Below, piece by piece: positions 1-64,000 of a stretch of DNA of 64,000 nucleotides. The position numbers and the translations under genes are program-made. Source of the DNA: Pyrinomonadaceae bacterium (lineage in GTDB: Bacteria; Acidobacteriota; Blastocatellia; Pyrinomonadales; Pyrinomonadaceae); NCBI GenBank assembly GCA_035472495.1, contig DATIPD010000006.1:37312-101311 (forward strand), read 5' to 3'. The notes below the pieces were generated by a model. It did not search any database. It saw only the letters and a list, made by a program, of their open reading frames with translations, and was not told the DNA's origin. The stretch's first letter is position 1; each line of letters begins with the position of its first letter.

Positions 1-50
1 ACCTCTCCCCGGGCGACACGATGCTTGATTCCCAAGTCCATCGAACCTCC

Positions 51-602
51 TTACTGAGTTTGGCTCGCTGCCTCAAGGCAAGCAGCAACTAGTTCTCCCG
101 GATCGGCGTTCTGCAAAACCCTTGCGCCTGTTTTTTTCGAAAACTTTCCGAGCAGGTAATCAACTTCATCCGCAACGCCTCCAGTTCCAGTGAGACATCC
201 GATGACCTTGCCCTCATCGTGCGCAATTGTGAATTCGTTGAGCGAACCCATCGCTCCGGCGATGAATAAGACGATTTCGCAGGAGCGGACGAGAACTACG
301 TTACGTCCTTTCAACCCGAAGCCGGTGTAAACAATTAGATCGCAGGCGTCGAGTGGCAGTTTGAATTGTTCGACGTGTTCGCGCTGATTGCTGGCCGGAG
401 AAATACCGACGTGCAATGCTCCGGCGTCATGTGCCGCTTTACCGACGACGTAAATGATTCCTGTCGTCGCCCCGGTTAAGAGCAGCAGCTTGCGTTCAGC
501 GATCGCCAAAGCCAACGCGTTTGCCTTGTCGGCGAGAGTCTCTTTGTTGATTGGTCCGGGTGAGTCGCCCGCCGAGCCCATGACTCCGACAGCGATGTTC
601 AT
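51..602 (-). CDS. TIGR00725/LOG-like (SLOG superfamily) Rossmann-fold protein
   Basis: 183-aa ORF. Glycine-rich N-terminus (GVMGSAGD), GATTGIIY and C-terminal GTGGVADE motifs typical of the lysine-decarboxylase-like/LOG fold. 4-nt overlap with the upstream membrane ORF. Confidence 0.6.
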   Translation of the reverse strand: MNIAVGVMGSAGDSPGPINKETLADKANALALAIAERKLLLLTGATTGIIYVVGKAAHDAGALHVGISPASNQREHVEQFKLPLDACDLIVYTGFGLKGRNVVLVRSCEIVLFIAGAMGSLNEFTIAHDEGKVIGCLTGTGGVADEVDYLLGKFSKKTGARVLQNADPGELVAACLEAASQTQ

Positions 603-1039
603 CTGCGCGTTCTAAACCACTGATTAGAATTCCTGGTGAAGAGTTGGTAAGTACCGAGTATTTGCAACACAGAGATGACAATGCCCAGCGTCCCCAAAAA
701 CTTATTGGTCTTGAGATCCTGTAGGTACGCCGGGAGGGCAGAAGGAAACAGAATCAGCGTTACCGGGATGGAAAGAATAAGTATCGCGACAATCACCAGG
801 ATCGTAATCCTGGCCCAGTTGCGGCCTGCCAGGACTTGCGTGACCCCGAAAAACAAAACCGCAAAGAATGCAATGACCACGATGCTGGCAACGATTAGCG
901 TGGTGCCTGAAGTTCTTTGCGTCAGGTTAACAATTCCCCTGACCACCCCCAGCCCCAACGAAGCGCTGAGGAATAGAGCTCCTCTGGTGACTTCTTTCGG
1001 GCGAGGGGCATTTGTTTGGGGATCAATTGTGGCTTCCAT
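599..1039 (-). CDS. small integral membrane protein, function unknown
   Basis: 146-aa ORF with about 4 hydrophobic helices. Its stop overlaps the start of the downstream LOG-like ORF. Confidence 0.45.
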   Translation of the reverse strand: MEATIDPQTNAPRPKEVTRGALFLSASLGLGVVRGIVNLTQRTSGTTLIVASIVVIAFFAVLFFGVTQVLAGRNWARITILVIVAILILSIPVTLILFPSALPAYLQDLKTNKFLGTLGIVISVLQILGTYQLFTRNSNQWFRTRR

Positions 1040-1061
1040 TTCGTAACTCCTTCAGCAAAGT

Positions 1062-2417
1062 TCAATCGCTCGGCGCAATGACACTGACGGCTTCGGTGAT
1101 TTGCTCGTTTTGTTCTTTGTCCCACCACTTCTGCGTAAAGAACCAGGTCAAACCCGGTAACAGGAAAAACGATCCGATCGCTATCGCGACAGTACGCGGC
1201 GAGAATTTAAAACGATCCAGTAGTTCGCCGGTGACATAATTTGAAATGGCCATCGTCAGTGTAAGCAATGCCAGCTCGGCAGCAAAGACGCGCCCGCGAA
1301 AGTTGTCTTCTACGCCGCGCTGCAACAATACCGTCGAGAAGACCCAAAGAATGCTGCCGCCTGTATGGGCTAACCCCAGGACTACGAGGGCGAGAACGAA
1401 GCTGGTGGCTGCGCCAAACGCGATGTAAAAGGCGCCGCCGATCAGGAAAGCAATTCCGATCGAGGCTTGCATGCGCTGCTTACCTTCGCCTGCGATTCGT
1501 CTGGCCACGATTGGACCAACGGCCGTCCCGATACCACGTGCCGCGAAGAGCACGCCTATTCCTGTTGCCGGGCTCTTGCCTACCGGAAAAATGTTTCCGC
1601 CGAAAACAGCCAGCAACGTCAAGATTCCGCCACCTAATCCCCACGCGGGCTTAACCAGTAGTAGCGCCAAGACGCGCGTTCGTCGCTTCACATAGCGCAC
1701 GCCGTCGATTGTTTCCCGAATTCCCAGGGCCCGGTTAATCGTAAGTTTTACTTTCTCGTTTCGCGGGCGTTTGGGCATATGCACGCTACTTATCAAAGCA
1801 GCCGAGACGAGGTAGGTAAGCGCGTCGAGAATGAATGCGACATCGGTCCCAAACCAACCTGTGATTACCCCACCGATTGCGGCGCCGAGCGTGAGCATGG
1901 CAGACCAGGTTACTGAGGAAAGCGCGTTTGCGGGAACCAGCTCGCGATCCGAAACAATCGAAGGGATCACCGCGGTTTTGGCCGGCTCGAAAAAAGTGGA
2001 AAAGGCCAGTTGGAAAACTGTCAAAACATAGATTAGCCACAACTGATTCGCACTCCGCACAAACAAGAAGCCAAGCACTACTGCGGCGCGTAACAGGTCG
2101 GAAACGATCATGATTGATCGTCGACTGAAGCGATCGGCGATCACGCCGGAAAGCGGACCAAAGACAAAGCTCGGCACAAAACGCGTTACCAGCAAGAGTC
2201 CGATGGCGCGCTTCGAATCAGTCAGATTCTGAATGATTGTGTAAAGGGCAATCGTGTTGAACCAGTCACCCATCTGGCTGACAACTTGTCCCAACCAGAT
2301 CTGGCGGAAGCTGCGATTATTTTTTAGCAGCTCAATGTATCCAGCCGAGCGCGTTGGTTCTAAAGGTTTGGCGACTGTTTCTGCCACTAGTTCACCGAAG
2401 TGGGTTGCGATCTGCAA
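1062..2417 (-). CDS. MFS transporter
   Basis: 451-aa ORF with about 12 predicted TM helices. MFS-type loop motifs (GVIADRFSRR) and EntS/MFS_3-like organisation. Confidence 0.8.
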   Translation of the reverse strand: MQIATHFGELVAETVAKPLEPTRSAGYIELLKNNRSFRQIWLGQVVSQMGDWFNTIALYTIIQNLTDSKRAIGLLLVTRFVPSFVFGPLSGVIADRFSRRSIMIVSDLLRAAVVLGFLFVRSANQLWLIYVLTVFQLAFSTFFEPAKTAVIPSIVSDRELVPANALSSVTWSAMLTLGAAIGGVITGWFGTDVAFILDALTYLVSAALISSVHMPKRPRNEKVKLTINRALGIRETIDGVRYVKRRTRVLALLLVKPAWGLGGGILTLLAVFGGNIFPVGKSPATGIGVLFAARGIGTAVGPIVARRIAGEGKQRMQASIGIAFLIGGAFYIAFGAATSFVLALVVLGLAHTGGSILWVFSTVLLQRGVEDNFRGRVFAAELALLTLTMAISNYVTGELLDRFKFSPRTVAIAIGSFFLLPGLTWFFTQKWWDKEQNEQITEAVSVIAPSD

Positions 2418-3005
2418 CCGCTACAAAACTTCTCTGATTGTCGGGTCGTGATAAAGATGAGGGTGCCCGCTGGCGCAAACGTTTGTCAACCAGCGTGAAC
2501 TTGTCCAAAACATGTCGATCTAAAATGCAGATTGACTGAAGTTTCAATCTGACCTGTCAGAATGATTTTGTTTTCATTGAAGTAGCGCACACCTTTGCGA
2601 CCATTGCATTCATTCTCGCGACAATGTGCGTCATTTCACTTCCAGGAAACGCGCGGCACGGCAATTGAAAAAGAGAATCGCGCGGTTTGGAAGCTCACGC
2701 TTCACGGGCTCTCCGCACGGAGCTCGGCGCCGCCAAAAATTTTCCGAGATCGAATGACAGAACGTGAATGACATTCGATTTTGAAAGGACTCTCACCCAG
2801 CCAGGCAGGCCACAGGGCTTGCCCGCTTGCCCCGAACTAAGCCGGAAGTAAAGCTGATTGCCCCAGCTTTGCTTCCGGCTCAGACTTTTCTGGAGTCTAA
2901 AATCGGTGGCGCGCGAGAAAAATTGGAAGTGAGGCCCGACTAGTTTTTTAGACCCAGCAGTAAGTTGAGCAGTGTGCGCGAGGGCCCACTCAACCGAACG
3001 AAAAT

Positions 3006-4958
3006 ATGGAACGGGACATCCACTTCAAACCGCAGCGGCTTTTTGTACTGGCTGGCTTAGGACTCATCGCCGCGCTGCTGACTTATCAGGCGTTTGCTTT
3101 GGCTCTGTTCAGCTTGCTGACATTGGCAATTGCGCAGGGGCTGTATATTTCCTGGCTGCGTATTAACGCCAAGAACGGTGAGATCGAAGAGATAAGCCGG
3201 ATTCATTTCGCCACTGCCGAGGCGTTGGCGACCGCGATCGATGCCAAAGATCAAACAACGCATTGTCATGTGCGACGCGTGCAAATCTATGCTGCTGGTT
3301 TGGGAGAGGTCATTGGACTCCCCAGCTCTGAGATAGCGGCCTTGAGAGCTGGCGCACTGCTTCATGACATTGGCAAGTTGGCGGTGCCTGCGCACATCAT
3401 CAACAAACCCGGCAGGCTGACTCAGGCTGAGTTCGAAAAAATCAAGATACATACTACGGTTGGCGCGCAAATTCTCAGTCGCGTCGAATTTCCTTATCCC
3501 GTCACTCCGATTGTCCGCCATCATCATGAGCAGTGGGACGGCATGGGTTACCCTGACGGCTTAAAGGGCGAACAGATTCCGATTACTGCCCGTATCATTT
3601 CAGTGGTCGACTGTTTTGACTCCGTCAGAGAAGATCGCCCTTTTCGCCGCGGCATGACACGAGATGAGGCGATCGCTCTTCTGTGGCGCGGCTCTGGAAA
3701 TCATTTCGACCCGAACATAGTCGATTTATTCATTGAACACTTACCAAAGTTCGAGGAACAAATTAGGGCCGCGAGTCTGCAGCAACAGTCGCCGGCAAAC
3801 GAAGACCACGAACCTCTGTCGCTTGCCGAGATGGATCTGGCTCAGACTCGAGAACGCGGCTCTTTCATGGCCTACGATCAAATCAAGAGCGCGCATCAAG
3901 AGGTCCATGCTCTTTACGAAATCGCGCGCACCTTCGGCTCGTCCCTCGACGTGCGCAATACCGTCGAGATTCTGGTTGATAAAGTTGGACACGTCGTTCC
4001 GTTTCAAACGTGCGTAGTTTATCTGTTTGACGATCGGAAAGGTTACGCGAGCCCCGCTCACGTTGCCGGACTGAACGCCCAAACATTGGCGACCAGGCAT
4101 GTAGCTCTGGGTGAGGGCGTGACCGGATTTGCGCTGGCAAATCGCTGCGCAGTTAATCAACTTCACCCCAGCCTCGATTTCCCCGGCCTGGATTGCGCCA
4201 CGGAATATCGCTCGATGGCGTCACTGCCTTTGTTCAAGGACGAAATCCTGCTCGGTGCTCTGTCGGTCTATTCAACAGAACTCAGTCAGTATTCAGACGA
4301 CCACATGCGTTTGCTCGAAACGGTCACCCGTCTGGCCTCAGATGCATTGTCCAATGCGGTCCAGCATGCGCAGGCTGAATCAAACGCCCTGACTGATCCG
4401 CTAACAGGATTACCAAATGCGCGTTACCTCGCGTTGCGCTTCGACGAAGAAGCTGCCCGAGCGCGCCGCAATTCGCGACCGTTCCAGGTAGTGATGCTTG
4501 ATCTGGACGACTTCAAGATAGTTAACGACACTTTCGGACACAAAGTGGGCGATAAGATGTTGCGCGAGATGGGCCGGATTATTCAGACACAGCTCCGTGA
4601 GTACGATTTTCTCGCGCGTTACGCGGGTGATGAATTCGTGGCTATCGTGCAGGAGCTGGTTGGCAATCAGGTGGAGGATCTGCGTCAGCGCATTGAGACT
4701 GCCGTATCGCAGTTTTCATTGCGCGTGCGCAAGGGTGATCGGGCTCGCGTCGGCATTAGCGTGGGCACGGCTACTTTCGATAGCGATGGCGATACTCTCG
4801 ATCAACTCTTGGTGGCTGCAGATCAGGCGATGTACCGCGCGAAGTCGGAGCACAAGATCGCGAAACTATCCCCCGGAGCCGGCAAGGCTGCTTCCTCGTT
4901 CGATGGCGACAAGCTGGTAGAAGTCGACCACGACAATCTCCTCGTCTCCGTCAATTAA
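3006..4958 (+). CDS. membrane-anchored HD-GYP / GAF / GGDEF composite c-di-GMP signalling protein
   Basis: 650 aa with two N-terminal TM helices. HD-GYP motifs (HDIGKLAVP, HHHEQWDGMGYPDGL), a GAF-like middle region, and a C-terminal GGDEF domain with an AGDEF variant and an RxxD I-site (REYD) 5 residues upstream. Confidence 0.85.
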   Translation: MERDIHFKPQRLFVLAGLGLIAALLTYQAFALALFSLLTLAIAQGLYISWLRINAKNGEIEEISRIHFATAEALATAIDAKDQTTHCHVRRVQIYAAGLGEVIGLPSSEIAALRAGALLHDIGKLAVPAHIINKPGRLTQAEFEKIKIHTTVGAQILSRVEFPYPVTPIVRHHHEQWDGMGYPDGLKGEQIPITARIISVVDCFDSVREDRPFRRGMTRDEAIALLWRGSGNHFDPNIVDLFIEHLPKFEEQIRAASLQQQSPANEDHEPLSLAEMDLAQTRERGSFMAYDQIKSAHQEVHALYEIARTFGSSLDVRNTVEILVDKVGHVVPFQTCVVYLFDDRKGYASPAHVAGLNAQTLATRHVALGEGVTGFALANRCAVNQLHPSLDFPGLDCATEYRSMASLPLFKDEILLGALSVYSTELSQYSDDHMRLLETVTRLASDALSNAVQHAQAESNALTDPLTGLPNARYLALRFDEEAARARRNSRPFQVVMLDLDDFKIVNDTFGHKVGDKMLREMGRIIQTQLREYDFLARYAGDEFVAIVQELVGNQVEDLRQRIETAVSQFSLRVRKGDRARVGISVGTATFDSDGDTLDQLLVAADQAMYRAKSEHKIAKLSPGAGKAASSFDGDKLVEVDHDNLLVSVN

Positions 4959-4984
4959 GTCTCTAAAGTATCGAATGTATGAAG

Positions 4985-5014
4985 GGTGCACCTCGGGGTG
5001 CGCCTTTTTGTTTT
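4985..5014 (+). terminator. Rho-independent terminator after the HD-GYP/GGDEF gene
   Basis: 8-bp GC-rich stem GGTGCACC/GGTGCGCC (one G:U), loop TCGG, followed by TTTTTGTTTT. Confidence 0.75.
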
Positions 5015-5157
5015 CGCGCGGCGCCGATTCACTATCTTGACATTCCTTTTCGCATCGCTTTCAATCGAGGATAGTGTTCTGCCTCCGCTGGTCGAAGCAG
5101 AGCAACGTTCTGCGGCTGAAAGCCTCCCGACGAAGCCAGCGTGTTTCAGGATTGAGC

Positions 5158-7212
5158 ATGCCATCTCCTACTAACCCCCAAACAAGTCCTGCAGTTCTCG
5201 TAATTCAGGAGGACACCGTCGAGAGAGAGCAACTTCTCAAGGCTTTCGCAAACGCCGGTTATCGTGCCTTCAGCGTCGCTGACTCTACCAGCGCCTTCCG
5301 TTTGCTGCAGAAGGAACCATGCGATCTAGTGGTGATCGATCTGGCGCTGCCCGGAGTCGATGGACTCGCACTTTGCAAACTCCTTCGCGCCCAGGAAGCG
5401 ACTAACAAACTTCCCGTAATCATCCTGTCGGAAAAAGACGTTGATCAGCAGAGGCTGGCTGCTTTTGAAGCTGGCGCGGATGACTGCATGCCGCGGGCTT
5501 CTTCGGCTGCTGAAGTTCTATCGCGATCCACATCACATTTGAGAGCGGCGCAAAGAGCGTGGGAGTTGATCGGCAGCAATCGCGAGTTGCGATTCCTGGC
5601 TGACCTCGGGCGTGGACTTTTGCGCACCCTGGAACCCGATCAGTTAGTGCGGCGGGTTGCCGGCGCCACCTACGAAGGAACGAGTGCCGCGATGTGCGCG
5701 GCCGTCGTCAACCCGGGTTTGAAGGGTGAGGCTGTGTGCGTCTTCGATCGCGAAGGAAGTGCCGAAGGCGCCGCGCTTCTGCGGCTCGATCGTTTAGAGA
5801 GTTGGTTGACGGCATCGTCATCATCGAGCGTTTCACCTTTGCTAATCAGCGACGCGTCGAAGTTCATGTTATGCGATGAGCACCATTCAGTGGAATACAC
5901 CTCGCCGCTTAACTTCGGCGGTCGGTCTCAGGGTGCGTTGGTCGTGGCGTTTGATAAACGAGAAGACTGTGACGATACAGTGCGACGTCTGGTGGATGCC
6001 GCGGCTCAACAGGCGGCTTTGGCCGTGCACATTTCCAATCTTTACCAGGCGGCGCGAGACGCTTCCGCAAATTTGACGATCGAAGTTGAGCGACGCACGG
6101 CGGAAGTGCGTGCTCAGGAGCGGTTCATTGAAGCAATTGTGGATAGTCTCCCGTTATCGCTTTACGCCATCGATCGGAAGTTCGAAATTGTTGCCTGGAA
6201 CCGCAACCGTGAACAGGGCGAACTGGGTATCCCGCGTGGATCGGTACTGGGAAAGAACATTTTTCGCGTCTTGACGCGGCAAAAACGCGAACTCCTGGAA
6301 GGCGAATTCAAACGGGTTTTCGAAAGCGGCGAGATCCAGCGTTTGGAACATGCCACAGCGTCGCCTAACGGAGAAGTGAAGCATTGGCTGATCAGTAAGA
6401 TCCCAATGTGGATTGACAAAAGCGGTGAGGTCTCGCACGTGATTGCGATCGGCGAAGACATCACCGCTCGCGTTGAAGCAAATCGAGCGGTGGCACGCGC
6501 AGAGAAGCTGGCGGCAATTGGCCGGTTGGCCGCCGGCGTAGTTCACGAAATCAACAATCCGCTGGCGACTATTTCAGCGTGCGCGGAGGCTCTGGAATCA
6601 CGAGTTAGTGGTGGTGAGTTTCAGCAATCGCCGGCCCTCGATGATCTACGCGAGTATCTTGGGTTGATCCGCAACGAAGCCTTTCGCTGTAAGACGATCA
6701 CCAACGGCCTGCTCGACTTCAGTCGCACGCGTGCTACTGAGCACAGCGCGGTGAATCTCGGGGACGTCATTGCTTCGGCTGCGCGTTTGTTGTCGCACCA
6801 GCAGCGTGCTGACGATGTCAAAATAGAAATTGAAACTGCCGCTAACATCCCCGCAGTGTCGGGCGATGCGGGGCAATTGCAACAGGCGGTGATCGCGCTG
6901 GCGACTAATGGGATCGACGCTATGCCCGATGGCGGCGTTTTGAAAATTGCCAGTCGCGTCGATGATCTCACCGTGTTGATTGAAGTGAGCGATACCGGCG
7001 TTGGCATCCCGCAGGCGAACATCACCAGAATCTTCGAGCCGTTCTTCACCACCAAAGAAATTGGGAAAGGCACGGGTCTTGGACTAGCAGTTTGTTATGG
7101 TATCTTAACGGAGCACGGCGGTAGCCTTGATGTGCAATCGACACCGGGAGCCGGCACAGTTTTTACTATCTCGCTTCCGGCAATTAGCAACGACGGAGAA
7201 CCGCAAATTTGA
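5158..7212 (+). CDS. hybrid sensor histidine kinase (REC-GAF/PAS-HisKA-HATPase)
   Basis: N-terminal receiver (DLVVIDLALPG), PAS-like region, H-box VHEINNPLA, and N/G boxes (DTGVGIP, GTGLGLAV). The ATG at 5158 is preferred over the track start at 5074. Confidence 0.85.
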   Translation: MPSPTNPQTSPAVLVIQEDTVEREQLLKAFANAGYRAFSVADSTSAFRLLQKEPCDLVVIDLALPGVDGLALCKLLRAQEATNKLPVIILSEKDVDQQRLAAFEAGADDCMPRASSAAEVLSRSTSHLRAAQRAWELIGSNRELRFLADLGRGLLRTLEPDQLVRRVAGATYEGTSAAMCAAVVNPGLKGEAVCVFDREGSAEGAALLRLDRLESWLTASSSSSVSPLLISDASKFMLCDEHHSVEYTSPLNFGGRSQGALVVAFDKREDCDDTVRRLVDAAAQQAALAVHISNLYQAARDASANLTIEVERRTAEVRAQERFIEAIVDSLPLSLYAIDRKFEIVAWNRNREQGELGIPRGSVLGKNIFRVLTRQKRELLEGEFKRVFESGEIQRLEHATASPNGEVKHWLISKIPMWIDKSGEVSHVIAIGEDITARVEANRAVARAEKLAAIGRLAAGVVHEINNPLATISACAEALESRVSGGEFQQSPALDDLREYLGLIRNEAFRCKTITNGLLDFSRTRATEHSAVNLGDVIASAARLLSHQQRADDVKIEIETAANIPAVSGDAGQLQQAVIALATNGIDAMPDGGVLKIASRVDDLTVLIEVSDTGVGIPQANITRIFEPFFTTKEIGKGTGLGLAVCYGILTEHGGSLDVQSTPGAGTVFTISLPAISNDGEPQI

Positions 7213-8636
7213 GCGAGCAAAAAGCAGCGCGAATTCTGATAGCCGAAGACGAAGCGAATCTTCGTCTCGTGTTGGAGAAAGAATTGGAGCGGCTTGGCTA
7301 TCGCGTGCAGGCAGCGCCGGACGGTGAGGCCGCACTCCGGAAATTGGAAGAGAGTAATGTGGATGTCTTGCTGTGCGACATCAACATGCCGCGCATCGAT
7401 GGCATGGAAGTTTTGCGGCGCGTCCACGAGCGTCCCAACCCTCCTGAAGTGATCATGCTTACCGGGCAGGCAACTGTGGAAACCGCAGTTGAGGCGATGA
7501 AGCTCGGCGCCTACGACTACTTAACCAAACCCTACAGCATTACTGAACTTGACGTGCGCGTGAAACAGGCGGCGGAGAAGCGCCGTCTGCGCGTAGATAA
7601 CCTGCGCCTCCGTGAACAACTTGCACGACAGTCGGGCTTGCCGGAAATTGTTTCGGTATCAGCGGCGATGCGAGAAGTGGTGCGGCTCATTGAACGTGTG
7701 GCGCCGTCGGAAGCGTCGGTATTGATAACCGGAGAATCGGGGACTGGCAAAGAACTGGTCGCCCACGCGATTCATCGCTTGTCGTCGCGTGCGGATGGTT
7801 CGTTCATCGATATTAACTGCGCTGCTTTTCAGGAGTCGCTACTGGAGTCGGAACTTTTTGGCTACGAGGCGGGAGCATTTTCGGGAGCCAAAGGTCGCAA
7901 ACTTGGACTGATTGAACTTGCAGACGGCGGTACGTTGTTCCTCGACGAAGTCACCGAACTGCCGGCGCAATTGCAGGCGAAGTTATTGCGTGCAATTGAA
8001 ACCAGAACGTTCTTCAGAGTTGGTGGCGTACGCAAGGTCGAAGTGAACGTGCGAATCGTCGCCGCTACGAATCGCAACCTCGAGTCAGTAGTTTCGAATG
8101 AATCCTTCCGCTCAGATTTGCTCTACCGCATTAACGGTTTTCAGATCGATCTGGCGCCACTGCGCGAACGACCTGAAGACATTGAGCCGTTGGCGCGTCA
8201 TCTTTTAGGCAGAGTTGGTGGCACGACGCCAACTGAATTAGATGAAACGGCATTGGCCGCGTTGCAAACTTACGCTTGGCCAGGAAACGTAAGACAACTA
8301 AAGAATTGTCTTGAGCGTGCGGTAATCCTTTCGAACAACGGGCGTATCACCGTTAGCGAATTGCCACCAGAAGTGGTGCGCCCAGTGATGCCGGCAGCCG
8401 CATTTTCTCCGGCGGCAAATCAGACGGGCGCCGAGGCGGGGGCAACTTCATCCGCGTTTGTTCCAGGCAGTGCGTCTTCACCGACGTCATTGCGCGATGT
8501 CGAACGACAACAGATTCTCTCGGCACTCGAACAAACCGGTTGGCATCGCGGCAAGACTGCCGAAATTCTCGGCATCTCACCTTCAACACTCTACCGCCGT
8601 CTCCGTGATTACGACCTCGAACGCAGGAACGGATAA
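7209..8636 (+). CDS. sigma-54-dependent response regulator (NtrC family)
   Basis: REC domain, AAA+ Walker A GESGTGKE, GAFSGA (GAFTGA-like) sigma54 contact loop, and a C-terminal Fis-type HTH. 4-nt overlap with the kinase gene. Confidence 0.9.
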   Translation: MSEQKAARILIAEDEANLRLVLEKELERLGYRVQAAPDGEAALRKLEESNVDVLLCDINMPRIDGMEVLRRVHERPNPPEVIMLTGQATVETAVEAMKLGAYDYLTKPYSITELDVRVKQAAEKRRLRVDNLRLREQLARQSGLPEIVSVSAAMREVVRLIERVAPSEASVLITGESGTGKELVAHAIHRLSSRADGSFIDINCAAFQESLLESELFGYEAGAFSGAKGRKLGLIELADGGTLFLDEVTELPAQLQAKLLRAIETRTFFRVGGVRKVEVNVRIVAATNRNLESVVSNESFRSDLLYRINGFQIDLAPLRERPEDIEPLARHLLGRVGGTTPTELDETALAALQTYAWPGNVRQLKNCLERAVILSNNGRITVSELPPEVVRPVMPAAAFSPAANQTGAEAGATSSAFVPGSASSPTSLRDVERQQILSALEQTGWHRGKTAEILGISPSTLYRRLRDYDLERRNG

Positions 8637-8703
8637 GAAAAAAGCCGCGGAGCGACGCGGATAAGCGCAGATCTGAACCTTAACTAATTAAAAGCAGTCA
8701 ATA

Positions 8704-8732
8704 AAAAGGCGGCCCCTCCGAGGCTGCCTTTT
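8704..8732. terminator. bidirectional intrinsic terminator between convergent genes
   Basis: 10-bp stem AAAGGCGGCC/GGCTGCCTTT with loop CCTCCGA. An A-run lies upstream and a T-run downstream, between the NtrC-like (+) and peptidase (-) gene ends. Confidence 0.6.
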
Positions 8733-8777
8733 CAGATTCGAGTATCCGCGAAATCCCCGGCTATTAATTACCTTTCC

Positions 8778-10496
8778 TCAATTTCCGGATAGCTGCTTCA
8801 CTGCGTTTCGTTGGTAAGGCGATGTTGGTAACCATGCCGGCATCGCTTCCGTGTTGGCAACGCGCAGACCAATCACCATCCCCACCTTCGCCAGTGTTTG
8901 TGGCCCAGTCCAGTTCCAGTCAGGTTTGATCGTGTCGCTGGGCGAGTGGTAATCCGTTTGCAACCACTTTTGTGCGCGCGGAATCCAGACCGAAACATCT
9001 CCTTCCGGTCCGCCAAGCAGCATCAACGCCGGCACGCCCTTCCGCACAAACGAATAATGATCGGAACGCGTGAAGGCTTTTTCCTCCGGCATCGGATCGG
9101 GCGTGACGATAGTTCCGGTAGCGGCGGCGACATCGTCAAATACTGCTCCCAAATCTGAAAACTCGGCGCCAAAACCCACGACGCGTTTTACCGGACCATA
9201 GATTTCCGTACCGATGCCATCGAAGTTGATATCGGCAGCGATTTTGTCCAGCGGCCAGGTTGGATGGGCCACGAAACTCTCAGCGCCGAGTAGTCCATAC
9301 TCTTCACCGGTAACGGCCAAGAAAATAATCGAACGTTTCGGACGTAACGCGGGTTTAGGGAAAGTTTTCTGCAAGGCCTCGGCGATTGCGGTGATCGTAC
9401 CGACGCCGAGCGCGTTATCTGCAGCGCCGGGAAAGATGCGCCCATCGCTTTCAATTCCGTAAGCGTCATAGTGAGCGGAAAAAACGACAGCTTCTTCTTT
9501 CAACTTCGGATCGGAACCCTCAAACACCCCGGCCACGTTGCTGCTGGTTGTTTCTTCGCGCTTGATTCGCAGCGCGACGTTTGCAGTCTTTCCTAAATCA
9601 CGCGAAACAACCGCGCCGGACTTCGCCTTCGTGAAAGTGTCCGCGTAAGTTTGCCCGGTGCCGGTAAAGATTTTTTCCATAGCCGCATCGCTAACAAGCA
9701 GAACGGGCGGCAATGTAAACGGCATCCCCGATGGAGCAGCCGCAAGGCTAACGCGGCGTCGGGAAAGATAATTAGCGATCATGGAATATGGTTGCGCAGC
9801 CGAACCCGCGTTCCCCACAATCATCGCCGCTGCGCCTTTACCGAAAATGTTCATGCCGCGCACCTGTGGACTGGTAGCCCGTTTCCAGGCAGTTGCATCA
9901 ACGCCGTCGGGTTGACCATTAATGAGCACCACCACCTTGCCCTTCAAATCGAGTCCGGCGAGGTCGTCGCGTTTAAGATCGGGTGACACGACGCCATACC
10001 CGACAAAGACAATGCCGCCGTTCGCGTTAGCTTGATCGTAATTGAATGGCGGTAAGATGACGTAGTCAGAGCCGTGCTTAAGCGAGGTGTCGCCAACAGT
10101 CACTGAAGTTTCCGCCGAAACCTGCGAGGCCTTGAACTTGATCGCTTGCAGGAAGGTGCCGTTTTCACCAGCCGGCTTCAGGCCAATCTTGGCAAATTGT
10201 TCGGCAATATACTGGGCTGCTCTATCCGCGCCTGGCTGTCCCGTGCCCCTGCCTTCAAACTGCGGAGAACTCAACGAAGCGGTCGTGTCGCGGATGGTTT
10301 CAAGTTTGATGCGACCGGCTGCTTTGGTTTCAGTGGGAGTTAGGGTCGCAGAACTTTTAGCTGGGACGGGCGCGGTCTTCGTGCCCTGTTGGGCGAACGC
10401 AGACGACGACAACAATGCTGTTGAAAGAAAAAGTGCGATTAGCGCAGATGAAACGCCGCGTGGCCGATCAGAATTACGGGAAAATGGATGCATCAA
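8778..10496 (-). CDS. secreted M28-family aminopeptidase with PA domain
   Basis: Signal peptide plus M28 metal-ligand motifs (HYDAYG, GAADNALG, GEEYGLLG, DYHSPSD). Confidence 0.8.
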   Translation of the reverse strand: MMHPFSRNSDRPRGVSSALIALFLSTALLSSSAFAQQGTKTAPVPAKSSATLTPTETKAAGRIKLETIRDTTASLSSPQFEGRGTGQPGADRAAQYIAEQFAKIGLKPAGENGTFLQAIKFKASQVSAETSVTVGDTSLKHGSDYVILPPFNYDQANANGGIVFVGYGVVSPDLKRDDLAGLDLKGKVVVLINGQPDGVDATAWKRATSPQVRGMNIFGKGAAAMIVGNAGSAAQPYSMIANYLSRRRVSLAAAPSGMPFTLPPVLLVSDAAMEKIFTGTGQTYADTFTKAKSGAVVSRDLGKTANVALRIKREETTSSNVAGVFEGSDPKLKEEAVVFSAHYDAYGIESDGRIFPGAADNALGVGTITAIAEALQKTFPKPALRPKRSIIFLAVTGEEYGLLGAESFVAHPTWPLDKIAADINFDGIGTEIYGPVKRVVGFGAEFSDLGAVFDDVAAATGTIVTPDPMPEEKAFTRSDHYSFVRKGVPALMLLGGPEGDVSVWIPRAQKWLQTDYHSPSDTIKPDWNWTGPQTLAKVGMVIGLRVANTEAMPAWLPTSPYQRNAVKQLSGN

Positions 10497-10660
10497 GTTG
10501 GCTCCTAAGTTGATTCGTCTAAACGTGGGAAGAGTATACGCTGCGAAGCGGAAGATGGTTTAACCGTGCAACAGAAGACTCAAGCAGTTTAGAGTTTAAT
10601 CTTTAGCTTGTCCGTACCTAACGACACAACCTGAAGGTTGAACCCCGAACTCTTTGACGA

Positions 10661-12364
10661 TTATTCCTGCTTGAGTTGTTTACGGTCGATTTTGCCGCGG
10701 TCGTTTTTCGGCAGCGACTCAACGAATTCGAACCAGCGTGGGTATTTGTAAGGCGCAAGGCGAGCTTTTACAAAATTCCTAAGATCCTCAGCCAATCCCT
10801 CGCCCTCGATGGCCCCACTATCGACACCACTCGAACTTTGGACTTTGGACATTGGACTTTGGACACTTTTTCGTAAGACAACGAAGGCCTTCGGCTTAAC
10901 CAGTCCGTCGCCGCCGTCATGTCCGATGACGGCGCACTCAAGTACAGCATCGTGTTGCAGCAAACAGTTTTCGATCTCCGCTGGCGCGACAAAAATTCCC
11001 GAGACCTTCAACATGTCGTCGGTGCGGCCGTGATACCAGTAGTAACCTTCTTCATCTACATGAAACTGATCTCCAGTGGTGCACCAATCGCCTGCGAAAG
11101 TCTCCTTCGATTTTTCCTGAGCATTCCAGTAACACAGCGCCGCTGAGTCGCCTTTGATTTTCAATGTGCCCATGTCGTTGACTGCAACCTGGTTTCCGTC
11201 AGCAGCAACGATGCGCGCTTCGTAGCCTTCAACAAGTCGACCGAGGCTTCCCGGTTTCACATCACCCGGCCGATTTGTAATGTAGATGTGAAACATTTCG
11301 GCGGAGCCAATGCCATCACAAATCTCCACCGCCAAACTTTTCTTCCAGCGTTCGTATAACTCGACCGGTAACGCTTCGCCGGCTGAATAACAAAAGCGCA
11401 GGCTTGACAAATCGCGAGCCGCAGCGTCTGGTGCATTCAGCATCGAATTGATCATGGTTGGCACCGTGGTAAGGATCGTCGGGCGATAACGCTCAATCAC
11501 TTCGAAAAGCTTTTCCGGCGTCGAGCGCTCGGAAAAGAGTGCGGTGGCTCCGCCGACCGCGAAAGGGAACAACAAATTCGTTCCAGTGGCATAGCCGAAG
11601 AAGAGCTTGGGAACCGAAACTGTCAAATCGTTTTCATTCACGCCCATGGTTCGCTTGGCGAATACTTCGGTGTTGAAAGGCAGATCATGTTGCAGATGGA
11701 CCGCGCCCTTCGGATGGCCGGTAGACCCGGACGTGAATAACCAGATCGCGATGTCGTCACGATGAGTGTCGGCGGGCGAGCATTCATCATCGGCGGAAAG
11801 AAGGGCACCGGCGAATGATTCCCAGATCAATGAGTCATTGGTGAAGGTTTTTGTCCTCTCCCTTTGGGAGGGGATTGAGGGCAGGGCCTGTCGTCGTCCA
11901 CTAAAACCCTCTCCCCGGCCCTCTCCCAGAGGGAAAGAGGGGTCCTTTTCACCAACGAACACGACAGCGGTTAAATAACGCGCCTCACTTGCTGCCTCAC
12001 TGAATGTGTTCAGCAGCGACTCGTGCACAACAGCCACCTTCGCACGCGTGTACTCGAGGTAGTACTTGTAATCTTCCGCGGGCAGCAGCGGGTTGACCAT
12101 CGTGATGACAGCCCCAATCCGTGCTGCGCCGAACCAGCTCCACACGAACTCCGGACAGTCTGGCAACACCAACAGAACGCGATCCTCGATCTCCACGCCA
12201 AGTTCGCGCAACGTGTTGCCGACGCGGTTAGACATTCGCGCCGTCTGGCCGTAGGTAAAAGTCTGATCTTGAAAGTAAAGGCAGGTTTTGTTTTCGCGCC
12301 CTTCCTCCAGGTTGTGGTAGAGGAAGTAGTCCGCCATGTTGAAGCGCTCTGGAAAGTCAGTCAC
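10661..12364 (-). CDS. benzoate/2-aminobenzoate-CoA ligase family (aryl-CoA ligase)
   Basis: AMP-binding motif TSGSTGHPKG, benzoate-CoA-ligase-like N-terminus, C-terminal PKNDRGKIDRK. Sits next to kynA/kynU. Carries two in-frame repeat-derived inserts. Confidence 0.8.
   Translation of the reverse strand: MTDFPERFNMADYFLYHNLEEGRENKTCLYFQDQTFTYGQTARMSNRVGNTLRELGVEIEDRVLLVLPDCPEFVWSWFGAARIGAVITMVNPLLPAEDYKYYLEYTRAKVAVVHESLLNTFSEAASEARYLTAVVFVGEKDPSFPLGEGRGEGFSGRRQALPSIPSQRERTKTFTNDSLIWESFAGALLSADDECSPADTHRDDIAIWLFTSGSTGHPKGAVHLQHDLPFNTEVFAKRTMGVNENDLTVSVPKLFFGYATGTNLLFPFAVGGATALFSERSTPEKLFEVIERYRPTILTTVPTMINSMLNAPDAAARDLSSLRFCYSAGEALPVELYERWKKSLAVEICDGIGSAEMFHIYITNRPGDVKPGSLGRLVEGYEARIVAADGNQVAVNDMGTLKIKGDSAALCYWNAQEKSKETFAGDWCTTGDQFHVDEEGYYWYHGRTDDMLKVSGIFVAPAEIENCLLQHDAVLECAVIGHDGGDGLVKPKAFVVLRKSVQSPMSKVQSSSGVDSGAIEGEGLAEDLRNFVKARLAPYKYPRWFEFVESLPKNDRGKIDRKQLKQE
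10835..10866. repeat. Fam-A (GTCCAAAG-type) half element inside the CoA-ligase CDS
   Basis: Tandem ACTTTGG/ACATTGG units, the same word family as the hairpins in the tRNA array. Translated in frame as ...SPMSKVQSS... Confidence 0.7.
11855..11942. repeat. Fam-B (CCCTCTCCC...GGGAGAGGG) element inside the CoA-ligase CDS
   Basis: About 88 nt, collinear with the copy at 19231-19316 and with the inverted copy at 58540-58616. Translated in frame as FPLGEGRGEGFSGRRQALPSIPSQRE. Confidence 0.75.
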
Positions 12365-12506
12365 TCGGAGTAAAGACTCCTCTTAGCTCAGTCGTAAAAT
12401 TCACTTCGATGGGCTATCGTTATTATCGTACTTCTTGAGCGACGTCGTCGATTTCGTAGCCTATCCGCCAATCACCGGCACGAATGACGACTAAGCGATC
12501 AGATTC

Positions 12507-12899
12507 CTAAGCGCCCTCAGCTGCCAGACGTTCTTCAATGAAGCGTGTCAAAAGCAACTCGTCAGCGACTTCCATAAAAACAAACAGCGCCGCAAAACCG
12601 ATCTCGTTGGCAAAATCAACTACCTCAGCCACGATAGTAATTGTTTCGTTGTTGGGCAAGGTAACCTGCAGGCGGACTGGCTCTTTGAGTTTTACGCGGC
12701 CACCACTCAGCACGAAGCATCCGTTAAGACTGAGGCTCGTGATCGTAGCTGCACGATTAGTACGATTGCGTTCCCAGCGAACCGGGAGATTCACTTTGAC
12801 GCGCGCCGCTTCTCGGCGGTCTTTGAATGATACAGTTTTGCTCTTGTCGTCCAGCTTCATGGCCGCCAGCTTCTCGAGGCAGTTTTTGAGGATCGTCAC
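12507..12899 (-). CDS. PilZ-domain protein (c-di-GMP receptor candidate)
   Basis: 130 aa with an RRxxxR-like motif (RREAARVKV) followed by D/NxSxxG-like SLSLNG. Confidence 0.6.
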   Translation of the reverse strand: MTILKNCLEKLAAMKLDDKSKTVSFKDRREAARVKVNLPVRWERNRTNRAATITSLSLNGCFVLSGGRVKLKEPVRLQVTLPNNETITIVAEVVDFANEIGFAALFVFMEVADELLLTRFIEERLAAEGA

Positions 12900-12940
12900 T
12901 CACACGAACGAAGTAACTTTGCCGCCGCGGTTCAGCCGAT

Positions 12941-13798
12941 TCACTCCCCCGCGAACGGGCAACCAGCTGCGCCGTGGTTGAAGTCAAGATAGGTTCGCGC
13001 TTCCCACAGCTCCGGAAAAAACTTTTTATCTAAGGTCGTGCGCAGGTAACCCACACCTTCTGATCCGCCGGTGCCCCGTTTTGTGCCGACCATGCGTTCC
13101 ACCATCTTGATGTGATGCGAGCGCCAAAGCGAAAAATACTCATCATGTTCGAGTAGGGCTTCGGTCAACTGAAACTCTTCGAAACGTGCTTCAAAATGCG
13201 TGAGGATTTCAACTATAGCCTGAGTGCGTTTTCCATAGGCCTTTAGTTGCTCGCGTTCCGCGGCTGAACTTTCAACGACTGGCGCATCGAGCCCGCGACG
13301 TCGGAGTGCTGCGTAGTAGGCATCGTTCAACGAGGGAGCGGAAAACCGTTTTTGCAACCGTTCATGGGCAAACTCATCTTGCTTAAACTCGCGCAACAAA
13401 CCTTCGTGCTTGAGACCGGAAACAAACTCGATCTCGCGAAACTGCATGGATTGAAATCCGCTAGCCGGATTTAGCTGATCCCGAAAGCCCAGGAAACTGA
13501 TGGGCGACATAGTTTCCAGAATGTGAATTTGATTGACGAGCAGTTTTTCGATTTCGACGACGCGGCGCAAAGTGCGTGACGCTTGTCTGAGCTGGTCGTT
13601 ATCAAGGAAGTCGACTGCCGCATCCAGCTCGTGAAGTATTTGTTTGAACCAGAGCTCGTAAGCCTGGTGGATGGTGATGAACAGCAGTTCGTCATGGTGC
13701 ACTGGATCGGAAAGACAGTCTTGCAACGCGATCAGATCGGCGACCCGCAGGTATTTGTTGTAAGAAAGCAGGGAGTTTTTGCCGTAATCGTTGGTCAT
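12941..13798 (-). CDS. kynA: tryptophan 2,3-dioxygenase
   Basis: 285 aa with typical TDO motifs: YNKYLRVADLIALQ..., HDELLFITIHQAYELWFKQILHELD, and a GTGGS C-terminal region. Confidence 0.9.
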   Translation of the reverse strand: MTNDYGKNSLLSYNKYLRVADLIALQDCLSDPVHHDELLFITIHQAYELWFKQILHELDAAVDFLDNDQLRQASRTLRRVVEIEKLLVNQIHILETMSPISFLGFRDQLNPASGFQSMQFREIEFVSGLKHEGLLREFKQDEFAHERLQKRFSAPSLNDAYYAALRRRGLDAPVVESSAAEREQLKAYGKRTQAIVEILTHFEARFEEFQLTEALLEHDEYFSLWRSHHIKMVERMVGTKRGTGGSEGVGYLRTTLDKKFFPELWEARTYLDFNHGAAGCPFAGE

Positions 13799-13804
13799 AA
13801 GCCT

Positions 13805-13875
13805 AAGGATAAAGGATGAGGCATGAAGGATGAGCAGAAGACGTTTTCATCCCTCCGCCTTCATCCTTCAGCCTT
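13805..13875. repeat. Fam-C (GGATGAAG-type) palindromic hairpin
   Basis: Arm AAGGATAAAGGATGAGGCATGAAGGATGAGC and inverted arm TCATCCCTCCGCCTTCATCCTTCAGCC, filling the kynA-kynU spacer. Confidence 0.7.
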
Positions 13876-13876
13876 T

Positions 13877-15064
13877 TCAGAATGCCGCCCCAGCGGTCTC
13901 ATGCACTGCGAAAGCGCGTGTGTCTCTGATCGTTTTCATTTCCTGGATCACGAGTTCCAGTTCTTCGTCGGTCGTGTAAAAGTGGGGCGAGATGCGTACG
14001 CCGGCGCCAGGGCGAAAGTCTACGATGAACTCGCGCCTGATCAACTCGCTGGTGATCGCAGCCGCGTCAGGATGTCCCACAGTGATGGTGCCGCCGCGAT
14101 TGCCTGCGTCCTTCGGACTTGTCACTTCGAAACCCGCGGCTTCGGCAAGTTCGATCAAACGCGTGGTCTGCCGCACGCTCTTGTCACGAATTCTTTCGAC
14201 GCCGATCTCATTGATTATTCGGTAACCCGACTGGGCGGCGTAGAGCGCGGGAATCGCGGGTGAACCGTGCAGAAAACGGGTGATGCCAGCGGCGTAACGC
14301 AACTCAGTCTCGAAGGCGAAAGGCGCGTCGTGCGCCATCCAGCCGGTAGTCTTTGGCTGCAGTTGTTGTTGCAGATCGGGCCGCACGTAAAGATAACCAG
14401 CACCGGGCCCGCCGCACAGCCACTTCACCGAGCCACCGGTCGCAAAATCGACATTCAGCTCGGTTACGTCAAAGGGAACAGTGCCCGCTGATTGATAAGC
14501 ATCGAGCACCACAATGGCGCCAACTTCGTGCGCGCGTTCCGTAATTGCTTTGGCGTTTTGCAAAAAGCCACTCTTGAAGAGAACGTGCGAAAAGGGAACC
14601 AGTAACGTCTCTTCATCAATCGCCGCGAGAAAGCGCTCGAGTGGAATCGTTATGCCGTCGTCTGAGGCAACGGTCTCGATTCTTAGCTTGCCATCGCGCG
14701 CATGCGCTTCGTAAACATACATGACCGACGGGAAGTTCAGTTCTGAATAAACGATTTTGTTTCGCTTGGGCGTCGGCTCGAAGCAGGAAAGAATCAGCGA
14801 CTGGCAGATGGAAACATTTTGGTGCATCACGACGCTGCCGGGCGGCGCCCCGATGATGCGGCCGACCTCGTCGCCGACGGTCACGGGCATGTTCCACCAG
14901 CCTTCCGCCCAGGCGCGCACACCGCGCGTGGCCCATGTTTCAGCGTAATCGTTAAGGCGTGAAAAAGTTTCCCGGGGCATCGCGCCAAGACTATGTGAAA
15001 TCAAGTAAACAGTCTTGTCCAGAATAGGAAACTCGCTACGCCACTTAAGAAGCTCGTCAGTCAA
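13877..15064 (-). CDS. kynU: kynureninase-like class-V PLP enzyme
   Basis: 395 aa with a class-V aminotransferase fold and a kynureninase-like SVKWLCGGPGAGYLYV segment. Lies immediately downstream of kynA. Confidence 0.65.
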   Translation of the reverse strand: MTDELLKWRSEFPILDKTVYLISHSLGAMPRETFSRLNDYAETWATRGVRAWAEGWWNMPVTVGDEVGRIIGAPPGSVVMHQNVSICQSLILSCFEPTPKRNKIVYSELNFPSVMYVYEAHARDGKLRIETVASDDGITIPLERFLAAIDEETLLVPFSHVLFKSGFLQNAKAITERAHEVGAIVVLDAYQSAGTVPFDVTELNVDFATGGSVKWLCGGPGAGYLYVRPDLQQQLQPKTTGWMAHDAPFAFETELRYAAGITRFLHGSPAIPALYAAQSGYRIINEIGVERIRDKSVRQTTRLIELAEAAGFEVTSPKDAGNRGGTITVGHPDAAAITSELIRREFIVDFRPGAGVRISPHFYTTDEELELVIQEMKTIRDTRAFAVHETAGAAF

Positions 15065-15302
15065 AAAGGTTTCTCCGCTCAGTTCCTAAGATTGCTTTAA
15101 TCTATCATACCAACTGACGATCTTTCTTGCTCATCAAAGCCATCCGCAGATTACGGAGAAGACGAAACAAAAGGCAGGAGACAAGGCGAAATATGTCTCC
15201 GTTAAACTCCGAGCGTTTCTGTGTAATCGGCGTAATCTGTGGATGCCTGTTACTACTAGTCAGTGGCTGAACATTGAGGCATGGTAAAGTTAGTCCCGCC
15301 AC

Positions 15303-16775
15303 ATGTGGAAATTTAAGAACCCAATTCGCCATTCGATTCCTGAAACGGCCTGGCCCTCATCAGCCGAAGCGTCGCAGTCGTTGCTTTATCAATCAATCAA
15401 TATTGGCAATTTGCGGGCAAGCAGCCGCACCTGGGTCCCGGCAATGGTGCCCTGGCGCGCCACTGAAGATGGGTTCGTTACGCAGGAGAATCTCGATTGG
15501 TATCGGCGGTTTGCCGCCGGGCACCCGGGAGTTCTGGTAGTCGAAGCGACGGGCGTTCGCGACATACCGAGTGGGCCGCTGTTGCGCATTGGACACGATC
15601 GGTTTGTTCCGGGTTTGAAAAAACTGGTGCAGGCAGTGCGCGAAGCCAGCGACGGCGAGACGAAACTCTTCATTCAAATCATTGACTTCCTCGCGGTGAA
15701 ACGCCGGCCGGAGCCGGAGAAGTTTTTCACGCGCTTCCTGCAAATAAGCGATCGCCAGCGCGACGCGCTCGCGAGTCTCACCAGCGATCCGACCTGGCGA
15801 GAGCGTGACGAAGTTGACATCAGAGAGTTCCTTACCAAGACAAATGACGAGACACTCGATCAAGTGCTAGATCAGCGCGAGTTGGAATCGCTGCGTTTCG
15901 GTTATCGCGAGCACGTGACTGATGTACACCTGCCGCACGTGCAGGAGTTGCCTCAAGTCTTGCCAAACATTTTTGCGGAAGCTGCAGGTCGCGCTCGCGC
16001 TGCGGGTTTCGACGGCGTCGAGTTGCACTACGCCCATGCCTACACGATGGCCGGTTTCCTCAGTGCGCTCAACAACCGTGAAGACGGCTACGGCGGATCG
16101 CGCGAGAACAGAATTCGCTTGCCGCTCGAAGTGTTTCAGTCAGTGCGATCGGTGGTGGGCGATGACTACGTTGTGGGTGTGCGGTTTCTGGCGGACGAAG
16201 TAATTGCCGGTGGAAGTCGCGTGGCTGATGCGAATTACTTCGGAGTTGAATTTGCGCGCGCGGGTTTCGATTTTCTCTCGCTTTCCAAAGGCGGAAAATT
16301 TGAAGACGCGCAGCAGCCAAAGATCGGTCAGGCAGTTTATCCCTACACCGGACAAAGCGGTTATGAATGCATGCCGACGGTGCTTTCGGATGCAACCGGG
16401 CCGTTTGGTCGTAGCGTTCCTCTGGTTTCGAAAATCAAACGAGCTGTAACTGAAGCCGGATTCACCACGCCAGTGGTCGCGACCGGAGGGATTACAACTT
16501 TCGAACAGGCCGAAGCGATCTTGCAGGAAAAACAGGCCGACATCGTGGGTCTAGCGCGTCAGGCACTCGCCGATCCGGATTGGTTCATCAAAGTGAAATT
16601 AGGCCGCGGCGCTGATGTGAGACGCTGCACTTACACGAACTATTGTGAAGCACTCGATCAGGCGCATCGCGCCGTTACCTGCAAGCTCTGGGACCGACTT
16701 GATTTGCAGGAGCCAGGAATTGCGACGGTGGATGAAGGACGACGACGATTGCTCGCACCGGAATGGCAGCGCTAG
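15303..16775 (+). CDS. Old-Yellow-Enzyme-family NADH:flavin oxidoreductase (candidate reductase half of anthraniloyl-CoA monooxygenase/reductase)
   Basis: 490 aa with an OYE TIM-barrel signature (VPAMVPW...EDG, VVEATGV, GFDGVELHYAHAY, ATGGI). The start is uncertain. Confidence 0.8.
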   Translation: MWKFKNPIRHSIPETAWPSSAEASQSLLYQSINIGNLRASSRTWVPAMVPWRATEDGFVTQENLDWYRRFAAGHPGVLVVEATGVRDIPSGPLLRIGHDRFVPGLKKLVQAVREASDGETKLFIQIIDFLAVKRRPEPEKFFTRFLQISDRQRDALASLTSDPTWRERDEVDIREFLTKTNDETLDQVLDQRELESLRFGYREHVTDVHLPHVQELPQVLPNIFAEAAGRARAAGFDGVELHYAHAYTMAGFLSALNNREDGYGGSRENRIRLPLEVFQSVRSVVGDDYVVGVRFLADEVIAGGSRVADANYFGVEFARAGFDFLSLSKGGKFEDAQQPKIGQAVYPYTGQSGYECMPTVLSDATGPFGRSVPLVSKIKRAVTEAGFTTPVVATGGITTFEQAEAILQEKQADIVGLARQALADPDWFIKVKLGRGADVRRCTYTNYCEALDQAHRAVTCKLWDRLDLQEPGIATVDEGRRRLLAPEWQR

Positions 16776-17899
16776 ACCTTCGCCGCCTCATACTCTGCCA
16801 TAAATGCCGGATCTCTCCGCCGCAGATCATCATCACTAACGCGCCCACTTCTGGTCATTAGCACATAAGCAAGCTGCAGCGGCGAGAGGTTCATGTAGTC
16901 TTTTGCATTTTCAAACCACAGCATGCTGTCGTACGCCGCAGACTGATACTCTGCAATCACTGGTTTGCGAGTTGTCTCGAATGCCGGCAGCGCGTCCGTG
17001 ACCGCTGAGTTCTTCTGGAAGCACTCAAAGAGCGCGATGGAATCTTCCAGCGCCAGCTTAGTTCCTGAGCCAATAGAAAAGTGCGCGGTGTGCAGTGCGT
17101 CACCGAGCATGACGGTCTGATCAAAAAACCAGTTGTCGTTTTTTACCAGCAGGAAGTTAATCCATTTCGAATTATTTGAGCGCAGTTGGTGGCCTTCGAG
17201 GTCTAGCGCAAAAACTTCTTCGAGATACCTGCGAGTATCCGCCTCATTCATCTCAGCAAAGCCGGCCGCCTCCCACGTGTTTTGATCGCATTCAATAATG
17301 AATGTGCTGGTGGTTTGGTTGAACTTGTAAGAGTGCGCGGCGAACACACCGGCAGCGCTTTCGCGGAAAGTCAGTGTCAGACCATGGAAGAGTTTGTTGG
17401 TCCCGAACCAGATGTAACGGTTCGGGCGAACATCAAGAGTTGGGTGAAAGTTGTCCGCATACTGTTTCCGGGCCGTGCTATTGACGCCGTCGGCGGCCAC
17501 AAATAGATCGCAGTCGACCCGCAACTGCTCAAGATCGTTTACTTCTGTTTTGAAAAGCAGCCGCGCGCCCAGTTCTTCGCAACGTCGCTGCAGTATCTTG
17601 AGCAACTGCAGGCGCGAGATGCCAGAAAAGCTGTTGCCACGAATAGAAATCTTGCTGTCACGATGAACTACATCGACGTTGTCCCACGCTGCGAATGATG
17701 AGGTGATCGCAGCGTGTGACTCTTCATCCGCCGCGCGCAGATTTGCCAGGGTCTTTCCCGAAAAGACCACGCCCCAACCGAACGTATCATCGGGGCCATT
17801 GCGCTCGTAGACTGTAATGTCATGCGCGGGGTTCGCCCGTCGCATGAGAATGGCGAAATACATTCCCGCCGGCCCGCCACCGATGATGTTGATCTTCAT
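16772..17899 (-). CDS. FAD-dependent aromatic monooxygenase (candidate monooxygenase half of anthraniloyl-CoA monooxygenase/reductase)
   Basis: 375 aa with the dinucleotide fold MKINIIGGGPAGMYFA, DTFGWGVVFS and a GDALHTAHFSIGSG motif. Convergent with the OYE gene, with a 4-nt overlap. Confidence 0.8.
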   Translation of the reverse strand: MKINIIGGGPAGMYFAILMRRANPAHDITVYERNGPDDTFGWGVVFSGKTLANLRAADEESHAAITSSFAAWDNVDVVHRDSKISIRGNSFSGISRLQLLKILQRRCEELGARLLFKTEVNDLEQLRVDCDLFVAADGVNSTARKQYADNFHPTLDVRPNRYIWFGTNKLFHGLTLTFRESAAGVFAAHSYKFNQTTSTFIIECDQNTWEAAGFAEMNEADTRRYLEEVFALDLEGHQLRSNNSKWINFLLVKNDNWFFDQTVMLGDALHTAHFSIGSGTKLALEDSIALFECFQKNSAVTDALPAFETTRKPVIAEYQSAAYDSMLWFENAKDYMNLSPLQLAYVLMTRSGRVSDDDLRRRDPAFMAEYEAAKV

Positions 17900-18031
17900 T
17901 TCTTACTTACGTGTCTTCGCCGGCCCCCTTCCTTTGCATCAGTTCAAATTGAATTCGTTGAGCACCGATTGAGGTGTTTGCTGACAATGGCTTCATGTAT
18001 CACCTTCTAAGATGACAACGGTGTGTTCAGG

Positions 18032-19228
18032 TCAGTCCTTCAGTAGTTGGTTGGCAATAATTAGTTTCTGTATCTCGGAAGTGCCTTCGTAGATTCTGAG
18101 GGCGCGGACGTCACGATAAAGTCGCTCAACGACACTGCCGCGGACGAGTCCTGCACCGCCGTGAATCTGCACTGCCTGATCGACAATGCGGCAGGCTGCT
18201 TCCGTCGCGAAGAGTTTTGCTTCGCTGGCCTCGCGCGTCACGCGCCCGTTGCCGGTGTCCCTCAAGTGCGCGGCACGGTAAACCAGCAGCCGAGCCGCAT
18301 CGAGTTCCGTGATCATGTCGGCAAGTTTTTCCTGGACCAGCTGATGTTCGGCAAGGAAGCGACCAAACTGTTTTCGGGTCACCGCGTGACGCACCGACTC
18401 GTCCAGCGCGCGGCGCGCCATGCCACAGGCCGCCGCGCCCACGCTTGCGCGGAAAGTGTCCATCGTCCGCATGGCCAGCACAAATCCATCGCCTTCAGCT
18501 CCAACCATGTTCTCCGCGGGCACGCGACAACTCTGAAACTCAATTTCGCCGATCGGGTGCGCGGCAATCATCGCCGTTCGCTCAAGCACATTGAAGCCCG
18601 GCATCTTTGCCCCAACGATAAACGCCGACAAAGCCGCGCGCCCGTTGGCATCAGTTCCGGTGCGCGCAAACACGGTGTAGAAATCTGCCACGCCGGCGTT
18701 AGAGATAAACCGCTTCCGGCCGTCGATTACGTAAGCATCGCCGTCTAACTTTGCCGTGGTTTTGATAGCAGCGACGTCAGAACCGGCGTCTGGTTCGGTC
18801 AGGGCAAACGCGGCGATTGCTTTGCCCTCAACCGCGCGCGCCAGCCAAAAATCGCGCACGTGTTCCGGGGCCGCCTGACTAATTGCATACGTTCCCAGAC
18901 CCTGCATAACGAACGCCAAGTCAGCGAGCGCAGAAGAGTAGGAAAGCGCTTCACGCACCAGACAAAGCGCGCGCACGTCCAGCTTTGAACCGGGCGAAGC
19001 AACGGCGTAGCGCAACGCATCGGCATTCGCGAGCGTCGTTACAAACTCGCGCAGTTGGGCTTCGACGTCGCGTTCCTCGGCTGCGCGTGACTCGATGTCG
19101 CTTTCGATCAGCGTTTGTAAATCGGCTGCCAGCTCGCGATGCTCGGCAGTGAAGAAGGGAAGTTGTTCTATAAACTTGTCCATAATCATAAAGACGAACG
19201 TTGGATCTCGTACCTCATTTGTTTTCAC
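18032..19228 (-). CDS. acyl-CoA dehydrogenase
   Basis: 398 aa with ACAD motifs ([10 protein letters not shown], the [10 protein letters not shown]-terminal signature). Confidence 0.9.
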
Positions 19229-19230
19229 TT

Positions 19231-19316
19231 TCCCGTCCCTTTGGGAAGGGGATTGAGGGGAAGGGTTTGGTGCGTGCTAAACCCTCTCCCCCACTCTCTC
19301 CCAGGGGGAGAGGGAG
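19231..19316. repeat. Fam-B (CCCTCTCCC...GGGAGAGGG) intergenic element
   Basis: CCCGTCCCTTTGGGAAGGGGATTGAGGGG...AAACCCTCTCCCCCACTCTCTCCCAGGGGGAGAGGG, between the ACAD start and the hydratase stop. Confidence 0.75.
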
Positions 19317-19322
19317 CAAGGT

Positions 19323-20117
19323 CTACTTGAATTTGGCGGCACGTTTAGCAACAAACGCCTCGTACGCTTCGCGATAATCGGAATGCTGCATACAGATCGC
19401 CTGGGCTTGTGCTTCGCATTCCAGCGCTGCCTCCAGGCCCATATCTGCTTCGCGGTCTAACATCTCTTTTGTTTTGGCGAGCGCAAAGCCCGGACCCTTT
19501 GCGAGTCGCTCGGCAAACTCTCGAGTGGTTGCCGCCAGTTGATCGCCAGGAACCACGCGGTTGTAAAGTCCGATTCGCTCAGCCTCTGCAGCAGAAATGA
19601 AGTCGCCGGTATAGAGCAACTCGGTTGCCTTGGCTAGCCCGACGGTGCGCGGCAACAGGTAGGCGGCGCCCATGTCCGCACCGGAAAGCCCAACTTTCAC
19701 AAAGAGAAAAGCAATCTTTGCCGTGTCAGACGCGATGCGAATGTCAGAGGCCAGCGCAATACAGGCACCGGCGCCGGCGGTCGTACCGTTAAGACTGGCG
19801 ATGACCGGCTTTCGCAAAGCGCGCATGTTCTGGATGAGCTCGCAAGTCATGCGTGTGAACTCAAGCAAACCTGACATGTCACACTTGAATAGTTCGCCGA
19901 TGATGTCGTGCACGTCGCCGCCAGAACAAAAAGCCCGTCCTGCTCCCGTCAGCACAACTACCCGCGCGCCGGCTTCCTCTCGCAACGCCGCAAACGTGTC
20001 GGTGAGTTCGCGATAAACTTCAAACGTTAAGGCGTTAAGCCGGTCGGGACGGTTGAGCGTGATGGTGACCACGCCGTCTTCGCTCTGTTCGTACAGAAAA
20101 CTTTTCGGTTTGTTCAT
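19323..20117 (-). CDS. enoyl-CoA hydratase/isomerase family protein
   Basis: 264 aa with the crotonase fold (VVVLTGAGRAFCSGGD, NGTTAGAGA). Confidence 0.9.
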   Translation of the reverse strand: MNKPKSFLYEQSEDGVVTITLNRPDRLNALTFEVYRELTDTFAALREEAGARVVVLTGAGRAFCSGGDVHDIIGELFKCDMSGLLEFTRMTCELIQNMRALRKPVIASLNGTTAGAGACIALASDIRIASDTAKIAFLFVKVGLSGADMGAAYLLPRTVGLAKATELLYTGDFISAAEAERIGLYNRVVPGDQLAATTREFAERLAKGPGFALAKTKEMLDREADMGLEAALECEAQAQAICMQHSDYREAYEAFVAKRAAKFK

Positions 20118-20127
20118 GCGCGAACGA

Positions 20128-20928
20128 CTAGTTGTTGCCTTCTTCGATTATTTTAACTTTAGGGAGCGCACCAGATTTCAAGATCAAAGCAATATCTTCC
20201 GCTGACTGCCTGGTGAAGCGTCCGGAGATCTCGCCCTGATCGTTTATTTGGCTTTTGATAAAGGCGACGGATTTGATCTCGCCGTTGTAGATCACCGCGA
20301 CATATTCACTAATGTGCGCGCCGGTCCAGGCGCCAAACTTTTCCGCTCCTTCTGGTCTTAACGAAAACGCGATGGTGTACTCGTCGGGATTGGAACCAGC
20401 AACGGCAGTGGCGTTGCGCAAGTCGCCGCTCGCAACAATTGCGGGAGCTTCAACAACTCCCCAACGCCGTTCTCTGGCGTCGGCCGGCGCGTGCTGTCGT
20501 TCAGTGTAGGGCAGTACTAGCCGATTCGGGAGAGGCTTGCCACCGAACGAAGCGAGTGCCGCTTCTTTCGAGTCATACAATTTGGCCGGCGCTGGACTTG
20601 GAGGACTTACCAGATGACTGATTTCCAGCTGTCCCTCAGAACTCAACAGGCTTTTCAAACGTTCGCGGTCTGAAACGTTGGGAAGGCTAACTAATATCCG
20701 CCCGTTCGGGAGCGGCTTCACGTCATAATTAGAAAGACCAAGCGCGCTCAAACGGCTATCCAGTGTTGTGACCGCGTGATTTGTTGCCGCCTCACGATCT
20801 GGAACTTCCTGGTCGATCTCCAGAGTGACGTGCCAATCAAACGGTTGATGACGGTGTAACAACGTGCAGGCCATAACCGGGACGGCCAGGAATACGAGCG
20901 CCGCATGAGTGAGCGGTCTGAGCTTCAT
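20128..20928 (-). CDS. secreted protein resembling the SecD periplasmic P1-head domain (no TM core)
   Basis: Signal/anchor helix, then LDSRLSALGLSNYDVKPLPNGRILVSLPNV and VAVIYNGEIKSVAFIKSQINDQGEISGRFTRQSAEDIALILKSGALP. Both mirror SecD P1 motifs. Confidence 0.5.
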   Translation of the reverse strand: MKLRPLTHAALVFLAVPVMACTLLHRHQPFDWHVTLEIDQEVPDREAATNHAVTTLDSRLSALGLSNYDVKPLPNGRILVSLPNVSDRERLKSLLSSEGQLEISHLVSPPSPAPAKLYDSKEAALASFGGKPLPNRLVLPYTERQHAPADARERRWGVVEAPAIVASGDLRNATAVAGSNPDEYTIAFSLRPEGAEKFGAWTGAHISEYVAVIYNGEIKSVAFIKSQINDQGEISGRFTRQSAEDIALILKSGALPKVKIIEEGNN

Positions 20929-21329
20929 CAGTCGAGTACAGCCACTGCTTCAATTTCCACTTGAGCGTTGTCGTCCACCAAAGCTTTCACTTCAACCAGC
21001 GCCATGGCGGGAAAGTGTTTTCCCATGTGCGCGCGATAACACTGGCCCACTTCATCGCGTCGGGACACGTAAGCCTGTTTGTTTGTCACATAGATAGTCA
21101 GGCGCGCAATCTGATCAGGACGACCGCCGGCGGCGGTTACCACGGTGACGACGTTAGCAAGCGTGCGATCGAATTGCGCGACAAAATCGTTACTGACAAC
21201 GATGCGGTTTTCATCCCACGCGATTTGGCCGGCTACGAAAAGCAGCTTGCCGCCTGGCTCAGCTAGCACGCCGTTGGAGTAACCGCGTGGTGCGCCCAGC
21301 GACTCCGGGTTGATTAGTTTGAAAGTCAT
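20928..21329 (-). CDS. RidA (YjgF/L-PSP) family enamine/imine deaminase
   Basis: 133 aa with a RidA-family pattern (GYSNGV, VAGQIAWD, PAMALVEV). Confidence 0.85.
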   Translation of the reverse strand: MTFKLINPESLGAPRGYSNGVLAEPGGKLLFVAGQIAWDENRIVVSNDFVAQFDRTLANVVTVVTAAGGRPDQIARLTIYVTNKQAYVSRRDEVGQCYRAHMGKHFPAMALVEVKALVDDNAQVEIEAVAVLD

Positions 21330-21361
21330 TTTGATTTGAGAAGTAGATTACTTCCGAAACC

Positions 21362-21532
21362 GCCAAGACGCCAAGAACGCCAAGAGATTATCCGCAGATT
21401 ACACCGATTATAGGAATTTCAAACAGCAAAGGAGCTAGCGGAAAACCAGGCCGCAAGAATACCGGCAAGATTAACTTTGCTGTCGATCTGAGTAATCTGC
21501 GAATAATCTCCTGGCGCTGATGGCGTCTTGGC
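21362..21532. repeat. Fam-J large inverted repeat (GCCAAGA/GCAGATTA words)
   Basis: Arm GCCAAGACGCCAAGAACGCCAAGAGATTATCCGCAGATTAC and inverted arm GTAATCTGCGAATAATCTCCTGGCGCTGATGGCGTCTTGGC, separated by about 90 nt. Confidence 0.65.
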
Positions 21533-21540
21533 AATTAGCA

Positions 21541-21574
21541 AAACAAAAAGGGCCGCCGTCAGCAACGGTGGCCC
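21541..21574 (-). terminator. Rho-independent terminator of the TlpA-like gene
   Basis: 10-bp stem GGGCCGCCGT/ACGGTGGCCC. On the minus strand it is followed by TTTTTGTTT. Confidence 0.7.
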
Positions 21575-21598
21575 TTTGAGTCAAGCTTGAGTCAAGAA

Positions 21599-22129
21599 TT
21601 AATCAAGCACCTGGTCGAGTCGAGAAGCGAGCTGGCCGGCCAGGTTGCCGTTCGGATCGAGCCCGCCAATTGCGTCGCCGGCGTTGCCATGTTTGTCGAT
21701 GATGATGAAGGAGGGCAGCTGGTCGACGCCAAGTTTTTTGGAAGTCGTACCATCCGGATCGCGAAGCACGGTCACCTTCAGACCATACTTAGTGGCGAAC
21801 GCCCGCAGCTGGTCGTCACTCGCAAAGTTCTTCGACTTCGCGTCTTCCGATTCAGTGCTCACCCAGTAGACGACAACGCCGCGGTCGCTGTATTCGTCGG
21901 CCAATTTCCGCACGCCTTGCAACTGGGTTTTCGACAGCGGCAGCCAGGAGGCGCCAAATGCCAGCACCACAACTTCGCCGCGCAGGCTGTCAGAAGTGAT
22001 GTGCTGACCGTCGATTGAGCGCAGGGAAAACTCGACCGGCACTCCGCCGCGGTTCTGGGCCAACGCCATCGAAGTGCCCAGCAAAACCAGTAGGAACATT
22101 GCCAATAGGGATTTGGAATTTCTCAGCAT
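21599..22129 (-). CDS. TlpA/redoxin-like thioredoxin-fold protein lacking the CxxC motif
   Basis: Signal peptide and redoxin fold. The position of the usual WCxPC motif reads ASWLPLS, with no cysteines. Confidence 0.65.
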   Translation of the reverse strand: MLRNSKSLLAMFLLVLLGTSMALAQNRGGVPVEFSLRSIDGQHITSDSLRGEVVVLAFGASWLPLSKTQLQGVRKLADEYSDRGVVVYWVSTESEDAKSKNFASDDQLRAFATKYGLKVTVLRDPDGTTSKKLGVDQLPSFIIIDKHGNAGDAIGGLDPNGNLAGQLASRLDQVLD

Positions 22130-22238
22130 TTACTCTCCTTTGCCCAGATTCAAAGAACCGGGCACTGCGTTAGATGAGTGGGGCAGTGTTTTAGTTGGTC
22201 ACAGTTGCGACCGTTTCGAGGCCACCCTCGACACGTTC

Positions 22239-22928
22239 TTACGCGCTCTGAAAAGGGGAATTCGGCGGTGAAACGCCGAAAACTTCCCGGTGCAAAGCGG
22301 CGTAATCATCCCACGTGTCCATGTCGCGTGCAATCAAATTCGTTTTCACTTCAACGCGACGGACCAGCGCCTGGTGCTGGTTGAAAAAAGCTTTCAGGCC
22401 GGTATTTGGATCGAGCTGAAGCAGCTCTTCGCGGAAGCTCAGATCGACTAGCACCGGATGCCCGCCGCGTTGGTTGCACGTTGGCTTCACTAATAGCGCG
22501 CCGTTTTTCCATTCGGCAATAACTTGACGGACCACGTCTCCCGGCACTGCAGCATGGTCAACCGGATTGATGACTACGACTTTGCTCACCGCTGAAAGTG
22601 CATCGACCCCGCAGGCAATCGACGCATTCATCTCGCTGTGAGGGTCAGGATTGACGGCGAACGTCAGATCAAGATTGCGCAGTCGTTCTTTCAGTTCGGC
22701 AGCTCGCTTGTCCTGCCCGATGACGATTACGAATTGCTCAACTCCGCCGGCGCGTAGATTGTCGATGCAAGTTTCGACGACTGTTTTTGAACCAAAGGGA
22801 AGGAGGGGCTTGAACGCACCCATGCGGGACGAACGACCGGCGGCAAGGATGATGGCGGCAACGCTAAAGTCTGGAGTCGTGAGTCTGGAGTCTGGAGTCC
22901 GCGGATTTGGCAAAGGACTTTCACTCAT
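22239..22928 (-). CDS. MobA/MocA-like molybdenum cofactor nucleotidyltransferase
   Basis: AAIILAAGRSSRMGAFKPLLPFG motif (NTP_transf_3). Lies downstream of the molybdenum hydroxylase genes. Confidence 0.75.
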   Translation of the reverse strand: MSESPLPNPRTPDSRLTTPDFSVAAIILAAGRSSRMGAFKPLLPFGSKTVVETCIDNLRAGGVEQFVIVIGQDKRAAELKERLRNLDLTFAVNPDPHSEMNASIACGVDALSAVSKVVVINPVDHAAVPGDVVRQVIAEWKNGALLVKPTCNQRGGHPVLVDLSFREELLQLDPNTGLKAFFNQHQALVRRVEVKTNLIARDMDTWDDYAALHREVFGVSPPNSPFQSA

Positions 22929-22967
22929 CTTGGAAACGCTTGAACTCCATACTGGAGACTCACGACG

Positions 22968-23957
22968 CTAGACTAGTTCTTGCAGTGCTTTGATCGTGTA
23001 CTGTCTGGCCATTTGCTTGCGCCAGTTCATCACGAAGTCAGTGTTGTCGAGCGGGCGGGCTTTGATGTAGGCGGCTTCGGCGGCGGCTTGAATGTGATCA
23101 GTATCGAACGGCTGACCGATCAATGCCTGGTTCGCCTCGATGATGTTGAGCGGCGAAGGCGCAATGCCGCCGAGGATGATTTTTGCATCAGCGACGACGC
23201 GGTCGCTTCCGGTTCCGACATCCTTGATCCATGCCGCCACGCCCAGCACGGGAAAATCAAAGGCGCCCCGGCGACGCAGTTTTTGATACGACGCACGCCA
23301 GCCGTTGAGCGCGGGCAGATGAATATCGACTAGCAACTCGTCGGGTCGCTTCTTCAGGTAGTCGATCCCGTCGTCGTTGTAGAAACCGGCGGCATCGATC
23401 ATGCGTTCACCCAGAGTGGACAGCAGACGAAACTTCGCGCCAATCGCCACCATCACGGGGACTAAATCAGACGATTGCACTGCCCAGCATTTCGAGCTGC
23501 CCGGTGCTACCCAACAAACATCGCCGTCTTTTTTCAAACAGAAGTTAATGCCTTTGCGCCATTCGTAGTTCTGATCGTAGTAGTTACAGCGCGTATCGAG
23601 CAGCAGATTGCCGCCGATAGTGCCCATGTTGCGGAGGATGGGCGTCGAGATTGTGCGCGCTGCTTGAGCGATGACCGGATAGTCGCGCAGGATGATTGGG
23701 TGTTCGACGATGTCGGTGAGCGTTACGGAAGCGCCGATCCGAATTCCCGATTTGCCATCGCCAGTTATCTGGTTCAACTCCGGAACGCGCATCACGGAAA
23801 TCACTGTGCGCGGCGTCTGCTGCCGGCGCTTCATGTTGGGATAGAGATCGGTTCCCCCGGCGACAAACTGTGCGGTCGGCCCAACGTCGCCGACAATCTT
23901 CACCGCTTCCGCGATGGTGCGCGGCACGCGGTATTCAAATTTGGGCAGACGCATCAT
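22968..23957 (-). CDS. molybdenum-hydroxylase FAD-binding subunit with four-Cys insertion (4-hydroxybenzoyl-CoA reductase beta-like)
   Basis: CoxM/XdhB-type FAD domain (AGGTDLYPNMK) plus the insertion C-x15-C-x7-C-x8-C (CNYYDQNYEWRKGINFCLKKDGDVCWVAPGSSKC). Confidence 0.85.
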   Translation of the reverse strand: MMRLPKFEYRVPRTIAEAVKIVGDVGPTAQFVAGGTDLYPNMKRRQQTPRTVISVMRVPELNQITGDGKSGIRIGASVTLTDIVEHPIILRDYPVIAQAARTISTPILRNMGTIGGNLLLDTRCNYYDQNYEWRKGINFCLKKDGDVCWVAPGSSKCWAVQSSDLVPVMVAIGAKFRLLSTLGERMIDAAGFYNDDGIDYLKKRPDELLVDIHLPALNGWRASYQKLRRRGAFDFPVLGVAAWIKDVGTGSDRVVADAKIILGGIAPSPLNIIEANQALIGQPFDTDHIQAAAEAAYIKARPLDNTDFVMNWRKQMARQYTIKALQELV

Positions 23958-23990
23958 AAAGATTTTGTTTGTTCAGGACACCGACACGCG

Positions 23991-24446
23991 CTAGAGCGTT
24001 TTGTAAACTCTGCTCAGCTCGCCAAAGAATTCGGTACGGCGCATTTCGAGATCACCTTTGTAAGACTCCATTTTCTCCAAACTAATTGCCCGCGCAAGGA
24101 TCAGATCAGTTTTGTAACAGAGGATGTTCTCTCCATATTCTCTTAGAAGCTTTCGACCTGTTTCGTCCCCCAGAAGAATCAGTTTTGGTTCAGCGCTCGA
24201 CAATTGGTTGAATCCATCAGTTAGTTCTTCTCTTAGTTGCTCAAGCTTGTTATTTGCGGTTTCTTTAGTTTCCGTCGGCCATGCACGCTCGGTCCAGTTG
24301 AAGGCATATGCCCAATGCCTGAGAGCAAGTTGATGAAAAGTGGCCACTTCTAGCGACACGAGCTCCAACATTTCTCGCTGTCGCTGAAGACGCTCCTTTT
24401 CTATCGTCTGACGGTGATTGGCTCGGGTTAAGAAATAAGTCGTCAC
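23991..24446 (-). CDS. hypothetical protein
   Basis: 151-aa ORF with a GTG start and a helical, coiled-coil-like sequence. A hydrophobic segment lies just upstream in frame, so the start is uncertain. Confidence 0.35.
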   Translation of the reverse strand: MTTYFLTRANHRQTIEKERLQRQREMLELVSLEVATFHQLALRHWAYAFNWTERAWPTETKETANNKLEQLREELTDGFNQLSSAEPKLILLGDETGRKLLREYGENILCYKTDLILARAISLEKMESYKGDLEMRRTEFFGELSRVYKTL

Positions 24447-24545
24447 GCCACTGATGATCGCCCCGAGGCCAATTTGACTGCCGTGTCCAATATTTCGAGT
24501 TTAGTCACCATGCATTATTCCAAGGTCAGCGCGAAAACTGATGAG

Positions 24546-24712
24546 TCACGAATGCACAGCGACGCAGACCCATATCTTTCCCGTCGCCACCTTCCGTAGG
24601 TGTCAATACACGTAGGGTTCCGCCAGTAAACTGACGGAACAGCGCCTGGTCCAAAACGTCCGTTGCGGCTTTTTTCTGTTTAGGCAATGCAGGTAATCAG
24701 GCATATTCCTGC
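24546..24712 (-). pseudogene. degenerate duplicate of the 3' end of the Mo-subunit gene
   Basis: By eye, about 75% identical to 26040-26210 (e.g. the shared TCTTTCCCGTCGCCACCTTC). Encodes ...LRVLTPTEGGDGKDM..., then loses frame through small indels. Confidence 0.7.
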
Positions 24713-24718
24713 GTTCAT

Positions 24719-25177
24719 TCAGGCTCTTTTCTTCTCGTCAATTTTCAACTCTGGATGTCGCGCGAGAAAGCCCCCACGCTTCATCTTATATCGGCCGGGT
24801 TTGAGCATGTCATCGTCTGTCCAGCCGCGCTTTAAACCTGCGGCGTAGTCCTTTTCCGTAACGACGAGTTCAATCTCTTGCGACTTGGGTTTGGATTTCT
24901 CACTTTTCTTGTTCTTCATATGCCTTTCTTTCTGCAGATGTCGGTGGCCGCGCAGAATTATCCGAATGACGTCGCCGATTCGTTCGGCAAAGACGACGAA
25001 CAACATTCGCCTTGTGGAGTATCCGATAATGAAAAAGCGCCGGTCATTAAATGCATATTTTGCGTCTTGGCCTTCCACGGCGGTCGGGTCGTAGAAGACC
25101 TCTGTCGCCTCGCCGAAACTGACGCGGTGTTTCTTGAAGTTCGCAGTAGCCTTTCTGTCGTCCCATTCAAATCGCAA
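24719..25177 (-). CDS. BrnT-family (DUF497) toxin with about 55-aa Lys-rich C-terminal extension
   Basis: MRFEWDDRKATANFKKHRVSFGEATEVFYDP...VIRII is typical of BrnT. The ORF continues well past the usual end of the domain. Confidence 0.7.
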   Translation of the reverse strand: MRFEWDDRKATANFKKHRVSFGEATEVFYDPTAVEGQDAKYAFNDRRFFIIGYSTRRMLFVVFAERIGDVIRIILRGHRHLQKERHMKNKKSEKSKPKSQEIELVVTEKDYAAGLKRGWTDDDMLKPGRYKMKRGGFLARHPELKIDEKKRA

Positions 25178-25337
25178 ACCTTACACCCTTCATGATCTCT
25201 TCCTCACGAATCCACGGCCACGCTCGGCATGTCCGTCTCAGGCGAACGTGGATCAATCGGCCTTACCATTTATCTGATAATGATCACCACCGTCATCGAG
25301 CCCTTTGTCCGCGTCTCTTTCGTCTAGCAGTGTCAAC

Positions 25338-25451
25338 TTAGCGACGAAACTGTTTTGCGTAGATACCACGCCCGATAAATTTGAGTTTGCTCAGGTCGTA
25401 CTCTGGTCGCATTTCGTCGTCGTCCTCTGCCACCAACCGTTTCTTTTTCAT
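25338..25451 (-). pseudogene. truncated/frameshifted antitoxin-like ORF
   Basis: 37 codons (MKKKRLVAEDDDEMRPEYDLSKLKFIGRGIYAKQFRR). The RPEYDxSKxK..G.Y motif resembles small TA antitoxins. The expected continuation (LLDERDADKG...) lies in another frame. Confidence 0.35.
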
Positions 25452-25453
25452 AG

Positions 25454-26020
25454 CTAAGCGTGAACGGCAATGCCGAAGAATTTGCTTCCAACCAAAGCTT
25501 TAATCTTGATCAGTGGCTGATCGGGATGATCCGGGTTTGGTACCAGGCGAAGATTGGTGCAGTCGACCAGCAGATCGACCGTCTCCAGCACCGTTTGTCC
25601 AATCAAAACTTCCGAACCAAGCACCAGCATCTCTTCCGTGGTGCGACGTCCCATAATGTTGATGCCGACCATTTCCGAGACGCCAACTTCTTCGCGCGAG
25701 TCATTGGCGTAAACAGCACGTGCCGTTCTCACAACTTCCAATCCTAAATGCTGAAGTACCTGAACCGGCAACACGGAGCGAATCGCCCCTGTATCAACTA
25801 GCGCCGTTGTCTCGTAATAACGAATCTGATCCGACGTGAGCAGTCCTCGCCGAACCAATGCTTCGTCGGCGCCGTTGACTAGCTTCACTTGAGCTCTGAC
25901 TTCACCCATGAGCGCGTACACCTCGCTAGCATGCTTCACAATTTCGGGAATGGTCCGAATTGTGCGGACATGGCTCACAGAGCGCAATGTCGAGACTTCT
26001 AATCGCGTTTTCTTTTCCAT
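25454..26020 (-). CDS. retropepsin-like (clan AA) aspartic protease
   Basis: ALVDTGA catalytic motif and an MGEVRAQVKLVN...ALVRRGLL N-terminal pattern. The start is M22 (26020) or M59 (25909) of the track ORF. Confidence 0.6.
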   Translation of the reverse strand: MEKKTRLEVSTLRSVSHVRTIRTIPEIVKHASEVYALMGEVRAQVKLVNGADEALVRRGLLTSDQIRYYETTALVDTGAIRSVLPVQVLQHLGLEVVRTARAVYANDSREEVGVSEMVGINIMGRRTTEEMLVLGSEVLIGQTVLETVDLLVDCTNLRLVPNPDHPDQPLIKIKALVGSKFFGIAVHA

Positions 26021-26039
26021 GCAAATTCTCTGGCAGTGA

Positions 26040-28493
26040 CTACGAATGCACGGCCACGCTGGGCATCTCTTTCCCGTCGCCACCTTCAGCTGGTGTCAAC
26101 ACCCGCAGCGGCTCCGGCCAGTCGACTGACGGCACCGCGCCGGGGCCAAAGCGTCCGTCGCGGCCTTTATCTTTTTCACGTAGCGCTTTCAAAACTTTCT
26201 CAGGTGTAATCGGCACTTCATCAATGCGCACACCGACGGCGTCGTAAACCGCATTAGCCACCGCCGGCGGCACCGGCAACAACGGGCCTTGTCCAACTTC
26301 CTTCGCACCGTAGGGCCCATTCGGATCCGGATCCTCGATCAAGTACGTCTTAACGTCGCACATTTCCATCGTGGTTGGGCTCTTATACTCAAGCATCGAC
26401 GGAAACTTGTGCACTACATTTCGGTTGGCGCGGTACGTCATTTCTTCCATCAGGACTTCGCCGAGACCCATGTACACGCTGCCCTCGACCTGTCCCATCA
26501 CCAGCATCGGATTGATCGACTTGCCGATGTCGTGCGCAATCCAGATTCGTTCGACGACGACGATCCCGGTATCACGATCGACGTCGACTTCCGCGATCGC
26601 TGCCGAGTAACTGTAAGCCGGCGACGGGCCCACGCCGGCGCCTTTGAATCTTCCCGGCGAACGCGGCGGTGAATAGGAACCAACCGTTCCGATCGTGCCA
26701 AACTTTGATTCCGCCAACACAACCGCTTCGGCAAAAGAAACGGCAACTTCCGGGTTTTCGACATCGAACGCGCGGCGTTCAGCAAGGCCTACATTTTCAA
26801 CGGGTACGCCCAGCTTTTCCGCGACTGCCAGCACCAGCAATTCGCGGGCACGCTCAGCGGCCTGGATCGCTGCGTTGCCGGTCATCAGTGTGACCCGACT
26901 GGAATAACTACCAAGGTCAACCGGCGTCAGATCTGTGTCTGCAGTGATCACGCGAATGTCGAACGGATCGATGCCGAGTACTTCGGCGACGATGTAAGCG
27001 AGAATCGAATCCGAACCCTGGCCGATGTCTGTCGAACCGCACATCACACAAACGCCACCCTGACGATCAAGTCGCAACTGAACGCCGGACTGCGGCATGT
27101 TGTTCCAGTAGATCGGCAGTCCCGCGCCGCAAATGTACGAGCTGCAGGCGATGCCGATGCCTTTGCCGTCAGGAAGTTTGCGATTGTTGAAGTCCCAACC
27201 CGAAAACTTACTCTTCCAATCAGAGCCCGCGACGATTTTGTCGAGGCACGCACCCAGACCCATGCTGCCAATGCGTAAATAATTCGCCGTCACGGTATTC
27301 GGTTTGACGAGGTTCGCCCGTCGCATGGCAGCCGGATCGAGTTTTAGTTCTTCCGCGATTTTGTCGAGTTGCACTTCCAGCGCGTAACGAGGCTGCGGCG
27401 TTCCGTGTCCACGCTTTGGCCCGCACGGCGGCTTGTTAGTGAACGCGCGCAGTCCCTGGAATTTGTAGCGAGGCACTTCGTACGTCACCGTTTGCAGCGC
27501 GCCCGTGTAGAAGGTGCTGGCAACGCCGTAACTTCCATAGGCGCCGCCATCGAGGAACGACTGAAAATGCATTCCGGTGATCGCGCCGTCTTTTGTGACG
27601 CCGGTTTTGATGTTCATCAACACCGGATGGCGTCCGCGGTGGCAGTAGAAAACTTCTTCGCGGGTGAGTGTCACCTTCACCGGGCGACCGGTAATCATCG
27701 AGAGTTTGCAAACGATAACTTCGTGATTGAACGGATCGCTCTTGCCGCCAAAGCCGCCACCGTTTGGCGTAGCAATCACGCGGATGTGGCTGGCGGGCAA
27801 CTGCAAAACTTTTGCGAGCGCGCGATGAACGTAATGAGGCGTTTGGGTGGAACTCCAGAGAGTGATCTTGCCGTCGGGATCAAAATTGCCGATGGCGGCG
27901 TGTTGCTCCATCGGCAAGTGAGTGTTGCCTTCGTAGAAAAAGATGTCTTCGCGAATTAGATCGGCGGCGGCGAAACCTTCCTCGATGTTCCCAAATTCCA
28001 GCGAGACTTTCTTGTGGATGTTGGCTTCGTCGCCGTACTCGTGAATCCGTGGTTCGTCAATGAGAATGGCTTCGTCAATTGACGAGATAGTTTGCAGCGG
28101 TTCGTATTCGACTTCGATCAGATTCATCGCGTCGAAAGCGACGTCTTCATCAACGGCTGCGACCGCCGCTACCGGATCACCAATGAACCGAACCTTGTCG
28201 GTGCAGAGTGCGTGTTCGTCCTGGCTGACCGGAAGAATTCCATAGGAGATGGGGAGATCTTTGCCGGTGATAATCGCAAAAACGCCCGGCAAAGCTGCTG
28301 CTTTGGAAACATCGATGTTTTTGATGAGCGCGTGGGGCAGGTGACTGCGCAAGATCTTGCAGGCGAGCATGCGCGGCAGCACGATGTCGTCGGCAAACCT
28401 GGTTTGCCCGGTACACTTCGCGCGCGCGTCAACCTTGCGGAAAGGTTTGCCGACTACGTTAAGCGGTTTCTTGTTGTTTCCGTTCGTGGTCAT
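26040..28493 (-). CDS. molybdopterin-binding large subunit of a xanthine-dehydrogenase-family hydroxylase/reductase (HcrA-like)
   Basis: 817 aa with aldehyde oxidase/XDH a/b-hammerhead and MoCo-binding domains (GGGFGGK, AHDIGKSINP, GAKEVGQGP). Confidence 0.9.
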   Translation of the reverse strand: MTTNGNNKKPLNVVGKPFRKVDARAKCTGQTRFADDIVLPRMLACKILRSHLPHALIKNIDVSKAAALPGVFAIITGKDLPISYGILPVSQDEHALCTDKVRFIGDPVAAVAAVDEDVAFDAMNLIEVEYEPLQTISSIDEAILIDEPRIHEYGDEANIHKKVSLEFGNIEEGFAAADLIREDIFFYEGNTHLPMEQHAAIGNFDPDGKITLWSSTQTPHYVHRALAKVLQLPASHIRVIATPNGGGFGGKSDPFNHEVIVCKLSMITGRPVKVTLTREEVFYCHRGRHPVLMNIKTGVTKDGAITGMHFQSFLDGGAYGSYGVASTFYTGALQTVTYEVPRYKFQGLRAFTNKPPCGPKRGHGTPQPRYALEVQLDKIAEELKLDPAAMRRANLVKPNTVTANYLRIGSMGLGACLDKIVAGSDWKSKFSGWDFNNRKLPDGKGIGIACSSYICGAGLPIYWNNMPQSGVQLRLDRQGGVCVMCGSTDIGQGSDSILAYIVAEVLGIDPFDIRVITADTDLTPVDLGSYSSRVTLMTGNAAIQAAERARELLVLAVAEKLGVPVENVGLAERRAFDVENPEVAVSFAEAVVLAESKFGTIGTVGSYSPPRSPGRFKGAGVGPSPAYSYSAAIAEVDVDRDTGIVVVERIWIAHDIGKSINPMLVMGQVEGSVYMGLGEVLMEEMTYRANRNVVHKFPSMLEYKSPTTMEMCDVKTYLIEDPDPNGPYGAKEVGQGPLLPVPPAVANAVYDAVGVRIDEVPITPEKVLKALREKDKGRDGRFGPGAVPSVDWPEPLRVLTPAEGGDGKEMPSVAVHS

Positions 28494-28502
28494 GAAAAAT
28501 AT

Positions 28503-28592
28503 TAGCCGCGGATTTACGCGGTCAAACGCGGATCTGAAAGCTGCTAGAAAAGATCTGCGGATTCGCGGAGATCCGCGTTAATCCGCGGCTGA
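28503..28592. repeat. Fam-J (CCGCGGAT/GCGGATCT) palindromic element
   Basis: Arms TAGCCGCGGATTTACGCGGTCAAACGCGGATCTG and AGATCTGCGGATTCGCGGAGATCCGCGTTAATCCGCGGCTGA, between the Fe-S and Mo subunit genes. Confidence 0.65.
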
Positions 28593-28593
28593 T

Positions 28594-29130
28594 TTACTCC
28601 AAACCGTAAACGCTCTCGCGCGGCAGTTCGATCTCCTCACCCCGCATGCGCGCGGCGGCGAGTTCGACGGCTTCGTATATTTTTATGTAGCCGGTGCAGC
28701 GACAAAGGTTTCCTGACAACGCTTCTTTGATTACTTCGCGCGAAGGATTTGGGTTCTTTTTCAGCAACTCCTCAGCGACCAGCAAAAACCCGGGCGAACA
28801 ATAACCACACTGCGCCGCGCCGGTGTCAGCAAATGTGTGCTGCAGTGGATGAAGCTCAGCGCCATTCGCCATTCCTTCGATCGTCTTTACTTCCTGTTCC
28901 GCCGCGTCGAGTCCCAGCATCAAACACGAAAGAATTGAGCGACCATTGACCAGCACTGCGCAGGTACCACACTCACCGAGTTCACAGCCGTGCTTGGTTC
29001 CGATCAAACCCAAATCTTCACGCAACACTTCGAGCAGAGTCTTATGCGGCGCGAAGGCTACCTCGGCGGCTTCGCCATTGAGCGTGAATTTGATGAGGGT
29101 CTTTTGTTTTTGCATTTCTTCCTGTGCCAT
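28594..29130 (-). CDS. [2Fe-2S]-binding small subunit of the molybdenum hydroxylase
   Basis: Two 2Fe-2S cysteine clusters (GCELGECGTCAV; CGYCSPGF...CRCTGY). Confidence 0.9.
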   Translation of the reverse strand: MAQEEMQKQKTLIKFTLNGEAAEVAFAPHKTLLEVLREDLGLIGTKHGCELGECGTCAVLVNGRSILSCLMLGLDAAEQEVKTIEGMANGAELHPLQHTFADTGAAQCGYCSPGFLLVAEELLKKNPNPSREVIKEALSGNLCRCTGYIKIYEAVELAAARMRGEEIELPRESVYGLE

Positions 29131-29138
29131 CCTAGCGA

Positions 29139-29447
29139 TTACGAAAGCCCCTCGCGAGTCTCTTGAAATTTCGCCAAGTCCCGGGCGCCATGAATGACTG
29201 CAAGCACTTCAAGTCGATTGTCACCGATCCGATAGATTAGTCGATAGTGTTGATACAACACTTCACGAACGTTCTCGTCATTCTTTTCGGGAGCAACGCG
29301 ACCCGCATTAGGGTATTTTGCTACTCCTTCCGCAGCCAGAATAAGTTGTTGCACGAAACCGCTGGCATACACGTCAGAGTCTCTAGCTATGTAGGCGTAC
29401 AATTCGCGAAGGTCTTCAACGGCGGGTTCGGTCCAGACTATCTTCAT
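29139..29447 (-). CDS. RelE/ParE-family type II toxin
   Basis: 102 aa with a ParE-like pattern (W...A..DL..I..YI, YRLIYRI...LEVLAVIHGARD). Confidence 0.8.
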   Translation of the reverse strand: MKIVWTEPAVEDLRELYAYIARDSDVYASGFVQQLILAAEGVAKYPNAGRVAPEKNDENVREVLYQHYRLIYRIGDNRLEVLAVIHGARDLAKFQETREGLS

Positions 29448-29623
29448 TCGCGTGCAAAGAGCTCTTTCACTTCGTCGTGGGGAACAGTGCGGCTCTCATC
29501 AGCGGCCTTAATACCTTCCTCAATCTTTCGCTTAACGTATAGCCGATACATGATGTCTTCCCAGGTTGCGTCCTCAGGAAGCCGGGAAATCAACTGTAGG
29601 GCTTCGTCTTTGGTGGTACTCAT
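29444..29623 (-). CDS. type II antitoxin partner of the ParE-like toxin (59 aa, below the ORF-track cutoff)
   Basis: Hand-translated as MSTTKDEALQLISRLPEDATWEDIMYRLYVKRKIEEGIKAADESRTVPHDEVKELFARE. Its TGA overlaps the toxin ATG (ATGA). Confidence 0.6.
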   Translation of the reverse strand: MSTTKDEALQLISRLPEDATWEDIMYRLYVKRKIEEGIKAADESRTVPHDEVKELFARE

Positions 29624-29678
29624 AAAGCGTATCTACTGCTCCAAAGTGACAAGAAAAATATAGCATAAACAACTCCGC

Positions 29679-30560
29679 TTACGCCTTTGCACTTCCCGCG
29701 TCCTTCTTGACCTTATTCAACATGATGTTGTCGATCAGACGCGTTTTGCCCACAAATGCCGCAACGGCAATTAACACCTGGCGGTCGTCGATCTTGTCTA
29801 ACTTCTCGAGCGTGTCGGCATCTACGAGACTAACGTAATCCAGCCGCACTCTCGGCTCAGTCTCAATCGTTGTACGGATGACATCGGCGAGCTTGGCGGC
29901 GTGACGCTCACCGCCCTTGTAAGTCTCTTTTGCTTTTTTTAACGCACGATGAATGATCGCGGCCGACTCTTTTTCTTCGTCATCGAGGTAAAGATTCCGC
30001 GAAGAAATTGCCAGCCCGGAATCTTCGCGAACTGTCGGCAAAACGACAATCTCGGTATCAAACGCGAGGTCGCGCACCATGCGTTTTATGATCAGGGCTT
30101 GCTGGGCGTCTTTCTGTCCGAAGAACGCGAAGTCGGGTCGGATCGCGTTGAGCAGGATTGCAACGATGGTGACGACTCCGCGAAAGTGTCCCGGCCGCGA
30201 CTCGCCCTCCAGCAACTTGGAAAGTCCGCCGACGTTTACGTAAGTGGAAAAATCTTTCGGGTAAATCTCTTCCGGGTTGGGTGCGAAAATGTAATCGACG
30301 TTGTAGTCGGTCAACAGGGCAGTGTCTTTAGTGAGATTGCGCGGATAGTGTTCGTAGTCTTCGCTTGGTCCAAATTGAGTTGGATTCACGAATACTGAAA
30401 CGACGACGACATCGCACATGCGGCGAGCTTCGCGCACCAGACTCAGGTGGCCCTCATGCAGCGCCCCCATTGTTGGCACCAGCCCAATTGTTTTGTCCTG
30501 CTCGCGGCGAATTTTGCGCGACACCGAAGTCATTCGCTGCCGCCGATTGATAATTTCCAT
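29679..30560 (-). CDS. panC: pantoate--beta-alanine ligase
   Basis: GLVPTMGALHEGHLSLV and GHFRGV motifs. Confidence 0.9.
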   Translation of the reverse strand: MEIINRRQRMTSVSRKIRREQDKTIGLVPTMGALHEGHLSLVREARRMCDVVVVSVFVNPTQFGPSEDYEHYPRNLTKDTALLTDYNVDYIFAPNPEEIYPKDFSTYVNVGGLSKLLEGESRPGHFRGVVTIVAILLNAIRPDFAFFGQKDAQQALIIKRMVRDLAFDTEIVVLPTVREDSGLAISSRNLYLDDEEKESAAIIHRALKKAKETYKGGERHAAKLADVIRTTIETEPRVRLDYVSLVDADTLEKLDKIDDRQVLIAVAAFVGKTRLIDNIMLNKVKKDAGSAKA

Positions 30561-30564
30561 GACT

Positions 30565-30713
30565 AGTGAATAGTGAAATGTGAAAAGTGAAGAGTTTACG
30601 CCGTTCCTCGGAAGCGTCGTTCGGAAACTCGTATTGGAAAGAGTGATTGGTGAGTTGCCAGCACGGAGTCGTTATCCATGAACTCTTCACTATTTACCAT
30701 TTACTTTTTACTG
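30565..30713. repeat. Fam-H (AGTGAA-type) inverted repeat
   Basis: Arm AGTGAATAGTGAAATGTGAAAAGTGAAGAGTT and inverted arm AACTCTTCACTATTTACCATTTACTTTTTACT, about 85 nt apart. The right arm covers the last codons and the stop of panB. Confidence 0.65.
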
Positions 30714-31576
30714 TTCTTCCCCATTTCAAGTTCTTCTGCGGCCTCCGCCGGTAGCGCATACGACTCATTTTCGGAAGGATAGCTACCATTGCGCACGTCC
30801 TCAGCATAACGGCTGACAGCATCCGTCATCACCTGATGCAGGTTAGCGTAAGGACGAACAAAGCGCGCGAGTTTGCCAAACGACAAACCAAGCATATCGT
30901 GTAACACCAGCACTTGAATGTCGCAGCCCGCCCCGGCGCCAATGCCAATCGTGGGAATGCTGATGCTCTCAGTTATCAAACTCGCAATTTCACGCGGCAC
31001 CACTTCCAACACAATCGCAAACGCGCCCGCATCCTCGAGCGCGCGCGCATCGTCTAACAACTGACGCGCGGCTGCCGCAGTCTTGCCCTGGACACGATAC
31101 GCGCCGAGTTTATTGATCGACTGTGGCGTCAAACCGATGTGGCCCATCACCGCAATTTCTTCGTCGACCAGTCGCTTCACCAGTTGCACGCGTTTGTGAC
31201 CGCCCTCGAGTTTGATCGCCTCAGCGCCGCCTTCTTTGACCAGGCGCAATGCGTTCCTAACCGCGTCGTCAGCCCCGGTGTGAAATGAACCGTATGGCAT
31301 GTCGGCAACCAGTAGTGCCCGCTGCACCGCGCGCCGCACCGCCTTCAAGTGAATCAGAATCTCTTCCAGCGTTACCGGCACAGTATTGCCGTAGCCAAGC
31401 ACGACGTTACCGAGGCTGTCGCCAACGAGGATGATGTCGATGCCCGCCTCGTCAACAATCCGCGCGCTAGGAAAGTCGTATGCCGTCAGGCAAACGAGCT
31501 TTTCTCCGCGTTGTTTGCTGGCTTTCAGTGACGGGGCGTTTACTTTTTCGGGACGTTCAGGTTTGAGATATGGCAT
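30701..31576 (-). CDS. panB: 3-methyl-2-oxobutanoate hydroxymethyltransferase
   Basis: LTAYD, VGDSLG and KLEGG motifs. Confidence 0.9.
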   Translation of the reverse strand: MPYLKPERPEKVNAPSLKASKQRGEKLVCLTAYDFPSARIVDEAGIDIILVGDSLGNVVLGYGNTVPVTLEEILIHLKAVRRAVQRALLVADMPYGSFHTGADDAVRNALRLVKEGGAEAIKLEGGHKRVQLVKRLVDEEIAVMGHIGLTPQSINKLGAYRVQGKTAAAARQLLDDARALEDAGAFAIVLEVVPREIASLITESISIPTIGIGAGAGCDIQVLVLHDMLGLSFGKLARFVRPYANLHQVMTDAVSRYAEDVRNGSYPSENESYALPAEAAEELEMGKNSKK

Positions 31577-31815
31577 AGCTAGCCCTCATTACACGGCCGT
31601 CTTGACCAGGTTGCGCCGCATTTGATCAGGGAAGTTTTCTGATGTCCAAGGGTGTTTGCAAGTGGGGGTCATTATAGGGCGACCCGTTCCGGGTAGCAAC
31701 CAGTTGGTCTGGAGTCACGGAAATGAGAAATTCCGACTATTCTCGCCTGGATCCGGAAGGTGCACACGAGACTCCGGTGCGGAAGGCGTTCAATCTGGGA
31801 TTGTGATGCGACAGT

Positions 31816-34059
31816 TCACTTGAGATTTTGCAGGAGAATAATTTCCTGCATGTTTGCACCCCGCGTGTACGCAAGGCCGCTACCGTCGAATGACCAACCG
31901 AGCTGATGAACTTGAACGTCTTCAAAGCCTTTGATTGGTTGTGGCCCCTTCTCGTCGAGTCGTTGTCGCCAAAGGCCCTGAATCGAATCTTTATAGATCA
32001 GCGCGGTACCGTCCGGCGTCCAGCGCATTTGCTTGGCAAGATTAGTCGGCGGTCTTTGCGGAAGCGGAAATACCTTCTCGGGTTCTCCGCCGGTGAAGGG
32101 AATGATCGCTATGTGAAGTGGAACCGAGTGGGAAGATTCCAGGTAAGCGATTTGTTTTCCATCGGGCGAGACTTGGGGCCCGGTCGAGAAATTTAGTGTG
32201 AGTTGAGTTGAGTGCTCACCGTCAATCGACATACGCCAGAGCGTAGAGGTCCCTAATCGATCAGAAACGTAAAGAATCCACTTACTGTCCGGCGAAACGG
32301 AAGGTTGAGAATTGTTGCCGTTGTTCTGAGTTAACTGTTTAGGCGCGCTCCCGTCCCTGTTCGCTCGCCAGATTTCAAACCGACCTGAACGATTGGACTG
32401 AAATACTATGTAGCGATTATCGCGGGTAACGTTGATTTGACGATCGATAGAGTCTGAATTACCGCTGGTGAGTTGCCGGCGATTACTCCCATCGCTGTTC
32501 ATCTCCCAGATGGCGATGGCATCTCCCACGTATGCCGAATAGAGGAGATGTCCTTCGGGGGTCCAGGTAAGTCCGTCAACCCCTTCATATCTGGGAGCGA
32601 TGCCCTGTAGCACAAGGCGCGTTCGCTGGGGGTCGCCGTCAGGCGCCTGCCAAATCTCGGATTCCATGTGGCCCTGCAAGACTGCCAGTATGCCGTTAGA
32701 CGATAGGCTCAAAGTGTCGATCAGATACTGATTTAGGTCGTTGGTAATTTTCCGCGGCTCGCCGGCCGGGTAAGGTACGAACCATATCTCGCTTCTTCTG
32801 GCAGTCTGGCTGTTTCGCGCTGTCAAGAGCAGGCCGCTGCCATCTGCCTGCCATGCCAGATTGCCCACGGCGCCCCAATCTTGACCACTGATTTTCCTGA
32901 TGTCGCCATCAGCCACGGCGACCGCAAGTATTTCACTGCGCCGATCGTTTGCTTTGTTGGCTGCGACAGCGATGGAAAGTCCGTCGGGTGACCATGATAG
33001 ACCGCTGCTTGAAAAAGTTTCGGGCCGTTTTCGCGTGACGAGTGTGCGCTCGTTCTTGCCGTCTCTGCTATCGGCGATGATGATTGATGTCTCTTCGCCG
33101 TCGCGCCGAAGAAAGGCAAGCTGCTTTCCATCCGGAGAGAAAGTGACCGCACTGTCTACGTGCGACAGCAACTCGCTCATTATTCCGCCCACAATCGGCA
33201 TGCGCACCAGTTTGGTTGCAGAATCGGCAAACAGACCCTCGGTGAGATAGACGCTTTGGCCGTCAGGCGAAAACGTTAGTCCGTTATAGCTACGATCAGA
33301 CTGCTCGGCGATCAACACGCTGCTGTTGCTTTCGATCTGCCCTAACCATAATGACTCTTTGTCACCGATGCGCTGCCGGTAAACGACTGATTTGCCATCA
33401 GGCGAAATCGCCACTCGAAAAGGCACGCCGCCCTGCGTGGCAAATCGGCTGATGGCGACTCTGGCCCACGGGAGCGGCGCCGCTGATGTGTGATTGAGGG
33501 TCCTTGTCCAAACGCTTAAGCCTGCGATTGCCAGCACCGCGGAGCAGGTAATAAGCAGGATCAGCAGCGGCGAATTCAGTCGCTCTACTGCCCTGGCGAT
33601 CTGTGCAGCGAACGACACGAGCGGTGACTCAGTCTCTTCCTGTTCCACGGTGACTCGCGCGAAAGTTTCACGCTCGACTGTCAAACTCTCATCAAACTGG
33701 TGAACATCTGCCGTGAATCGGTAACCGCGTCCTGAGACTGTGGTGATGTAACGAGGATGGCTGGCTCGTTCGCCGAGCGCACGCCTAATCGTTGACATGT
33801 TCACTGTCAGGTTCGACTCTTCAACGATTTGATCCGGCCACACGAGTGCGAATAGCTCGTCTTTGGTCAGCAACCGGCCACGGTTGCGAATCAACACCAG
33901 CAGCATCTCAAACGCTTTTCCGTGCAGCGGGATTACCTTGCCATAGCGTACGAGTCTGCGGTCGTCAGGTTCAAGCTGGAAGTCGTCGAACTCGTAAGTC
34001 AGATGCGTTTGGACCGTCATTATCGACCTGCGGATTATTTCGGAAAATTCCTGGCCCAA
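31816..34059 (-). CDS. CadC/OmpR-type winged-helix regulator fused to a TM helix and TolB-like beta-propeller repeats
   Basis: N-terminal wHTH (LTKDELFALVWPDQIVEESNLTVNMSTIRRAL), one TM helix, then repeated FSPDG/SPDGK propeller blades. Confidence 0.75.
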   Translation of the reverse strand: MGQEFSEIIRRSIMTVQTHLTYEFDDFQLEPDDRRLVRYGKVIPLHGKAFEMLLVLIRNRGRLLTKDELFALVWPDQIVEESNLTVNMSTIRRALGERASHPRYITTVSGRGYRFTADVHQFDESLTVERETFARVTVEQEETESPLVSFAAQIARAVERLNSPLLILLITCSAVLAIAGLSVWTRTLNHTSAAPLPWARVAISRFATQGGVPFRVAISPDGKSVVYRQRIGDKESLWLGQIESNSSVLIAEQSDRSYNGLTFSPDGQSVYLTEGLFADSATKLVRMPIVGGIMSELLSHVDSAVTFSPDGKQLAFLRRDGEETSIIIADSRDGKNERTLVTRKRPETFSSSGLSWSPDGLSIAVAANKANDRRSEILAVAVADGDIRKISGQDWGAVGNLAWQADGSGLLLTARNSQTARRSEIWFVPYPAGEPRKITNDLNQYLIDTLSLSSNGILAVLQGHMESEIWQAPDGDPQRTRLVLQGIAPRYEGVDGLTWTPEGHLLYSAYVGDAIAIWEMNSDGSNRRQLTSGNSDSIDRQINVTRDNRYIVFQSNRSGRFEIWRANRDGSAPKQLTQNNGNNSQPSVSPDSKWILYVSDRLGTSTLWRMSIDGEHSTQLTLNFSTGPQVSPDGKQIAYLESSHSVPLHIAIIPFTGGEPEKVFPLPQRPPTNLAKQMRWTPDGTALIYKDSIQGLWRQRLDEKGPQPIKGFEDVQVHQLGWSFDGSGLAYTRGANMQEIILLQNLK

Positions 34060-34198
34060 TTAAAGATTTTCGGAGTGCTCTGGGCAGAAACTCTCGGCCA
34101 TTCAGGACCGCAAAATCTCCAGGCACAAGGTTTTTGGGGGATGTGACCTGGATTTTAACCCAGGCAGGAAAGAGGCCCCAAGACTTTTCGGGTTAGCC

Positions 34199-34456
34199 GT
34201 GAGACGCAAGAAAAAAACAACAATCACCTTCGAGTCGCGCGAGCGAACGACTATTCGGCACGGTGTCTTACCAGCGACTGCCTGGTGCGAATGGTGTCGA
34301 GCCGACGTTTTGCCGCTCTCGCCCAACGAAGCGGCGGCGCTTGCAGGGAGCGATATGCGCGCCATCCTTCGCGGCATTGAAGTAGGCCGCATTCATTTGA
34401 TTGAAGGCGACGAAAAAGGATTGCGGGTCTGCAGCCAGTCGATTCTTCGAAAGTAG
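34199..34456 (+). CDS. small hypothetical protein (CxxC plus HTH-like segment)
   Basis: 85-aa ORF with WCEWC and a helix-rich LSPNEAAALAGSDMRAILRGIEVGRIHL segment. Lies directly upstream of the beta-helix gene. Confidence 0.35.
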   Translation: MRRKKKTTITFESRERTTIRHGVLPATAWCEWCRADVLPLSPNEAAALAGSDMRAILRGIEVGRIHLIEGDEKGLRVCSQSILRK

Positions 34457-34480
34457 ACGCAAGCATTAAGAGAGGTTGTC

Positions 34481-37369
34481 ATGAAATTCAGAACGAACCG
34501 CATAGGAAAGCTGATCATCCTTTTCGCGCTGTCGATAGCGTGGCTAATACTGCCGCACGAAGTCCGTCGCGCAATCCAGCCAACCGCGCTCGCCGCTGCC
34601 ACAACCTTTACGGTGAACGTTACCGGTGACGGCCAGGATGCGAACCCAGGCGACGGGATTTGTCAGACTAACGTTGCCGGCAATTGTTCGCTGCGCGCCG
34701 CGATTGGAGAGGCAAATGCCAATTCAGGCAAGGACACGATCAACTTCAATATTCCCGGCGCGGGCGTACACACCATCAGTCCGAATACTCCGCTGCCTGC
34801 AATTACTCAGGGCGTGATCATCGACGGTTACAGCCAGCCGGGTGCGAGTCCAAACACTCTTCCCAGTAGTGACAACGCGGTGCTGCTGATTGAGTTGAGC
34901 GGAGCCAATATTGCGCCCGACCCCAACGGAGGGGAGAACGGACTAGAAATACTTGACGGCAACGGAACAACGATTCAGGGACTGGTGGTGAACAGCTTTG
35001 TCACCGTTGGAATTGGCGTGGAATCCGGCGCTGGACGCTCAAGCGAAACCACGATCCAGGGTAACTTCATTGGTACCGATCCTACCGGCAACCTCGCGCG
35101 GCCAAACCGCGTGGACGGAGTTTTTCTGAGTGGGAGCCTTGGCGTACAAAGCAACAACAGGGTTGGCGGCAGCACGCCCGCGGCGCGCAACGTCATATCT
35201 GGAAACGGAGACGGCCAGGCGCCACTTCTTCCGGCTGACGGCATTTTCATTGAAGGCGGTGGCCCCACTTTTGTTGAGAACAATTTCGTTGGCCTCAACG
35301 CGGCCGGGACTGCGGCCCTGCCCAACGAGGGTGATGGAGTACATGCTACTTTCTCAATCGGTGCAATCATTGGTGGCAGCGTCGCGGCGCGCAATATTAT
35401 TTCCGGCAACGGCGGTAACGGCATTTTCTTCGGCGGAGGAAACGAAGGCCACAACTTGGTGCAACAGAATTTTATCGGCACGAATCCTGACGGCACAGCG
35501 GCAATTCCTAACGCTCGGGCCGGTGTTCAGCTTAACGGCTTAACCGATGTTATCGGCAGCCCAAACGCCGGCAATCTGATCTCAGGAAACGGCGAACACG
35601 GGGTCTTTATAGATGGGGGCGAAAGCAATCAGGTTCAGGGTAACTATATCGGCACTGATTTAACCGGCACCACACCGCTGGGCAACACACTGTCCGGCGT
35701 GTCCTTAGCCGACTCCGCGAACGGCAATACGATTGGAGGCGCGATTGGTCTTGGAAATACTATTGCATTCAACGGCGATCGCGGAGTCAACGTTACCGGC
35801 GCTGACACTATCAGCAATGCCATTCTTACGAATTCGATGTTTTCAAACGGCAACCTCGGAATTGATTTGGGCGGCGCCGGGGTGACGCAGAATGATCCCG
35901 CCGACGGCGACGCAGGTCCCAACAATCTGCAGAATTTTCCAGTGCTGAATTCCGCTATCACGAGCAGCGCGACCACAATTGTAAATGGCAGCATAGACGG
36001 CACGCCCAACACCGCTATCACGGTTCAATTCTTCACCAACGCGACCTGCGACCCGTCCGGAAACGGCGAAGGTCAAACGTTTGTCGGCTCTATAAACAAA
36101 ATGACGGGCGCTGACGGGCACTTCATGTTTTCAAGCACGATGATGACAAACGTCGCTGCCGGACAGTTCATCACAACCACCGCGACCGATTCCGGCAACA
36201 ACACTTCAGAGTTTTCTCAATGTGTTCAGGTCACCGGCTCGTCTTCGAGCAAGCTTCAACTCGGCCAATCCTTCTACAGCGTTTTTGAGGATTGCACGGC
36301 CTTGACGATCACCGTCGCGCGCACGGGCGATACTGCCAACGCCGCGTCGGTTGATTACGCGAGTCAACCAGGAACAGCCAGTGATCATTCTGACTTCAAT
36401 ACGGCGGTCGGCACGCTCAACTTCGCTCCAGGCGAGACTGCAAAATCTTTCGATGTGCTAATCACCGAAGACTCTTTCGTCGAACCAACCGAGTCGTTCA
36501 CTGTTGCGCTCTCCAATTCTTCTGGCGCCACCCTTGGATCACCGGCGACTGCGACCGTACAGATCTTCGATGACTCGCCCGAATCCTCCGGCAATCCGAT
36601 CGACGCAGCCGACGATTTTGTCTGCCAGCACTATCACGACTTTCTAAACCGCGAAGATGATTCAGCTGGTCTCGACTTCTGGGCCAATCAGATCGAGGCG
36701 TGCGGCAACGATGTGCAGTGTCGCGAGGCGAAGCGAGTTAGTGTCAGCGCGGCGTTCTTCCTGTCGATTGAGTTTCAGGAGACAGGCGGTTTTGCTATTC
36801 GCGTTCAGCGCGCGGCTTTCGGAAAGAAGTCTGACGATGCTACAAAGCGACTTAATTACCTGGAGTTCATCCACGACGCACGTTTTGTTGGTGATGGTGT
36901 GGTGGTTGGCCAGCCGGGCTTCGCTGCGCACCTCGAAGCGAACAAGCAGGCCTACATCAATCAGATCGTTGCGTCGGCGGCTTTCACGTCGGGTTATCCG
37001 ACAACGATGACGGCTGCTCAATATGTCGATGCATTATTTTCTTCGGCCGCAGTGACACCGACGGCATCCGATCGTCAGGCCGCAATCAATGCATTCGCTG
37101 GTGGCGGAACGGCGGGTCGTGGAGCTGCGCTGCGGTCTGTTTCCGATTCAAATTCACTGCGTACCGCCGAGTTCAGCCCCTCGTTTGTGCTGATGCAATA
37201 CTTCGGTTACCTCCGCCGCAACCCGACTGACGCGCCGGACAACAACGACAACGGCTACCAGTTTTGGCTCACAAAGCTCAACAACTTCAACGGCGATTTT
37301 CAGAAGGCGGAGATGGTAAAGGCTTTTATCCTGTCTGGGGAATATCGCTCGCGGTTTGGTACGCCGTAA
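34481..37369 (+). CDS. large secreted parallel beta-helix protein with Calx-beta-like and DUF4214 domains
   Basis: 962 aa with a signal peptide and many N(V/I)ISGNG / G..I.GN.IG coils. Also a Calx-beta-like FAPGETAKSFDVLITEDSFVEPTESF segment and a C-terminal DFLNREDDSAGLDFWANQI (DUF4214). Confidence 0.7.
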   Translation: MKFRTNRIGKLIILFALSIAWLILPHEVRRAIQPTALAAATTFTVNVTGDGQDANPGDGICQTNVAGNCSLRAAIGEANANSGKDTINFNIPGAGVHTISPNTPLPAITQGVIIDGYSQPGASPNTLPSSDNAVLLIELSGANIAPDPNGGENGLEILDGNGTTIQGLVVNSFVTVGIGVESGAGRSSETTIQGNFIGTDPTGNLARPNRVDGVFLSGSLGVQSNNRVGGSTPAARNVISGNGDGQAPLLPADGIFIEGGGPTFVENNFVGLNAAGTAALPNEGDGVHATFSIGAIIGGSVAARNIISGNGGNGIFFGGGNEGHNLVQQNFIGTNPDGTAAIPNARAGVQLNGLTDVIGSPNAGNLISGNGEHGVFIDGGESNQVQGNYIGTDLTGTTPLGNTLSGVSLADSANGNTIGGAIGLGNTIAFNGDRGVNVTGADTISNAILTNSMFSNGNLGIDLGGAGVTQNDPADGDAGPNNLQNFPVLNSAITSSATTIVNGSIDGTPNTAITVQFFTNATCDPSGNGEGQTFVGSINKMTGADGHFMFSSTMMTNVAAGQFITTTATDSGNNTSEFSQCVQVTGSSSSKLQLGQSFYSVFEDCTALTITVARTGDTANAASVDYASQPGTASDHSDFNTAVGTLNFAPGETAKSFDVLITEDSFVEPTESFTVALSNSSGATLGSPATATVQIFDDSPESSGNPIDAADDFVCQHYHDFLNREDDSAGLDFWANQIEACGNDVQCREAKRVSVSAAFFLSIEFQETGGFAIRVQRAAFGKKSDDATKRLNYLEFIHDARFVGDGVVVGQPGFAAHLEANKQAYINQIVASAAFTSGYPTTMTAAQYVDALFSSAAVTPTASDRQAAINAFAGGGTAGRGAALRSVSDSNSLRTAEFSPSFVLMQYFGYLRRNPTDAPDNNDNGYQFWLTKLNNFNGDFQKAEMVKAFILSGEYRSRFGTP

Positions 37370-37392
37370 TCGCCATGCAGAGAGACGTACGC

Positions 37393-37899
37393 TTAACAGT
37401 CTGCCGGCAGCCAGAGTCTCACTTCGGATTTATCGGTGGATTCATGAAGTAACTCGATAATCGTTCGACGAAGGACGGGGTGCTGTGAGCGTGGGCAGAG
37501 TTCAGCAAGTGGCACGAGCACAAAGCGACGGTTATGAAACCGTGGATGAGGCAAGGTGAGAAGCTCGCTGGCCCTGATTTGCTGGCCGTAGAGAAGCAGA
37601 TCGAGGTCGATTGTCCGCGGACCATTCGGTGAATCTCGAGTGCGCCCCAACGAGTTTTCCACGCGTAGCAGGCGCCTCATCATTTCCTCAGCTCCGCAGG
37701 ATTCATCGATCCTTAACTCTGCAACCATGTTAAGAAACAGTGGCTGTGGGGGAAACGTTTCCACCGGCTCAGTTTCATAGATTTGCGATAGTCGACTAAC
37801 TTTGAGTCCAGCGTCGAGCATGCCACTGACGCCGAGCAGAAGATTACCCGCGCGGTCGCCGAGGTTAGAGCCGAGGCTGATGTAAGCAAAGGCTGGCAT
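37393..37899 (-). CDS. folK: 2-amino-4-hydroxy-6-hydroxymethyldihydropteridine diphosphokinase
   Basis: AYISLGSNLGDR and IDLDLL motifs. The start is moved to M8 (37899) because the first 7 track codons fall in a Fam-G repeat arm. Confidence 0.85.
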   Translation of the reverse strand: MPAFAYISLGSNLGDRAGNLLLGVSGMLDAGLKVSRLSQIYETEPVETFPPQPLFLNMVAELRIDESCGAEEMMRRLLRVENSLGRTRDSPNGPRTIDLDLLLYGQQIRASELLTLPHPRFHNRRFVLVPLAELCPRSQHPVLRRTIIELLHESTDKSEVRLWLPADC

Positions 37900-37907
37900 C
37901 GAGTAAG

Positions 37908-38036
37908 CAGTAATCAGCAATCAGAAATCAGCAGTCAGCGATCAGCAATCAGCAAGAATACGTTCGCGGCCGGAGAAATATCCATTCTATACTGAGACAT
38001 CCTCCAACTGATTGCTGATTGCTGATTGCTGACTGC
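37908..38036. repeat. Fam-G (AATCAGC-type) inverted repeat
   Basis: Arm of tandem (A/G)ATCAGC units and inverted arm CTGATTGCTGATTGCTGATTGCTGACTGC, in the divergent folK/membrane-gene spacer. Confidence 0.7.
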
Positions 38037-38041
38037 CACCA

Positions 38042-39736
38042 ATGTCACAACTCTTAACTCTTCTCTGGCTTAAGTGGGCGCTCTTTCGGAATTCACTCCG
38101 CAGTTCGAAAGCGATAGTCAATCGAATCGCATCGCTCCTTGGCATAGTCGTGGCGCTGGTCCTGGCGTTGTCGATCGCTTTTGGCTTAGGCATCGGGGCT
38201 TACGCCCTGACGTCGCCTGAGGTTGGTTTTCAAAAAGCGTTTGAAGCTCAACGCGCGCACGGCGAGGCAAGTATGCCGTCGGCCGAATTCATATTTTTTT
38301 CGATCTTCGCTCTGGTGTACCTCATCTGGTCGACCGTACCGCTTAGCATCGGCAGCAATCGCACTTTTGATCCGGGAAATCTGCTGCTTTACCCGATCAG
38401 TCTGCGAAAGCTTTTCGCGATCGACTTCATCAGTGAGGTTGCCGGTCTGCAGGCAATATTCGCAATACCGGCAATAATTTTTGTTGGGATAGGCGCCGGG
38501 CTGGGGAGTGGTCACCTCGTTGCCGGGATACTGCTTTCGCTGACGGCAGTATTTTTTGGGATTGCGCTTTCGAAATGGATCTCGACTTCAGTCGGATCGC
38601 TCTTGCGCAGAAAAAGAACGCGCGGAGAAACGTTACTGGCGTTAGTCGGCGCCGTGGCTGGTTTGGGTGGCGCGTTGTTTGGTCAGATCGCGCCCGTGAT
38701 TTTTCGCCACGCGGAAACAATTACTTATCTTCGCTGGACTCCGCCAGGCGCGATTGCCTATGCGCTCGCCTTTGGATTGAAAGGGAATTGGTTTGGCTAC
38801 GCGCTCGCCCTGTTGGCCATGGTCGCGTACTCGTTCCTTTTAGTTTTCGTTACCTACCGGCTGGCGCAACGCGCCCTGACCGGAAGCGGTCGAAAGCGTC
38901 GCGAACCGGCAAAGACAGCGCCGCAAACAAACGAAAGCTACACTGGGTGGGAACTCCCCCTCCTTTCACCGGCGCTGTCTGCCGTCGTTGAAAAAGAGTT
39001 GCGTTACCTGATGCGCAACGCGCAAATCAGAATGATGACAATGACGCCCTTGATTCTCATCGTGGTGCGATTCATGAACCGGCGACGATTTGGTAGTGCT
39101 GGCCCAGCGGCCCATGGCTTCGGGCATGGATTTTTTCACTACGGTGAAGGATTGATGGTGACGACCGGACTGCTTTACGTTTTTCTGATTCTTTCAGGTC
39201 TTTTCTGCAATCAGTTCGCCTTCGAAAAAGGCGGGATGCGAGCGTTGGTTCTTTCTCCGGTTTCCCGTAAGACTTTTCTACTGGGAAAGAACATCGCCAT
39301 CTCGATCGTCGCGCTAATCTTTGGCGCGGGACTGCTGATTATCAATGAACTGGTCTTTCGTGACCTGACCCCGAACGCTTTGTTGTTTGCCGTTCTCAGT
39401 TTTTTTACCTTCCTGTCGTTGATGTTAGTCATGGGGAATTCTTTTTCGTTGCGCTTTCCCAAGCGCTTGAAATTCGGCAAGCGACTTAACCTCAGCGGCG
39501 TAGTCGGCTTGCTCTTGATACCCGCGCTTATTGTGCTGGCGTTGCCACCTTTGGCCGCAACCGCAGCTGGTTACGTCGCGCAGAGTTTGCTGGTTGAGTA
39601 TGCTACACTCGGTGTTCTAGCGGCTCTGACGTTTGGACTTTACTTGTTGCTGGTTGGCCATCAAGGGGAGACGTTGCAACGACGCGAGTTGGAAATTCTT
39701 GAAGCGGTCAACGACCCGGGTAACAACAGCGATTGA
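38042..39736 (+). CDS. polytopic membrane protein (putative ABC-exporter-like permease family)
   Basis: 564 aa with at least 10 hydrophobic helices. No ATPase partner is present in the window. Confidence 0.55.
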   Translation: MSQLLTLLWLKWALFRNSLRSSKAIVNRIASLLGIVVALVLALSIAFGLGIGAYALTSPEVGFQKAFEAQRAHGEASMPSAEFIFFSIFALVYLIWSTVPLSIGSNRTFDPGNLLLYPISLRKLFAIDFISEVAGLQAIFAIPAIIFVGIGAGLGSGHLVAGILLSLTAVFFGIALSKWISTSVGSLLRRKRTRGETLLALVGAVAGLGGALFGQIAPVIFRHAETITYLRWTPPGAIAYALAFGLKGNWFGYALALLAMVAYSFLLVFVTYRLAQRALTGSGRKRREPAKTAPQTNESYTGWELPLLSPALSAVVEKELRYLMRNAQIRMMTMTPLILIVVRFMNRRRFGSAGPAAHGFGHGFFHYGEGLMVTTGLLYVFLILSGLFCNQFAFEKGGMRALVLSPVSRKTFLLGKNIAISIVALIFGAGLLIINELVFRDLTPNALLFAVLSFFTFLSLMLVMGNSFSLRFPKRLKFGKRLNLSGVVGLLLIPALIVLALPPLAATAAGYVAQSLLVEYATLGVLAALTFGLYLLLVGHQGETLQRRELEILEAVNDPGNNSD

Positions 39737-39828
39737 CGGACGGGCAGTAGTTTTGAAAACGTAATTTTCAATTCCAGTGATGTTCCCTTGCAGGACATCC
39801 GGACGGGTGGAGAACTTGGATATCAAAG

Positions 39829-39847
39829 TTGAGATCTGAGATCTCAA
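39829..39847. repeat. Fam-I near-palindrome TTGAGATCTGAGATCTCAA
   Basis: Same GAGATCT word as the 46.7-kb repeat tract. Lies 26 nt upstream of the AlbA_2-domain gene. Confidence 0.5.
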
Positions 39848-39872
39848 AAACAGCGACCCCGTCAATACACAA

Positions 39873-41180
39873 ATGGCTCGCAGAAGATTTCGCAGCAACC
39901 AGCGGCACGAACCCTCCACCGAGCGTTCTTTCCAGGAGTACTACCTCTCCACGCCCGCCCCGCAAACTTCCAGAACAGAACTTCTCCGACTAATCCGTGG
40001 GGGCGAAGATACGTTCCTCGAACTCAAAGTAAAACTCTCGAACCCCGAGAAGATCGCGCAGGAAATTGTGGCCCTCGCGAACACTGGTGGCGGTGTCATC
40101 GTGTTTGGTGTCAACGACCAACTGCGAATCGAGGGCGTCGATAATCCGGAAAGCGTGCAGGAAGAGTTGGTGCGCATTTGTCGCGAAGATATCGAACCTC
40201 CGCTCGTTCCGTTTATCGATCGCATTGCGTTTGACAGCGGACGTCGCGTAGTCGCGCTTGATATTGAAGGACGACGACGGCCATACCGCACCAGCGACGG
40301 CCGCTTTTTCCTGCGGCTCGGTTCAGAAAAGCGTGAAGCGACGCGCGAAGAACTCTCGAGTTTGATCGATGAATCGCAACCGCTCGGCTTGGAAAACTTT
40401 CCGGTTAGCGACGCGACGATGGCCGACATCGACGAAGGAAATCTGTGGAGTTTTCTGCGCGAATTTGAAGGCGACGTTTTCGAGAAACCTGGTACCAAAG
40501 GCTACCCAACAGCAGAGGTGCTCGAGCGAGATCTGTTACTGGCGACGGAACGCGCCGGCGAGTTAGTGCCAACAGTTGCGGGTCTGTTGCTGTTTGGGCG
40601 CAACGAACGAGTTAAAGAGTTATTGCCACGCGCCGCAGTAACCGCCACGAGGTTTGCCGGCGATACAAACCAGTCGCCAGTCGTTGAACGAATCAGTATC
40701 GAAGGAAATCTGCACACGCTTTACGAGAGCACGCTTCGTTTCATCAAACGCTACTGCGATCTTTGGGAGACCCGGCCGAAGGGTGCGCCCGCGACTGAGA
40801 CGGAAAATAGTCCCGTGGCCGCGCGCTCAAATTATCAGGGCGGCGCAGTCTGCGAGGCCATTGCTAATTTGTTGGTTCATCGTGATCTGGCTCTGCGCGA
40901 GCAAACGTCACGAGTCAACGTGTTTGACCACTCGATTGAGTTCGTCAACCCACGACGCACTTCCGGCTTTGCTCCTATAGCACAAAAGGCGATTCGCTAT
41001 GGCGTGCCGCAGCGTCTCAATCCGCAGACGGCCGGAATCTTTTCCAATCCGGCGTATGGATTGAAATTGCCGCATGGCGGCCTGCCCATGCTGCTGCGCT
41101 CGAGCCGCATTTTTTCTAATCGACGATCGGAGCTGAATGCGATCAACGATGAGTTTCGGCTGCGATTGCATGGGAGCTGA
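39873..41180 (+). CDS. AlbA_2 (Schlafen-like) / HATPase_c_4-type putative DNA-binding regulator
   Basis: GEDTFLELKVKLSNPEKIAQEIVALANTGGGVIVFGV is typical of the AlbA_2 divergent AAA domain. The C-terminal region is ATPase-like. Confidence 0.6.
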   Translation: MARRRFRSNQRHEPSTERSFQEYYLSTPAPQTSRTELLRLIRGGEDTFLELKVKLSNPEKIAQEIVALANTGGGVIVFGVNDQLRIEGVDNPESVQEELVRICREDIEPPLVPFIDRIAFDSGRRVVALDIEGRRRPYRTSDGRFFLRLGSEKREATREELSSLIDESQPLGLENFPVSDATMADIDEGNLWSFLREFEGDVFEKPGTKGYPTAEVLERDLLLATERAGELVPTVAGLLLFGRNERVKELLPRAAVTATRFAGDTNQSPVVERISIEGNLHTLYESTLRFIKRYCDLWETRPKGAPATETENSPVAARSNYQGGAVCEAIANLLVHRDLALREQTSRVNVFDHSIEFVNPRRTSGFAPIAQKAIRYGVPQRLNPQTAGIFSNPAYGLKLPHGGLPMLLRSSRIFSNRRSELNAINDEFRLRLHGS

Positions 41181-41188
41181 TCAGGCGG

Positions 41189-41294
41189 CACGAGCAGGAG
41201 CAGAGGCAGGAATGCGGAAAGCAGATCCGGCATTCTGCTCCAGTGCCTGTAGTTCTCTGAGCAAACAGTTGTAATCTTTGCCTGCTCCTGCCCC
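41189..41294. repeat. Fam-D (CAGGAGCAG-type) inverted repeat
   Basis: GCAGGAGCAG at 41194-41203 pairs with CTGCTCCTGC at 41282-41291, in low-complexity arms. Confidence 0.55.
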
Positions 41295-41298
41295 TTTC

Positions 41299-42480
41299 TT
41301 ACGCGCTCCGTCCTGCTGCGTGCCCCGACGCCCAGGCCCATTGAAAGTTGTAGCCGCCGAGTTGGCCGGTGACGTCAACGACTTCACCAATGAAATACAA
41401 GCCGGGAACTTTTTTGACTTCCATTGTTTGCGAACTTAGCTCGTCAGTAGAAACCCCTCCGGCAGTGACTTCCGCTTTCCTGTAGCCTTCCGTTCCAACC
41501 GGCAACACTTCCCAGTGATTTAGTTTGCGCGCGATGTCAGTGAGCTGACGCGGCGTGTAACGCTTCAACGGCTGAGATGGAAAATGCAGCGCACACCAGG
41601 CGGCGGCAAAGCGACGCGGTAGAAACTGGCTGAGGAAGTTCGCCAAACTCAGTTCCTTATTTTCCTGCTCGCGCAGCAGCTCGTCCGCAGCGACTTCCGG
41701 GAGTAGATTTACGACGATGCTCCGGCCCGGCCCCCAGTAAGAAGAAATCTGCAGAATCGCTGGTCCACTCAACCCGCGATGCGTCACCAGAATGTTTTCG
41801 CGAAACTGTGCGCCCCGACAGCTAACGGAAGCGTCAACGGAGACACCACTCAAAGGCGTCAGTGCTCGCAGTTCCTCCCGCGAAAGAGTGAAGGGAACCA
41901 GTGCCGGCCACGGCTCGCGAATCTCGATGCCGAACTGGCGGGCCAGGCGGTAACCGAAGTCCGTCGCGCCTAGTGGCGGGATCGACAAGCCACCAGTTGC
42001 TACCACAACTGTTTCCGACACAATGCTGCCGCTATTGGTTTTGATTTCGAAGCCGCCTTCGTTCGGGTTGCTTTTGTTGACGCTCTGAACGGTGGAACCA
42101 CAACGAATTTCTACGCCGGTTTCACTCGCTTCCTCTAGCAGCAACGTGATTATTTGTTGCGCGCTGCCATCGCAGAAGAGTTGGCCCAGCTTCTTTTCGT
42201 GGAAGGCGATTCGGTGTTTCTCGACCAGGGAAATGAAATCTGCAGGTGTGTAGCGAGCAAGTGCAGATTTGCAAAAGTGTGGATTGGCGGAGATGAAATT
42301 GTCGGCGCCGGTATTGAGGTTGGTGAAATTGCAGCGGCCACCGCCGGAGATTGCGATCTTTTTGCCGATGGTCGAGTTGTGTTCAAGCACGACCACCCGG
42401 CGTCCGCGTCTCCCGGCTTCGATAGCGCATAACAGACCCGCCGCGCCACCGCCGATTATTACTACGTCTTTCTCGTCCAC
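41299..42480 (-). CDS. HI0933/BaiN-family NAD(P)/FAD-dependent oxidoreductase
   Basis: VVIIGGGAAGL, GGGRCNFTN and a C-terminal GGYNFQWAWASG signature. Confidence 0.8.
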   Translation of the reverse strand: MDEKDVVIIGGGAAGLLCAIEAGRRGRRVVVLEHNSTIGKKIAISGGGRCNFTNLNTGADNFISANPHFCKSALARYTPADFISLVEKHRIAFHEKKLGQLFCDGSAQQIITLLLEEASETGVEIRCGSTVQSVNKSNPNEGGFEIKTNSGSIVSETVVVATGGLSIPPLGATDFGYRLARQFGIEIREPWPALVPFTLSREELRALTPLSGVSVDASVSCRGAQFRENILVTHRGLSGPAILQISSYWGPGRSIVVNLLPEVAADELLREQENKELSLANFLSQFLPRRFAAAWCALHFPSQPLKRYTPRQLTDIARKLNHWEVLPVGTEGYRKAEVTAGGVSTDELSSQTMEVKKVPGLYFIGEVVDVTGQLGGYNFQWAWASGHAAGRSA

Positions 42481-42500
42481 AGGCGAAGCGTAACAGAAAT

Positions 42501-42610
42501 ACAGGAGGCAGGAGCAGGGTCAGGAGGACCGTCGTTTCAAAAAGGTGAAGGGCAGCGAAACGACGCCGTTCGCTGCCCTCACATTTTCTAACTGCCCCTG
42601 CTGCTGCCCC
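42501..42610. repeat. Fam-D (CAGGAGGCAGGAGCAG) inverted repeat enclosing a terminator-like hairpin
   Basis: Arms ACAGGAGGCAGGAGCAGGGTCAGGAGG and CTGCCCCTGCTGCTGCCCC. Confidence 0.55.
42537..42580 (-). terminator. candidate intrinsic terminator of the VWA gene
   Basis: 10-bp stem GGGCAGCGAA/TTCGCTGCCC. On the minus strand a T-run (CCTTTTT) follows after 5 nt. Confidence 0.5.
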
Positions 42611-43854
42611 TACTTTGCTCCCGCCGGCTTAGGCGAGTTGTAAAACTGCCGCGCCTGAATCACATACTCTTTATCATCCACGGTGCCGTCACCATCGATG
42701 TCGACACTGACCTTGATCTTATGTTGTTTCCCATCGTGAACGTCGCCCGGGTTGAACGCCAAACTGTACTGACTCCGCAGCAGTGCGTTAATTGAACCTA
42801 AAACTTTTGGCAGCTCTCCAGGGAAAGTTACCGGGTAATAAGCGCCGCCGGTTTCCTGCGCAAAAGTTTTGAGTGTGTTCTTCGCTTGCAGGAAAGTCAT
42901 GCGACCCGGCATGCCGGTCAAATCATCGGTGGCTGGGAGCTGGCCTTCATACTTTTTGTAGAACAATTCAGCAGTGCCGATTATGTAAATTGGAATGCCC
43001 GCGTTTTGCGTTATCTTGCGTGCATCGCCGTAGTTGATCTTGCTGAAGGTGTCTATCCCGGAGGCGACGAGGATTATGGCGCGCCGGCGACCCTGGACAC
43101 TCACCAGTCCTGAGTAATCAGATTTTTCTGTTTTGGAATCGTCCAGCACTACAGAATCACCACGTCCACCGACGAGTGTGAACTTAAGCGCGTCGAATAG
43201 ATTTGTCTCGCGGAAGGCCGGGTAGTTTCGCAACAACAAATTGACTACTGCACCGATGCGTCCCGGATCGTTTGTAAAGTCGGTGAGCGTAGTCGGTCGA
43301 ATGTCGAAGGCTACGACTGAAACATAATCATCGGGTGGTTTCACAAACTGAGTAAGAAACATCGCCACCGGCCGGATCACTTCGTAAGTCCCGGGATCGT
43401 AGCCGCCCGCTCCGTAAGCGCCGAATATTTCTGACCACTTGCTGTATTCCACAACCATGGCCACGGTGATGGGCGCCTCGGGAGTTGAAAAGTTGGTTAT
43501 GTTTTGCGGCGCGCCATCAGCGAAGATCTGAAAGTTACCCTTTTTCAGACCGGTAATTATCTGGCCGCTCTTCTTGTTGTAGACCACCGCATCCACGTTC
43601 ACGATTTGCGTGCTAACGGTGATCTTCTCCGAATCCTGAGCCTTGTTGATTACATCATCCGGCACTGGTTCTTCCGGAGTCTGACCAGGTTGGGCTGGAT
43701 CGCCGGGGCGCTTGTTCTTCTTCTCCGTGGCTGGTGGTGGCACGCGTCGCGATTGGCCCAACGTGAAGTCGAGGCCAAAACTGATCAGTAGACCAAAAAC
43801 GATAGCGAGCGGAAAAACTGCGCGCGCCAACTTGGAGAGTTTCATGGAAATCAC
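42610..43854 (-). CDS. VWA-domain protein (VWFA-related acidobacterial-type)
   Basis: 414 aa with an N-terminal anchor, a VWA fold, and FAQETGGAYYPVTF and SQYSLAFNP motifs. Confidence 0.7.
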   Translation of the reverse strand: MISMKLSKLARAVFPLAIVFGLLISFGLDFTLGQSRRVPPPATEKKNKRPGDPAQPGQTPEEPVPDDVINKAQDSEKITVSTQIVNVDAVVYNKKSGQIITGLKKGNFQIFADGAPQNITNFSTPEAPITVAMVVEYSKWSEIFGAYGAGGYDPGTYEVIRPVAMFLTQFVKPPDDYVSVVAFDIRPTTLTDFTNDPGRIGAVVNLLLRNYPAFRETNLFDALKFTLVGGRGDSVVLDDSKTEKSDYSGLVSVQGRRRAIILVASGIDTFSKINYGDARKITQNAGIPIYIIGTAELFYKKYEGQLPATDDLTGMPGRMTFLQAKNTLKTFAQETGGAYYPVTFPGELPKVLGSINALLRSQYSLAFNPGDVHDGKQHKIKVSVDIDGDGTVDDKEYVIQARQFYNSPKPAGAK

Positions 43855-43985
43855 CTGTTTGAGAGAACGTTAAAACGGAGGAAGGAGTCTACTTCCGGTC
43901 CGCCCTTCAACTGCTAAACGGGCTGCTTTTGTGTGATGCTGAAAGCAAAACCCGAGTTTGCCCAGTTTCACTTTGCCCAGTTTCA

Positions 43986-44810
43986 TTAGGGGCGCGGCCC
44001 GCCAGCTTCGGCCTCAATAACAACATCATACGTTCCCGTGTTGTCTGTCAGATTGCCCTCATTTACTCCCAAAAACAGCACACCATCGCGTTGCGCGACA
44101 AAATCCCGGCGGGTGCCAATCAACAGAAAATCGTCATTGTCGTCGCCTATGACGGCGATTAGCGCCCCGGTCGCTTCGTTACGCATGAGTTTTTCGCTGT
44201 CAGCCGATCCGGTCATGCCAGATGGCGTGGAGAACCTGCCACCACCGAGCGAAACCCGTCCGGTAGCACTAATGCGGAGGCGTTGTCCCTGGCGAACGAC
44301 CAGTCCGGTGTTCGTCCAGCCGTTTGGCGCACATAATTCACCGCGTACTGCGGGCGCCGAACATTGCTTCGCATTGACGCCGACTTTGATAGTGAAAAAT
44401 GTTGGCGAAGTGCTGGGTGCAGACTGCGGGTTTGGATTCGTGCGGGGCGGAACCCGGTTCGTGTCGGCCGGCGGCTGATTGGAACGAGGGGGTTGATACG
44501 TCGGCTGCGTGTTTGAAATTGGAGGGTTGTCGTTTGCCAGGCTAGCCGCTGCTGCAGTTGTCGCCGAATCAAACTCGATCGACTCGACGTCCTCGACATA
44601 AACGATAGTCCGACTGCGGCGACCCTGCGCGCCGGAACCGACGAGCACTGTAAACTGCTGGTCCCTAAAACCAATTACCTGCCCACGAATCACATTGCCG
44701 TCCTTCAAGCGGATCGTGTCGGCAAACGTAGGGGCAAACAGAGCAAGCATCAAGGCGACGGTGCTCAGGGGGCGTAGACTTTTCTTCATAGGATTCTCCC
44801 AGGCCATCAA
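43986..44810 (-). CDS. secreted protein with C-terminal PA-IL/LecA-like beta-sandwich
   Basis: Signal peptide and a Pro-rich linker. The C-terminal segment GALIAVIGDD...GVLFLGVNEGNLTDNTGTYDVVIE resembles LecA-type lectins. Confidence 0.45.
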   Translation of the reverse strand: MMAWENPMKKSLRPLSTVALMLALFAPTFADTIRLKDGNVIRGQVIGFRDQQFTVLVGSGAQGRRSRTIVYVEDVESIEFDSATTAAAASLANDNPPISNTQPTYQPPRSNQPPADTNRVPPRTNPNPQSAPSTSPTFFTIKVGVNAKQCSAPAVRGELCAPNGWTNTGLVVRQGQRLRISATGRVSLGGGRFSTPSGMTGSADSEKLMRNEATGALIAVIGDDNDDFLLIGTRRDFVAQRDGVLFLGVNEGNLTDNTGTYDVVIEAEAGGPRP

Positions 44811-44969
44811 TTCATGCTGAGTTTTGCAAGAGTCGAATGCTTTTGCAAGCGGGAGAGGCTAACGGTAATCCATCGGATGCCCTTCTATCTGAAAAGGTTG
44901 TGGCCGTAGCCTTGTCGGCGCTTGGAGCTACTTGTAAACTCGCCAGAAAAACGATTGTGAGTCGCGGAC

Positions 44970-45374
44970 ATGCTACCGATCAAAGGTCTTTATGAAATCG
45001 CCATTCGCGTGAAAAACTTGTCTCGGGCGGAAGCGTTTTATCGGAATGTTCTGGGACTTGAAGTGGGCCTTCGTGACGAACGCAGAAACTGGCTTTTCCT
45101 TTACGCGGGAGGCACTTCCGGAATGGTCGTCCTGCAGGAAGATGATGGCGATTGGCCCAAACAGCATTTCGCATTCACCGTTGCCGATTCGGATATCAAG
45201 CAGGCTGCTGCCGACTTACAAGAAAAAGGAGTCAACGTTTCAGAGTCGGTCTTTCACGATTGGATGAATTCCGTCTCGGTTTACTTTAACGACCCTGATG
45301 GTCACAATCTTGAGCTAATCGCGCTGTGCGAAACCAAACCAAATGAGGGTGCTGCTCGCGATGCTGAAACTTAA
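44970..45374 (+). CDS. VOC (glyoxalase/bleomycin-resistance) family protein
   Basis: 134 aa with a VOC beta-alpha-beta-beta-beta pattern (YEIAIRVKNL..A..FY..VLGL, HFAF, DPDGHNLEL). Confidence 0.75.
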   Translation: MLPIKGLYEIAIRVKNLSRAEAFYRNVLGLEVGLRDERRNWLFLYAGGTSGMVVLQEDDGDWPKQHFAFTVADSDIKQAAADLQEKGVNVSESVFHDWMNSVSVYFNDPDGHNLELIALCETKPNEGAARDAET

Positions 45375-45801
45375 GCTCCTAACGTTTCCCATTTTGTTCC
45401 TCGCACTTAGCGCAGTGGCTGTTGGACAAACGACGCTTCGCGCTACCACGCCCGGCAAGAGTGTGACGGGTCATTACACGATGCGTCGGGAAGAATTTCG
45501 TAACCGGATCTTTGTGCAGCAGCTTCCCGGAGGGAAAATCAAGTTTGACCTACTCGCATTGTGGGTGAGTGCGAACAATCCCGAGAATATTCATAACGGA
45601 ACCGCCCAGGGAATCGTTGATTTAAGAGACGGCGTGGCGGTTTATGAAAACAGCAGCTGCAAGCTGACGCTGAAGTTCACCTCAGGCAAGATTCGAATTG
45701 TGCAAAGTGACGAAATAGGTGATTGCGAATTCGGCTTCAACGTCACAGCAAGTGGCTCCTACCGGAAGATTAGCAGCAGGAAACCCAGGTTTGACTTTTG
45801 A
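45343..45801 (+). CDS. hypothetical secreted protein
   Basis: 152-aa ORF with a signal-like N-terminus (LKLKLLTFPILFLALSAVAVG). An alternative start lies at 45361. Confidence 0.4.
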   Translation: MRVLLAMLKLKLLTFPILFLALSAVAVGQTTLRATTPGKSVTGHYTMRREEFRNRIFVQQLPGGKIKFDLLALWVSANNPENIHNGTAQGIVDLRDGVAVYENSSCKLTLKFTSGKIRIVQSDEIGDCEFGFNVTASGSYRKISSRKPRFDF

Positions 45802-46155
45802 AAAACGCGGAATCTGGTCCGTCTAAACTGAAAATATGTTGGCCAGTTGCGATCCGGCGAAACGCAAGTTATTATGTCGCCAACTAGATGGTTGGTGAAT
45901 CCTTCCATCCAAGTGGTTGCTGGGGTGAGGACAGTGACCACAACTAGAATAGGCGCGACGGCCCAAAAACCGTTGCGCCTTTTCGCTTTTCTGGATTTGC
46001 GCGATCGCGGGCCGGAGCCGAGCGGCCGCGGGCAATGTGATTCGTGGATCTGGAGGACCATTCGTAGTTTCTTAACTCGCGCAAAGCGAGGGCAACCAGA
46101 AACACGCTTCGCACAATCGAAGCTGCTGGGTCGCGAACTTTTTTCCAGAAAGGCC

Positions 46156-46184
46156 TTGACAGGTTCGCTGGTCTACTTTATACA
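46156..46184 (+). promoter_or_regulatory. sigma70-like promoter candidate
   Basis: TTGACA (46156-46161), 17-nt spacer, TATACA (46179-46184). Lies in ORF-poor DNA upstream of the tRNA array. Confidence 0.3.
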
Positions 46185-46458
46185 AGACAGGCTGCGCGCT
46201 GACAGTAACTGCGCACCGTGAGGACAAAACTTCAATGTTGACGAACTGGACAAATATTAAACACACCGCGAGACGGCAGAGATCCGCCGCCATGCGTGGC
46301 GTGTGTTTAAAAGTCGGTCTGGGCTTGTCACCTGTCAATAGTATTTACGGCAAACTCGGAGAACCGACGCGGTTCATAGATAGCCGTCAAATCAAGTACT
46401 AGTTAGCGGGAGCGGACTCCCGCTCCCAAATCTCAAAGAAAAATCGCGAGAATAGTAG

Positions 46459-46507
46459 GAGCGGGCAGCTTCCCTGGGAGGCCTAAAGCCCGCTCTTATT
46501 GTTTTTT
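46459..46507 (+). terminator. intrinsic-terminator-like hairpin
   Basis: Outer stem GAGCGGGC/GCCCGCTC around an inner CTTCC/GGAGG helix, followed by TTATTGTTTTTT. Confidence 0.5.
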
Positions 46508-46675
46508 GACAATCGAAATATCTTTTGCGAGAGATGAAGGCAGGGAGCCTTCGCCGGATGACGACGCTGTTGCGTTGCGAGCGTGTCGAGCGTCGCCATC
46601 CTCAGGAGAAGTGTGCCTCGAAGTGTGTTCGCGGAACGTTTCTCTCTGCCTTCATCTATTTTTTAGCACAACGAG

Positions 46676-46816
46676 ATCGGAAATCTGAAATCGCAAGTTT
46701 TGAGTTCGAGTTTTGAGATCGAGTATTGAGATTCTGATGCTTGTGATCTGAGATTGGAGATCTGAGGTTGAAATTTGAGATCTGAGATACCTGAGATCTG
46801 AGATCTGAGATCTGAA
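46676..46816. repeat. Fam-I tract of GAGATCT(G) words (tandem and inverted)
   Basis: Includes ...GATCTGAGATTGGAGATCTGAGG... and CTGAGATCTGAGATCTGAGATCTGAAG, ending 10 nt before the first tRNA. Confidence 0.65.
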
Positions 46817-46825
46817 GTTTCACTC

Positions 46826-46911
46826 GCATGCGTGGCCGAGCAGCAAAAGCACCTGACTGTAAATCAGGCGTCATCACGACTTCGTAGGTGCGAGTCCTAC
46901 CGCATGCGCCA
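46826..46911 (+). tRNA. tRNA-Tyr (GTA), long variable arm
   Basis: Acceptor GCATGCG/CGCATGC, anticodon arm CCTGA-CTGTAAA-TCAGG, T arm GTAGG-TGCGAGT-CCTAC (atypical G55), G73 and CCA encoded. The D stem is weak. Confidence 0.75.
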
Positions 46912-46917
46912 ACGGTA

Positions 46918-46993
46918 GTCCAAAGTTCAACGTCGAAAGTCCAAAGTCCGTTTGGGTTACAAGACTTTGGACTTTGGACTCGAGACATTGGAC
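46918..46993. repeat. Fam-A (GTCCAAAG) palindromic hairpin
   Basis: Arm GTCCAAAGTTCAACGTCGAAAGTCCAAAGTC and inverted arm GACTTTGGACTTTGGACTCGAGACATTGGAC, between tRNA-Tyr and tRNA-Trp. Confidence 0.8.
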
Positions 46994-47001
46994 TGGCTTT
47001 G

Positions 47002-47076
47002 AGGGATGTAGGCTAACTGGCAAACCGTCGGTCTCCAAAATCGACTTTCTCGGTTCAAATCCGGGCGTCCCTGCCA
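47002..47076 (+). tRNA. tRNA-Trp (CCA)
   Basis: Acceptor AGGGATG/CGTCCCT (one G:U), anticodon arm TCGGT-CTCCAAA-ATCGA, T arm CTCGG-TTCAAAT-CCGGG, G73 and CCA. One D-stem mismatch. Confidence 0.7.
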
Positions 47077-47089
47077 AATAAACTTTCCT

Positions 47090-47178
47090 GGAAGGCCCGA
47101 CAGTAGAGTGCGTCAAGCAGTCCCGAAAACTGCGGCGGCCAAAAGCCGTGTACGGTTCGACTCCGTAGCCTTCCGCCA
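47090..47178 (+). tRNA. tRNA-Ser (CGA), long variable arm, C33
   Basis: Acceptor GGAAGGC/GCCTTCC, anticodon arm GCAGT-CCCGAAA-ACTGC, long variable arm, T-loop TTCGACT, G73 and CCA. The D arm is atypical. Confidence 0.6.
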
Positions 47179-47181
47179 TTT

Positions 47182-47267
47182 GGAGATGTCGCCTAACTGG
47201 TAAGGCAGCGCCCCGCTAAGGCGCCGGGAGCAATCCTGTGAGCGTTCGAATCGCTCCGTCTCCGCCA
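47182..47267 (+). tRNA. tRNA-Ser (GCT), long variable arm, C33
   Basis: Acceptor GGAGATG/CGTCTCC, D stem GCCT/AGGC, anticodon arm GCGCC-CCGCTAA-GGCGC, T arm GAGCG-TTCGAAT-CGCTC, G73 and CCA. Confidence 0.7.
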
Positions 47268-47271
47268 AAAC

Positions 47272-47347
47272 GGGGTTGTAGCTCAACGTATAGAGCGCCG
47301 GTCTGCGAAGCCGGAGGCTGATGGTTAGAATCCATCCAATCCCACCA
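47272..47347 (+). tRNA. tRNA-Arg (GCG)
   Basis: Acceptor GGGGTTG/CAATCCC, D stem GCTC/GAGC, anticodon arm CCGGT-CTGCGAA-GCCGG, T arm GATGG-TTAGAAT-CCATC (A56), A73 and CCA. Confidence 0.7.
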
Positions 47348-47352
47348 CTTCT

Positions 47353-47426
47353 TCCGAGTTCGTCCAATGGCAGGACGGGTGACTTTGAATCACTAAATCG
47401 GAGTTCGAATCTCTGACTCGGAACCA
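47353..47426 (+). tRNA. tRNA-Gln (TTG)
   Basis: U1:A72 acceptor TCCGAGT/ACTCGGA, D stem GTCC/GGAC, anticodon arm GGTGA-CTTTGAA-TCACT, T arm CGGAG-TTCGAAT-CTCTG, A73 and CCA. Confidence 0.8.
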
Positions 47427-47430
47427 ATAC

Positions 47431-47546
47431 GATTGCGGATTGCAGAATGCTGGTGGATCTTCAATCCAGCTGACGACTGGTTGCTGCCCGACTATTCAAC
47501 AAGAATCGAGTCGACTGAAACAAAATCCGCATCAGCAATCACCAAT
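47431..47546. repeat. Fam-E (GATTGCGG-type) imperfect inverted repeat
   Basis: Left arm GATTGCGGATTGCAGAATGC..., right arm ...AAAATCCGCATCAGCAATCACCAATC. Confidence 0.55.
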
Positions 47547-47620
47547 CCTAAATCGCCAGCTAGAAGAGCGATCGCTTTCTAAGCGGTAGGTCAACAGTTC
47601 GAATCTGTTTAGGGTCTCCA
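47545..47620 (+). pseudogene. degenerate tRNA-Arg (TCT)-like unit
   Basis: 76 nt with good anticodon arm ATCGC-TTTCTAA-GCGGT, T arm AACAG-TTCGAAT-CTGTT and a terminal TCCA. The acceptor and D stems do not pair in the canonical register. Confidence 0.3.
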
Positions 47621-47625
47621 TCTAT

Positions 47626-47703
47626 GGCCACGTAGCCCAATCGGCATGAGGCGCCAGTCTTAGAAACTGGTCAGTGAGAGTTCGAATCTCTCCGTGGCTA
47701 CCA
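47626..47703 (+). tRNA. tRNA with Leu anticodon TAG on a short-variable-arm scaffold
   Basis: Acceptor GGCCACG/CGTGGCT, anticodon arm CCAGT-CTTAGAA-ACTGG, 5-nt variable loop, T arm GAGAG-TTCGAAT-CTCTC, A73 and CCA. Confidence 0.6.
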
Positions 47704-47707
47704 CCAT

Positions 47708-47784
47708 GCTCGCGTGATGCAATCGGCAGACATCGGAGTTTCAAAAACTCTGTTTTCTCCGTTCGAATCGGAGCGCGAGTACCA
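47708..47784 (+). tRNA. tRNA with Leu anticodon CAA on a short-variable-arm scaffold
   Basis: Acceptor GCTCGCG/CGCGAGT, anticodon arm GGAGT-TTCAAAA-ACTCT, 5-nt variable loop, T arm CTCCG-TTCGAAT-CGGAG, A73 and CCA. Confidence 0.6.
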
Positions 47785-47789
47785 ACTGC

Positions 47790-47869
47790 GGCGCGGTACG
47801 CAAATCAAGGCAAAGCGGTCTGACTTAAAATCAGATGTTATGAGAGTTCAATTCTCTCCCGCGCCACCA
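47790..47869 (+). tRNA. tRNA with Leu anticodon TAA on a short-variable-arm scaffold
   Basis: Acceptor GGCGCGG/CCGCGCC, anticodon arm TCTGA-CTTAAAA-TCAGA, 6-nt variable loop, T arm GAGAG-TTCAATT-CTCTC, A73 and CCA. Confidence 0.6.
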
Positions 47870-47875
47870 GGCTCT

Positions 47876-47952
47876 GGCGATGAATGCGAAATGGAAAGCA
47901 GGCTGATTTTCAATCAGTTGATTTGCGGGTTCGAGTCCCGTCATCGCTGCCA
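47876..47952 (+). tRNA. tRNA-Glu (TTC)
   Basis: Acceptor GGCGATG/CATCGCT, anticodon arm GCTGA-TTTTCAA-TCAGT, T arm GCGGG-TTCGAGT-CCCGT, G73 and CCA. Confidence 0.75.
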
Positions 47953-47967
47953 GTAAGCTGGCCGGGC

Positions 47968-47994
47968 GCCCGTGGTCTGGCCGAGCGGTTCTAT
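47968..47994 (+). other. orphan tRNA 5' fragment (acceptor plus class-II-type D arm)
   Basis: GTGGTCTGGCCGAGCGGTTCTA resembles the 5' third of a Ser/Leu-type tRNA. It abuts tRNA-His with no anticodon or T arm. Confidence 0.4.
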
Positions 47995-48070
47995 GTTGGC
48001 CGTGGCCGAGTGGCTGAGGCGCGTGACTGTGACTCACGCTACGAGAGTTCGATTCTCTCCGGTCAACCCA
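47995..48070 (+). tRNA. tRNA-His (GTG) with encoded G-1
   Basis: G-1 opposite C73, acceptor TTGGCCG/CGGTCAA, anticodon arm CGTGA-CTGTGAC-TCACG, T arm GAGAG-TTCGATT-CTCTC, CCA. Confidence 0.75.
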
Positions 48071-48076
48071 ATACCT

Positions 48077-48154
48077 TAGTTTCGAGTTTCAAGTTCCAGG
48101 TTTCAAGGCACAAAGTTTCTGCACTTTGAACCTCCAACTTGGAACTCGAAACTA
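48077..48154. repeat. Fam-K palindromic hairpin (GTTTCGAG/CAAGTTCC words)
   Basis: Arm TAGTTTCGAGTTTCAAGTTCCAGGTTTCAAGGC and inverted arm GCACTTTGAACCTCCAACTTGGAACTCGAAACTA. Confidence 0.7.
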
Positions 48155-48159
48155 TTCCT

Positions 48160-48234
48160 GGAACTGTGGCCGAGAGGTGAGGCACTTGGTTGTCAACCAA
48201 GCCGATGACGGTTCGAGTCCGTTCAGTTCCGCCA
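48160..48234 (+). tRNA. tRNA-Asp (GTC)
   Basis: Acceptor GGAACTG/CAGTTCC, anticodon arm CTTGG-TTGTCAA-CCAAG, T arm GACGG-TTCGAGT-CCGTT, G73 and CCA. Confidence 0.8.
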
Positions 48235-48244
48235 TCTGTCTGGA

Positions 48245-48301
48245 GAGACATTCCTGTCTGTCCGCCGTTTTTTGCGGGACAGGCAAGAATGCCTGTCCTA
48301 C
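48245..48301. repeat. Fam-F (GACAGGAATG/CCTGTCCTAC) hairpin
   Basis: CATTCCTGTCTGTCCGC pairs with GCGGGACAGGCAAGAATG. A second copy lies at 51052-51112. Confidence 0.7.
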
Positions 48302-48304
48302 CTC

Positions 48305-48380
48305 GCTTCCGTAACTTAACTGGCAAAGTGTTGGTCTCTTAAACCAGAAGATGTCGGTTCGACGCCGACCGGAAGCACCA
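48305..48380 (+). tRNA. tRNA-Lys (CTT)
   Basis: Acceptor GCTTCCG/CGGAAGC, D stem ACTT/AAGT, anticodon arm TTGGT-CTCTTAA-ACCAG, T arm GTCGG-TTCGACG-CCGAC, A73 and CCA. Confidence 0.85.
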
Positions 48381-48387
48381 AATTTTT

Positions 48388-48460
48388 TGCGGAGAGAATG
48401 GGTATTCAAGTAGGTCTCATAAACCTTCCTTCGTCAGTTCAACTCTGGCCTCCGCAACCA
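48388..48460 (+). tRNA. tRNA with CAT anticodon (elongator Met or Ile2-type), atypical D arm
   Basis: U1:A72 acceptor TGCGGAG/CTCCGCA, anticodon loop CTCATAA on a 4-bp stem, T arm GTCAG-TTCAACT-CTGGC, A73 and CCA. The D arm is non-canonical. Confidence 0.5.
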
Positions 48461-48527
48461 ATCTCGTAGCGCTGAATCCCCTCCAACGACAACGCAAATT
48501 ATCAGTTTGCGTTACAGAACGTTTTAT

Positions 48528-48604
48528 TCAAGCGACCGATGTGGGCTGTCGGTGTCCGCCTGTTAAGCGGAACGTCGTGGGTTCGAGTCCCACCGCTTGA
48601 GCCA
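48528..48604 (+). tRNA. tRNA-Asn (GTT)
   Basis: Acceptor TCAAGCG/CGCTTGA, anticodon arm TCCGC-CTGTTAA-GCGGA, T arm GTGGG-TTCGAGT-CCCAC, G73 and CCA. Two extra nt lie between the D and anticodon arms. Confidence 0.65.
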
Positions 48605-48619
48605 AAACTCCTTGTTCTT

Positions 48620-48697
48620 GCTCGCGTACCGGTCTCCGCTTCTAACGGAGTAGCCGTAACTGGAAAGATGCGGGTTCAACTCCTGCCGCGAGCACCA
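48620..48697 (+). tRNA. aberrant tRNA-Arg (TCT)-like gene with D-arm-like sequence after the anticodon arm
   Basis: Acceptor GCTCGCG/CGCGAGC, A73 and CCA, anticodon arm CTCCG-CTTCTAA-CGGAG, T arm GCGGG-TTCAACT-CCTGC. No D arm is in the normal place; TAGCCGTAACTGGAAAG sits in the variable position. Confidence 0.35.
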
Positions 48698-48701
48698 CTT
48701 T

Positions 48702-48794
48702 CTTGGCGTAGCACAAATGGCAGTGCGGCAGGCTTATACCCTGTGAGCTCCAGATTAGAGCGCGATCCAGGTTCGAATCCTGGCGCCAAGACCA
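48702..48794 (+). tRNA. tRNA with TAT anticodon (AUA reader) on a long-variable-arm scaffold
   Basis: Acceptor CTTGGCG/CGCCAAG, D stem GCAC/GTGC, anticodon arm GCAGG-CTTATAC-CCTGT, 22-nt variable arm, T arm CCAGG-TTCGAAT-CCTGG, A73 and CCA. Confidence 0.55.
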
Positions 48795-48798
48795 CAAC

Positions 48799-48877
48799 CG
48801 ATTTCGGATTGACGATTGCAGATTGCGGATTGAGGCAACTGATTAATCGGAGATCCGCGATCGCCAATTCCCAATCG
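48799..48877. repeat. Fam-E (GATTGCGG-type) palindromic hairpin
   Basis: Arm GATTTCGGATTGACGATTGCAGATTGCGGATTG and inverted arm AATCGGAGATCCGCGATCGCCAATTCCCAATCG. Confidence 0.7.
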
Positions 48878-48882
48878 TTTCG

Positions 48883-48957
48883 GCTCCTATGGCGTAACTG
48901 GCAACGTAGCGGACTTTTAATCCGCGGTTCAGAGTTCGAGTCTCTGTGGGAGCACCA
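48883..48957 (+). tRNA. tRNA-Lys (TTT)
   Basis: Acceptor GCTCCTA/TGGGAGC, anticodon arm GCGGA-CTTTTAA-TCCGC, T arm CAGAG-TTCGAGT-CTCTG, A73 and CCA. Confidence 0.85.
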
Positions 48958-49059
48958 ATTGATTGCGGCTTTCGGAATGCGGATTTCGGATTTGAAAACA
49001 AGCGAAAACTATTAAGTCTTCAACTTCGCAATCCGAGTCCCAGCAATCCGCAATCGAAA
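48958..49059. repeat. Fam-E palindromic hairpin
   Basis: Arm AATTGATTGCGGCTTTCGGAATGCGGATTTCGGATTT and inverted arm CTTCGCAATCCGAGTCCCAGCAATCCGCAATCGAAA. Confidence 0.7.
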
Positions 49060-49060
49060 C

Positions 49061-49133
49061 GGCCGCGTGATGTAACGCAACATGCTCGCCCGATTAGCGA
49101 GTCTTCCGGGTTCAAATCCTGGCGCGGCTACCA
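49061..49133 (+). tRNA. tRNA-Ile (GAT), C33
   Basis: Acceptor GGCCGCG/CGCGGCT, D stem ATGT/ACAT with a 6-nt loop, anticodon arm CTCGC-CCGATTA-GCGAG, T arm CCGGG-TTCAAAT-CCTGG, A73 and CCA. Confidence 0.6.
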
Positions 49134-49184
49134 ACAATTCGAATTCCCCAACTTTTCAACTATTCTTAAGAAAGGAGAAAGCAA

Positions 49185-50363
49185 ATGCCTTACGAAAAGC
49201 TACCTATCGGTGGCGCCCGCAACGAGATTCTCTCGTGGGCCAACCACGACTTCAGCATCGAGGAACAGTCGATGTTGCGCAACGTTTCGCGATTGCCTTG
49301 TCTGTTCAAACATGTGGCGCTGATGCCTGATGCACACTTGGGCAAAGGCAGCATGGTTGGTTCAGTCATCGCTACGAAACAAGCGGTGATTCCGGCAACG
49401 GTCGGCGTCGACATCGGCTGCGGCATGATGGCGGTGAAGACACCGTTCAAGAGCGGCATCCTCGACGGAAAGTTGAAGGAGCTGCGCCTCGCGATCGAAG
49501 AAACAATTCCGGTCGGCTTCAACGCGTACAAAGAATCGGTTGACGAGTCTTCGTACTGGGACGGCTGGAAGGAATTTGGTGAACTGCATCAGGGCGTGCA
49601 AAGTCGGAAAGTGAAAGCGATGACGCAGCTGGGCACGCTTGGTGGCGGCAATCATTTCATCGAAGTTTGTCTGGACACAGAAAACTTCGTTTGGTTGATG
49701 CTCCACTCAGGTTCACGCAATATCGGCAAGGAGTTGGCAGAACGTCACATCTCGACAGCCAAGGGCTTGTGGCAACTGAATGAACTGCCTTCACCCGATC
49801 TTGCTTACTTCGTGCAGGGCACGCCGGAATTTGCGGCGTACTGGAAAGACTTGAAGTGGGCCCAGGGTTACGCGATGAAGAATCGCGAAATCATGATGAC
49901 GCGACTGTTACAGGTCTTCAACAAGTTGTTCAATCATCGTCAGCCCTTCAAGCCGGAACTTCAGGTTAACTGCCATCACAATTACGTTGCGCTCGAGGAG
50001 CATTACGGCGAGAAAGTTTTCGTCACCCGCAAGGGCGCAATCAATGCGGACAAAGACGCATTCGGCATTATTCCCGGCTCGATGGGCGCGAAATCGTTCA
50101 TCGTGCAAGGCCGCGGACTGGCGGAGAGTTTTAATTCCTGCTCTCACGGCGCTGGTCGCAAGATGTCGCGCGGTGCAGCCAAGCGAACTTTTAATAAGGA
50201 CGACCTGGCTCGACAAACTGCGGGCGTCGAATGTCGCAAAGACGTAGGCGTGCTGGATGAAATTCCTGGCGCTTACAAAGACATCAAAGCGGTGATGCGC
50301 AACCAGAGCGATCTGGTAAAGATCATTGCCGAGATCAAACAAGTGGTGTGTGTGAAAGGCTAG
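49185..50363 (+). CDS. rtcB: RNA-splicing/repair ligase RtcB
   Basis: 392 aa with RtcB motifs GVDIGCGM, GGGNHFIE, HSGSRNIG, NCHHNY, PGSMG and SCSHGAGR. RBS AAAGGAGAAA lies upstream. Confidence 0.92.
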   Translation: MPYEKLPIGGARNEILSWANHDFSIEEQSMLRNVSRLPCLFKHVALMPDAHLGKGSMVGSVIATKQAVIPATVGVDIGCGMMAVKTPFKSGILDGKLKELRLAIEETIPVGFNAYKESVDESSYWDGWKEFGELHQGVQSRKVKAMTQLGTLGGGNHFIEVCLDTENFVWLMLHSGSRNIGKELAERHISTAKGLWQLNELPSPDLAYFVQGTPEFAAYWKDLKWAQGYAMKNREIMMTRLLQVFNKLFNHRQPFKPELQVNCHHNYVALEEHYGEKVFVTRKGAINADKDAFGIIPGSMGAKSFIVQGRGLAESFNSCSHGAGRKMSRGAAKRTFNKDDLARQTAGVECRKDVGVLDEIPGAYKDIKAVMRNQSDLVKIIAEIKQVVCVKG

Positions 50364-50430
50364 TCCAAAGTCCAACGTCCAAAGTCAGGAATCGTCAAAC
50401 AGACTTTGGACATTGGACTCGAGACTTTGG
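50363..50430. repeat. Fam-A palindromic hairpin
   Basis: Arm GTCCAAAGTCCAACGTCCAAAGTC and inverted arm GACTTTGGACATTGGACTCGAGACTTTGG. Starts at the rtcB stop codon. Confidence 0.8.
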
Positions 50431-50441
50431 GGTCTGTCTTC

Positions 50442-50515
50442 CGGGGTGTGGTGTAACGTGAGCATCCGAGTCCTGGGAACTCGTGGCGACAGTTCAATTC
50501 TGTCCTCCCCGACCA
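50442..50515 (+). tRNA. tRNA-Pro (TGG), C33
   Basis: C1:G72 acceptor CGGGGTG/CTCCCCG (one mismatch), anticodon arm CGAGT-CCTGGGA-ACTCG, T arm GACAG-TTCAATT-CTGTC, A73 and CCA. Confidence 0.65.
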
Positions 50516-50521
50516 AATCCA

Positions 50522-50579
50522 GTCCAAAGTCCAACGTCCAAAGTCAGGATCATCAAACAGATATTGGACCTTGGACTTT
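50522..50579. repeat. Fam-A palindromic hairpin
   Basis: Arm GTCCAAAGTCCAACGTCCAAAGTC and a shorter inverted arm ATATTGGACCTTGGACTTT. Confidence 0.75.
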
Positions 50580-50585
50580 CCTCCC

Positions 50586-50662
50586 GCATCGTTGGTCCAG
50601 AGGGTTCAAGACACGGCGTTGCCAACGCTGAGACACCGGTTCGAATCCGGTACGATGCTCCA
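50586..50662 (+). tRNA. tRNA-Gly (GCC)
   Basis: Acceptor GCATCGT/ACGATGC, anticodon arm CGGCG-TTGCCAA-CGCTG, T arm ACCGG-TTCGAAT-CCGGT, U73 and CCA. Confidence 0.85.
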
Positions 50663-50672
50663 ATCAATCCTC

Positions 50673-50749
50673 GTCCAAAGTCCAACGTCCAAGGTCCAAA
50701 GCCAAGAATCGATGAACAGACTTTGGACCTTGGACGTTGGACATCGGAC
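50673..50749. repeat. Fam-A palindromic hairpin
   Basis: Arm GTCCAAAGTCCAACGTCCAAGGTCCAAAGCC and inverted arm GACTTTGGACCTTGGACGTTGGACATCGGAC. Confidence 0.8.
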
Positions 50750-50755
50750 TAAGAC

Positions 50756-50832
50756 GCTTCCGTAGCTCAATTTGGAAGAGCGCGACGCTTCGAACGTCGA
50801 GGTTGTGGGTTCAAGTCCCGCCGGGAGCCCCA
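50756..50832 (+). tRNA. tRNA-Arg (TCG)
   Basis: Acceptor GCTTCCG/CGGGAGC, D stem GCTC/GAGC, anticodon arm CGACG-CTTCGAA-CGTCG, T arm GTGGG-TTCAAGT-CCCGC, C73 and CCA. Confidence 0.85.
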
Positions 50833-50836
50833 ATCC

Positions 50837-50970
50837 ATTGGCGATTTCCGATTGCCAATTGCCGATTTTCCTCACTTCAAACTTGCGTGTCCCAAAAGAA
50901 CAGCCTCACTGTTCAAACCAAAAAGAACATACACGCTAATCGGCAATTGCCAATCGGCAATCGACAATTT
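50837..50970. repeat. Fam-E (GATTGCCAATTGCCG) inverted repeat with about 65-nt loop
   Basis: Arm ATTGGCGATTTCCGATTGCCAATTGCCGATTTT and inverted arm CTAATCGGCAATTGCCAATCGGCAATCGACAATTT. Confidence 0.7.
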
Positions 50971-50973
50971 CCT

Positions 50974-51048
50974 GCGGGAGTGATGTAGCTGGCAACATGC
51001 AAGTCTTCCAAACTTGCTTCGAGAGTTCGAATCTCTCCTTCCGCTCCA
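50974..51048 (+). tRNA. tRNA-Gly (TCC)
   Basis: Acceptor GCGGGAG/CTTCCGC, anticodon arm CAAGT-CTTCCAA-ACTTG, T arm GAGAG-TTCGAAT-CTCTC, U73 and CCA. Confidence 0.85.
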
Positions 51049-51051
51049 AAT

Positions 51052-51112
51052 GTAGGACAAGCATTCCTGCCTGTCCTCTCTAACCAAAGAAGGACAGGAA
51101 TGTCTGTCCTAC
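51052..51112. repeat. Fam-F hairpin
   Basis: GTAGGACAAGCATTCCTGCCTGTCCT ... AGGACAGGAATGTCTGTCCTAC. Confidence 0.7.
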
Positions 51113-51115
51113 CTC

Positions 51116-51191
51116 GCGCGCGTCGCCAAGCGGCTAAGGCGCTGGATTGCAAATCCAGTATTCGTGAGTTCGAGTCTCACCGCGCGCTCCA
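51116..51191 (+). tRNA. tRNA-Cys (GCA)
   Basis: Acceptor GCGCGCG/CGCGCGC, anticodon arm CTGGA-TTGCAAA-TCCAG, T arm GTGAG-TTCGAGT-CTCAC, U73 and CCA. Confidence 0.85.
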
Positions 51192-51198
51192 CACTCCA

Positions 51199-51275
51199 GT
51201 CCAAAGTCCAAGGTCCAAAGTCCAAGGTCAAGAACCGCAAGACAGACTTTGGACGTTGGACGTTGGACCTTGGAC
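51199..51275. repeat. Fam-A palindromic hairpin
   Basis: Arm GTCCAAAGTCCAAGGTCCAAAGTCCAAGGTC and inverted arm GACTTTGGACGTTGGACGTTGGACCTTGGAC. Confidence 0.8.
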
Positions 51276-51299
51276 TACTCTACGAAGGGAGGTGCCGTG

Positions 51300-51878
51300 A
51301 TGGCACTTGATGGCAGAGTTCTGCTGCTAAATCAAACCTACGAGCCGCTCGGCACCGTCAGTGTGGCCCGAGCAATAGTAATGACTTTCAAGAACAGCGT
51401 CTTCGTCGAGGAATGGGACGGCGATCGCGTTCTTCATTCGGCCCGGGAGGAATTCCCGGTGCCTTCAGTAATTCGCCGACGCACTTACATCAACGTGCGG
51501 CGCCGGCGTGAACAGTCAGGGATGAAGCGACTCCGCATCTACATGCGTGACAAGTTTCGTTGTCAGTATTGCGGCGACAAGAAGACCCTGGCTGAACTAA
51601 CGCTCGATCACATTCTGCCGCGTTCGCGTGGCGGCGATAACTCGCCGCTCAACGTAGTGACAGCATGCACCGCGTGCAACAACCGCAAGTCTAACCGGAC
51701 ACCGGCGGAGGCACGCATGCCTTTGCTGACGTCGCAGTCGGCGTTGCGGGTAAAGCTCGAACGCGTTGTGCTTTGTCACTACGCCGAGGCGCGCGCTGAG
51801 TGGCGCAAGTACCTGTTCATGGACGTGCATGACGATCGCGACGTGATGGACAGGGTGGAGCGCGAAAGACGCGCGTAA
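51300..51878 (+). CDS. HNH endonuclease
   Basis: 192 aa from the ATG at 51300, with RBS GAAGGGAGG upstream. HNH motif CQYCG...LTLDHILPRSRGGDNSPLNVVTACTACNNRKSNRTP. The track start at 51249 lies inside a repeat. Confidence 0.8.
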   Translation: MALDGRVLLLNQTYEPLGTVSVARAIVMTFKNSVFVEEWDGDRVLHSAREEFPVPSVIRRRTYINVRRRREQSGMKRLRIYMRDKFRCQYCGDKKTLAELTLDHILPRSRGGDNSPLNVVTACTACNNRKSNRTPAEARMPLLTSQSALRVKLERVVLCHYAEARAEWRKYLFMDVHDDRDVMDRVERERRA

Positions 51879-51882
51879 ATTC

Positions 51883-51988
51883 ATTGCCGATTGCTGAGCG
51901 GATTGCCGATTGCCAATTGCCGGTTTCCGATTGCCTTCAATCGAACAGGCTTTTTCAAATCGGCATTTTGTACCGGGAATCGGCAATG
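51883..51988. repeat. Fam-E inverted repeat
   Basis: Arm ATTGCCGATTGCTGAGCGGATTGCCGATTGCCAATTGCCGG... and inverted arm AAATCGGCATTTTGTACCGGGAATCGGCAATG. Confidence 0.65.
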
Positions 51989-51993
51989 CGTTC

Positions 51994-52065
51994 GGTCGGA
52001 TAGCTGAGAAGGATTAGCGTGGGTCTGAAAAACCCGAGAGGTTGGTTCGATTCCAACTCCGACCG
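51994..52065 (+). tRNA. tRNA-Phe (GAA), no encoded CCA
   Basis: Acceptor GGTCGGA/TCCGACC, anticodon arm TGGGT-CTGAAAA-ACCCG, T arm GTTGG-TTCGATT-CCAAC, G73, followed by CCG. Confidence 0.75.
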
Positions 52066-52072
52066 CCGAACC

Positions 52073-52150
52073 GAAGGATGAAGGATGAAGGATGAAGGCT
52101 GAAATGAAGTGTTTTGTTTCATCCTTCATCCTTCCGCCCTCATCCTTGAT
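52073..52150. repeat. Fam-C (GGATGAAG) palindromic hairpin
   Basis: Arm GAAGGATGAAGGATGAAGGATGAAGGCTGAAATGAAG and inverted arm TTTCATCCTTCATCCTTCCGCCCTCATCCTTGAT. Confidence 0.8.
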
Positions 52151-52155
52151 TTCCC

Positions 52156-52231
52156 GCCCGAGTAGCTCAATTGATGGAGCGCTGGTCCTACAAACCAGAG
52201 GTTGAAGGTTTAAGTCCTTCCTTGGGCACCA
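52156..52231 (+). tRNA. tRNA-Val (TAC), C33
   Basis: Acceptor GCCCGAG/CTTGGGC, D stem GCTC/GAGC, anticodon arm CTGGT-CCTACAA-ACCAG, T arm GAAGG-TTTAAGT-CCTTC (T56), A73 and CCA. Confidence 0.7.
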
Positions 52232-52235
52232 AATG

Positions 52236-52304
52236 ACAGGAGGCAGGCGGCAAAGCAGGAGGCAGTAGGTTTTGCCTGTCCCTGCACCTGCCTCCTGCTC
52301 CTGA
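52236..52304. repeat. Fam-D (CAGGAGGCAG) palindromic hairpin
   Basis: GACAGGAGGCAGGCGGCAAAGCAGGAGGCAGTAGG ... CCTGTCCCTGCACCTGCCTCCTGCTCCTG. Confidence 0.7.
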
Positions 52305-52309
52305 TCTTC

Positions 52310-52392
52310 CGGGGCGTGACTCATCTCAGCAGAACGTGGACTGCCTGGGAGCGTGGAGTTAGGAGAGGCGCGCCAGCCTCACGCCCCGACCA
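52310..52392 (+). ncRNA. tRNA-sized structured element ending in A-CCA (not a canonical cloverleaf)
   Basis: 10-bp terminal helix CGGGGCGTGA/TCACGCCCCG followed by ACCA. Internal hairpins TCTCAGCAG-AACGTGGA-CTGCCTGGGA and GAGGC-GCGCCA-GCCTC. Occupies a tRNA slot between two hairpin repeats. Confidence 0.3.
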
Positions 52393-52397
52393 GTACT

Positions 52398-52478
52398 GAA
52401 GGATGAGGGATGAAGGATGAGGGATGAACCTCCAATTCCCGTACCTTCATCCCTCCGCCCTCATCCTTCATCCCTCAT
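52398..52478. repeat. Fam-C palindromic hairpin
   Basis: GAAGGATGAGGGATGAAGGATGAGGGATGAA ... TTCATCCCTCCGCCCTCATCCTTCATCCCTCAT. Confidence 0.8.
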
Positions 52479-52482
52479 TTCT

Positions 52483-52557
52483 GGGGCTATGATCTAACGG
52501 CCATGATGCCTGCCTTGCAAGCAGGACGTAGAGGTTCGACTCCTCTTAGCTCCACCA
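52483..52557 (+). tRNA. tRNA-Ala (TGC)
   Basis: Acceptor GGGGCTA/TAGCTCC with the G3:U70 identity pair, anticodon arm CCTGC-CTTGCAA-GCAGG, T arm AGAGG-TTCGACT-CCTCT, A73 and CCA. Confidence 0.85.
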
Positions 52558-52568
52558 AAATACAGAAA

Positions 52569-52656
52569 GCAGCAGGCAGGAGCAGTAGGCAGCAGTTGAG
52601 AGTCACGGTCTAGAACCAGGAACTCCCCTGCCGACTGCCGCTGCCTCCTGCTCCTG
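52569..52656. repeat. Fam-D palindromic hairpin
   Basis: GCAGCAGGCAGGAGCAGTAGGCAGCAG ... CTGCCGACTGCCGCTGCCTCCTGCTCCTG. Confidence 0.7.
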
Positions 52657-52663
52657 ACTTTTC

Positions 52664-52743
52664 GGCGATGTAGCTCAACTGGATAACAGAGCACCGGTCT
52701 TGTAAACCGAACGATAAGGGTTCGACTCCCTTCATCGCCTCCA
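52664..52743 (+). tRNA. tRNA-Thr (TGT)
   Basis: Acceptor GGCGATG/CATCGCC, D stem GCTC/GAGC with a 12-nt loop, anticodon loop CTTGTAA (first stem pair C-A mismatch), T arm AAGGG-TTCGACT-CCCTT, U73 and CCA. Confidence 0.75.
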
Positions 52744-52787
52744 CAACCGGACCTGAAGACACGGAGACGGGAGACACGTAGACGAGC

Positions 52788-53237
52788 ATGCAGCAAAAGA
52801 TATTTCGGTTGTCGTTCGACGGGCGAAGAATGCAAATCGTAAATTCATGTTCATTCGGTTTGTCAGCGGCGAAATTGATCAGGCTTCTCGTTTCGGCGGG
52901 TCTTTTCCAGGCTGCCTCCGAACTCAGGTGGCGCGACGGCCTACCTGACTACGAATTCGACGCGCTCATCGGACTGAGAGATTGGTTCAACGCTAATCTC
53001 GAATCGCCCTTTGACCACCTGCCGCGAGCGAAATGCTATGACCGAGCAATTTGCTGGTTTAAGCCTGCGGCTCGCGAACACTTGGTTCGAGCGAGAGAAC
53101 TAGTCACAATTCTTGAAAGAAACGATGTCTTGATTTGGACAATCAGATCCCGAAGGGTTGGCTACATTTATTACGAAGACGAAACACAGGTTTTGGCAGA
53201 ACCATTTAGTGATGTCAGACCAATTTGCAGGAGGTAA
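52788..53237 (+). CDS. hypothetical protein
   Basis: 149-aa ORF directly after the last tRNA. I recognise no motif. Closely followed by the DIP1984-family ORF. Confidence 0.4.
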   Translation: MQQKIFRLSFDGRRMQIVNSCSFGLSAAKLIRLLVSAGLFQAASELRWRDGLPDYEFDALIGLRDWFNANLESPFDHLPRAKCYDRAICWFKPAAREHLVRARELVTILERNDVLIWTIRSRRVGYIYYEDETQVLAEPFSDVRPICRR

Positions 53238-53242
53238 TAGAA

Positions 53243-53698
53243 ATGAAACTAGCAGAAGCTCTAATTCTACGAGCTGATTGTCAGAAGCGTTTTGCGCAAG
53301 TAAAAGCTAGGCTGCTGCTTAACGCGCGCGTCCAGGAAGGCGACCAGCCGGCAGAAGATCCGCAGAAGTTGATTACCGAAACGGAACGCCTGGCCGATGA
53401 GCTGGTTGATTTGATCAAGCGTATCAATCGCACCAACTCTGCAACAGTCGTTGACGTTGGCAAAACAATTTCTGACGTGCTTGCTGACCGTGACGTGCTC
53501 GGCTTGCGTCGTAGCGCGTACAACGAACTGGCGCAGAACGCGTCGATTGCCTACGCGCGAGTGACGCGAACGGAAATCAAATACGTTTCGACGGTGAAGG
53601 TAGTTGAGATTCAGAAGCGGGCGGATGAGCTGGCGAAGAACTATCGCGAGCTCGACGCGCAAATTCAGGAGCTCAACTGGAAGACTGAACTGCTCTAA
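53243..53698 (+). CDS. DIP1984-family (septicolysin-like) protein
   Basis: MKLAEALILRADCQKR..., INRTN and ...ELNW..EL match the DIP1984 family pattern as I recall it. RBS AGGAGG lies upstream of the ATG at 53243. Confidence 0.6.
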   Translation: MKLAEALILRADCQKRFAQVKARLLLNARVQEGDQPAEDPQKLITETERLADELVDLIKRINRTNSATVVDVGKTISDVLADRDVLGLRRSAYNELAQNASIAYARVTRTEIKYVSTVKVVEIQKRADELAKNYRELDAQIQELNWKTELL

Positions 53699-53950
53699 AC
53701 GTTCAGCGCTTGATTTAATGCAGTCGGTAGCCTGATGAACAAAAGCGAGCACAACCCGCCAACTGGGCAAGTTGGAAAAGCGCGAAAGCGCTCCACTGGT
53801 GATGTGCAGGGGCGTACATCAGCGGGTTCGATCCCCGCCGTACAACTCATGCCCAGCAAAGTGACAAGCGCAATGAGCAAAGTAAAAGTAACTACCGCGT
53901 GCTGATTTGTTTGTTTGGTGAGGGTGGGTAAGGGGAACTGCATTGCATTA

Positions 53951-54022
53951 CCAAATCCAAAGTTCAGGCCAACGTCCGAAGTTGAAAATAAGCAAACAGA
54001 CTTTGGACCCTGGACGTTGGAC
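53951..54022. repeat. Fam-A palindromic hairpin (last copy, outside the array)
   Basis: CCAAATCCAAAGTTCAGGCCAACGTCCGAAG ... GACTTTGGACCCTGGACGTTGGAC, 12 nt upstream of the AAA+ gene start. Confidence 0.7.
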
Positions 54023-54033
54023 TGAGTTTAGTT

Positions 54034-55305
54034 ATGGGCAAAGAAGATTTCATCAAGGATGCGCACTACAAACCGAACGAATACATCGCGTATTACGTTG
54101 GTCGGGAATTGTCGCGGCGACATCCGGAAAAAGCAGTTCTCGAAGGCGAAACCGGGTACTTCGACCTGGAGGCATTCGTGCGCGCCGAGAAATGCGCTGT
54201 CGTTAGCGAAGCCTCAGTCTTCAACCAAATCAAAACAGACTGGACCACGCCAGAAAAAGAGCTGCGAACCAGGATCCCAAACTCGTGGCTGAACGTTCTC
54301 TGGAAGGGCCAACTTCTTGACGTCATCTTTCTTACGTTCTCCGAAGGTTGCTACCCCACCCGTCATCATTGGATCGTTGCGGACAGCGCTGAAGTCGCCG
54401 CATCGTTTTTCACAGCGGTTTGTGAATGGTCGGCAGAGGTGCGCGGTGAAGTGCTCGTCTATGAACACGGCTTTTGGAACAAGAGCGAGGAACTTTTCAA
54501 GACGATCAAGAGTGCAACCTTTGACACTCTAATCCTGCCTGATCGTCTGAAACAGGAAATCCGGAACGACTTTGTGCAGTTTCTCGCGTCACGCGAAGTT
54601 TATGAACGCTACGGTATTCCCTGGAAACGTGGCGTTCTTCTTATTGGTCCGCCAGGAAACGGCAAGACTCACACAGTTAAAGCACTGGTGAACCAACTCG
54701 CCCAACCATGCCTTTATGTTCGCGGGTTCAAGTCGGAATATTCGACCGATCAAGAAAACATCAAGGAGGTTTTCGAACGGGCGCGCATGACAACTCCATG
54801 CATCGTGGTCCTGGAAGATCTCGACTCAATGATTGACGAAAACAGCCGCGCGTTCTTTCTAAACGAGCTCGACGGTTTTGAAACCAACAAAGGAATCGTC
54901 GTGCTCGCGACCACAAACCACCCGGAGCGTCTCGATCCGGCTATTCTTGATCGCCCCAGCCGTTTCGATCGCAAGTACTACTTCCAGCTGCCGGGAAACA
55001 ACGAACGGACTGCGTATGTCGCGCACTGGAACGAAAAGCTAAACGCGGAACTGCAACTCTCAGCGCACACCATCGAGCATGTTGTCGGAGTGACTGAGGG
55101 TTTCTCCTTCGCTTATCTGAAGGAACTGTTTTTGTCTTCGATGATGCGCTGGACCTCGACTGATCGCGTCGAATCCATGGATGAAATTGTCCGCGCACAA
55201 GTGCAGCAGCTGCGCGGCCAGATGACCAACGAGAGACGCGACGAGTCGCAGTCAGGGAAACCGAGCGGTAAGGCGGCAAAGGTGCTGCGGTTCTTGAAGC
55301 GCTAG
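54034..55305 (+). CDS. Bcs1-like AAA+ ATPase with uncharacterised N-terminal domain
   Basis: Walker A GPPGNGKTH, Walker B IVVLEDLD, SRH ATTNHPERLDPAILDRPSRFDRKYYF. The pre-ATPase segment ILPDRLKQEIRNDFVQFL...YGIPWKRGVLL resembles Bcs1. Confidence 0.8.
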   Translation: MGKEDFIKDAHYKPNEYIAYYVGRELSRRHPEKAVLEGETGYFDLEAFVRAEKCAVVSEASVFNQIKTDWTTPEKELRTRIPNSWLNVLWKGQLLDVIFLTFSEGCYPTRHHWIVADSAEVAASFFTAVCEWSAEVRGEVLVYEHGFWNKSEELFKTIKSATFDTLILPDRLKQEIRNDFVQFLASREVYERYGIPWKRGVLLIGPPGNGKTHTVKALVNQLAQPCLYVRGFKSEYSTDQENIKEVFERARMTTPCIVVLEDLDSMIDENSRAFFLNELDGFETNKGIVVLATTNHPERLDPAILDRPSRFDRKYYFQLPGNNERTAYVAHWNEKLNAELQLSAHTIEHVVGVTEGFSFAYLKELFLSSMMRWTSTDRVESMDEIVRAQVQQLRGQMTNERRDESQSGKPSGKAAKVLRFLKR

Positions 55306-55359
55306 ACCCAGCTGTACCGAATCGCATCATCGATAACCCTGCTACTGAATCGCTTCGAG

Positions 55360-55400
55360 AAAAGGCCAGTGAATGTAGTCAACGCAAAGTGGCCTTTTTT
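55360..55400 (+). terminator. candidate terminator after the AAA+ gene
   Basis: Stem AAAAGGCCA/TGGCCTTTT with a large (21-nt) loop, followed by a T-run. Confidence 0.4.
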
Positions 55401-55478
55401 CATTACTCGATGATCTCCAACCTCTTCCGGCACAATCATTGCTCAGTCTCAAGGAAATCGGGATTGAGGAGAACGAAC

Positions 55479-55745
55479 ATGGGAGTTTTTAAGAGGCTGG
55501 TTAATCCAAACGCGGAGGACAGCAGGGCAGAAGACCGTACCGACGTCAGCGAAAGAGGAGCAGCCAATGGCAGAGCAGTAGTTGACAGTGCTGATACGTA
55601 CGCAGTCAAATCCCCTGACGAAATTTCCAGAATAAGCCAGCGTTATCAAGATCCTTATGAGTATATGAGGAACTTCTTACGCGAAGTCCGACAAGTGAAG
55701 GACGCGGATAAATTTCAAGCGCGTCCGCAGTTAAGGTTTCGTTAA
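55479..55745 (+). CDS. small hypothetical protein
   Basis: 88 aa from the internal ATG, with RBS GAGGAG 8 nt upstream. The sequence is charged and low-complexity. Confidence 0.35.
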   Translation: MGVFKRLVNPNAEDSRAEDRTDVSERGAANGRAVVDSADTYAVKSPDEISRISQRYQDPYEYMRNFLREVRQVKDADKFQARPQLRFR

Positions 55746-55760
55746 AGAGAGCAAATAACT

Positions 55761-56609
55761 ATGCGATGGGCGGACCAGCGTGAAAGCGACAATGTTGAGG
55801 ATCGGCGTGGCATATCGACAGGCAGAGTCGCTGTAGGTGGCGGCCTCGGAACGCTTGTCATCGTAATCATTGCGTTGCTCCTTGGCGCTGATCCGCGCCA
55901 GCTGCTGCAGCAAGCACCCAACACTCCGGGTACTGACGTTCGCTCCGAACGCACGGTCAACCCTGAGCAGGACCAGCTCAAAAAATTTGTCTCGGTGGTG
56001 CTGGCCAAGTCGGAAGACACCTGGCAGGAAGTTTTTCGCAAAAACGGAAAGCAGTACCGTGAGCCGACGTTAGTTCTTTTTACGGATCAGGTGCAGTCGG
56101 CTTGTGGAATGAGTGGAGCGGCGGTTGGCCCGTTCTATTGTCCGGGCGACGAAAAGGTCTACATCGATCTTGCCTTTTATGAAGAGCTCCGCCGGCGTTT
56201 CAACGCGCCGGGAGATTTTGCGCAAGCCTACGTCATCGCGCACGAAGTGGGCCATCACGTCCAGAAGCTTTTGGGGATTTCCGATCGCGTCGAAGCATTG
56301 GAACGCAGGTCCAGCGAAGCAGAGGCTAATCGACTTTCAGTGCGGCTGGAGCTACAGGCAGATTTTTTTGCGGGCATCTTTGCCCGCTACGTGAAGGACC
56401 AGGGTCTGCTCGAACCCGGCGACATTGAAGAAGCGTTGCAAGCGGCGAGCGCGGTTGGCGACGACAATATTCAGCGCCAGTCGACAGGATATGTCGTGCC
56501 CGACTCCTTTACTCACGGCACGTCGGAACAGCGACTACGCTGGTTTCGCAAAGGCTACGAGACCGGTGACATGAGACAAGGCGATACTTTTAACGCAAGT
56601 GATCTCTGA
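55761..56609 (+). CDS. YpfJ-family neutral zinc metallopeptidase
   Basis: MRWADQRESDNVEDRRG N-terminus, one TM helix, and the HEVGHHVQ zinc motif. Confidence 0.85.
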   Translation: MRWADQRESDNVEDRRGISTGRVAVGGGLGTLVIVIIALLLGADPRQLLQQAPNTPGTDVRSERTVNPEQDQLKKFVSVVLAKSEDTWQEVFRKNGKQYREPTLVLFTDQVQSACGMSGAAVGPFYCPGDEKVYIDLAFYEELRRRFNAPGDFAQAYVIAHEVGHHVQKLLGISDRVEALERRSSEAEANRLSVRLELQADFFAGIFARYVKDQGLLEPGDIEEALQAASAVGDDNIQRQSTGYVVPDSFTHGTSEQRLRWFRKGYETGDMRQGDTFNASDL

Positions 56610-56833
56610 CGAACTTTCACTTATTTAGGCCACACTGCGCCACCCGTCGATAAACATCTTAATTTAGTATCTCTCGAAATCCTTCCGTTCCATTCACTCG
56701 GACTCTTCTGTCCCTCTCTAATCAACTTGAGCCCGCCGAGGGCTTTCGTGCAACCGTTATGCAAAATTTATTTACTTGTCATAAGAATGAAATGTTTGAA
56801 GGCAATTCTTGACGTAACGAAAGGAAGGATTTC

Positions 56834-57250
56834 ATGCAGAGTCAATCGTCAGCAGTTGCAGATGTGAAGAAGAGCGATAAACAGGCAATTCGACGGTTGG
56901 TCGACACCTGGCTGGAAGCAAGCAAGAAAGGCGACGTCGCATCTTTAAATAGCCTGATGGCCGACGACGTTATCTTTATCACGCCGGGCAGGGAACCCTT
57001 TGGCAAAGAGGAGTTCAGCTCAAATAGCGAGCAGATGAAGAACATCACGATGGAAACGGACATCGATATCAAGGAAATAGAAGTCGCCGGCGCCTGGGCC
57101 TGGATGCGCAGTTTTCTGAAGCTCACCATGACGCCGGCTGCTGGAAATCCGACGAAACTGTCAGGTCACATTCTTACCGTCCTGCGGAAGAATCCTGATG
57201 GAAGGTGGGTCATTGCGCGCGACGCAAATTTTGTAACGCCGGAGAAGTAA
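56834..57250 (+). CDS. SnoaL-like / DUF4440 (SgcJ/EcaC-type) NTF2-fold protein
   Basis: 138 aa with a pattern typical of DUF4440 (IRRLVDTWLEASKKGDVASLNSLMADDVIFITPG...). Confidence 0.7.
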   Translation: MQSQSSAVADVKKSDKQAIRRLVDTWLEASKKGDVASLNSLMADDVIFITPGREPFGKEEFSSNSEQMKNITMETDIDIKEIEVAGAWAWMRSFLKLTMTPAAGNPTKLSGHILTVLRKNPDGRWVIARDANFVTPEK

Positions 57251-57307
57251 TCATGATCGGGCAGGAGCGTTCTCATTCGTTATTTTCATTGAGGTTAGGA
57301 GGAAGTC

Positions 57308-58510
57308 ATGAAACGATTTATTAATTTGAAAAGTCTGGGGGGCGCGTTGTCACTAGTGCTCACGCTGGTGTTCGCCTTCGGGGCGTGCAATCGGCGCGGC
57401 AATTCGAGTTTCAAACTGGCATCAACGTCAGACCCGGGCGTCAACAATGCTCCAATCACCAACGGAGCTCCGGGAAATTCAACTGGGCCGTTCGTGTCCT
57501 ATGCGGATGTTGTAAGTCGGGTCTCGCCGGCAGTAATCACCATTCACTCAGAAATGCGGGTGCGCGCGCCGCAACAGTTTCCGTTTATGGATGACCCAAT
57601 GTTCCGGCAGTTCTTTGGAGATCGCGCGCCCCAACAGATGCCGGAACAACGTCGCAGCGGTCTTGGATCTGGCGTCATCATCAGCGCGGACGGTTACATA
57701 CTAACGAACCATCACGTAATCGACGGCGCCGAACAGATCAAAGTTGACTTGAACGACAATCGCACGCTTGACGCCAAAGTAGTCGGCTCGGATCCGCCAA
57801 GCGACCTGGCAGTCTTGAAGATCGATGCCACGAATCTACCGGTGCTAACGCTCGGCGACTCGGACAAAGTGCGCGTCGGTGATGTTGTGCTGGCGATTGG
57901 AAATCCGCTGGGCATTGGTCAAACCGTGACCATGGGAATCATTAGTGCGAAAGGCCGCCAAACGCGCTTAAGCAGCGGCAGCTTCGAAGACTTCCTACAA
58001 ACTGACGCGCCGATCAACCAGGGTAATTCCGGCGGCGCATTAGTGAGCACCAACAGCGAACTGATCGGTATCAACTCACAAATTCTTTCGCCGTCGGGAG
58101 GCAGTATCGGCATCGGCTTCGCGATTCCCTCGAACATGGCGCGCACCATTACCGAGACTCTCGTTAAAACCGGAAAAGTGCATCGGGGCCAGCTGGGAAT
58201 TACGGTCGTCAAACTTAACACCGAACCCGCAAAGCAACTTGGTATCGATGAAACCAAAGGCGTCGGTGTGGCCCAGGTACAACCTGGCAGCGCCGCTGAG
58301 CGCGCTGGCTTGAAAAAGGGCGACGTCATCACCAATTTCAACGGGACGGAAGTTACCGACCCGAACGCATTCCGCAACCTCGTGGCGAGTACCGCGCCTG
58401 ATACAGACGTAACACTCACGGTTATTCGAGACGGTCGTGAACAGCAGGTGCGTGCGAGGCTTGGTGAGTTTACTCCGCAAGTTGATCGCGAGGTGGAAGG
58501 ACAACGATAA
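57308..58510 (+). CDS. HtrA/DegP-family serine endopeptidase with one PDZ domain
   Basis: Catalytic-triad context (TNHHV, DLAVLKI, GNSGGAL) and a C-terminal PDZ domain. Confidence 0.9.
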   Translation: MKRFINLKSLGGALSLVLTLVFAFGACNRRGNSSFKLASTSDPGVNNAPITNGAPGNSTGPFVSYADVVSRVSPAVITIHSEMRVRAPQQFPFMDDPMFRQFFGDRAPQQMPEQRRSGLGSGVIISADGYILTNHHVIDGAEQIKVDLNDNRTLDAKVVGSDPPSDLAVLKIDATNLPVLTLGDSDKVRVGDVVLAIGNPLGIGQTVTMGIISAKGRQTRLSSGSFEDFLQTDAPINQGNSGGALVSTNSELIGINSQILSPSGGSIGIGFAIPSNMARTITETLVKTGKVHRGQLGITVVKLNTEPAKQLGIDETKGVGVAQVQPGSAAERAGLKKGDVITNFNGTEVTDPNAFRNLVASTAPDTDVTLTVIRDGREQQVRARLGEFTPQVDREVEGQR

Positions 58511-58539
58511 GTATCGCCCGGATCGCCTTCGTCAAATTT

Positions 58540-58616
58540 CCCTCTCCGCCTGGGAGAGGGTGGGGAGGGTTTAGCGGACTAGACCCTCTCCTTTTGTTCC
58601 TCCCATGGCGAGGGAT
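58540..58616. repeat. Fam-B element in inverted orientation
   Basis: CCCTCTCCGCCTGGGAGAGGGTGGGGAGGGTTTAGCGG...CCCTCTCC...CCCATGGCGAGGG. Its reverse complement is collinear with the 11855 and 19231 copies. Confidence 0.7.
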
Positions 58617-58789
58617 AGATTGCGCGAAAGCTGAGCCACCTTTCTCGCATACCACACGACTTTCTTGCATCACAGCGCAACTCTTTCGCATCTCACCCGT
58701 TTACACTGCTGGTCAAAAATTCCGAGCACCGGCATCCGATAATTCGGAACGTCATTAGTCATTCACCTCAAACTGGAACGGAGAAGAAC

Positions 58790-59563
58790 ATGTCAACTGC
58801 CACGTTGAAGTTCGCAACTATCGCTGCGCTGTTAGCGGTTACTTTCACGGTTACCTCGAAAGCGCAACAGGCCCAATGGTCGTGGCCGGAGAAACCGCAG
58901 AATCTGCAGGTGCTCAATAAAGACTGGCCCGGGTCCCGTTTGCGGCCGGTGATGACCGGCTTTACCAGGGCGCTCGGCGTGCGTTGCAGTTACTGCCACG
59001 TCGGGAAAGAGGGCCAACCTCTCACTACCTATGATTTTGTTTCAGATGAAAATCCCAACAAGAATCGCGCTCGTGAGATGTTGCGGATGCTGGGCGACAT
59101 CAACGTTCATTTAAAGAAACTCGAACCCAGTGGCGACCAGCGAGTAAACATGTGGTGCAACACGTGTCATCGGGGGCGGCCCAGACCGATGACACTCGAG
59201 GAAGAATTAGGAGAGCAGTATCGTTTGAAGGGAATCGATACCGCGCTGCTTCATTACCAGGATTTGAAAAAGAATTACGCTGAGAAAGGTGCTTACGATT
59301 TCTCAGAACAGTCGTTGAATAATTTTGGTTATCTGGTGTTGGAAAAGAAGGACACGCCAGCAGCGTTGCGAGTATTCACTATGAACGCGCAGGCGTTTCC
59401 CAAGTCAGCGAACGTATGGGACAGCCTGGCGGATGCTTACCTGAGGGCCGGTGACCTGAAGTCAGCAAAACGCTACTACGAAAGATCGCTGAAGCTTGAC
59501 CCGAAAAGCGAGAGCGCCCAGGAGAATCTAAAGAAGATTGCGGAACTAACGAAAAAGAAATGA
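58790..59563 (+). CDS. secreted c-type cytochrome (two CxxCH, reaction-centre cytochrome-c-like) fused to TPR repeats
   Basis: Signal peptide, CSYCH and CNTCH haem motifs in an NLQVL...LGVRCSYCH...AREMLRM...CNTCHRGRPRP context, and a C-terminal TPR-like region. Confidence 0.65.
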   Translation: MSTATLKFATIAALLAVTFTVTSKAQQAQWSWPEKPQNLQVLNKDWPGSRLRPVMTGFTRALGVRCSYCHVGKEGQPLTTYDFVSDENPNKNRAREMLRMLGDINVHLKKLEPSGDQRVNMWCNTCHRGRPRPMTLEEELGEQYRLKGIDTALLHYQDLKKNYAEKGAYDFSEQSLNNFGYLVLEKKDTPAALRVFTMNAQAFPKSANVWDSLADAYLRAGDLKSAKRYYERSLKLDPKSESAQENLKKIAELTKKK

Positions 59564-59984
59564 TCGCTTCGAACGGTGTTGCCGGGGAGCGCCACCGCTG
59601 CTGGTGCGCGCTCCACGCGGTCCGGTCCTTCCTTACCAATTTCCAGCACAACAAACGGTCCCGGTTCGTAGGCTACTTTTCCTGGAGGGGTTGGCCCGGA
59701 TGAAGCTTCGTCCGGAACACTTCTTCGTGGAGCTGGCGCGCCTTATTGGGCTTCCGAATCATGGCCGCGGCTGGCCCCCAAACTTGATTTGAAATAAATG
59801 AGTCTTTCGAGGCGAACGTCTTACCAGACTGCGTTAATCCTGCTGTTATCTAACTTCTGTTAGGCTGAAATCAAGCTGGAAAATCGACATTTGGCCGTTG
59901 CTGCGGCTCGAGCACCGAAACGCAGAGCATTGGGTGGTCTTTTGGTTAAGTTCAGATTAACCAGGAGAACCACCCCTATGTTAA

Positions 59985-61562
59985 GTGACAAGAAGAGCAA
60001 TGAAACGCAACATGATTTCGGTAGGAGTAACTATCAATAGGACCAGGTCTTTGTCTTTAGCCAGTCGCTCGGGATCAGGGATGGAAGCTGCAACGAATTT
60101 GAATCGCTGGCGACAGCAGTTAGTTGGGTTCGGGCTTAGTCTCGTATTGGGCCTTGCCGTTGTCTTTAACGATCGACACTGCGCGTACGCTCAACAGCCG
60201 GTGGCGTCACCCCAGGCGACGCCTTTTGCCGGTCCGAGTCCCGCAGTGGCTGTCCCTTCGCCGGTAACACCGGCTCCTACGGCTGCACCACCCTCGCTTC
60301 CGTTATCTATGCAAAGCGCTTCCGCTTCGGGGCTGTTAACCCTGGATGAAGCCTTACGACTTGCTAACGCAGCGTCATCAGGTTTTCAGCAGGCCGCGCT
60401 CAACGAACAAATAGCGAGCGAAGATATCAAGCAAGCACGCGCCGCCTTTCTGCCGCGCGTTTCTGCTCCGCTTAGTTACCTATACACATCTCCTGCGATG
60501 GGCTTGCCGCCGGGCACGCCACGAGCCCCGAGCTTTATCGCTAACAACGCCATCAGCGAGTACCAGGCCTATTTAGAGGTTGCTGGTGATCTCGATATCG
60601 CCGGACGTTTGCGCGCAACGCTCGCGAAGAATCAGGCCCTTTTGGAAGCAGCACATGCCGGCACCGAGGTCGCGAAGCGTGCTTTGAGACTTGCTGTGGT
60701 CGACGCTTACTACGGCCTGGCTCTGGCAACTGCGCAGCGCGAAGCCGCCGAAAAGAACCTGGTCGCGGCCGAGGAGTTTGAACGAATCACCGCATTGCTC
60801 TTTAACGGCGGCGAAGTAGCGGAAGTAGATCTGACTCGGGCACAACTGCAATCGATCGGGCGGCGCGACGAATTGGAGCGAGCTAAAGCAAGTGAAGCAG
60901 TTGCTGCTGGGTCTTTGCGCGTCCTGGTAGGTTATGAATTTACACAACCGATTAATACGACGGAACTGGCCCAGGGAGTGCCCGCTCTTTCGGCGTTCCA
61001 ACAGTTCCGGGCAGACACGATTTCCCAGCGGCCTGAGTTCACGCAATTTGAAGCTCAGCTGCGCGCGGCAAAGCAGGACATAAAAATCGCGCGCGCCGAT
61101 CGGTTGCCGCAACTGGCTTACTCGATTCTCGGCGGCTTCGATACAGACTCTTTGCGGCCAGCGCCACTCAGGGAACATACCGGAGTATCTGGTGCGATTA
61201 GTTTGACCATCCCGATATTCGATTGGGGTGCGAGCAGGAGTAAAGAACGTCAGGCGCGGTTGCGGGCCCAGGTTGCGGAGAACGAACAGAAAATTGCGCT
61301 GCGCGGTTTCACTCAGGAGTTTTACGCCGCGCAGGCACAAGTGGCTTCAGCCGCCGAGCGCATTCGTTTGGCGAATACCGGTATTACAAAAGCTGAAAGC
61401 AATCTGAGCGCGTCCATCGCGCGTTATCGCGCGGGCGAGGCCCAGATCATTGAAGTGACCGATGCAATGACGACCCTCGCTGCGCAAAGATTCGCGCTTT
61501 TCCAGGCGGTCTTCGACTATCAAACGGCCCTCGCGCGCCTGCGGCAGGCATCAGGGCGATGA
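59985..61562 (+). CDS. TolC-family outer-membrane efflux protein
   Basis: 525-aa ORF with an OEP repeat structure. The true start is probably internal (M at 60000 or 60081, before the signal-like segment). Confidence 0.8.
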   Translation: MTRRAMKRNMISVGVTINRTRSLSLASRSGSGMEAATNLNRWRQQLVGFGLSLVLGLAVVFNDRHCAYAQQPVASPQATPFAGPSPAVAVPSPVTPAPTAAPPSLPLSMQSASASGLLTLDEALRLANAASSGFQQAALNEQIASEDIKQARAAFLPRVSAPLSYLYTSPAMGLPPGTPRAPSFIANNAISEYQAYLEVAGDLDIAGRLRATLAKNQALLEAAHAGTEVAKRALRLAVVDAYYGLALATAQREAAEKNLVAAEEFERITALLFNGGEVAEVDLTRAQLQSIGRRDELERAKASEAVAAGSLRVLVGYEFTQPINTTELAQGVPALSAFQQFRADTISQRPEFTQFEAQLRAAKQDIKIARADRLPQLAYSILGGFDTDSLRPAPLREHTGVSGAISLTIPIFDWGASRSKERQARLRAQVAENEQKIALRGFTQEFYAAQAQVASAAERIRLANTGITKAESNLSASIARYRAGEAQIIEVTDAMTTLAAQRFALFQAVFDYQTALARLRQASGR

Positions 61563-61582
61563 AACAAAACCGATGAACGATC

Positions 61583-62989
61583 ATGAGTGACCTGGACAAA
61601 ACAAACCACACGCAGGATCCGCCGGAGAACGAAGCGGAGCAAAAAGTCTGGCTAGCGGTGCGATCGGAACGACTGGCCCGTGAGCGACGGCGCAATCTAA
61701 TACTCGTCGTCGCTTCAGTGGCGTTGGTCGCTTTGGTTTTGCTGGTGCTGGTGATTTGGTTGTGGCGCCGTAGTGCGACGACCACTGAGCAAGCCGCTGA
61801 AGTAGTGGTTAGCGTGAAGGTGGCAAAGGCCGAGAAAGAAACAATTTCCGCTCCGGTTTCGGCGCTAGGCACGATTTTCCCCCGTGACAAAGCAACGGTC
61901 GCAGCGAAGATCGGGGCGCAGATCAAGTCGATGGCGCTCTTGAAAAACAAGCTGGTCAGGGCGGGCGAGGTGATCGCCGTGCTCGAATCGCGCGACCTGG
62001 TGGCCCAACGCAACGAAGCCATAGCAGCGCTAAATCAGGAGCGAGCAAGCGAGCGCAGCGTGGCCACCGGTACGATTCCGCAAACAAACGCGCAGGACCA
62101 AAAGGCCTTGCGCGACGCGCAAGCCAAAGTGAACACCGCACGCGCTACCTTTGAACGCCGACAAGTGCTCTTCAATCAAGGCGGCATTTCCAAAAAAGAT
62201 CTGGAAAGTTCACAACTGGAGCTGACGACCGCCGAAACGGAATTGCGTCTGGCCGAGCAGACGGTGTCGCTACGGACAAAGTTTATTAATCCAAACGATC
62301 GTGCGCTGGCGCAAGCACGAGTTCAAGCGGCCCAGCAGCGGGTGGCCACGCTTGACGCGCAGCTGGGTTACGCCACCATCCGGGCGCCCATCACGGGCAT
62401 CGTTACGGATCAATTTCAGTACGAGGGTGAATTTGCCGCAGCCGGCGGCCAACTGGTCAGTATCGCCGATGTTAGCCAGGTGATCGTTAAGGCCCCGTTC
62501 GCCGACAACGTTACAGCGCAACTGAAGGTAGGCGACGTCGCTAAAGTTTTACCGACAGATACGACCTCTGAAGAGATGACGGGACAGGTATCGCTGATAA
62601 GCCGATCCAGCGATCCCCTTAATCGCACTGTGGAAGTGTGGGTCACGCTCGCCAATGGAGCTGGCAAACTGCGCGTCAATGGCGCGGCCCAGGTTACTGC
62701 GGAAACTCTGACGAAGGAGGACGCGATCGTAGTGCCGTTGGCCGCGGTCACGCTGGATGCGAGCAACGCCGCCGAAGGAACCGTGATGGTAGTCGACGCA
62801 ACAAATGTCGCTCGCGAGACCAAGGTGGTTATCGGGATTCGCACCCAGGACAAAGTTGAAATAACCGAGGGCCTCAAAGGTGGAGAAACCGTTGTGATTG
62901 AAGGGAACTATTCTTTGCCTGACGGCACCAGGATCGCAGTGAGTGAAGACAAGAACGACAACGAAGAAAAGAAAGCTGATGAAAAGTAA
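61583..62989 (+). CDS. RND efflux periplasmic adaptor (HlyD/MFP family)
   Basis: N-terminal TM helix, coiled-coil hairpin, lipoyl and beta-barrel motifs (IRAPITGIV). Confidence 0.85.
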   Translation: MSDLDKTNHTQDPPENEAEQKVWLAVRSERLARERRRNLILVVASVALVALVLLVLVIWLWRRSATTTEQAAEVVVSVKVAKAEKETISAPVSALGTIFPRDKATVAAKIGAQIKSMALLKNKLVRAGEVIAVLESRDLVAQRNEAIAALNQERASERSVATGTIPQTNAQDQKALRDAQAKVNTARATFERRQVLFNQGGISKKDLESSQLELTTAETELRLAEQTVSLRTKFINPNDRALAQARVQAAQQRVATLDAQLGYATIRAPITGIVTDQFQYEGEFAAAGGQLVSIADVSQVIVKAPFADNVTAQLKVGDVAKVLPTDTTSEEMTGQVSLISRSSDPLNRTVEVWVTLANGAGKLRVNGAAQVTAETLTKEDAIVVPLAAVTLDASNAAEGTVMVVDATNVARETKVVIGIRTQDKVEITEGLKGGETVVIEGNYSLPDGTRIAVSEDKNDNEEKKADEK

Positions 62990-63030
62990 ACGTGACCAGT
63001 AGTGCACGCGGTCCGAGGATGAACTGACCA

Positions 63031-64000
63031 TTGAATCTCGCTCGCTTCATTTCACAACAATCGCGCGCGGTAGTTGTCTTAATCCTGCTTCTCTCAGTCG
63101 CCGGGTTATACGCAGCCTGGCAGCTTCCGACGGCCATCTTTCCGCAAACTGACTTTCCCCGGATTGTTATCATCGTAGACGATGGCGTGGTGCCGGCGCC
63201 GCAGATGCTCGCGTCTGTTACCCGGCCGCTGGAAGAAGCGATGAACGGTATCCCCGGAATCGTGCGCATCAAGTCGACGACCTCTCGTGGCGCCTGCGAA
63301 GTCAACTTGTTTTTCGATTGGCGTGTGGACGTGATGCAGTCGATGCAGCTGGTCCAGGCGCGGCTGTCTCAGCTTTCCTCAACGCTCCCTTCAACCGCAG
63401 CCATTCGGAATGTAGACCGGCTGACTTTTGCAGTTTTCCCAGTCGCCGGTTTCAGTTTAGTTTCGGATACGCGCGATCCGGCATCCCTGCGTGACATTGG
63501 AAATTACACGATCAAACCCCGGCTGGCCCGGCTCGCCGGCGTTGCCGATGTAGCGGTTGCCGGCGGCAAGAACCGCGAATATCACGTAACGATCGATCCC
63601 GAGCGCCTGAACGCGCATGGAGTTTCAGTGCAACAGGTTGCAGACGCAGTGCGCAATTCGAATGTGGTTGAATCGCCGGGCTTGATTGAAGAGAACCATC
63701 AGCTCGAACTCACCCTGGTAAGTGGACAAGCGACCGCGCCAGACCAGTTGAATTCCATTGTCGTGGCGGTTGTGAACAATGCGCCCGTTAAAATCGCTGA
63801 AGTGGCCACGGTCGGCTCCGGTGTCGAACCGGAATACACAATCGTCACCGCCGACGGTCATCCGGCAGTACTGCTGAACATCAGACGTCAACCCGATGCA
63901 AACACGGTAACTGTAGATGACGAAGTGAAAGCTGAGTTGGCAGCCATCGCTCCACTGCTTCCCAGGGACGTAAAGATTGCTCCTTTCTACGATCAGTCAT
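63031..64000 (+). CDS. RND efflux permease (AcrB/CzcA family), 5' partial, runs off the window
   Basis: Open frame from the TTG at 63031 (absent from the ORF track). LNLARFISQQSRAVVVLILLLSVAGLYAAWQLPTAIFPQTDFPRIVIIVD... is a typical RND N-terminus. An in-frame TGA lies at 63025. Confidence 0.85.
   Translation, partial: MNLARFISQQSRAVVVLILLLSVAGLYAAWQLPTAIFPQTDFPRIVIIVDDGVVPAPQMLASVTRPLEEAMNGIPGIVRIKSTTSRGACEVNLFFDWRVDVMQSMQLVQARLSQLSSTLPSTAAIRNVDRLTFAVFPVAGFSLVSDTRDPASLRDIGNYTIKPRLARLAGVADVAVAGGKNREYHVTIDPERLNAHGVSVQQVADAVRNSNVVESPGLIEENHQLELTLVSGQATAPDQLNSIVVAVVNNAPVKIAEVATVGSGVEPEYTIVTADGHPAVLLNIRRQPDANTVTVDDEVKAELAAIAPLLPRDVKIAPFYDQS

What the first reader, a model, noticed from the sequence alone, without database searches (positions are those of the whole stretch)
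10835..11942. Two different repeat families inserted in frame inside the aryl-CoA ligase gene
The 567-aa ligase ORF stays open through an about 88-nt Fam-B element (11855-11942, translated FPLGEGRGEGFSGRRQALPSIPSQRE) and a Fam-A word tract (10835-10866, translated ...SPMSKVQSS...). Both fall where this enzyme family has variable surface loops: before the TSGSTGHPKG motif, and between the last beta-hairpin and the LAPYKYPR segment. In-frame palindromic-element insertion into proteins is known from Rickettsia (RPEs). Seeing the same elements here as in intergenic hairpins suggests an analogous process in this lineage.
Basis: partly seen in the sequence, partly recalled or inferred. Interest (0 to 1): 0.65.

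Follow-up and report, generated by a model that had tools for sequence, protein, structure and literature searches.

The report
Hairpin repeats translated inside a CoA-ligase
Two kinds of small repeated DNA that normally form hairpins between genes sit in frame inside a working aryl-CoA ligase gene of a soil acidobacterium, and the same two surface loops of this enzyme carry at least nine such repeat families across related species, an analogue of the Rickettsia "selfish DNA in proteins" case in a free-living lineage.

Summary
The ORF at 10661-12364 (-) encodes a 567-aa benzoate/anthranilate-CoA ligase in a tryptophan-to-2-aminobenzoyl-CoA gene cluster of a Pyrinomonadaceae (Acidobacteriota) soil bacterium.

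- **Fam-B.** A complete 88-nt Fam-B palindromic element lies at 11855-11942. It is 78-79% identical to intergenic copies at 19231-19312 and in other genomes.
- **Fam-A.** A 4.3-unit heptamer tract lies at 10835-10864. The same unit builds the hairpins between tRNA genes.
- **The gene works.** Both repeats are read in frame. All ANL motifs are intact and core dN/dS is 0.02-0.07.
- **The sites are loops.** Solved homologues have gaps at both sites. The AF2 model shows low-confidence coil there.

The inserts are lineage-specific. In 259 non-identical orthologues the basal loops are short. One clade carries inserts from at least nine dispersed hairpin-repeat families, and only in these two loops. 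Some are complete elements with perfect 26-bp stems. None of 161 orthologous genes with DNA is frameshifted. These repeats were not found truly inside neighbouring genes.

My reading is repeated insertion of REPIN/MITE-like elements, filtered by selection to in-frame, stop-free, hydrophilic readings in two permissive loops. This is RPE-like in how it works. It is a new lineage and a striking hot spot, not a new kind of system. The mobilising enzyme and any function are unknown.

The parts
10661..12364 (-). Aryl-CoA ligase gene (567 aa; benzoate-CoA ligase family, probably anthranilate-CoA ligase), host of both inserts
   Evidence: ORF. TIGR02262 at 526 bits. Pfam AMP-binding plus AMP-binding_C. 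PDB 4wv3 at E 4e-120. Motifs TSGSTGHPKG 211, GRTDDMLK 446 and PKNDRGK 552 are present, and dN/dS is 0.02-0.07.
11855..11942 (.). Fam-B palindromic element, complete, read in frame as codons 141-170 (DPSFPLGEGRGEGFSGRRQALPSIPSQRER). It lies in the loop between strand 133-137 and strand 180-183, upstream of the P-loop.
   Evidence: Full-length alignment with intergenic copies. Absent from 257 of 259 orthologues. pLDDT below 50 and coil. The hairpin is weakened: DNA z -0.2 to -0.4, RNA sense z -2.3 to -2.5.
10835..10866 (.). Fam-A tract: 4.3 tandem 7-nt units (ACTTTGG on +, GTCCAAA on the coding strand), read as codons 500-510 (SVQSPMSKVQS). One arm only, in the C-terminal-domain loop after the beta-hairpin 474-497.
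   Evidence: A 16-residue gap in 4wv3/2v7b at query 504-519. No fold. The same tract sits at the same codon position in L012, L013, L083, P0002, P0010 and P0020.
19231..19312 (.). Intergenic Fam-B copy, between the enoyl-CoA hydratase and acyl-CoA dehydrogenase genes of the same catabolic cluster
   Evidence: It folds well: DNA z -3.0, RNA z -4.5.
58542..58579 (.). Partial Fam-B copy, intergenic
46917..46994 (.). Fam-A hairpin (inverted heptamer arrays) after tRNA-Tyr
50362..50430 (.). Fam-A hairpin before tRNA-Pro
50521..50579 (.). Fam-A hairpin between tRNA-Pro and tRNA-Gly
50673..50750 (.). Fam-A hairpin between tRNA-Gly and tRNA-Arg
   Evidence: DNA fold -28.6 kcal/mol, z -7.6.
51198..51276 (.). 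Fam-A hairpin after tRNA-Cys
12507..20117 (-). Context: PilZ, tryptophan 2,3-dioxygenase, kynureninase, OYE-type flavoprotein (+ strand), FAD monooxygenase, acyl-CoA dehydrogenase and enoyl-CoA hydratase. This is a Trp -> kynurenine -> anthranilate -> 2-aminobenzoyl-CoA cluster. Another heptamer hairpin lies at 13801-13875 between kynureninase and the dioxygenase.
   Evidence: Pfam. The same gene order in L001. Repeats.

Best explanation
The gene is a functional aryl-CoA ligase, probably an anthranilate-CoA ligase, of a Pyrinomonadaceae soil bacterium. Its genome, like those of its relatives, is full of small hairpin-forming dispersed repeats. These include REPIN/MITE-like palindromes of 80-140 nt and hairpins made of inverted arrays of 7-nt units.

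Copies of these repeats have landed many times in two short, solvent-exposed, length-tolerant loops of the enzyme. One loop lies between the N-terminal subdomain strand and the P-loop region. The other lies in the C-terminal domain, between the beta-hairpin and the helix that precedes LAPYKYPR.

Selection on an indispensable enzyme removed every insertion that shifted the frame, brought a stop codon or encoded a hydrophobic stretch. What remains is read through by the ribosome as Gly/Ser/Pro/Arg/Gln-rich, probably disordered, surface peptides.

In the window:
- The Fam-A tract is an old insertion inherited by a whole subclade, reduced to one arm.
- The Fam-B element is a younger, complete insertion shared with only one other known orthologue. 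It is now decaying: its stem is weakened and its peptide is 54% identical where the core is 92% identical.

**Shown:** the homology of the inserts to dispersed repeats, their absence from most orthologues, the intact gene under purifying selection, and the loop positions.

**Inferred:** the insertion mechanism (transposition by a RAYT-like or other transposase, or template switching at hairpins), translation of the inserts, and their neutrality.
For: **Homology to dispersed repeats.**
- Fam-B is 78-79% identical over about 80 nt to intergenic copies in the window and in two other genomes.
- Fam-A matches 27/27 to 29/29 nt with 1-2 changes to the tRNA-cluster hairpin arms.
- I searched 51 loop DNA segments from orthologues against 1.41 Mb of Pyrinomonadaceae DNA with the ligase genes masked. 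23 of them hit (179 hits). None of 51 length-matched control segments from the ligase core hit.
- All 70 hit sites lie outside long ORFs. They are near-perfect hairpins of 80-140 nt.
- Translating the intergenic copies in their stop-free frames gives the very peptides seen in the loops: LPLPLGEGWGEG..PSQREGK, VTQTVSLR..QTNSLRY, RGSSPTVREG, STGSGSDRV, GTAGVSPA, VQSPTSKVQSQ.

**Polarity (insertion, not loss).**
- Loop 2 is 10 aa in 96 of 259 orthologues and reaches 70 aa.
- Motif counts in loop 1: Fam-B 2, Fam-C 15, GASPLPD 16, GGHGGPP 4.
- Motif counts in loop 2: Fam-A 38, SPTVREG 37, GSDRV 48, PGSPAGQP 10, AGVSPA 11.
- None of these motifs occurs elsewhere in the protein.
- A clean filled/empty pair exists at the nucleotide level: L122 against L131, +96 nt.
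- Complete intragenic elements keep perfect stems: L122 -67.7 kcal/mol, z -9.5; L116 -80.8 kcal/mol, z -12.4; L012 z -8.1.

**Function kept.**
- All 161 orthologous genes with DNA are a single uninterrupted frame.
- dN/dS is 0.02-0.07 and all motifs are present.

**Loop positions.** PDB alignments and the AF2 model.

**Relaxed constraint on the insert.** P0001 and P0002 share 19 of 35 residues in the insert against 91.6% in the core.

**Precedent.** RPEs, and intragenic REPs in several species (PMC10969869, PMC3733652).
Against: - No target-site duplication or transposase was identified, so transposition itself is not shown.
- Synonymous sites between the window gene and its nearest orthologues with DNA are saturated (dS 1.8-3). 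The age of the Fam-B insertion cannot be bracketed.
- The P0001/P0002/P0003 branching is unresolved. One insertion, an insertion followed by a loss, or two insertions all remain possible.
- A pure 'random insertion plus filter' model does not explain why no true intragenic copy was found in about 1 Mb of neighbouring ORF interiors.
- There is no transcript or peptide evidence. The only runs that hold the sequence are DNA metagenomes.
- The AF2 model is mediocre (mean pLDDT 70). It is also low in some catalytic loops, so low pLDDT alone is weak evidence.
Confidence: 0.8

Rival explanations
1. Targeted hot spot. The two loops are not merely tolerant. They are preferred landing sites, for example because the local DNA or an earlier insert offers the hairpin or short motif that the mobilising enzyme recognises. 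On this view elements pile up by nested insertion, as REP clusters do. This complements the best explanation rather than excluding it.
For: - At least nine unrelated families sit in two sites of one gene.
- Composite loops hold 2-4 families side by side, as in L022, L014 and L099.
- With intergenic elements as queries there were 29 sites in ligase genes (130 kb) against 3 in other long ORFs (1,059 kb). All three lie at ORF edges (Fisher p 5e-25, biased by how the families were chosen).
- An unbiased scan for perfect stems of at least 16 bp found 4 in ligase genes and 2 in other ORF interiors. Neither of the two is truly intragenic (binomial p 0.02).
Against: - The families were ascertained from the ligase itself.
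- The flanking DNA samples the same syntenic genes again and again.
- Loop 1 received different families in lineages that show no earlier insert (L122 against L131), so nesting is not required.
- No shared target motif was found.
Confidence: 0.3
2. Exaptation. The inserts are kept because they do something. The mRNA hairpins might act as internal stabilisers, processing sites or pause sites in the operon. The peptides might act as flexible surface tails that affect solubility, partner binding or regulation of the ligase.
For: - Similar hairpins sit between cistrons of the same cluster (13801-13875 and 19231-19312).
- Some intragenic copies keep perfect stems.
- The Fam-A peptide has been retained across many species.
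- The window Fam-B copy still folds moderately as sense RNA, z -2.3 to -2.5.
Against: - About 96 of 259 orthologues do without any loop-2 insert.
- The inserts differ in family, length and sequence between close relatives.
- The Fam-B peptide diverges much faster than the core and its DNA stem has decayed.
- The Fam-A tract has lost its partner arm and does not fold.
Confidence: 0.12
3. No insertion at all. The loops are low-complexity sequence that expanded in place, by slippage or duplication, and only resembles the intergenic repeats by chance or by shared composition.
For: - Heptamer tracts can grow by slippage.
- L014 shows a tandem amplification of one repeat arm inside the loop.
Against: - The DNA matches are long and specific: E 5e-8 for Fam-B, and 0 of 51 controls hit.
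- Both arms and the spacer of complete elements are present.
- The same families occur as intergenic hairpins in many genomes.
Confidence: 0.03
4. Artefact or decay. The gene is a pseudogene, or the inserts are mis-assemblies at repeats in a metagenome-assembled genome.
For: - Logan's contigs break at the heptamer tract. Two contigs overlap by 27 nt at 10838-10864.
- The source is a metagenome.
Against: - Both sides of that break are the same gene, in frame. Orthologues from independent assemblies have the tract at the same codon.
- Fam-B lies inside one contig at even depth. A homologous insert is in P0002 from another sample.
- dN/dS is 0.02-0.07 and the motifs are intact.
Confidence: 0.02

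Closest known systems
Rickettsia palindromic elements (RPEs; Ogata et al. 2000, Science 290:347, as summarised in PMC10969869 and PMC3733652)
   Same: Both are dispersed palindromic repeats of roughly 100 nt that occur between genes and, in frame, inside functional protein genes. In both cases the inserts sit at positions compatible with the fold and add a peptide segment to the product.
   Different: - No sequence relation was tested or is expected. The families differ and the lineage is a free-living soil Acidobacteriota, not an obligate intracellular alphaproteobacterium.
- RPEs are spread over dozens of unrelated genes. Here the intragenic copies found are concentrated in two loops of one enzyme and come from at least nine families.
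- Several copies here are half elements.
REP / REPIN elements mobilised by RAYT transposases, including intragenic REPs (PMC3116915, PMC3733652)
   Same: - The intergenic relatives are inverted doublets of a short palindrome that form one long hairpin.
- Two families (GSDRV: GGTAGCGACCGGGTC; SPTVREG: CAGTAGCCCGACCGT) carry GTAG next to the stem.
- REPs inside coding regions, and different REPs at about the same site of recB in two Xanthomonas species, have been reported.
   Different: - Fam-B and Fam-A have no GTAG tag.
- No RAYT gene was looked for or found.
- The stems are longer (25-40 bp) than classical REPs.
Bacterial MITEs that create in-frame fusions (ERIC, BOX, Coxiella QMITE, Anabaena MITEs; review PMC10969869)
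   Same: They are small non-autonomous inverted-repeat elements with open frames that can fuse with host ORFs.
   Different: No target-site duplication and no parent insertion sequence were identified here.
Cyanobacterial STRR (short tandemly repeated repetitive heptanucleotide) sequences (from my own knowledge, not checked in the library)
   Same: Fam-A and its many sister families are tandem arrays of 7-nt units lying mostly between genes.
   Different: Here two arrays in inverted orientation form a hairpin. The lineage is different. One array is translated inside a gene.

Membership tests
ANL superfamily, benzoate-CoA ligase family (TIGR02262) | Whole-protein score above the curated cut-off; AMP-binding and AMP-binding_C domains | tested here: met
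   526 bits against a cut-off of 375. PF00501 at E 1e-72 and PF13193 at E 2e-14.
ANL superfamily, benzoate-CoA ligase family (TIGR02262) | Core motifs: P-loop T/SSGT/STGxPKG, GRxDDxxK hinge, C-terminal PKxxxGK lysine | tested here: met
   TSGSTGHPKG at 211, GRTDDMLK at 446, PKNDRGK at 552.
Anthranilate (2-aminobenzoate)-CoA ligase specifically | Substrate specificity for anthranilate | not testable with these tools
   Only indirect evidence. The best PDB match is anthranilate-CoA ligase 4wv3. The gene lies in a dioxygenase / kynureninase / FAD monooxygenase / OYE cluster.
RPE-like in-frame palindromic elements (by mechanism) | The inserted sequence belongs to a dispersed palindromic repeat family that also occurs outside genes | tested here: met
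RPE-like in-frame palindromic elements (by mechanism) | The insert is in frame and stop-free, the host gene remains functional, and the site is a surface loop | tested here: met
   Intact ORFs in 161 of 161 genes. dN/dS 0.02-0.07. A gap in solved homologues and coil in the model. Translation itself was not tested.
RPE families of Rickettsia (membership) | Sequence similarity to RPE-1 to RPE-10; CGTC tag | not tested
   No RPE sequences were compared. Fam-B has no CGTC end in the alignment. It is not filed as a member.
REP/REPIN | Short palindrome with a terminal GTAG; inverted doublets | tested here: inconclusive
   GTAG lies next to the stem and doublets are seen for the GSDRV and SPTVREG families in related loci. 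This is not so for Fam-B or Fam-A, the two families in the window gene.
REP/REPIN | An associated RAYT (Y1 transposase) gene | not tested
   No search for RAYT genes was made in the window or the loci.
MITE | Terminal inverted repeats plus a target-site duplication and a related autonomous IS | tested here: inconclusive
   Terminal inverted repeats are present. No duplication is evident at the Fam-B flanks or at the L122/L131 filled/empty pair. No parent IS was sought.

The most novel reading that the evidence does not exclude
Two loops of a single catabolic enzyme act as a lineage-wide landing pad for hairpin repeats. At least nine unrelated families have entered the same few codons in different Pyrinomonadaceae species, and some are still perfect 26-bp-stem hairpins. 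Neighbouring genes stay free of them. That pattern would point to a structure- or sequence-directed insertion process that can be studied in a natural series of filled and empty sites. It would also point to a route by which selfish hairpin DNA routinely creates new disordered protein segments in free-living bacteria.
Probability: 0.3. Interest if true: 0.75.

Novelty: new member of a known kind. Interest (0 to 1): 0.6.

Why it matters
In-frame colonisation of proteins by palindromic selfish DNA is best known from Rickettsia, an obligate intracellular bacterium with a reduced genome, and otherwise from scattered intragenic REPs and MITEs. This case shows the same outcome in abundant, free-living soil Acidobacteriota.

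It comes with an unusually rich comparative series: 259 orthologues, empty and filled sites, fresh and decayed copies, and at least nine families. The series can be used in several ways:
- to measure what kinds of peptide a permissive loop accepts;
- to ask how ribosomes deal with -70 to -80 kcal/mol hairpins inside coding sequence;
- to test whether hairpin repeats choose their targets.

There are also practical consequences. These loops are natural sites for engineering insertions into aryl-CoA ligases. The repeats break short-read assemblies and inflate 'hypothetical protein' calls in MAGs of this family.

Tried and rejected
- **DNA of the closest Fam-B-bearing orthologue (P0002).** The look-up of encoding contigs gave no DNA because the sample file was too large. 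The window-to-P0002 comparison therefore rests on protein only.
- **Peptide search with the Fam-B translation.** The first query was too short. The second returned 11 domain-less ORFs of 58-107 aa and did not return the window protein itself. It says nothing about embedded copies in other proteins.
- **Rfam at gathering thresholds.** Only tRNAs were found in the window. No known RNA family covers the repeats.
- **Sequencing runs.** No RNA run holds the gene. There are only two DNA soil metagenomes, kept as contigs, so I could not test expression or presence/absence polymorphism. The 'joint' 10865->11903 is a contig from another Fam-B copy, not a deletion.
- **Bootstrap NJ tree.** The run timed out. 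I replaced it with nearest-neighbour resampling, which left the P0001/P0002/P0003 order unresolved.
- **Target-site duplication.** None was convincing at the Fam-B flanks or at the L122/L131 pair.
- **Pseudogene, chimera and in-place expansion.** All rejected; see the rival explanations.
- **Phase variation by heptamer slippage.** I considered it. No length variant appears in the contigs and none of 161 orthologues is frameshifted. It stays a remote possibility only.
Full report
**1. What is there**

- The protein scores 526 bits on the benzoate-CoA ligase family model TIGR02262, whose cut-off is 375.
- It has the AMP-binding and AMP-binding_C domains.
- Its closest solved relatives are anthranilate-CoA ligase 4wv3 (E 4e-120) and benzoate-CoA ligase 2v7b.

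The upstream genes are PilZ, tryptophan 2,3-dioxygenase, kynureninase, an OYE-type flavoprotein, an FAD monooxygenase, an acyl-CoA dehydrogenase and an enoyl-CoA hydratase. The gene order is the same in a related genome. The enzyme is therefore most likely the anthranilate-CoA ligase of a tryptophan-to-2-aminobenzoyl-CoA pathway. This is an inference from context and was not tested. Names attached to homologues place the organism in Pyrinomonadaceae, Acidobacteriota.

**2. The two repeats are real**

*Fam-B (11855-11942, codons 141-170).*
- It aligns end to end with an intergenic copy at 19231-19312, which lies between the hydratase and dehydrogenase genes.
- It also aligns with copies in two other genomes, at 76-79% identity. 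A partial copy lies at 58542-58579.
- The family consensus is an imperfect palindrome: TCCCTCTCCCTnTGGGAGAGGGnnGGGGAGAGGG, then about 20 nt, then CCCTCCCCTCAAnCCCCTCCCAAAGGGAGGGGA.

*Fam-A (10835-10864).*
- It is 4.3 tandem units of ACTTTGG.
- The word is 200-fold over-represented in the window.
- Elsewhere it forms the two arms of hairpins placed between tRNA genes. One example folds at -28.6 kcal/mol, z -7.6.
- A heptamer array read in any frame gives the same 7-aa periodic peptide. That is why the coding-strand units (GTCCAAA)n appear as SPxSKVQS.

*State of the genic copies.*
- Inside the gene only one Fam-A arm is present, and it does not fold.
- The genic Fam-B copy folds no better than shuffled sequence as DNA (z -0.2 to -0.4). 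It folds moderately as sense RNA (-46.6 kcal/mol, z -2.3 to -2.5).
- The intergenic Fam-B copies give z -3 to -6.4.

*Independent assembly.* An independent assembly of a soil metagenome holds the Fam-B region unchanged within one contig at depth 64. That assembly breaks at the heptamer tract, as expected for a repeat, but both sides belong to the same gene in frame.

**3. The inserts are lineage-specific and lie in loops**

In HMMER alignments to 4wv3 and 2v7b, query residues 504-519 face a 16-residue gap. That gap lies between the last beta-hairpin and the helix leading to LAPYKYPR. Residues 140-196 fall between two aligned blocks.

An AlphaFold2 model built on 84 sequences has mean pLDDT 70. 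It shows residues 141-169 and 503-516 as coil with pLDDT below 50, flanked by confident strands and helices. The model is also weak in some catalytic loops, so it is supporting evidence only.

I collected 120 database orthologues, 80 species-representative genome loci and 80 metagenome loci. This gave 259 non-identical proteins.
- Loop 2 is 10 aa in 96 of them and reaches 70 aa.
- The common state of loop 1 is 'GDHEHDHDVDFTN'.
- Fam-B occurs in only two proteins: the window protein and P0002, which comes from another sample.
- The Fam-A tract is shared by a subclade at exactly the same codon position: L012, L013, L083, P0002, P0010 and P0020.
- Fam-A is therefore an old, inherited insertion and Fam-B a younger one.
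- The order of P0001, P0002 and the insert-free P0003 is unresolved (91.0-92.9% core identity). I cannot say whether Fam-B entered once, entered twice, or was lost once.

**4. The gene is alive**

All 161 orthologous genes with DNA are a single uninterrupted frame. Between the window gene and nine orthologues, core dN is 0.05-0.12 and dS 1.8-3.0. That gives dN/dS of 0.02-0.07. dS is saturated, so the ratios are rough, but the direction is clear. The P-loop, the hinge and the catalytic-lysine motifs are intact.

The Fam-B peptide is 19/35 identical between P0001 and P0002, against 91.6% for the core. This fits a weakly constrained passenger.

**5. The bigger picture: a hot spot**

*The loop inserts are dispersed repeats.*
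- I searched loop DNA from 51 orthologue loops against 1.41 Mb of Pyrinomonadaceae DNA with all ligase genes masked.
- 23 queries hit (179 hits). None of 51 length-matched controls from the ligase core hit.
- The 70 hit sites are all outside long ORFs.
- They are near-perfect hairpins of 80-140 nt with 25-40-bp arms.

*Families.* Besides Fam-A and Fam-B, I found:
- GSDRV (GGTAGCGACCGGGTC);
- SPTVREG (CAGTAGCCCGACCGTnAGGGAGGGC);
- AGVSPA (GGGACCGCGGGCGTCCCGCCCGCAA);
- Fam-C/TVSLR (GTAACGCAAACTGTTAGTTTGCG);
- GASPLPD;
- GGHGGPP (GGGGCGGCCACGGAGGGCCGCCCC);
- a PGSPAGQP motif.

*The peptides match.* Translating the intergenic copies in their stop-free frames reproduces the loop peptides. Counts in the 259 proteins:

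| Loop | Family | Proteins |
|---|---|---|
| 1 | Fam-B | 2 |
| 1 | Fam-C | 15 |
| 1 | GASPLPD | 16 |
| 1 | GGHGGPP | 4 |
| 2 | Fam-A | 38 |
| 2 | SPTVREG | 37 |
| 2 | GSDRV | 48 |
| 2 | PGSPAGQP | 10 |
| 2 | AGVSPA | 11 |

No motif occurs outside the two loops.

*Some copies are recent.* Some intragenic copies are complete and fresh.
- L122 and L114 carry a 96-nt element, -67.7 kcal/mol, z -9.5.
- L116 carries a 126-nt version, -80.8 kcal/mol, z -12.4.
- L012 carries a Fam-C element, z -8.1.
- L122 against L131 is a clean filled/empty pair at the nucleotide level.
- Unrelated families cannot descend from one another, so at least nine independent insertions are required.

*Neighbouring genes are free of them.*
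- With intergenic elements as queries there were 29 sites in ligase genes, 70 intergenic sites and 3 at the edges of other long ORFs.
- A family-independent scan for perfect stems of at least 16 bp found 4 in ligase genes (257 kb) and 101 in non-ORF-interior DNA (623 kb).
- The same scan found 2 in interiors of other long ORFs (942 kb). On inspection, one is a spurious ORF and the other an intergenic spacer that happens to be open.
- These comparisons are biased. The families were chosen from the ligase, and the flanks resample the same syntenic genes. Even so, they indicate that intragenic copies are rare in these genomes and concentrated in this gene.

**6. Mechanism**

The best-supported account is repeated insertion of small hairpin repeats. 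Purifying selection on an enzyme that cannot be lost then keeps only in-frame, stop-free, hydrophilic readings in two loops that tolerate extra length.
- The filter is visible. For the SPTVREG arm, only one of the three frames in that orientation lacks a stop, and it is the one observed.
- The second arm of Fam-A would encode WTLDVG-type hydrophobic peptides and is never seen in the loops.
- Insertion by transposition is inferred, not shown. GTAG next to the stem and the inverted-doublet layout of two families point to REP/REPIN-type elements moved by RAYT transposases (PMC3116915, PMC3733652). No transposase was sought and no target duplication was seen.
- The concentration in one gene suggests that tolerance alone may not be the whole story. 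A target preference or nested insertion is a live rival, at about 0.3.
- A function for the hairpins or the peptides is possible but not favoured, because many orthologues lack them and they vary freely.

**7. Comparison with what is known**

The process works like the Rickettsia palindromic elements and like the intragenic REPs and MITEs reported in several bacteria. Different REPs at about the same site of recB in two Xanthomonas species are a precedent for site recurrence.

I found no paper on such repeats in Blastocatellia or Pyrinomonadaceae. Absence from the searched library is not proof of novelty. The elements are not filed as RPEs: the sequences were not compared, the lineage differs and there is no CGTC tag. 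REP/REPIN membership is inconclusive for the two families in the window.

**8. Verdict**

It is a new member of a known kind in a new, free-living lineage. The added finding is that the same two loops are a multi-family hot spot across the family. Interest 0.6.

Noticed in passing
window 46826-52743 (+): 27 tRNA genes are packed into about 6 kb, covering most amino acids. Many are separated by hairpins made of inverted heptamer arrays. It is an unusually dense tRNA array for a bacterial chromosome.
   Followed up: partly
window 13801-13875, 22868-22974, 30565-30712, 37894-38038, 46745-46815, 48078-48154, 50837-50968, 52063-52486: Many different 7-nt units (AAGGATG, AGTCTGG, AGTGAAA, CAGCAAT, GATCTGA, AGTTTCA, GATTGCC...) each form tandem arrays paired with an inverted array, giving hairpins. 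Period 7 dominates the tandem-repeat list of the window. All lie outside long ORFs except the one in the ligase. This recalls cyanobacterial STRR heptamers, but here they are arranged as palindromes.
   Followed up: partly
L122 and L114 (ligase loop 1), L116: Complete 96-126-nt palindromic elements sit in frame inside the ligase gene. They have perfect 26-bp stems (RNA -68 to -81 kcal/mol) and are read as GGHGGPPLQLN...VGVALRGHPL. L131 and L150 show the empty site.
   Followed up: yes
L014 ligase loop 2: Four tandem copies of a single repeat arm (GGTAGCGACCGGGTTGATCGG, peptide GSDRVDR) are followed by an SPTVRKG arm. This is an in-place amplification of inserted repeat DNA within a coding loop.
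   Followed up: no
L070 4475-5146: An intergenic hairpin (4806-4871) is open in the frame that joins the 3' end of an acyl-CoA dehydrogenase gene to the 5' end of the next FAD monooxygenase gene. No stop codon lies between them in that frame. This could be a fusion, a missing stop or a sequencing issue.
   Followed up: no
window 48492-48516: A single arm of the Fam-C repeat (TGTAACGCAAACTGATAATTTGCGT) lies in the tRNA cluster. This family is inserted in ligase loop 1 of other species but not in the window gene.
   Followed up: no
window 10838-10864 in run X1: Logan's short-read contigs of the source metagenome end and begin within the heptamer tract. Other contigs at the same depth carry further Fam-B copies. 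These repeats fragment assemblies of this organism.
   Followed up: partly
proteins P0121-P0131: The Fam-B translation matches only short (58-107 aa) domain-less 'hypothetical proteins' in the public protein collection. These are most likely spurious gene calls over intergenic repeat copies.
   Followed up: no

Follow-up and report, generated by a model that had tools for sequence, protein, structure and literature searches.

A candidate second, independently assembled oxygenase/reductase pair for tryptophan breakdown through anthraniloyl-CoA in Pyrinomonadaceae

Results

A gene cluster at positions 10661-21329 of the window (the whole 64,000-nucleotide stretch of DNA, from a soil acidobacterium of the Pyrinomonadaceae, that was analyzed) comprised three units (Table 1). 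A check of the open reading frames in the window recovered every gene named in an initial annotation of this DNA, and gene families were assigned via Pfam and NCBIfam profile searches, which bore out its gene content: tryptophan 2,3-dioxygenase (TDO), a kynureninase-like enzyme, a ligase, a monooxygenase, an OYE-family flavoprotein, acyl-CoA dehydrogenase (ACAD), an enoyl-CoA hydratase-family protein (ECH) and RidA. Two genes that it had not listed also lie in this span: one encoding a PilZ-domain protein (at the corresponding position in 24 of 80 related loci) and one encoding a SecD/F P1-head-like protein (in seven of the 80, plus L001, L014 and L015). The observations reported here concern gene identities, homology, phylogeny, synteny and co-occurrence. 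Dozens of related genomes share this gene order, and the cluster is therefore no chance grouping. RidA is a constant member, present in nearly all related clusters, and the kynureninase-like gene directly adjoins the OYE gene in 59 of the 80 loci, mostly together with TDO and ligase genes.

Table 1. Genes and other features of the cluster, with positions counted from the first nucleotide of the window.
Feature	Position	Strand	Basis
Aryl-CoA ligase, putative anthranilate-CoA ligase, 567 aa	10661..12364	-	TIGR02262
PilZ-domain protein inside operon, 130 aa	12507..12899	-	PF07238, 42.7 bits
Tryptophan 2,3-dioxygenase (TDO), 285 aa	12941..13798	-	PF03301, 210 bits
Kynureninase-like PLP enzyme, 395 aa	13877..15064	-	Aminotran_5 + KYNU_C
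Divergent intergenic region, kynureninase operon / OYE gene, 238 nt	15065..15302	.	inverted motif pair
OYE-family flavoprotein P0001, 490 aa, proposed trans-acting ene-reductase	15303..16775	+	PF00724, 136 bits
CTAG overlap of two convergent stop codons	16772..16775	.	read from sequence
Stand-alone FAD monooxygenase P0002, 375 aa	16772..17899	-	NF006101 positions 1-382, E 3.1e-144
Acyl-CoA dehydrogenase (ACAD), 398 aa	18032..19228	-	Pfam ACAD N, M, C domains
Enoyl-CoA hydratase-family protein (ECH), 264 aa	19323..20117	-	NF006107 (PRK08258)
SecD/F P1-head-like protein, 266 aa	20128..20928	-	PF22599 + PF21760
RidA-family protein, 133 aa, first gene of RidA-to-monooxygenase operon	20928..21329	-	PF01042, 74 bits

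The ligase scored above the cut-off of the benzoate-CoA ligase family (TIGR02262, 525.7 versus 375 bits). Its best solved relative was anthranilate-CoA ligase (4wv3, E 3.8e-120), with benzoate-CoA ligases slightly behind, and context suggests anthranilate as its substrate. TDO aligned over its full length with the Xanthomonas enzyme (2nw7, E 1e-56), although its score was below the TIGR03036 equivalog cut-off (253 versus 390 bits); in that alignment its FI..HQ..ELW and WR..H segments each show a His at the aligned position, and these two are taken to be the distal and proximal haem His. The neighboring PLP enzyme, the sole gene of its kind in the genome, was below the equivalog cut-off of TIGR01814 (151 versus 246 bits) and is hence named kynureninase-like; its best solved relative was P. 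fluorescens kynureninase (1qz9, E 1.5e-49, full length), and the Lys aligned with 1qz9 in the K(Y/W)L.GGPG segment is presumably the PLP Lys.

The statement that the window lacks a kynurenine formamidase was found to hold for the cyclase type (PF04199). A genome search for kynB was answered in part: three PF04199 genes lie outside the window, but the best of them (C20:88168-88797) reached 149 bits against TIGR03035, under the cut-off of 223. Anthranilate 1,2-dioxygenase was not found in the genome search, and 3-hydroxyanthranilate dioxygenase had no match in a genome search run without a working positive control. Between the divergent kynureninase operon and OYE gene, GTAATCTGYG occurs as an inverted pair (15145-15154 and 15232-15241); this motif is dispersed genome-wide and is therefore no cluster-specific operator.

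The companion genes of fused anthraniloyl-CoA monooxygenase/reductase systems (a PRK08258-type crotonase, ACAD, RidA and an aryl-CoA ligase) were all present, and an SDR gene with a second ECH gene is found outside the cluster (C15:380349-382262). The fused-enzyme cluster on the Ralstonia solanacearum megaplasmid (CP023017.1, 51684-59956), which is annotated and known by sequence, was used for comparison: identity was 52% for ACAD, 50% for ECH (which also exceeded the NF006107 cut-off, 384 versus 330 bits), 42% for RidA and 47% for the monooxygenase domain. On the other hand, the Ralstonia monooxygenase is part of a 785-aa fusion, its “2-aminobenzoate-CoA ligase” belongs to another subfamily (only 32% identity), and its cluster has MarR, SDR and thioesterase genes but neither of the TDO and kynureninase genes that are built into the present one. 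The orthologue-level similarity of ECH, ACAD and RidA to the fused-enzyme cluster, together with the match of P0002 to NF006101 (E 3e-144), supports the tryptophan-to-anthraniloyl-CoA reading of the initial annotation; judged from these comparisons, the cluster most likely degrades tryptophan via anthraniloyl-CoA.

The monooxygenase P0002 is the counterpart of the N-terminal half of the fused enzyme, to which it is homologous over its full length: residues 1-372 match the NF006101 model, and identity to the N-terminal domains of fused proteins was 44-50%. However, the polypeptide stops at residue 375 without a C-terminal YqjM-type OYE domain and as a whole falls outside the fused type (NF006101 score of 482, below the cut-off of 1078). 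No OYE gene of the fused-enzyme reductase type was found anywhere in the genome, in which P0002 is single-copy. P0002 contains DTFGWGVVFS, and its flavin motifs GGGPAG, DG and GD are invariant. In the monooxygenase tree, a 100/100 branch divides the stand-alone from the fused forms. The closest solved structure was VioD (3c4a, 8gqr; E 7e-59, full length), the FAD hydroxylase of violacein biosynthesis; unlike the role proposed for P0002, VioD serves a pigment pathway and acts on a free indole-derived substrate with no CoA thioester. NF006101 is named for salicylyl-CoA 5-hydroxylase, and current database names of the monooxygenase are “FAD-dependent monooxygenase” or “anthraniloyl-CoA monooxygenase”.

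P0001 has the hallmarks of the OYE family: an FMN-binding TIM barrel, an HxxH/N pair and a proton-donor Tyr. In the predicted structure the barrel was modelled confidently and matched OYE structures, and the catalytic pattern H242-x2-H245 plus Y247 is invariant or nearly so in the P0001 family. By Pfam, P0001 consists of the OYE domain only, and it is the sole PF00724 gene in the 98.9%-complete genome. Two features are absent from its relatives outside the family: a helical insertion of 75 residues (137-211, pLDDT about 90) and an N-terminal extension of 25 residues. Its tail bears Cys, in segments modelled at pLDDT < 50: the family pattern is C442-x5-C448-x11-C460, with Thr in place of the relatives' second Cys, so that three of the four cluster cysteines are kept and the four-cysteine [4Fe-4S] motif is incomplete. 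A further invariant Cys is at position 356.

In the OYE tree, the P0001 family (100/100) was nested in a 100/99 clade with four-cysteine and multidomain OYEs, whereas the reductase domains of the fused enzymes formed a 100/99 clade inside the YqjM-type OYEs, apart from P0001. Against YqjM-type structures, the fused reductase domains scored 296 bits (PDB 5ocs) and P0001 118 bits; identity between the two was 31-36% across about 200 residues, and P0001 scored lower against NF006101 (123 bits) than against BaiCD (159 bits). The nearest out-of-family relatives have an OYE domain followed by the four-cysteine motif, often with Fer4_20 and Pyr_redox_2. The clade is that of iron-sulfur OYEs of the type of E. 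coli 2,4-dienoyl-CoA reductase (FadH, 1ps9) and 2-naphthoyl-CoA reductase (NCR, 6qkg), which also gave the highest query-normalised TM-scores with the P0001 model (0.59-0.60). FadH and NCR reduce C=C bonds of CoA thioesters, NCR on an aromatic ring system. Unlike them, P0001 has no C-terminal FAD/NAD(P)H-binding domains and an incomplete cysteine motif, and it carries the insertion and the extension. By phylogeny, P0001 is a recruit from this branch of OYEs resembling FadH and naphthoyl-CoA reductase, whose substrates are CoA thioesters. Over 8000 relatives at E 1e-50 or better were among the matches listed in one search; current database names are “2,4-dienoyl-CoA reductase-like” or “dimethylglycine catabolism A”.

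The convergent arrangement of the two genes with a 4-nt overlap, noted in the initial annotation, is real: the overlap is the palindrome CTAG, which gives a TAG stop on each strand. Convergent orientation was kept in 56 of 64 related loci, with gaps from 4 to 4477 nt, and the 4-nt overlap itself is not conserved among relatives. The description of the pair as a “split” monooxygenase/reductase stood for the gene at 16772-17899, which matches the monooxygenase half of the fused type, but not for that at 15303-16775, which comes from another OYE clade. P0001 as the detached reductase half of a fused enzyme is contradicted by the OYE tree, the scores against YqjM-type structures and the low identity.

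Among 301 sampled Acidobacteriota genomes, 14 had the stand-alone monooxygenase and 28 the fused enzyme; a full-length P0001-type OYE was found in 13 of the former, but in only three of the latter. The OYE gene adjoins the monooxygenase gene in 64 of the 80 related loci, and its stop codon overlaps the monooxygenase start (TGATG or ATGA) in G228, G157, L143 and L157. Moreover, the two trees show matching sister pairs (G228 with G157, G221 with G291, and the f1 clade). In G131 a single operon contains a P0001-type OYE (63% identical) and, immediately downstream of it, an intact fused enzyme, and the reductase domain of that fused enzyme retains its ELHMAHGY motif; thus the OYE is not strictly a substitute for a missing domain, and a distinct reduction step is conceivable. 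In G015 and G278 the OYE sits with SDR-ECH-RidA-ACAD genes away from the monooxygenase, and the family member in L156 lacks a neighboring monooxygenase gene. L017, L019 and L020 have the monooxygenase without TDO or kynureninase genes in the vicinity. TDO is also part of the G002 cluster, which encodes a fused enzyme, and of L157, an OYE-monooxygenase cluster.

Discussion

The CoA-dependent aerobic anthranilate route is among the few cases that combine oxygenation and hydrogenation of an aromatic ring; to our knowledge, its steps past the first product have yet to be established. In the fused-type reaction anthraniloyl-CoA is converted with 2 NAD(P)H and O2, and the enzymology of the fused monooxygenase/reductase has reportedly been studied in the Fuchs laboratory. 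The fused Azoarcus enzyme is understood, partly from PMC3534580, to carry out para-hydroxylation of anthraniloyl-CoA and then hydrogenation to a non-aromatic CoA ester. We propose the same two reactions here and consider it rather probable, on sequence evidence, that the locus encodes a second, independently assembled oxygenase/reductase pair in catabolism from tryptophan through anthranilate to anthraniloyl-CoA. From homology and context we infer which substrates are used, in what order the steps proceed and that reduction takes place in trans: i) TDO would open the indole ring of tryptophan; ii) kynurenine would be formed by a formamidase encoded elsewhere or by spontaneous hydrolysis; iii) the kynureninase-like enzyme would release anthranilate; iv) the ligase would make anthraniloyl-CoA; v) P0002 would hydroxylate anthraniloyl-CoA para to the amino group, like the monooxygenase half of the Azoarcus enzyme; vi) P0001 would act as a trans-acting ene-reductase on the hydroxylated intermediate; vii) later processing would involve RidA (enamine/imine deamination), the crotonase-family enzyme, ACAD and the SDR/ECH pair encoded elsewhere.

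Unlike in the fused enzyme, the candidate reductase here is encoded by its own gene, belongs to a different OYE clade and has both an insertion and a cysteine tail. A wider proposal, which we put forward tentatively and at somewhat less than even chances, is that dearomatising hydroxylation plus hydrogenation of anthraniloyl-CoA was assembled twice, as a YqjM-type fusion and as a two-protein system. In the second form, the stand-alone monooxygenase would hand its unstable product to an OYE drawn from the iron-sulfur CoA-ester reductases; this OYE may keep a three-Cys-ligated cluster and may dock on the monooxygenase via the helical insertion specific to its family.

It is unlikely, in our view, that the OYE performs some other reduction in the same pathway (of a ring intermediate after deamination, or of a by-product), with the monooxygenase yielding aromatic 5-hydroxyanthraniloyl-CoA or using another reductase. 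Most fused-enzyme clusters (Ralstonia, G002, Gemmatirosa and G120) are without a P0001-type OYE, and a separate OYE step is therefore not generally needed. While the clade of P0001 holds CoA-ester-reducing FadH/NCR-like enzymes, which would suit such a step, the genome has no second OYE to hydrogenate the hydroxylated intermediate, and the downstream genes are orthologues of those in fused clusters, which points to the same reduced alicyclic product. The separate placement of the OYE in G015 and G278 also favors another reduction, but the OYE otherwise tracks the stand-alone monooxygenase across genomes, and several lineages show translational coupling of the two. The G131 operon, with the OYE beside an intact fused enzyme, likewise favors another reduction, but its OYE is nested in the family crown and the operon order is that of an OYE followed by a stand-alone monooxygenase, which fits a secondary swap of the monooxygenase.

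Action of the monooxygenase on another aryl-CoA (salicylyl-CoA or a substituted benzoyl-CoA), with TDO and kynureninase merely as neighbors, appears improbable. The name of NF006101, the near-equal scores of the ligase for benzoate-CoA and anthranilate-CoA ligases, and the three loci without TDO or kynureninase genes would agree with it; against these stand the recurrent adjacency of the kynureninase-like and OYE genes, the presence of TDO in the G002 and L157 clusters as well, and the constant presence of RidA, as would suit a substrate with an amino or enamine group. Plain gene fission, by which the two genes would be separated halves of an ancestral fused enzyme, has hardly any likelihood left: the genes are adjacent and their domain content (FAD monooxygenase plus OYE) equals that of the fused enzyme, but P0001 is nested with strong support in a clade other than that of the fused reductase domains and so the arrangement is no gene fission, its NF006101 score is below that for BaiCD, and the genes are convergent here and in reversed order (OYE before monooxygenase) where co-directional and coupled. 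By phylogeny, fission is already contradicted, and the locus, rather than carrying a simple split gene, combines a separate monooxygenase lineage with an OYE that was recruited independently.

As known from sequence, this putative oxygenase/reductase variant is widespread in Pyrinomonadaceae, and the OYE-monooxygenase pairing is not annotated in databases. A natural two-protein version, if true, would let the half-reactions be studied separately and make possible a direct test of channelling of the labile intermediate; a very large OYE family, with members of 480-500 residues and generic names only, would thereby gain a role. For the Pyrinomonadaceae, common soil bacteria that are poorly represented in culture, the pair offers a concrete, testable catabolic trait; if the wider proposal is true, the two-protein form would be the main route of tryptophan/anthranilate breakdown in this abundant soil group.

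Gene content and layout of the cluster

ORF calls and family searches resolved ten genes in three transcription units between positions 10661 and 21329 (see the table); these include every gene named in the initial annotation, at the coordinates it gave, as well as a PilZ gene and a SecD/F P1-head-like gene that it did not list. The convergent 4-nt overlap reported for the two flavoprotein genes was read directly from the sequence as a CTAG palindrome (16772-16775) common to the stop codons of the OYE-family protein P0001 and the FAD monooxygenase P0002, and the DTFGWGVVFS motif was present in P0002.

Genes and repeats of the cluster, in window positions
Feature	Position	Strand	Remarks
RidA	20928-21329	minus	unit 1, first gene
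SecD/F P1-head-like protein	20128-20928	minus	unit 1
Enoyl-CoA hydratase-family protein (ECH)	19323-20117	minus	unit 1; NF006107 384 bits, cut-off 330
Acyl-CoA dehydrogenase (ACAD)	18032-19228	minus	unit 1
FAD monooxygenase P0002, 375 aa	16772-17899	minus	unit 1, last gene
OYE-family P0001, 490 aa	15303-16775	plus	unit 2, sole gene; converges on P0002 gene
Kynureninase-like gene	13877-15064	minus	unit 3; diverges from OYE gene across 238 nt
Tryptophan 2,3-dioxygenase (TDO)	12941-13798	minus	unit 3
PilZ gene	12507-12899	minus	unit 3
Benzoate-CoA-ligase-family gene	10661-12364	minus	unit 3
GTAATCTGYG repeat	15145-15154, 15232-15241, 21393-21402, 21492-21501		inverted pairs 87-99 nt apart, both promoter regions of cluster

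Gene content around this arrangement varied among relatives. The SecD/F P1-head-like gene is kept between ECH and RidA in the related loci L001, L014 and L015; overall it held this position in 7 of 80 related loci, most others being without it. The PilZ gene was found between the TDO and ligase genes in 24 of the 80, and in L001 a DinB_2 gene lies between the kynureninase-like and TDO genes in place of the PilZ arrangement. Upstream of RidA (21599-29130) are genes for a redoxin-fold protein, a MobA-like nucleotidyltransferase and the FAD, MoCo and 2Fe-2S subunits of a xanthine-dehydrogenase-family molybdenum enzyme. L001 and L002 have these genes ahead of the cluster too, so this linkage is conserved.

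The window holds four copies of the repeat GTAATCTGYG where 0.13 are expected, and the genome holds 57 (five for the reversed control), often as minus/plus pairs 75-140 nt apart. Owing to this dispersal it was rejected as a cluster-specific operator and dropped as evidence of co-regulation; it is either an intergenic element scattered through the genome or a site for a global factor. In 12 of 45 relatives, related 8-mers were present in the matching intergenic region.

Assignment to a probable tryptophan/anthraniloyl-CoA pathway

The route read in the initial annotation, from tryptophan via anthranilate to anthraniloyl-CoA, is well supported by homology and context: i) TDO gave a full-length alignment to Xanthomonas TDO, with His at both aligned positions that we take to be the haem histidines; ii) the PLP enzyme, the only such gene product in the genome, carries a KYNU_C domain and has Pseudomonas kynureninase as its closest solved relative (E 1.5e-49), while scoring under the TIGR01814 cut-off; iii) the ligase scored above the benzoate-CoA-ligase subfamily cut-off, with anthranilate-CoA ligase as best solved relative; iv) P0002, when checked against the fused monooxygenase/reductase type, matched positions 1-382 of 768 (E 3e-144) of NF006101, the model named bifunctional salicylyl-CoA 5-hydroxylase/oxidoreductase; v) the same genome has, at the extreme end of contig C15 (C15:380349-382262; locus L154 7349-9262), an SDR and a second ECH, a pair that in many relatives comes directly after RidA, the SDR being 49% identical to that of the related cluster in genome G131. 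The reported lack of a kynurenine formamidase in the window held for the cyclase type, and the genome-wide kynB check found three cyclase-type formamidases elsewhere, the best (C20:88168-88797) among unrelated neighbours. Neither anthranilate 1,2-dioxygenase nor 3-hydroxyanthranilate dioxygenase was found in searches of the genome, the latter search having no working positive control. On homology and context, it is highly probable that the cluster encodes a tryptophan/anthraniloyl-CoA pathway.

Comparison with a fused-enzyme cluster

On the Ralstonia solanacearum megaplasmid, a fused 785-aa relative of P0002 has as neighbours an SDR, MarR, ECH, ACAD, an annotated 2-aminobenzoate-CoA ligase, a thioesterase and RidA. 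Identities to the Ralstonia counterparts were 47% for P0002 (N-terminal domain of the fusion), 50% for ECH, 52% for ACAD, 42% for RidA and 32% for the ligase. The monooxygenase family and companion genes are common to the fused-enzyme type and the window's system; the latter is without the fusion, which is the defining feature, and its OYE is not orthologous to the fused reductase. To our knowledge, the route beyond the first steps is not established for the fused system either. In the literature searched by full text, no account of a two-gene oxygenase/reductase form came up, and GapMind leaves the pathway out, citing lack of knowledge.

Separate origins of the monooxygenase and the OYE

The initial annotation regarded the two flavoproteins as the separated halves of one enzyme. 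This stands for P0002, a true homologue of the monooxygenase half, but not for P0001, which tree, scores and identities all set apart from the other half. Against NCBIfam, P0001 matched BaiCD (159 bits) and mycofactocin OYE (148 bits) more strongly than the fused-type model NF006101 (123 bits, positions 544-673 only), and in BLASTP only ~200 residues aligned with the Ralstonia fusion, at 36%. The fused reductase domains from Ralstonia, Gemmatirosa and four acidobacterial genomes were 56-60% identical among themselves and 31-37% identical to P0001; against YqjM/XenA-type solved OYEs, a fused reductase domain scored 296 bits and P0001 118 bits. A maximum-likelihood tree built from 40 OYE domains grouped those of the fused enzymes as a clade (100/99) within the stand-alone YqjM-type OYEs and nested the P0001 family (100/100) in a separate clade (100/99), together with OYEs of ~375 aa that bear a CxxCxxCx11C motif and with multidomain OYE-Fer4_20-Pyr_redox_2 proteins. 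Gene fission of a fused enzyme is contradicted by this tree, the NCBIfam and structure scores and the identities to fused reductase domains. The monooxygenase tree separated stand-alone from fused forms by a 100/100 branch and, being unrooted, gives no order of age between them. Together the sequence comparisons argue that the arrangement is a distinct monooxygenase lineage with an independently recruited OYE.

Two apparent Rosetta-stone fusions were rejected. The 924-aa open frame of genome G228 arises by read-through of the monooxygenase frame in high-GC DNA; its two genes lie in different frames with a TGATG junction. The database protein P0167 (587 aa) has an OYE part (P0001 residues 180-468) followed by monooxygenase residues 100-374, together with Arg-rich stretches; rather than a natural fusion, it is in all likelihood a gene call frameshifted across co-directional OYE and monooxygenase genes.

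Association of the OYE with the stand-alone monooxygenase

P0001 is the sole PF00724 gene of its genome, and no homologue of the fused reductase domain was found elsewhere in that genome. Within one sample of 301 Acidobacteriota genomes, 14 carried the stand-alone monooxygenase (49-100% identical, with an open frame of 375-420 aa or one lengthened by read-through). A full-length P0001-type OYE (at least 51% identity) was present in 13 of these 14 but in only three of 28 genomes with the fused enzyme, counts that are inflated by kinship. Among 80 Pyrinomonadaceae/Blastocatellia loci retrieved with the OYE as query, the monooxygenase adjoined the OYE in 64 (56 convergent, eight co-directional), and the kynureninase-like gene was divergent from the OYE, as in the window, in 59. 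In more distant lineages the OYE is followed by the monooxygenase with stop and start overlapping (TGATG in G228, ATGA in G157, 4 nt in loci L143 and L157), and locus L158 has the order ligase-OYE-monooxygenase. Moreover, the OYE and monooxygenase trees have sister pairs in common. The predicted P0002-P0001 complex, each chain with its alignment, scored 0.00 against a mark of 0.32, a value given no weight for or against an interaction.

On the other hand, the OYE may serve a separate reduction step in the pathway. The G131 operon (locus L055, G131:C17) has the order SDR-RidA-ECH-ACAD-OYE-fusion-thioesterase, in which a P0001-type OYE (63% identical, 7743-9209) lies directly upstream of an intact fused enzyme (9313-11589) with its reductase motif kept. 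This OYE is either redundant or hints at a further reduction step. The G015 and G278 OYEs are grouped with downstream genes, away from the monooxygenase, and one OYE locus has no monooxygenase nearby. These observations count against simple substitution of the fused domain by the OYE. The OYEs of G003 and G022 lie apart from the fused enzymes of these genomes, in high-GC DNA with many spurious ORFs. Since the G131 OYE falls in the crown of its family and the operon order is that of the OYE-then-stand-alone-monooxygenase operons, we read G131 as a probable secondary replacement of the monooxygenase gene.

The monooxygenase-OYE junction itself varied among relatives, with gaps of 4 to 4477 nt. 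Small toxin-antitoxin-like pairs (Rv0078B/DUF6036; PIN/PhdYeFM) are inserted between the ACAD and monooxygenase or OYE genes (L001 9146-9925, L002 9137-9991, L143 2897-3624), and these junctions in relatives seem to be frequent sites of insertion. A sister genus has a monooxygenase ORF extended by ~300 residues into a Hint domain starting CFRAGTEV (L014:7994-10012(+), L015:7998-10067(+)), with a nested DUF559/Vsr-like endonuclease domain and an ORF end ~3 residues past the Hint C-terminal block; the database protein P0107 (487 aa) likewise combines Hint_2 with FAD_binding_3. The L014/L015 extension looks like an intein-like or BIL element on the C-terminus of a metabolic enzyme.

Features of the OYE

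Alignments showed that P0001 keeps the catalytic residues H242-x2-H245 and Y247. Relative to its nearest relatives it has an N-terminal extension of 25 residues and an insertion of 75 residues (137-211), the latter modelled as a confident helical subdomain. The relatives carry four cysteines in an ancestral CxxCxxCx11C motif, of which the P0001 family keeps three and a deeper-branching part of it (P0127, G278) all four; the C-terminal tail of P0001 reads C442-x5-C448-x11-C460, with Thr in place of the second Cys. C356 is invariant in the family. Modelling gave pLDDT <50 for the two Cys-bearing segments (331-365 and 445-490), so the model cannot place C356 with C442, C448 and C460 or show a 3Fe or 4Fe cluster. 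Foldseek with the P0001 model returned OYEs in general, the top query-normalised TM-scores being those of 2-naphthoyl-CoA reductase and FadH, both of which reduce C=C bonds of CoA thioesters. These features fit a candidate CoA-ester ene-reductase.

Proposed pathway and distribution

From the observed gene identities, homology, synteny and phylogeny we infer the following steps. Anthranilate would be formed by TDO, the kynureninase-like enzyme and, between them, either a formamidase from another locus or spontaneous hydrolysis, and the ligase would activate it; P0002 would hydroxylate anthraniloyl-CoA at C5, and RidA would assist removal of the enamine amino group. For Arthrobacter, a cyclohexanedione-carboxyl-CoA species has been proposed (PMC3534580). 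The crotonase-family enzyme, ACAD and SDR would then open and shorten the ring. This pathway with the OYE as a trans-acting reductase partner is our best full explanation, which we moderately favour on the sequence evidence.

The window spans C6:37312-101311 in an assembly of 5.5 Mb (23 contigs, 98.9% complete). The only sequencing run containing the stretch is a soil metagenome (DNA), which may be the source sample, with no RNA run among those listed. Among the matches listed, the closest relatives of both flavoproteins came from metagenome-assembled genomes labelled Pyrinomonadaceae or Blastocatellia (Acidobacteriota). The stand-alone monooxygenase is very common in the protein database, with at least 7988 matches, the best 120 of which were 76-100% identical and 363-487 aa long, and the P0001-type OYE family is as large. 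The two-gene system is widespread and conserved, with a predicted function in anthraniloyl-CoA metabolism.
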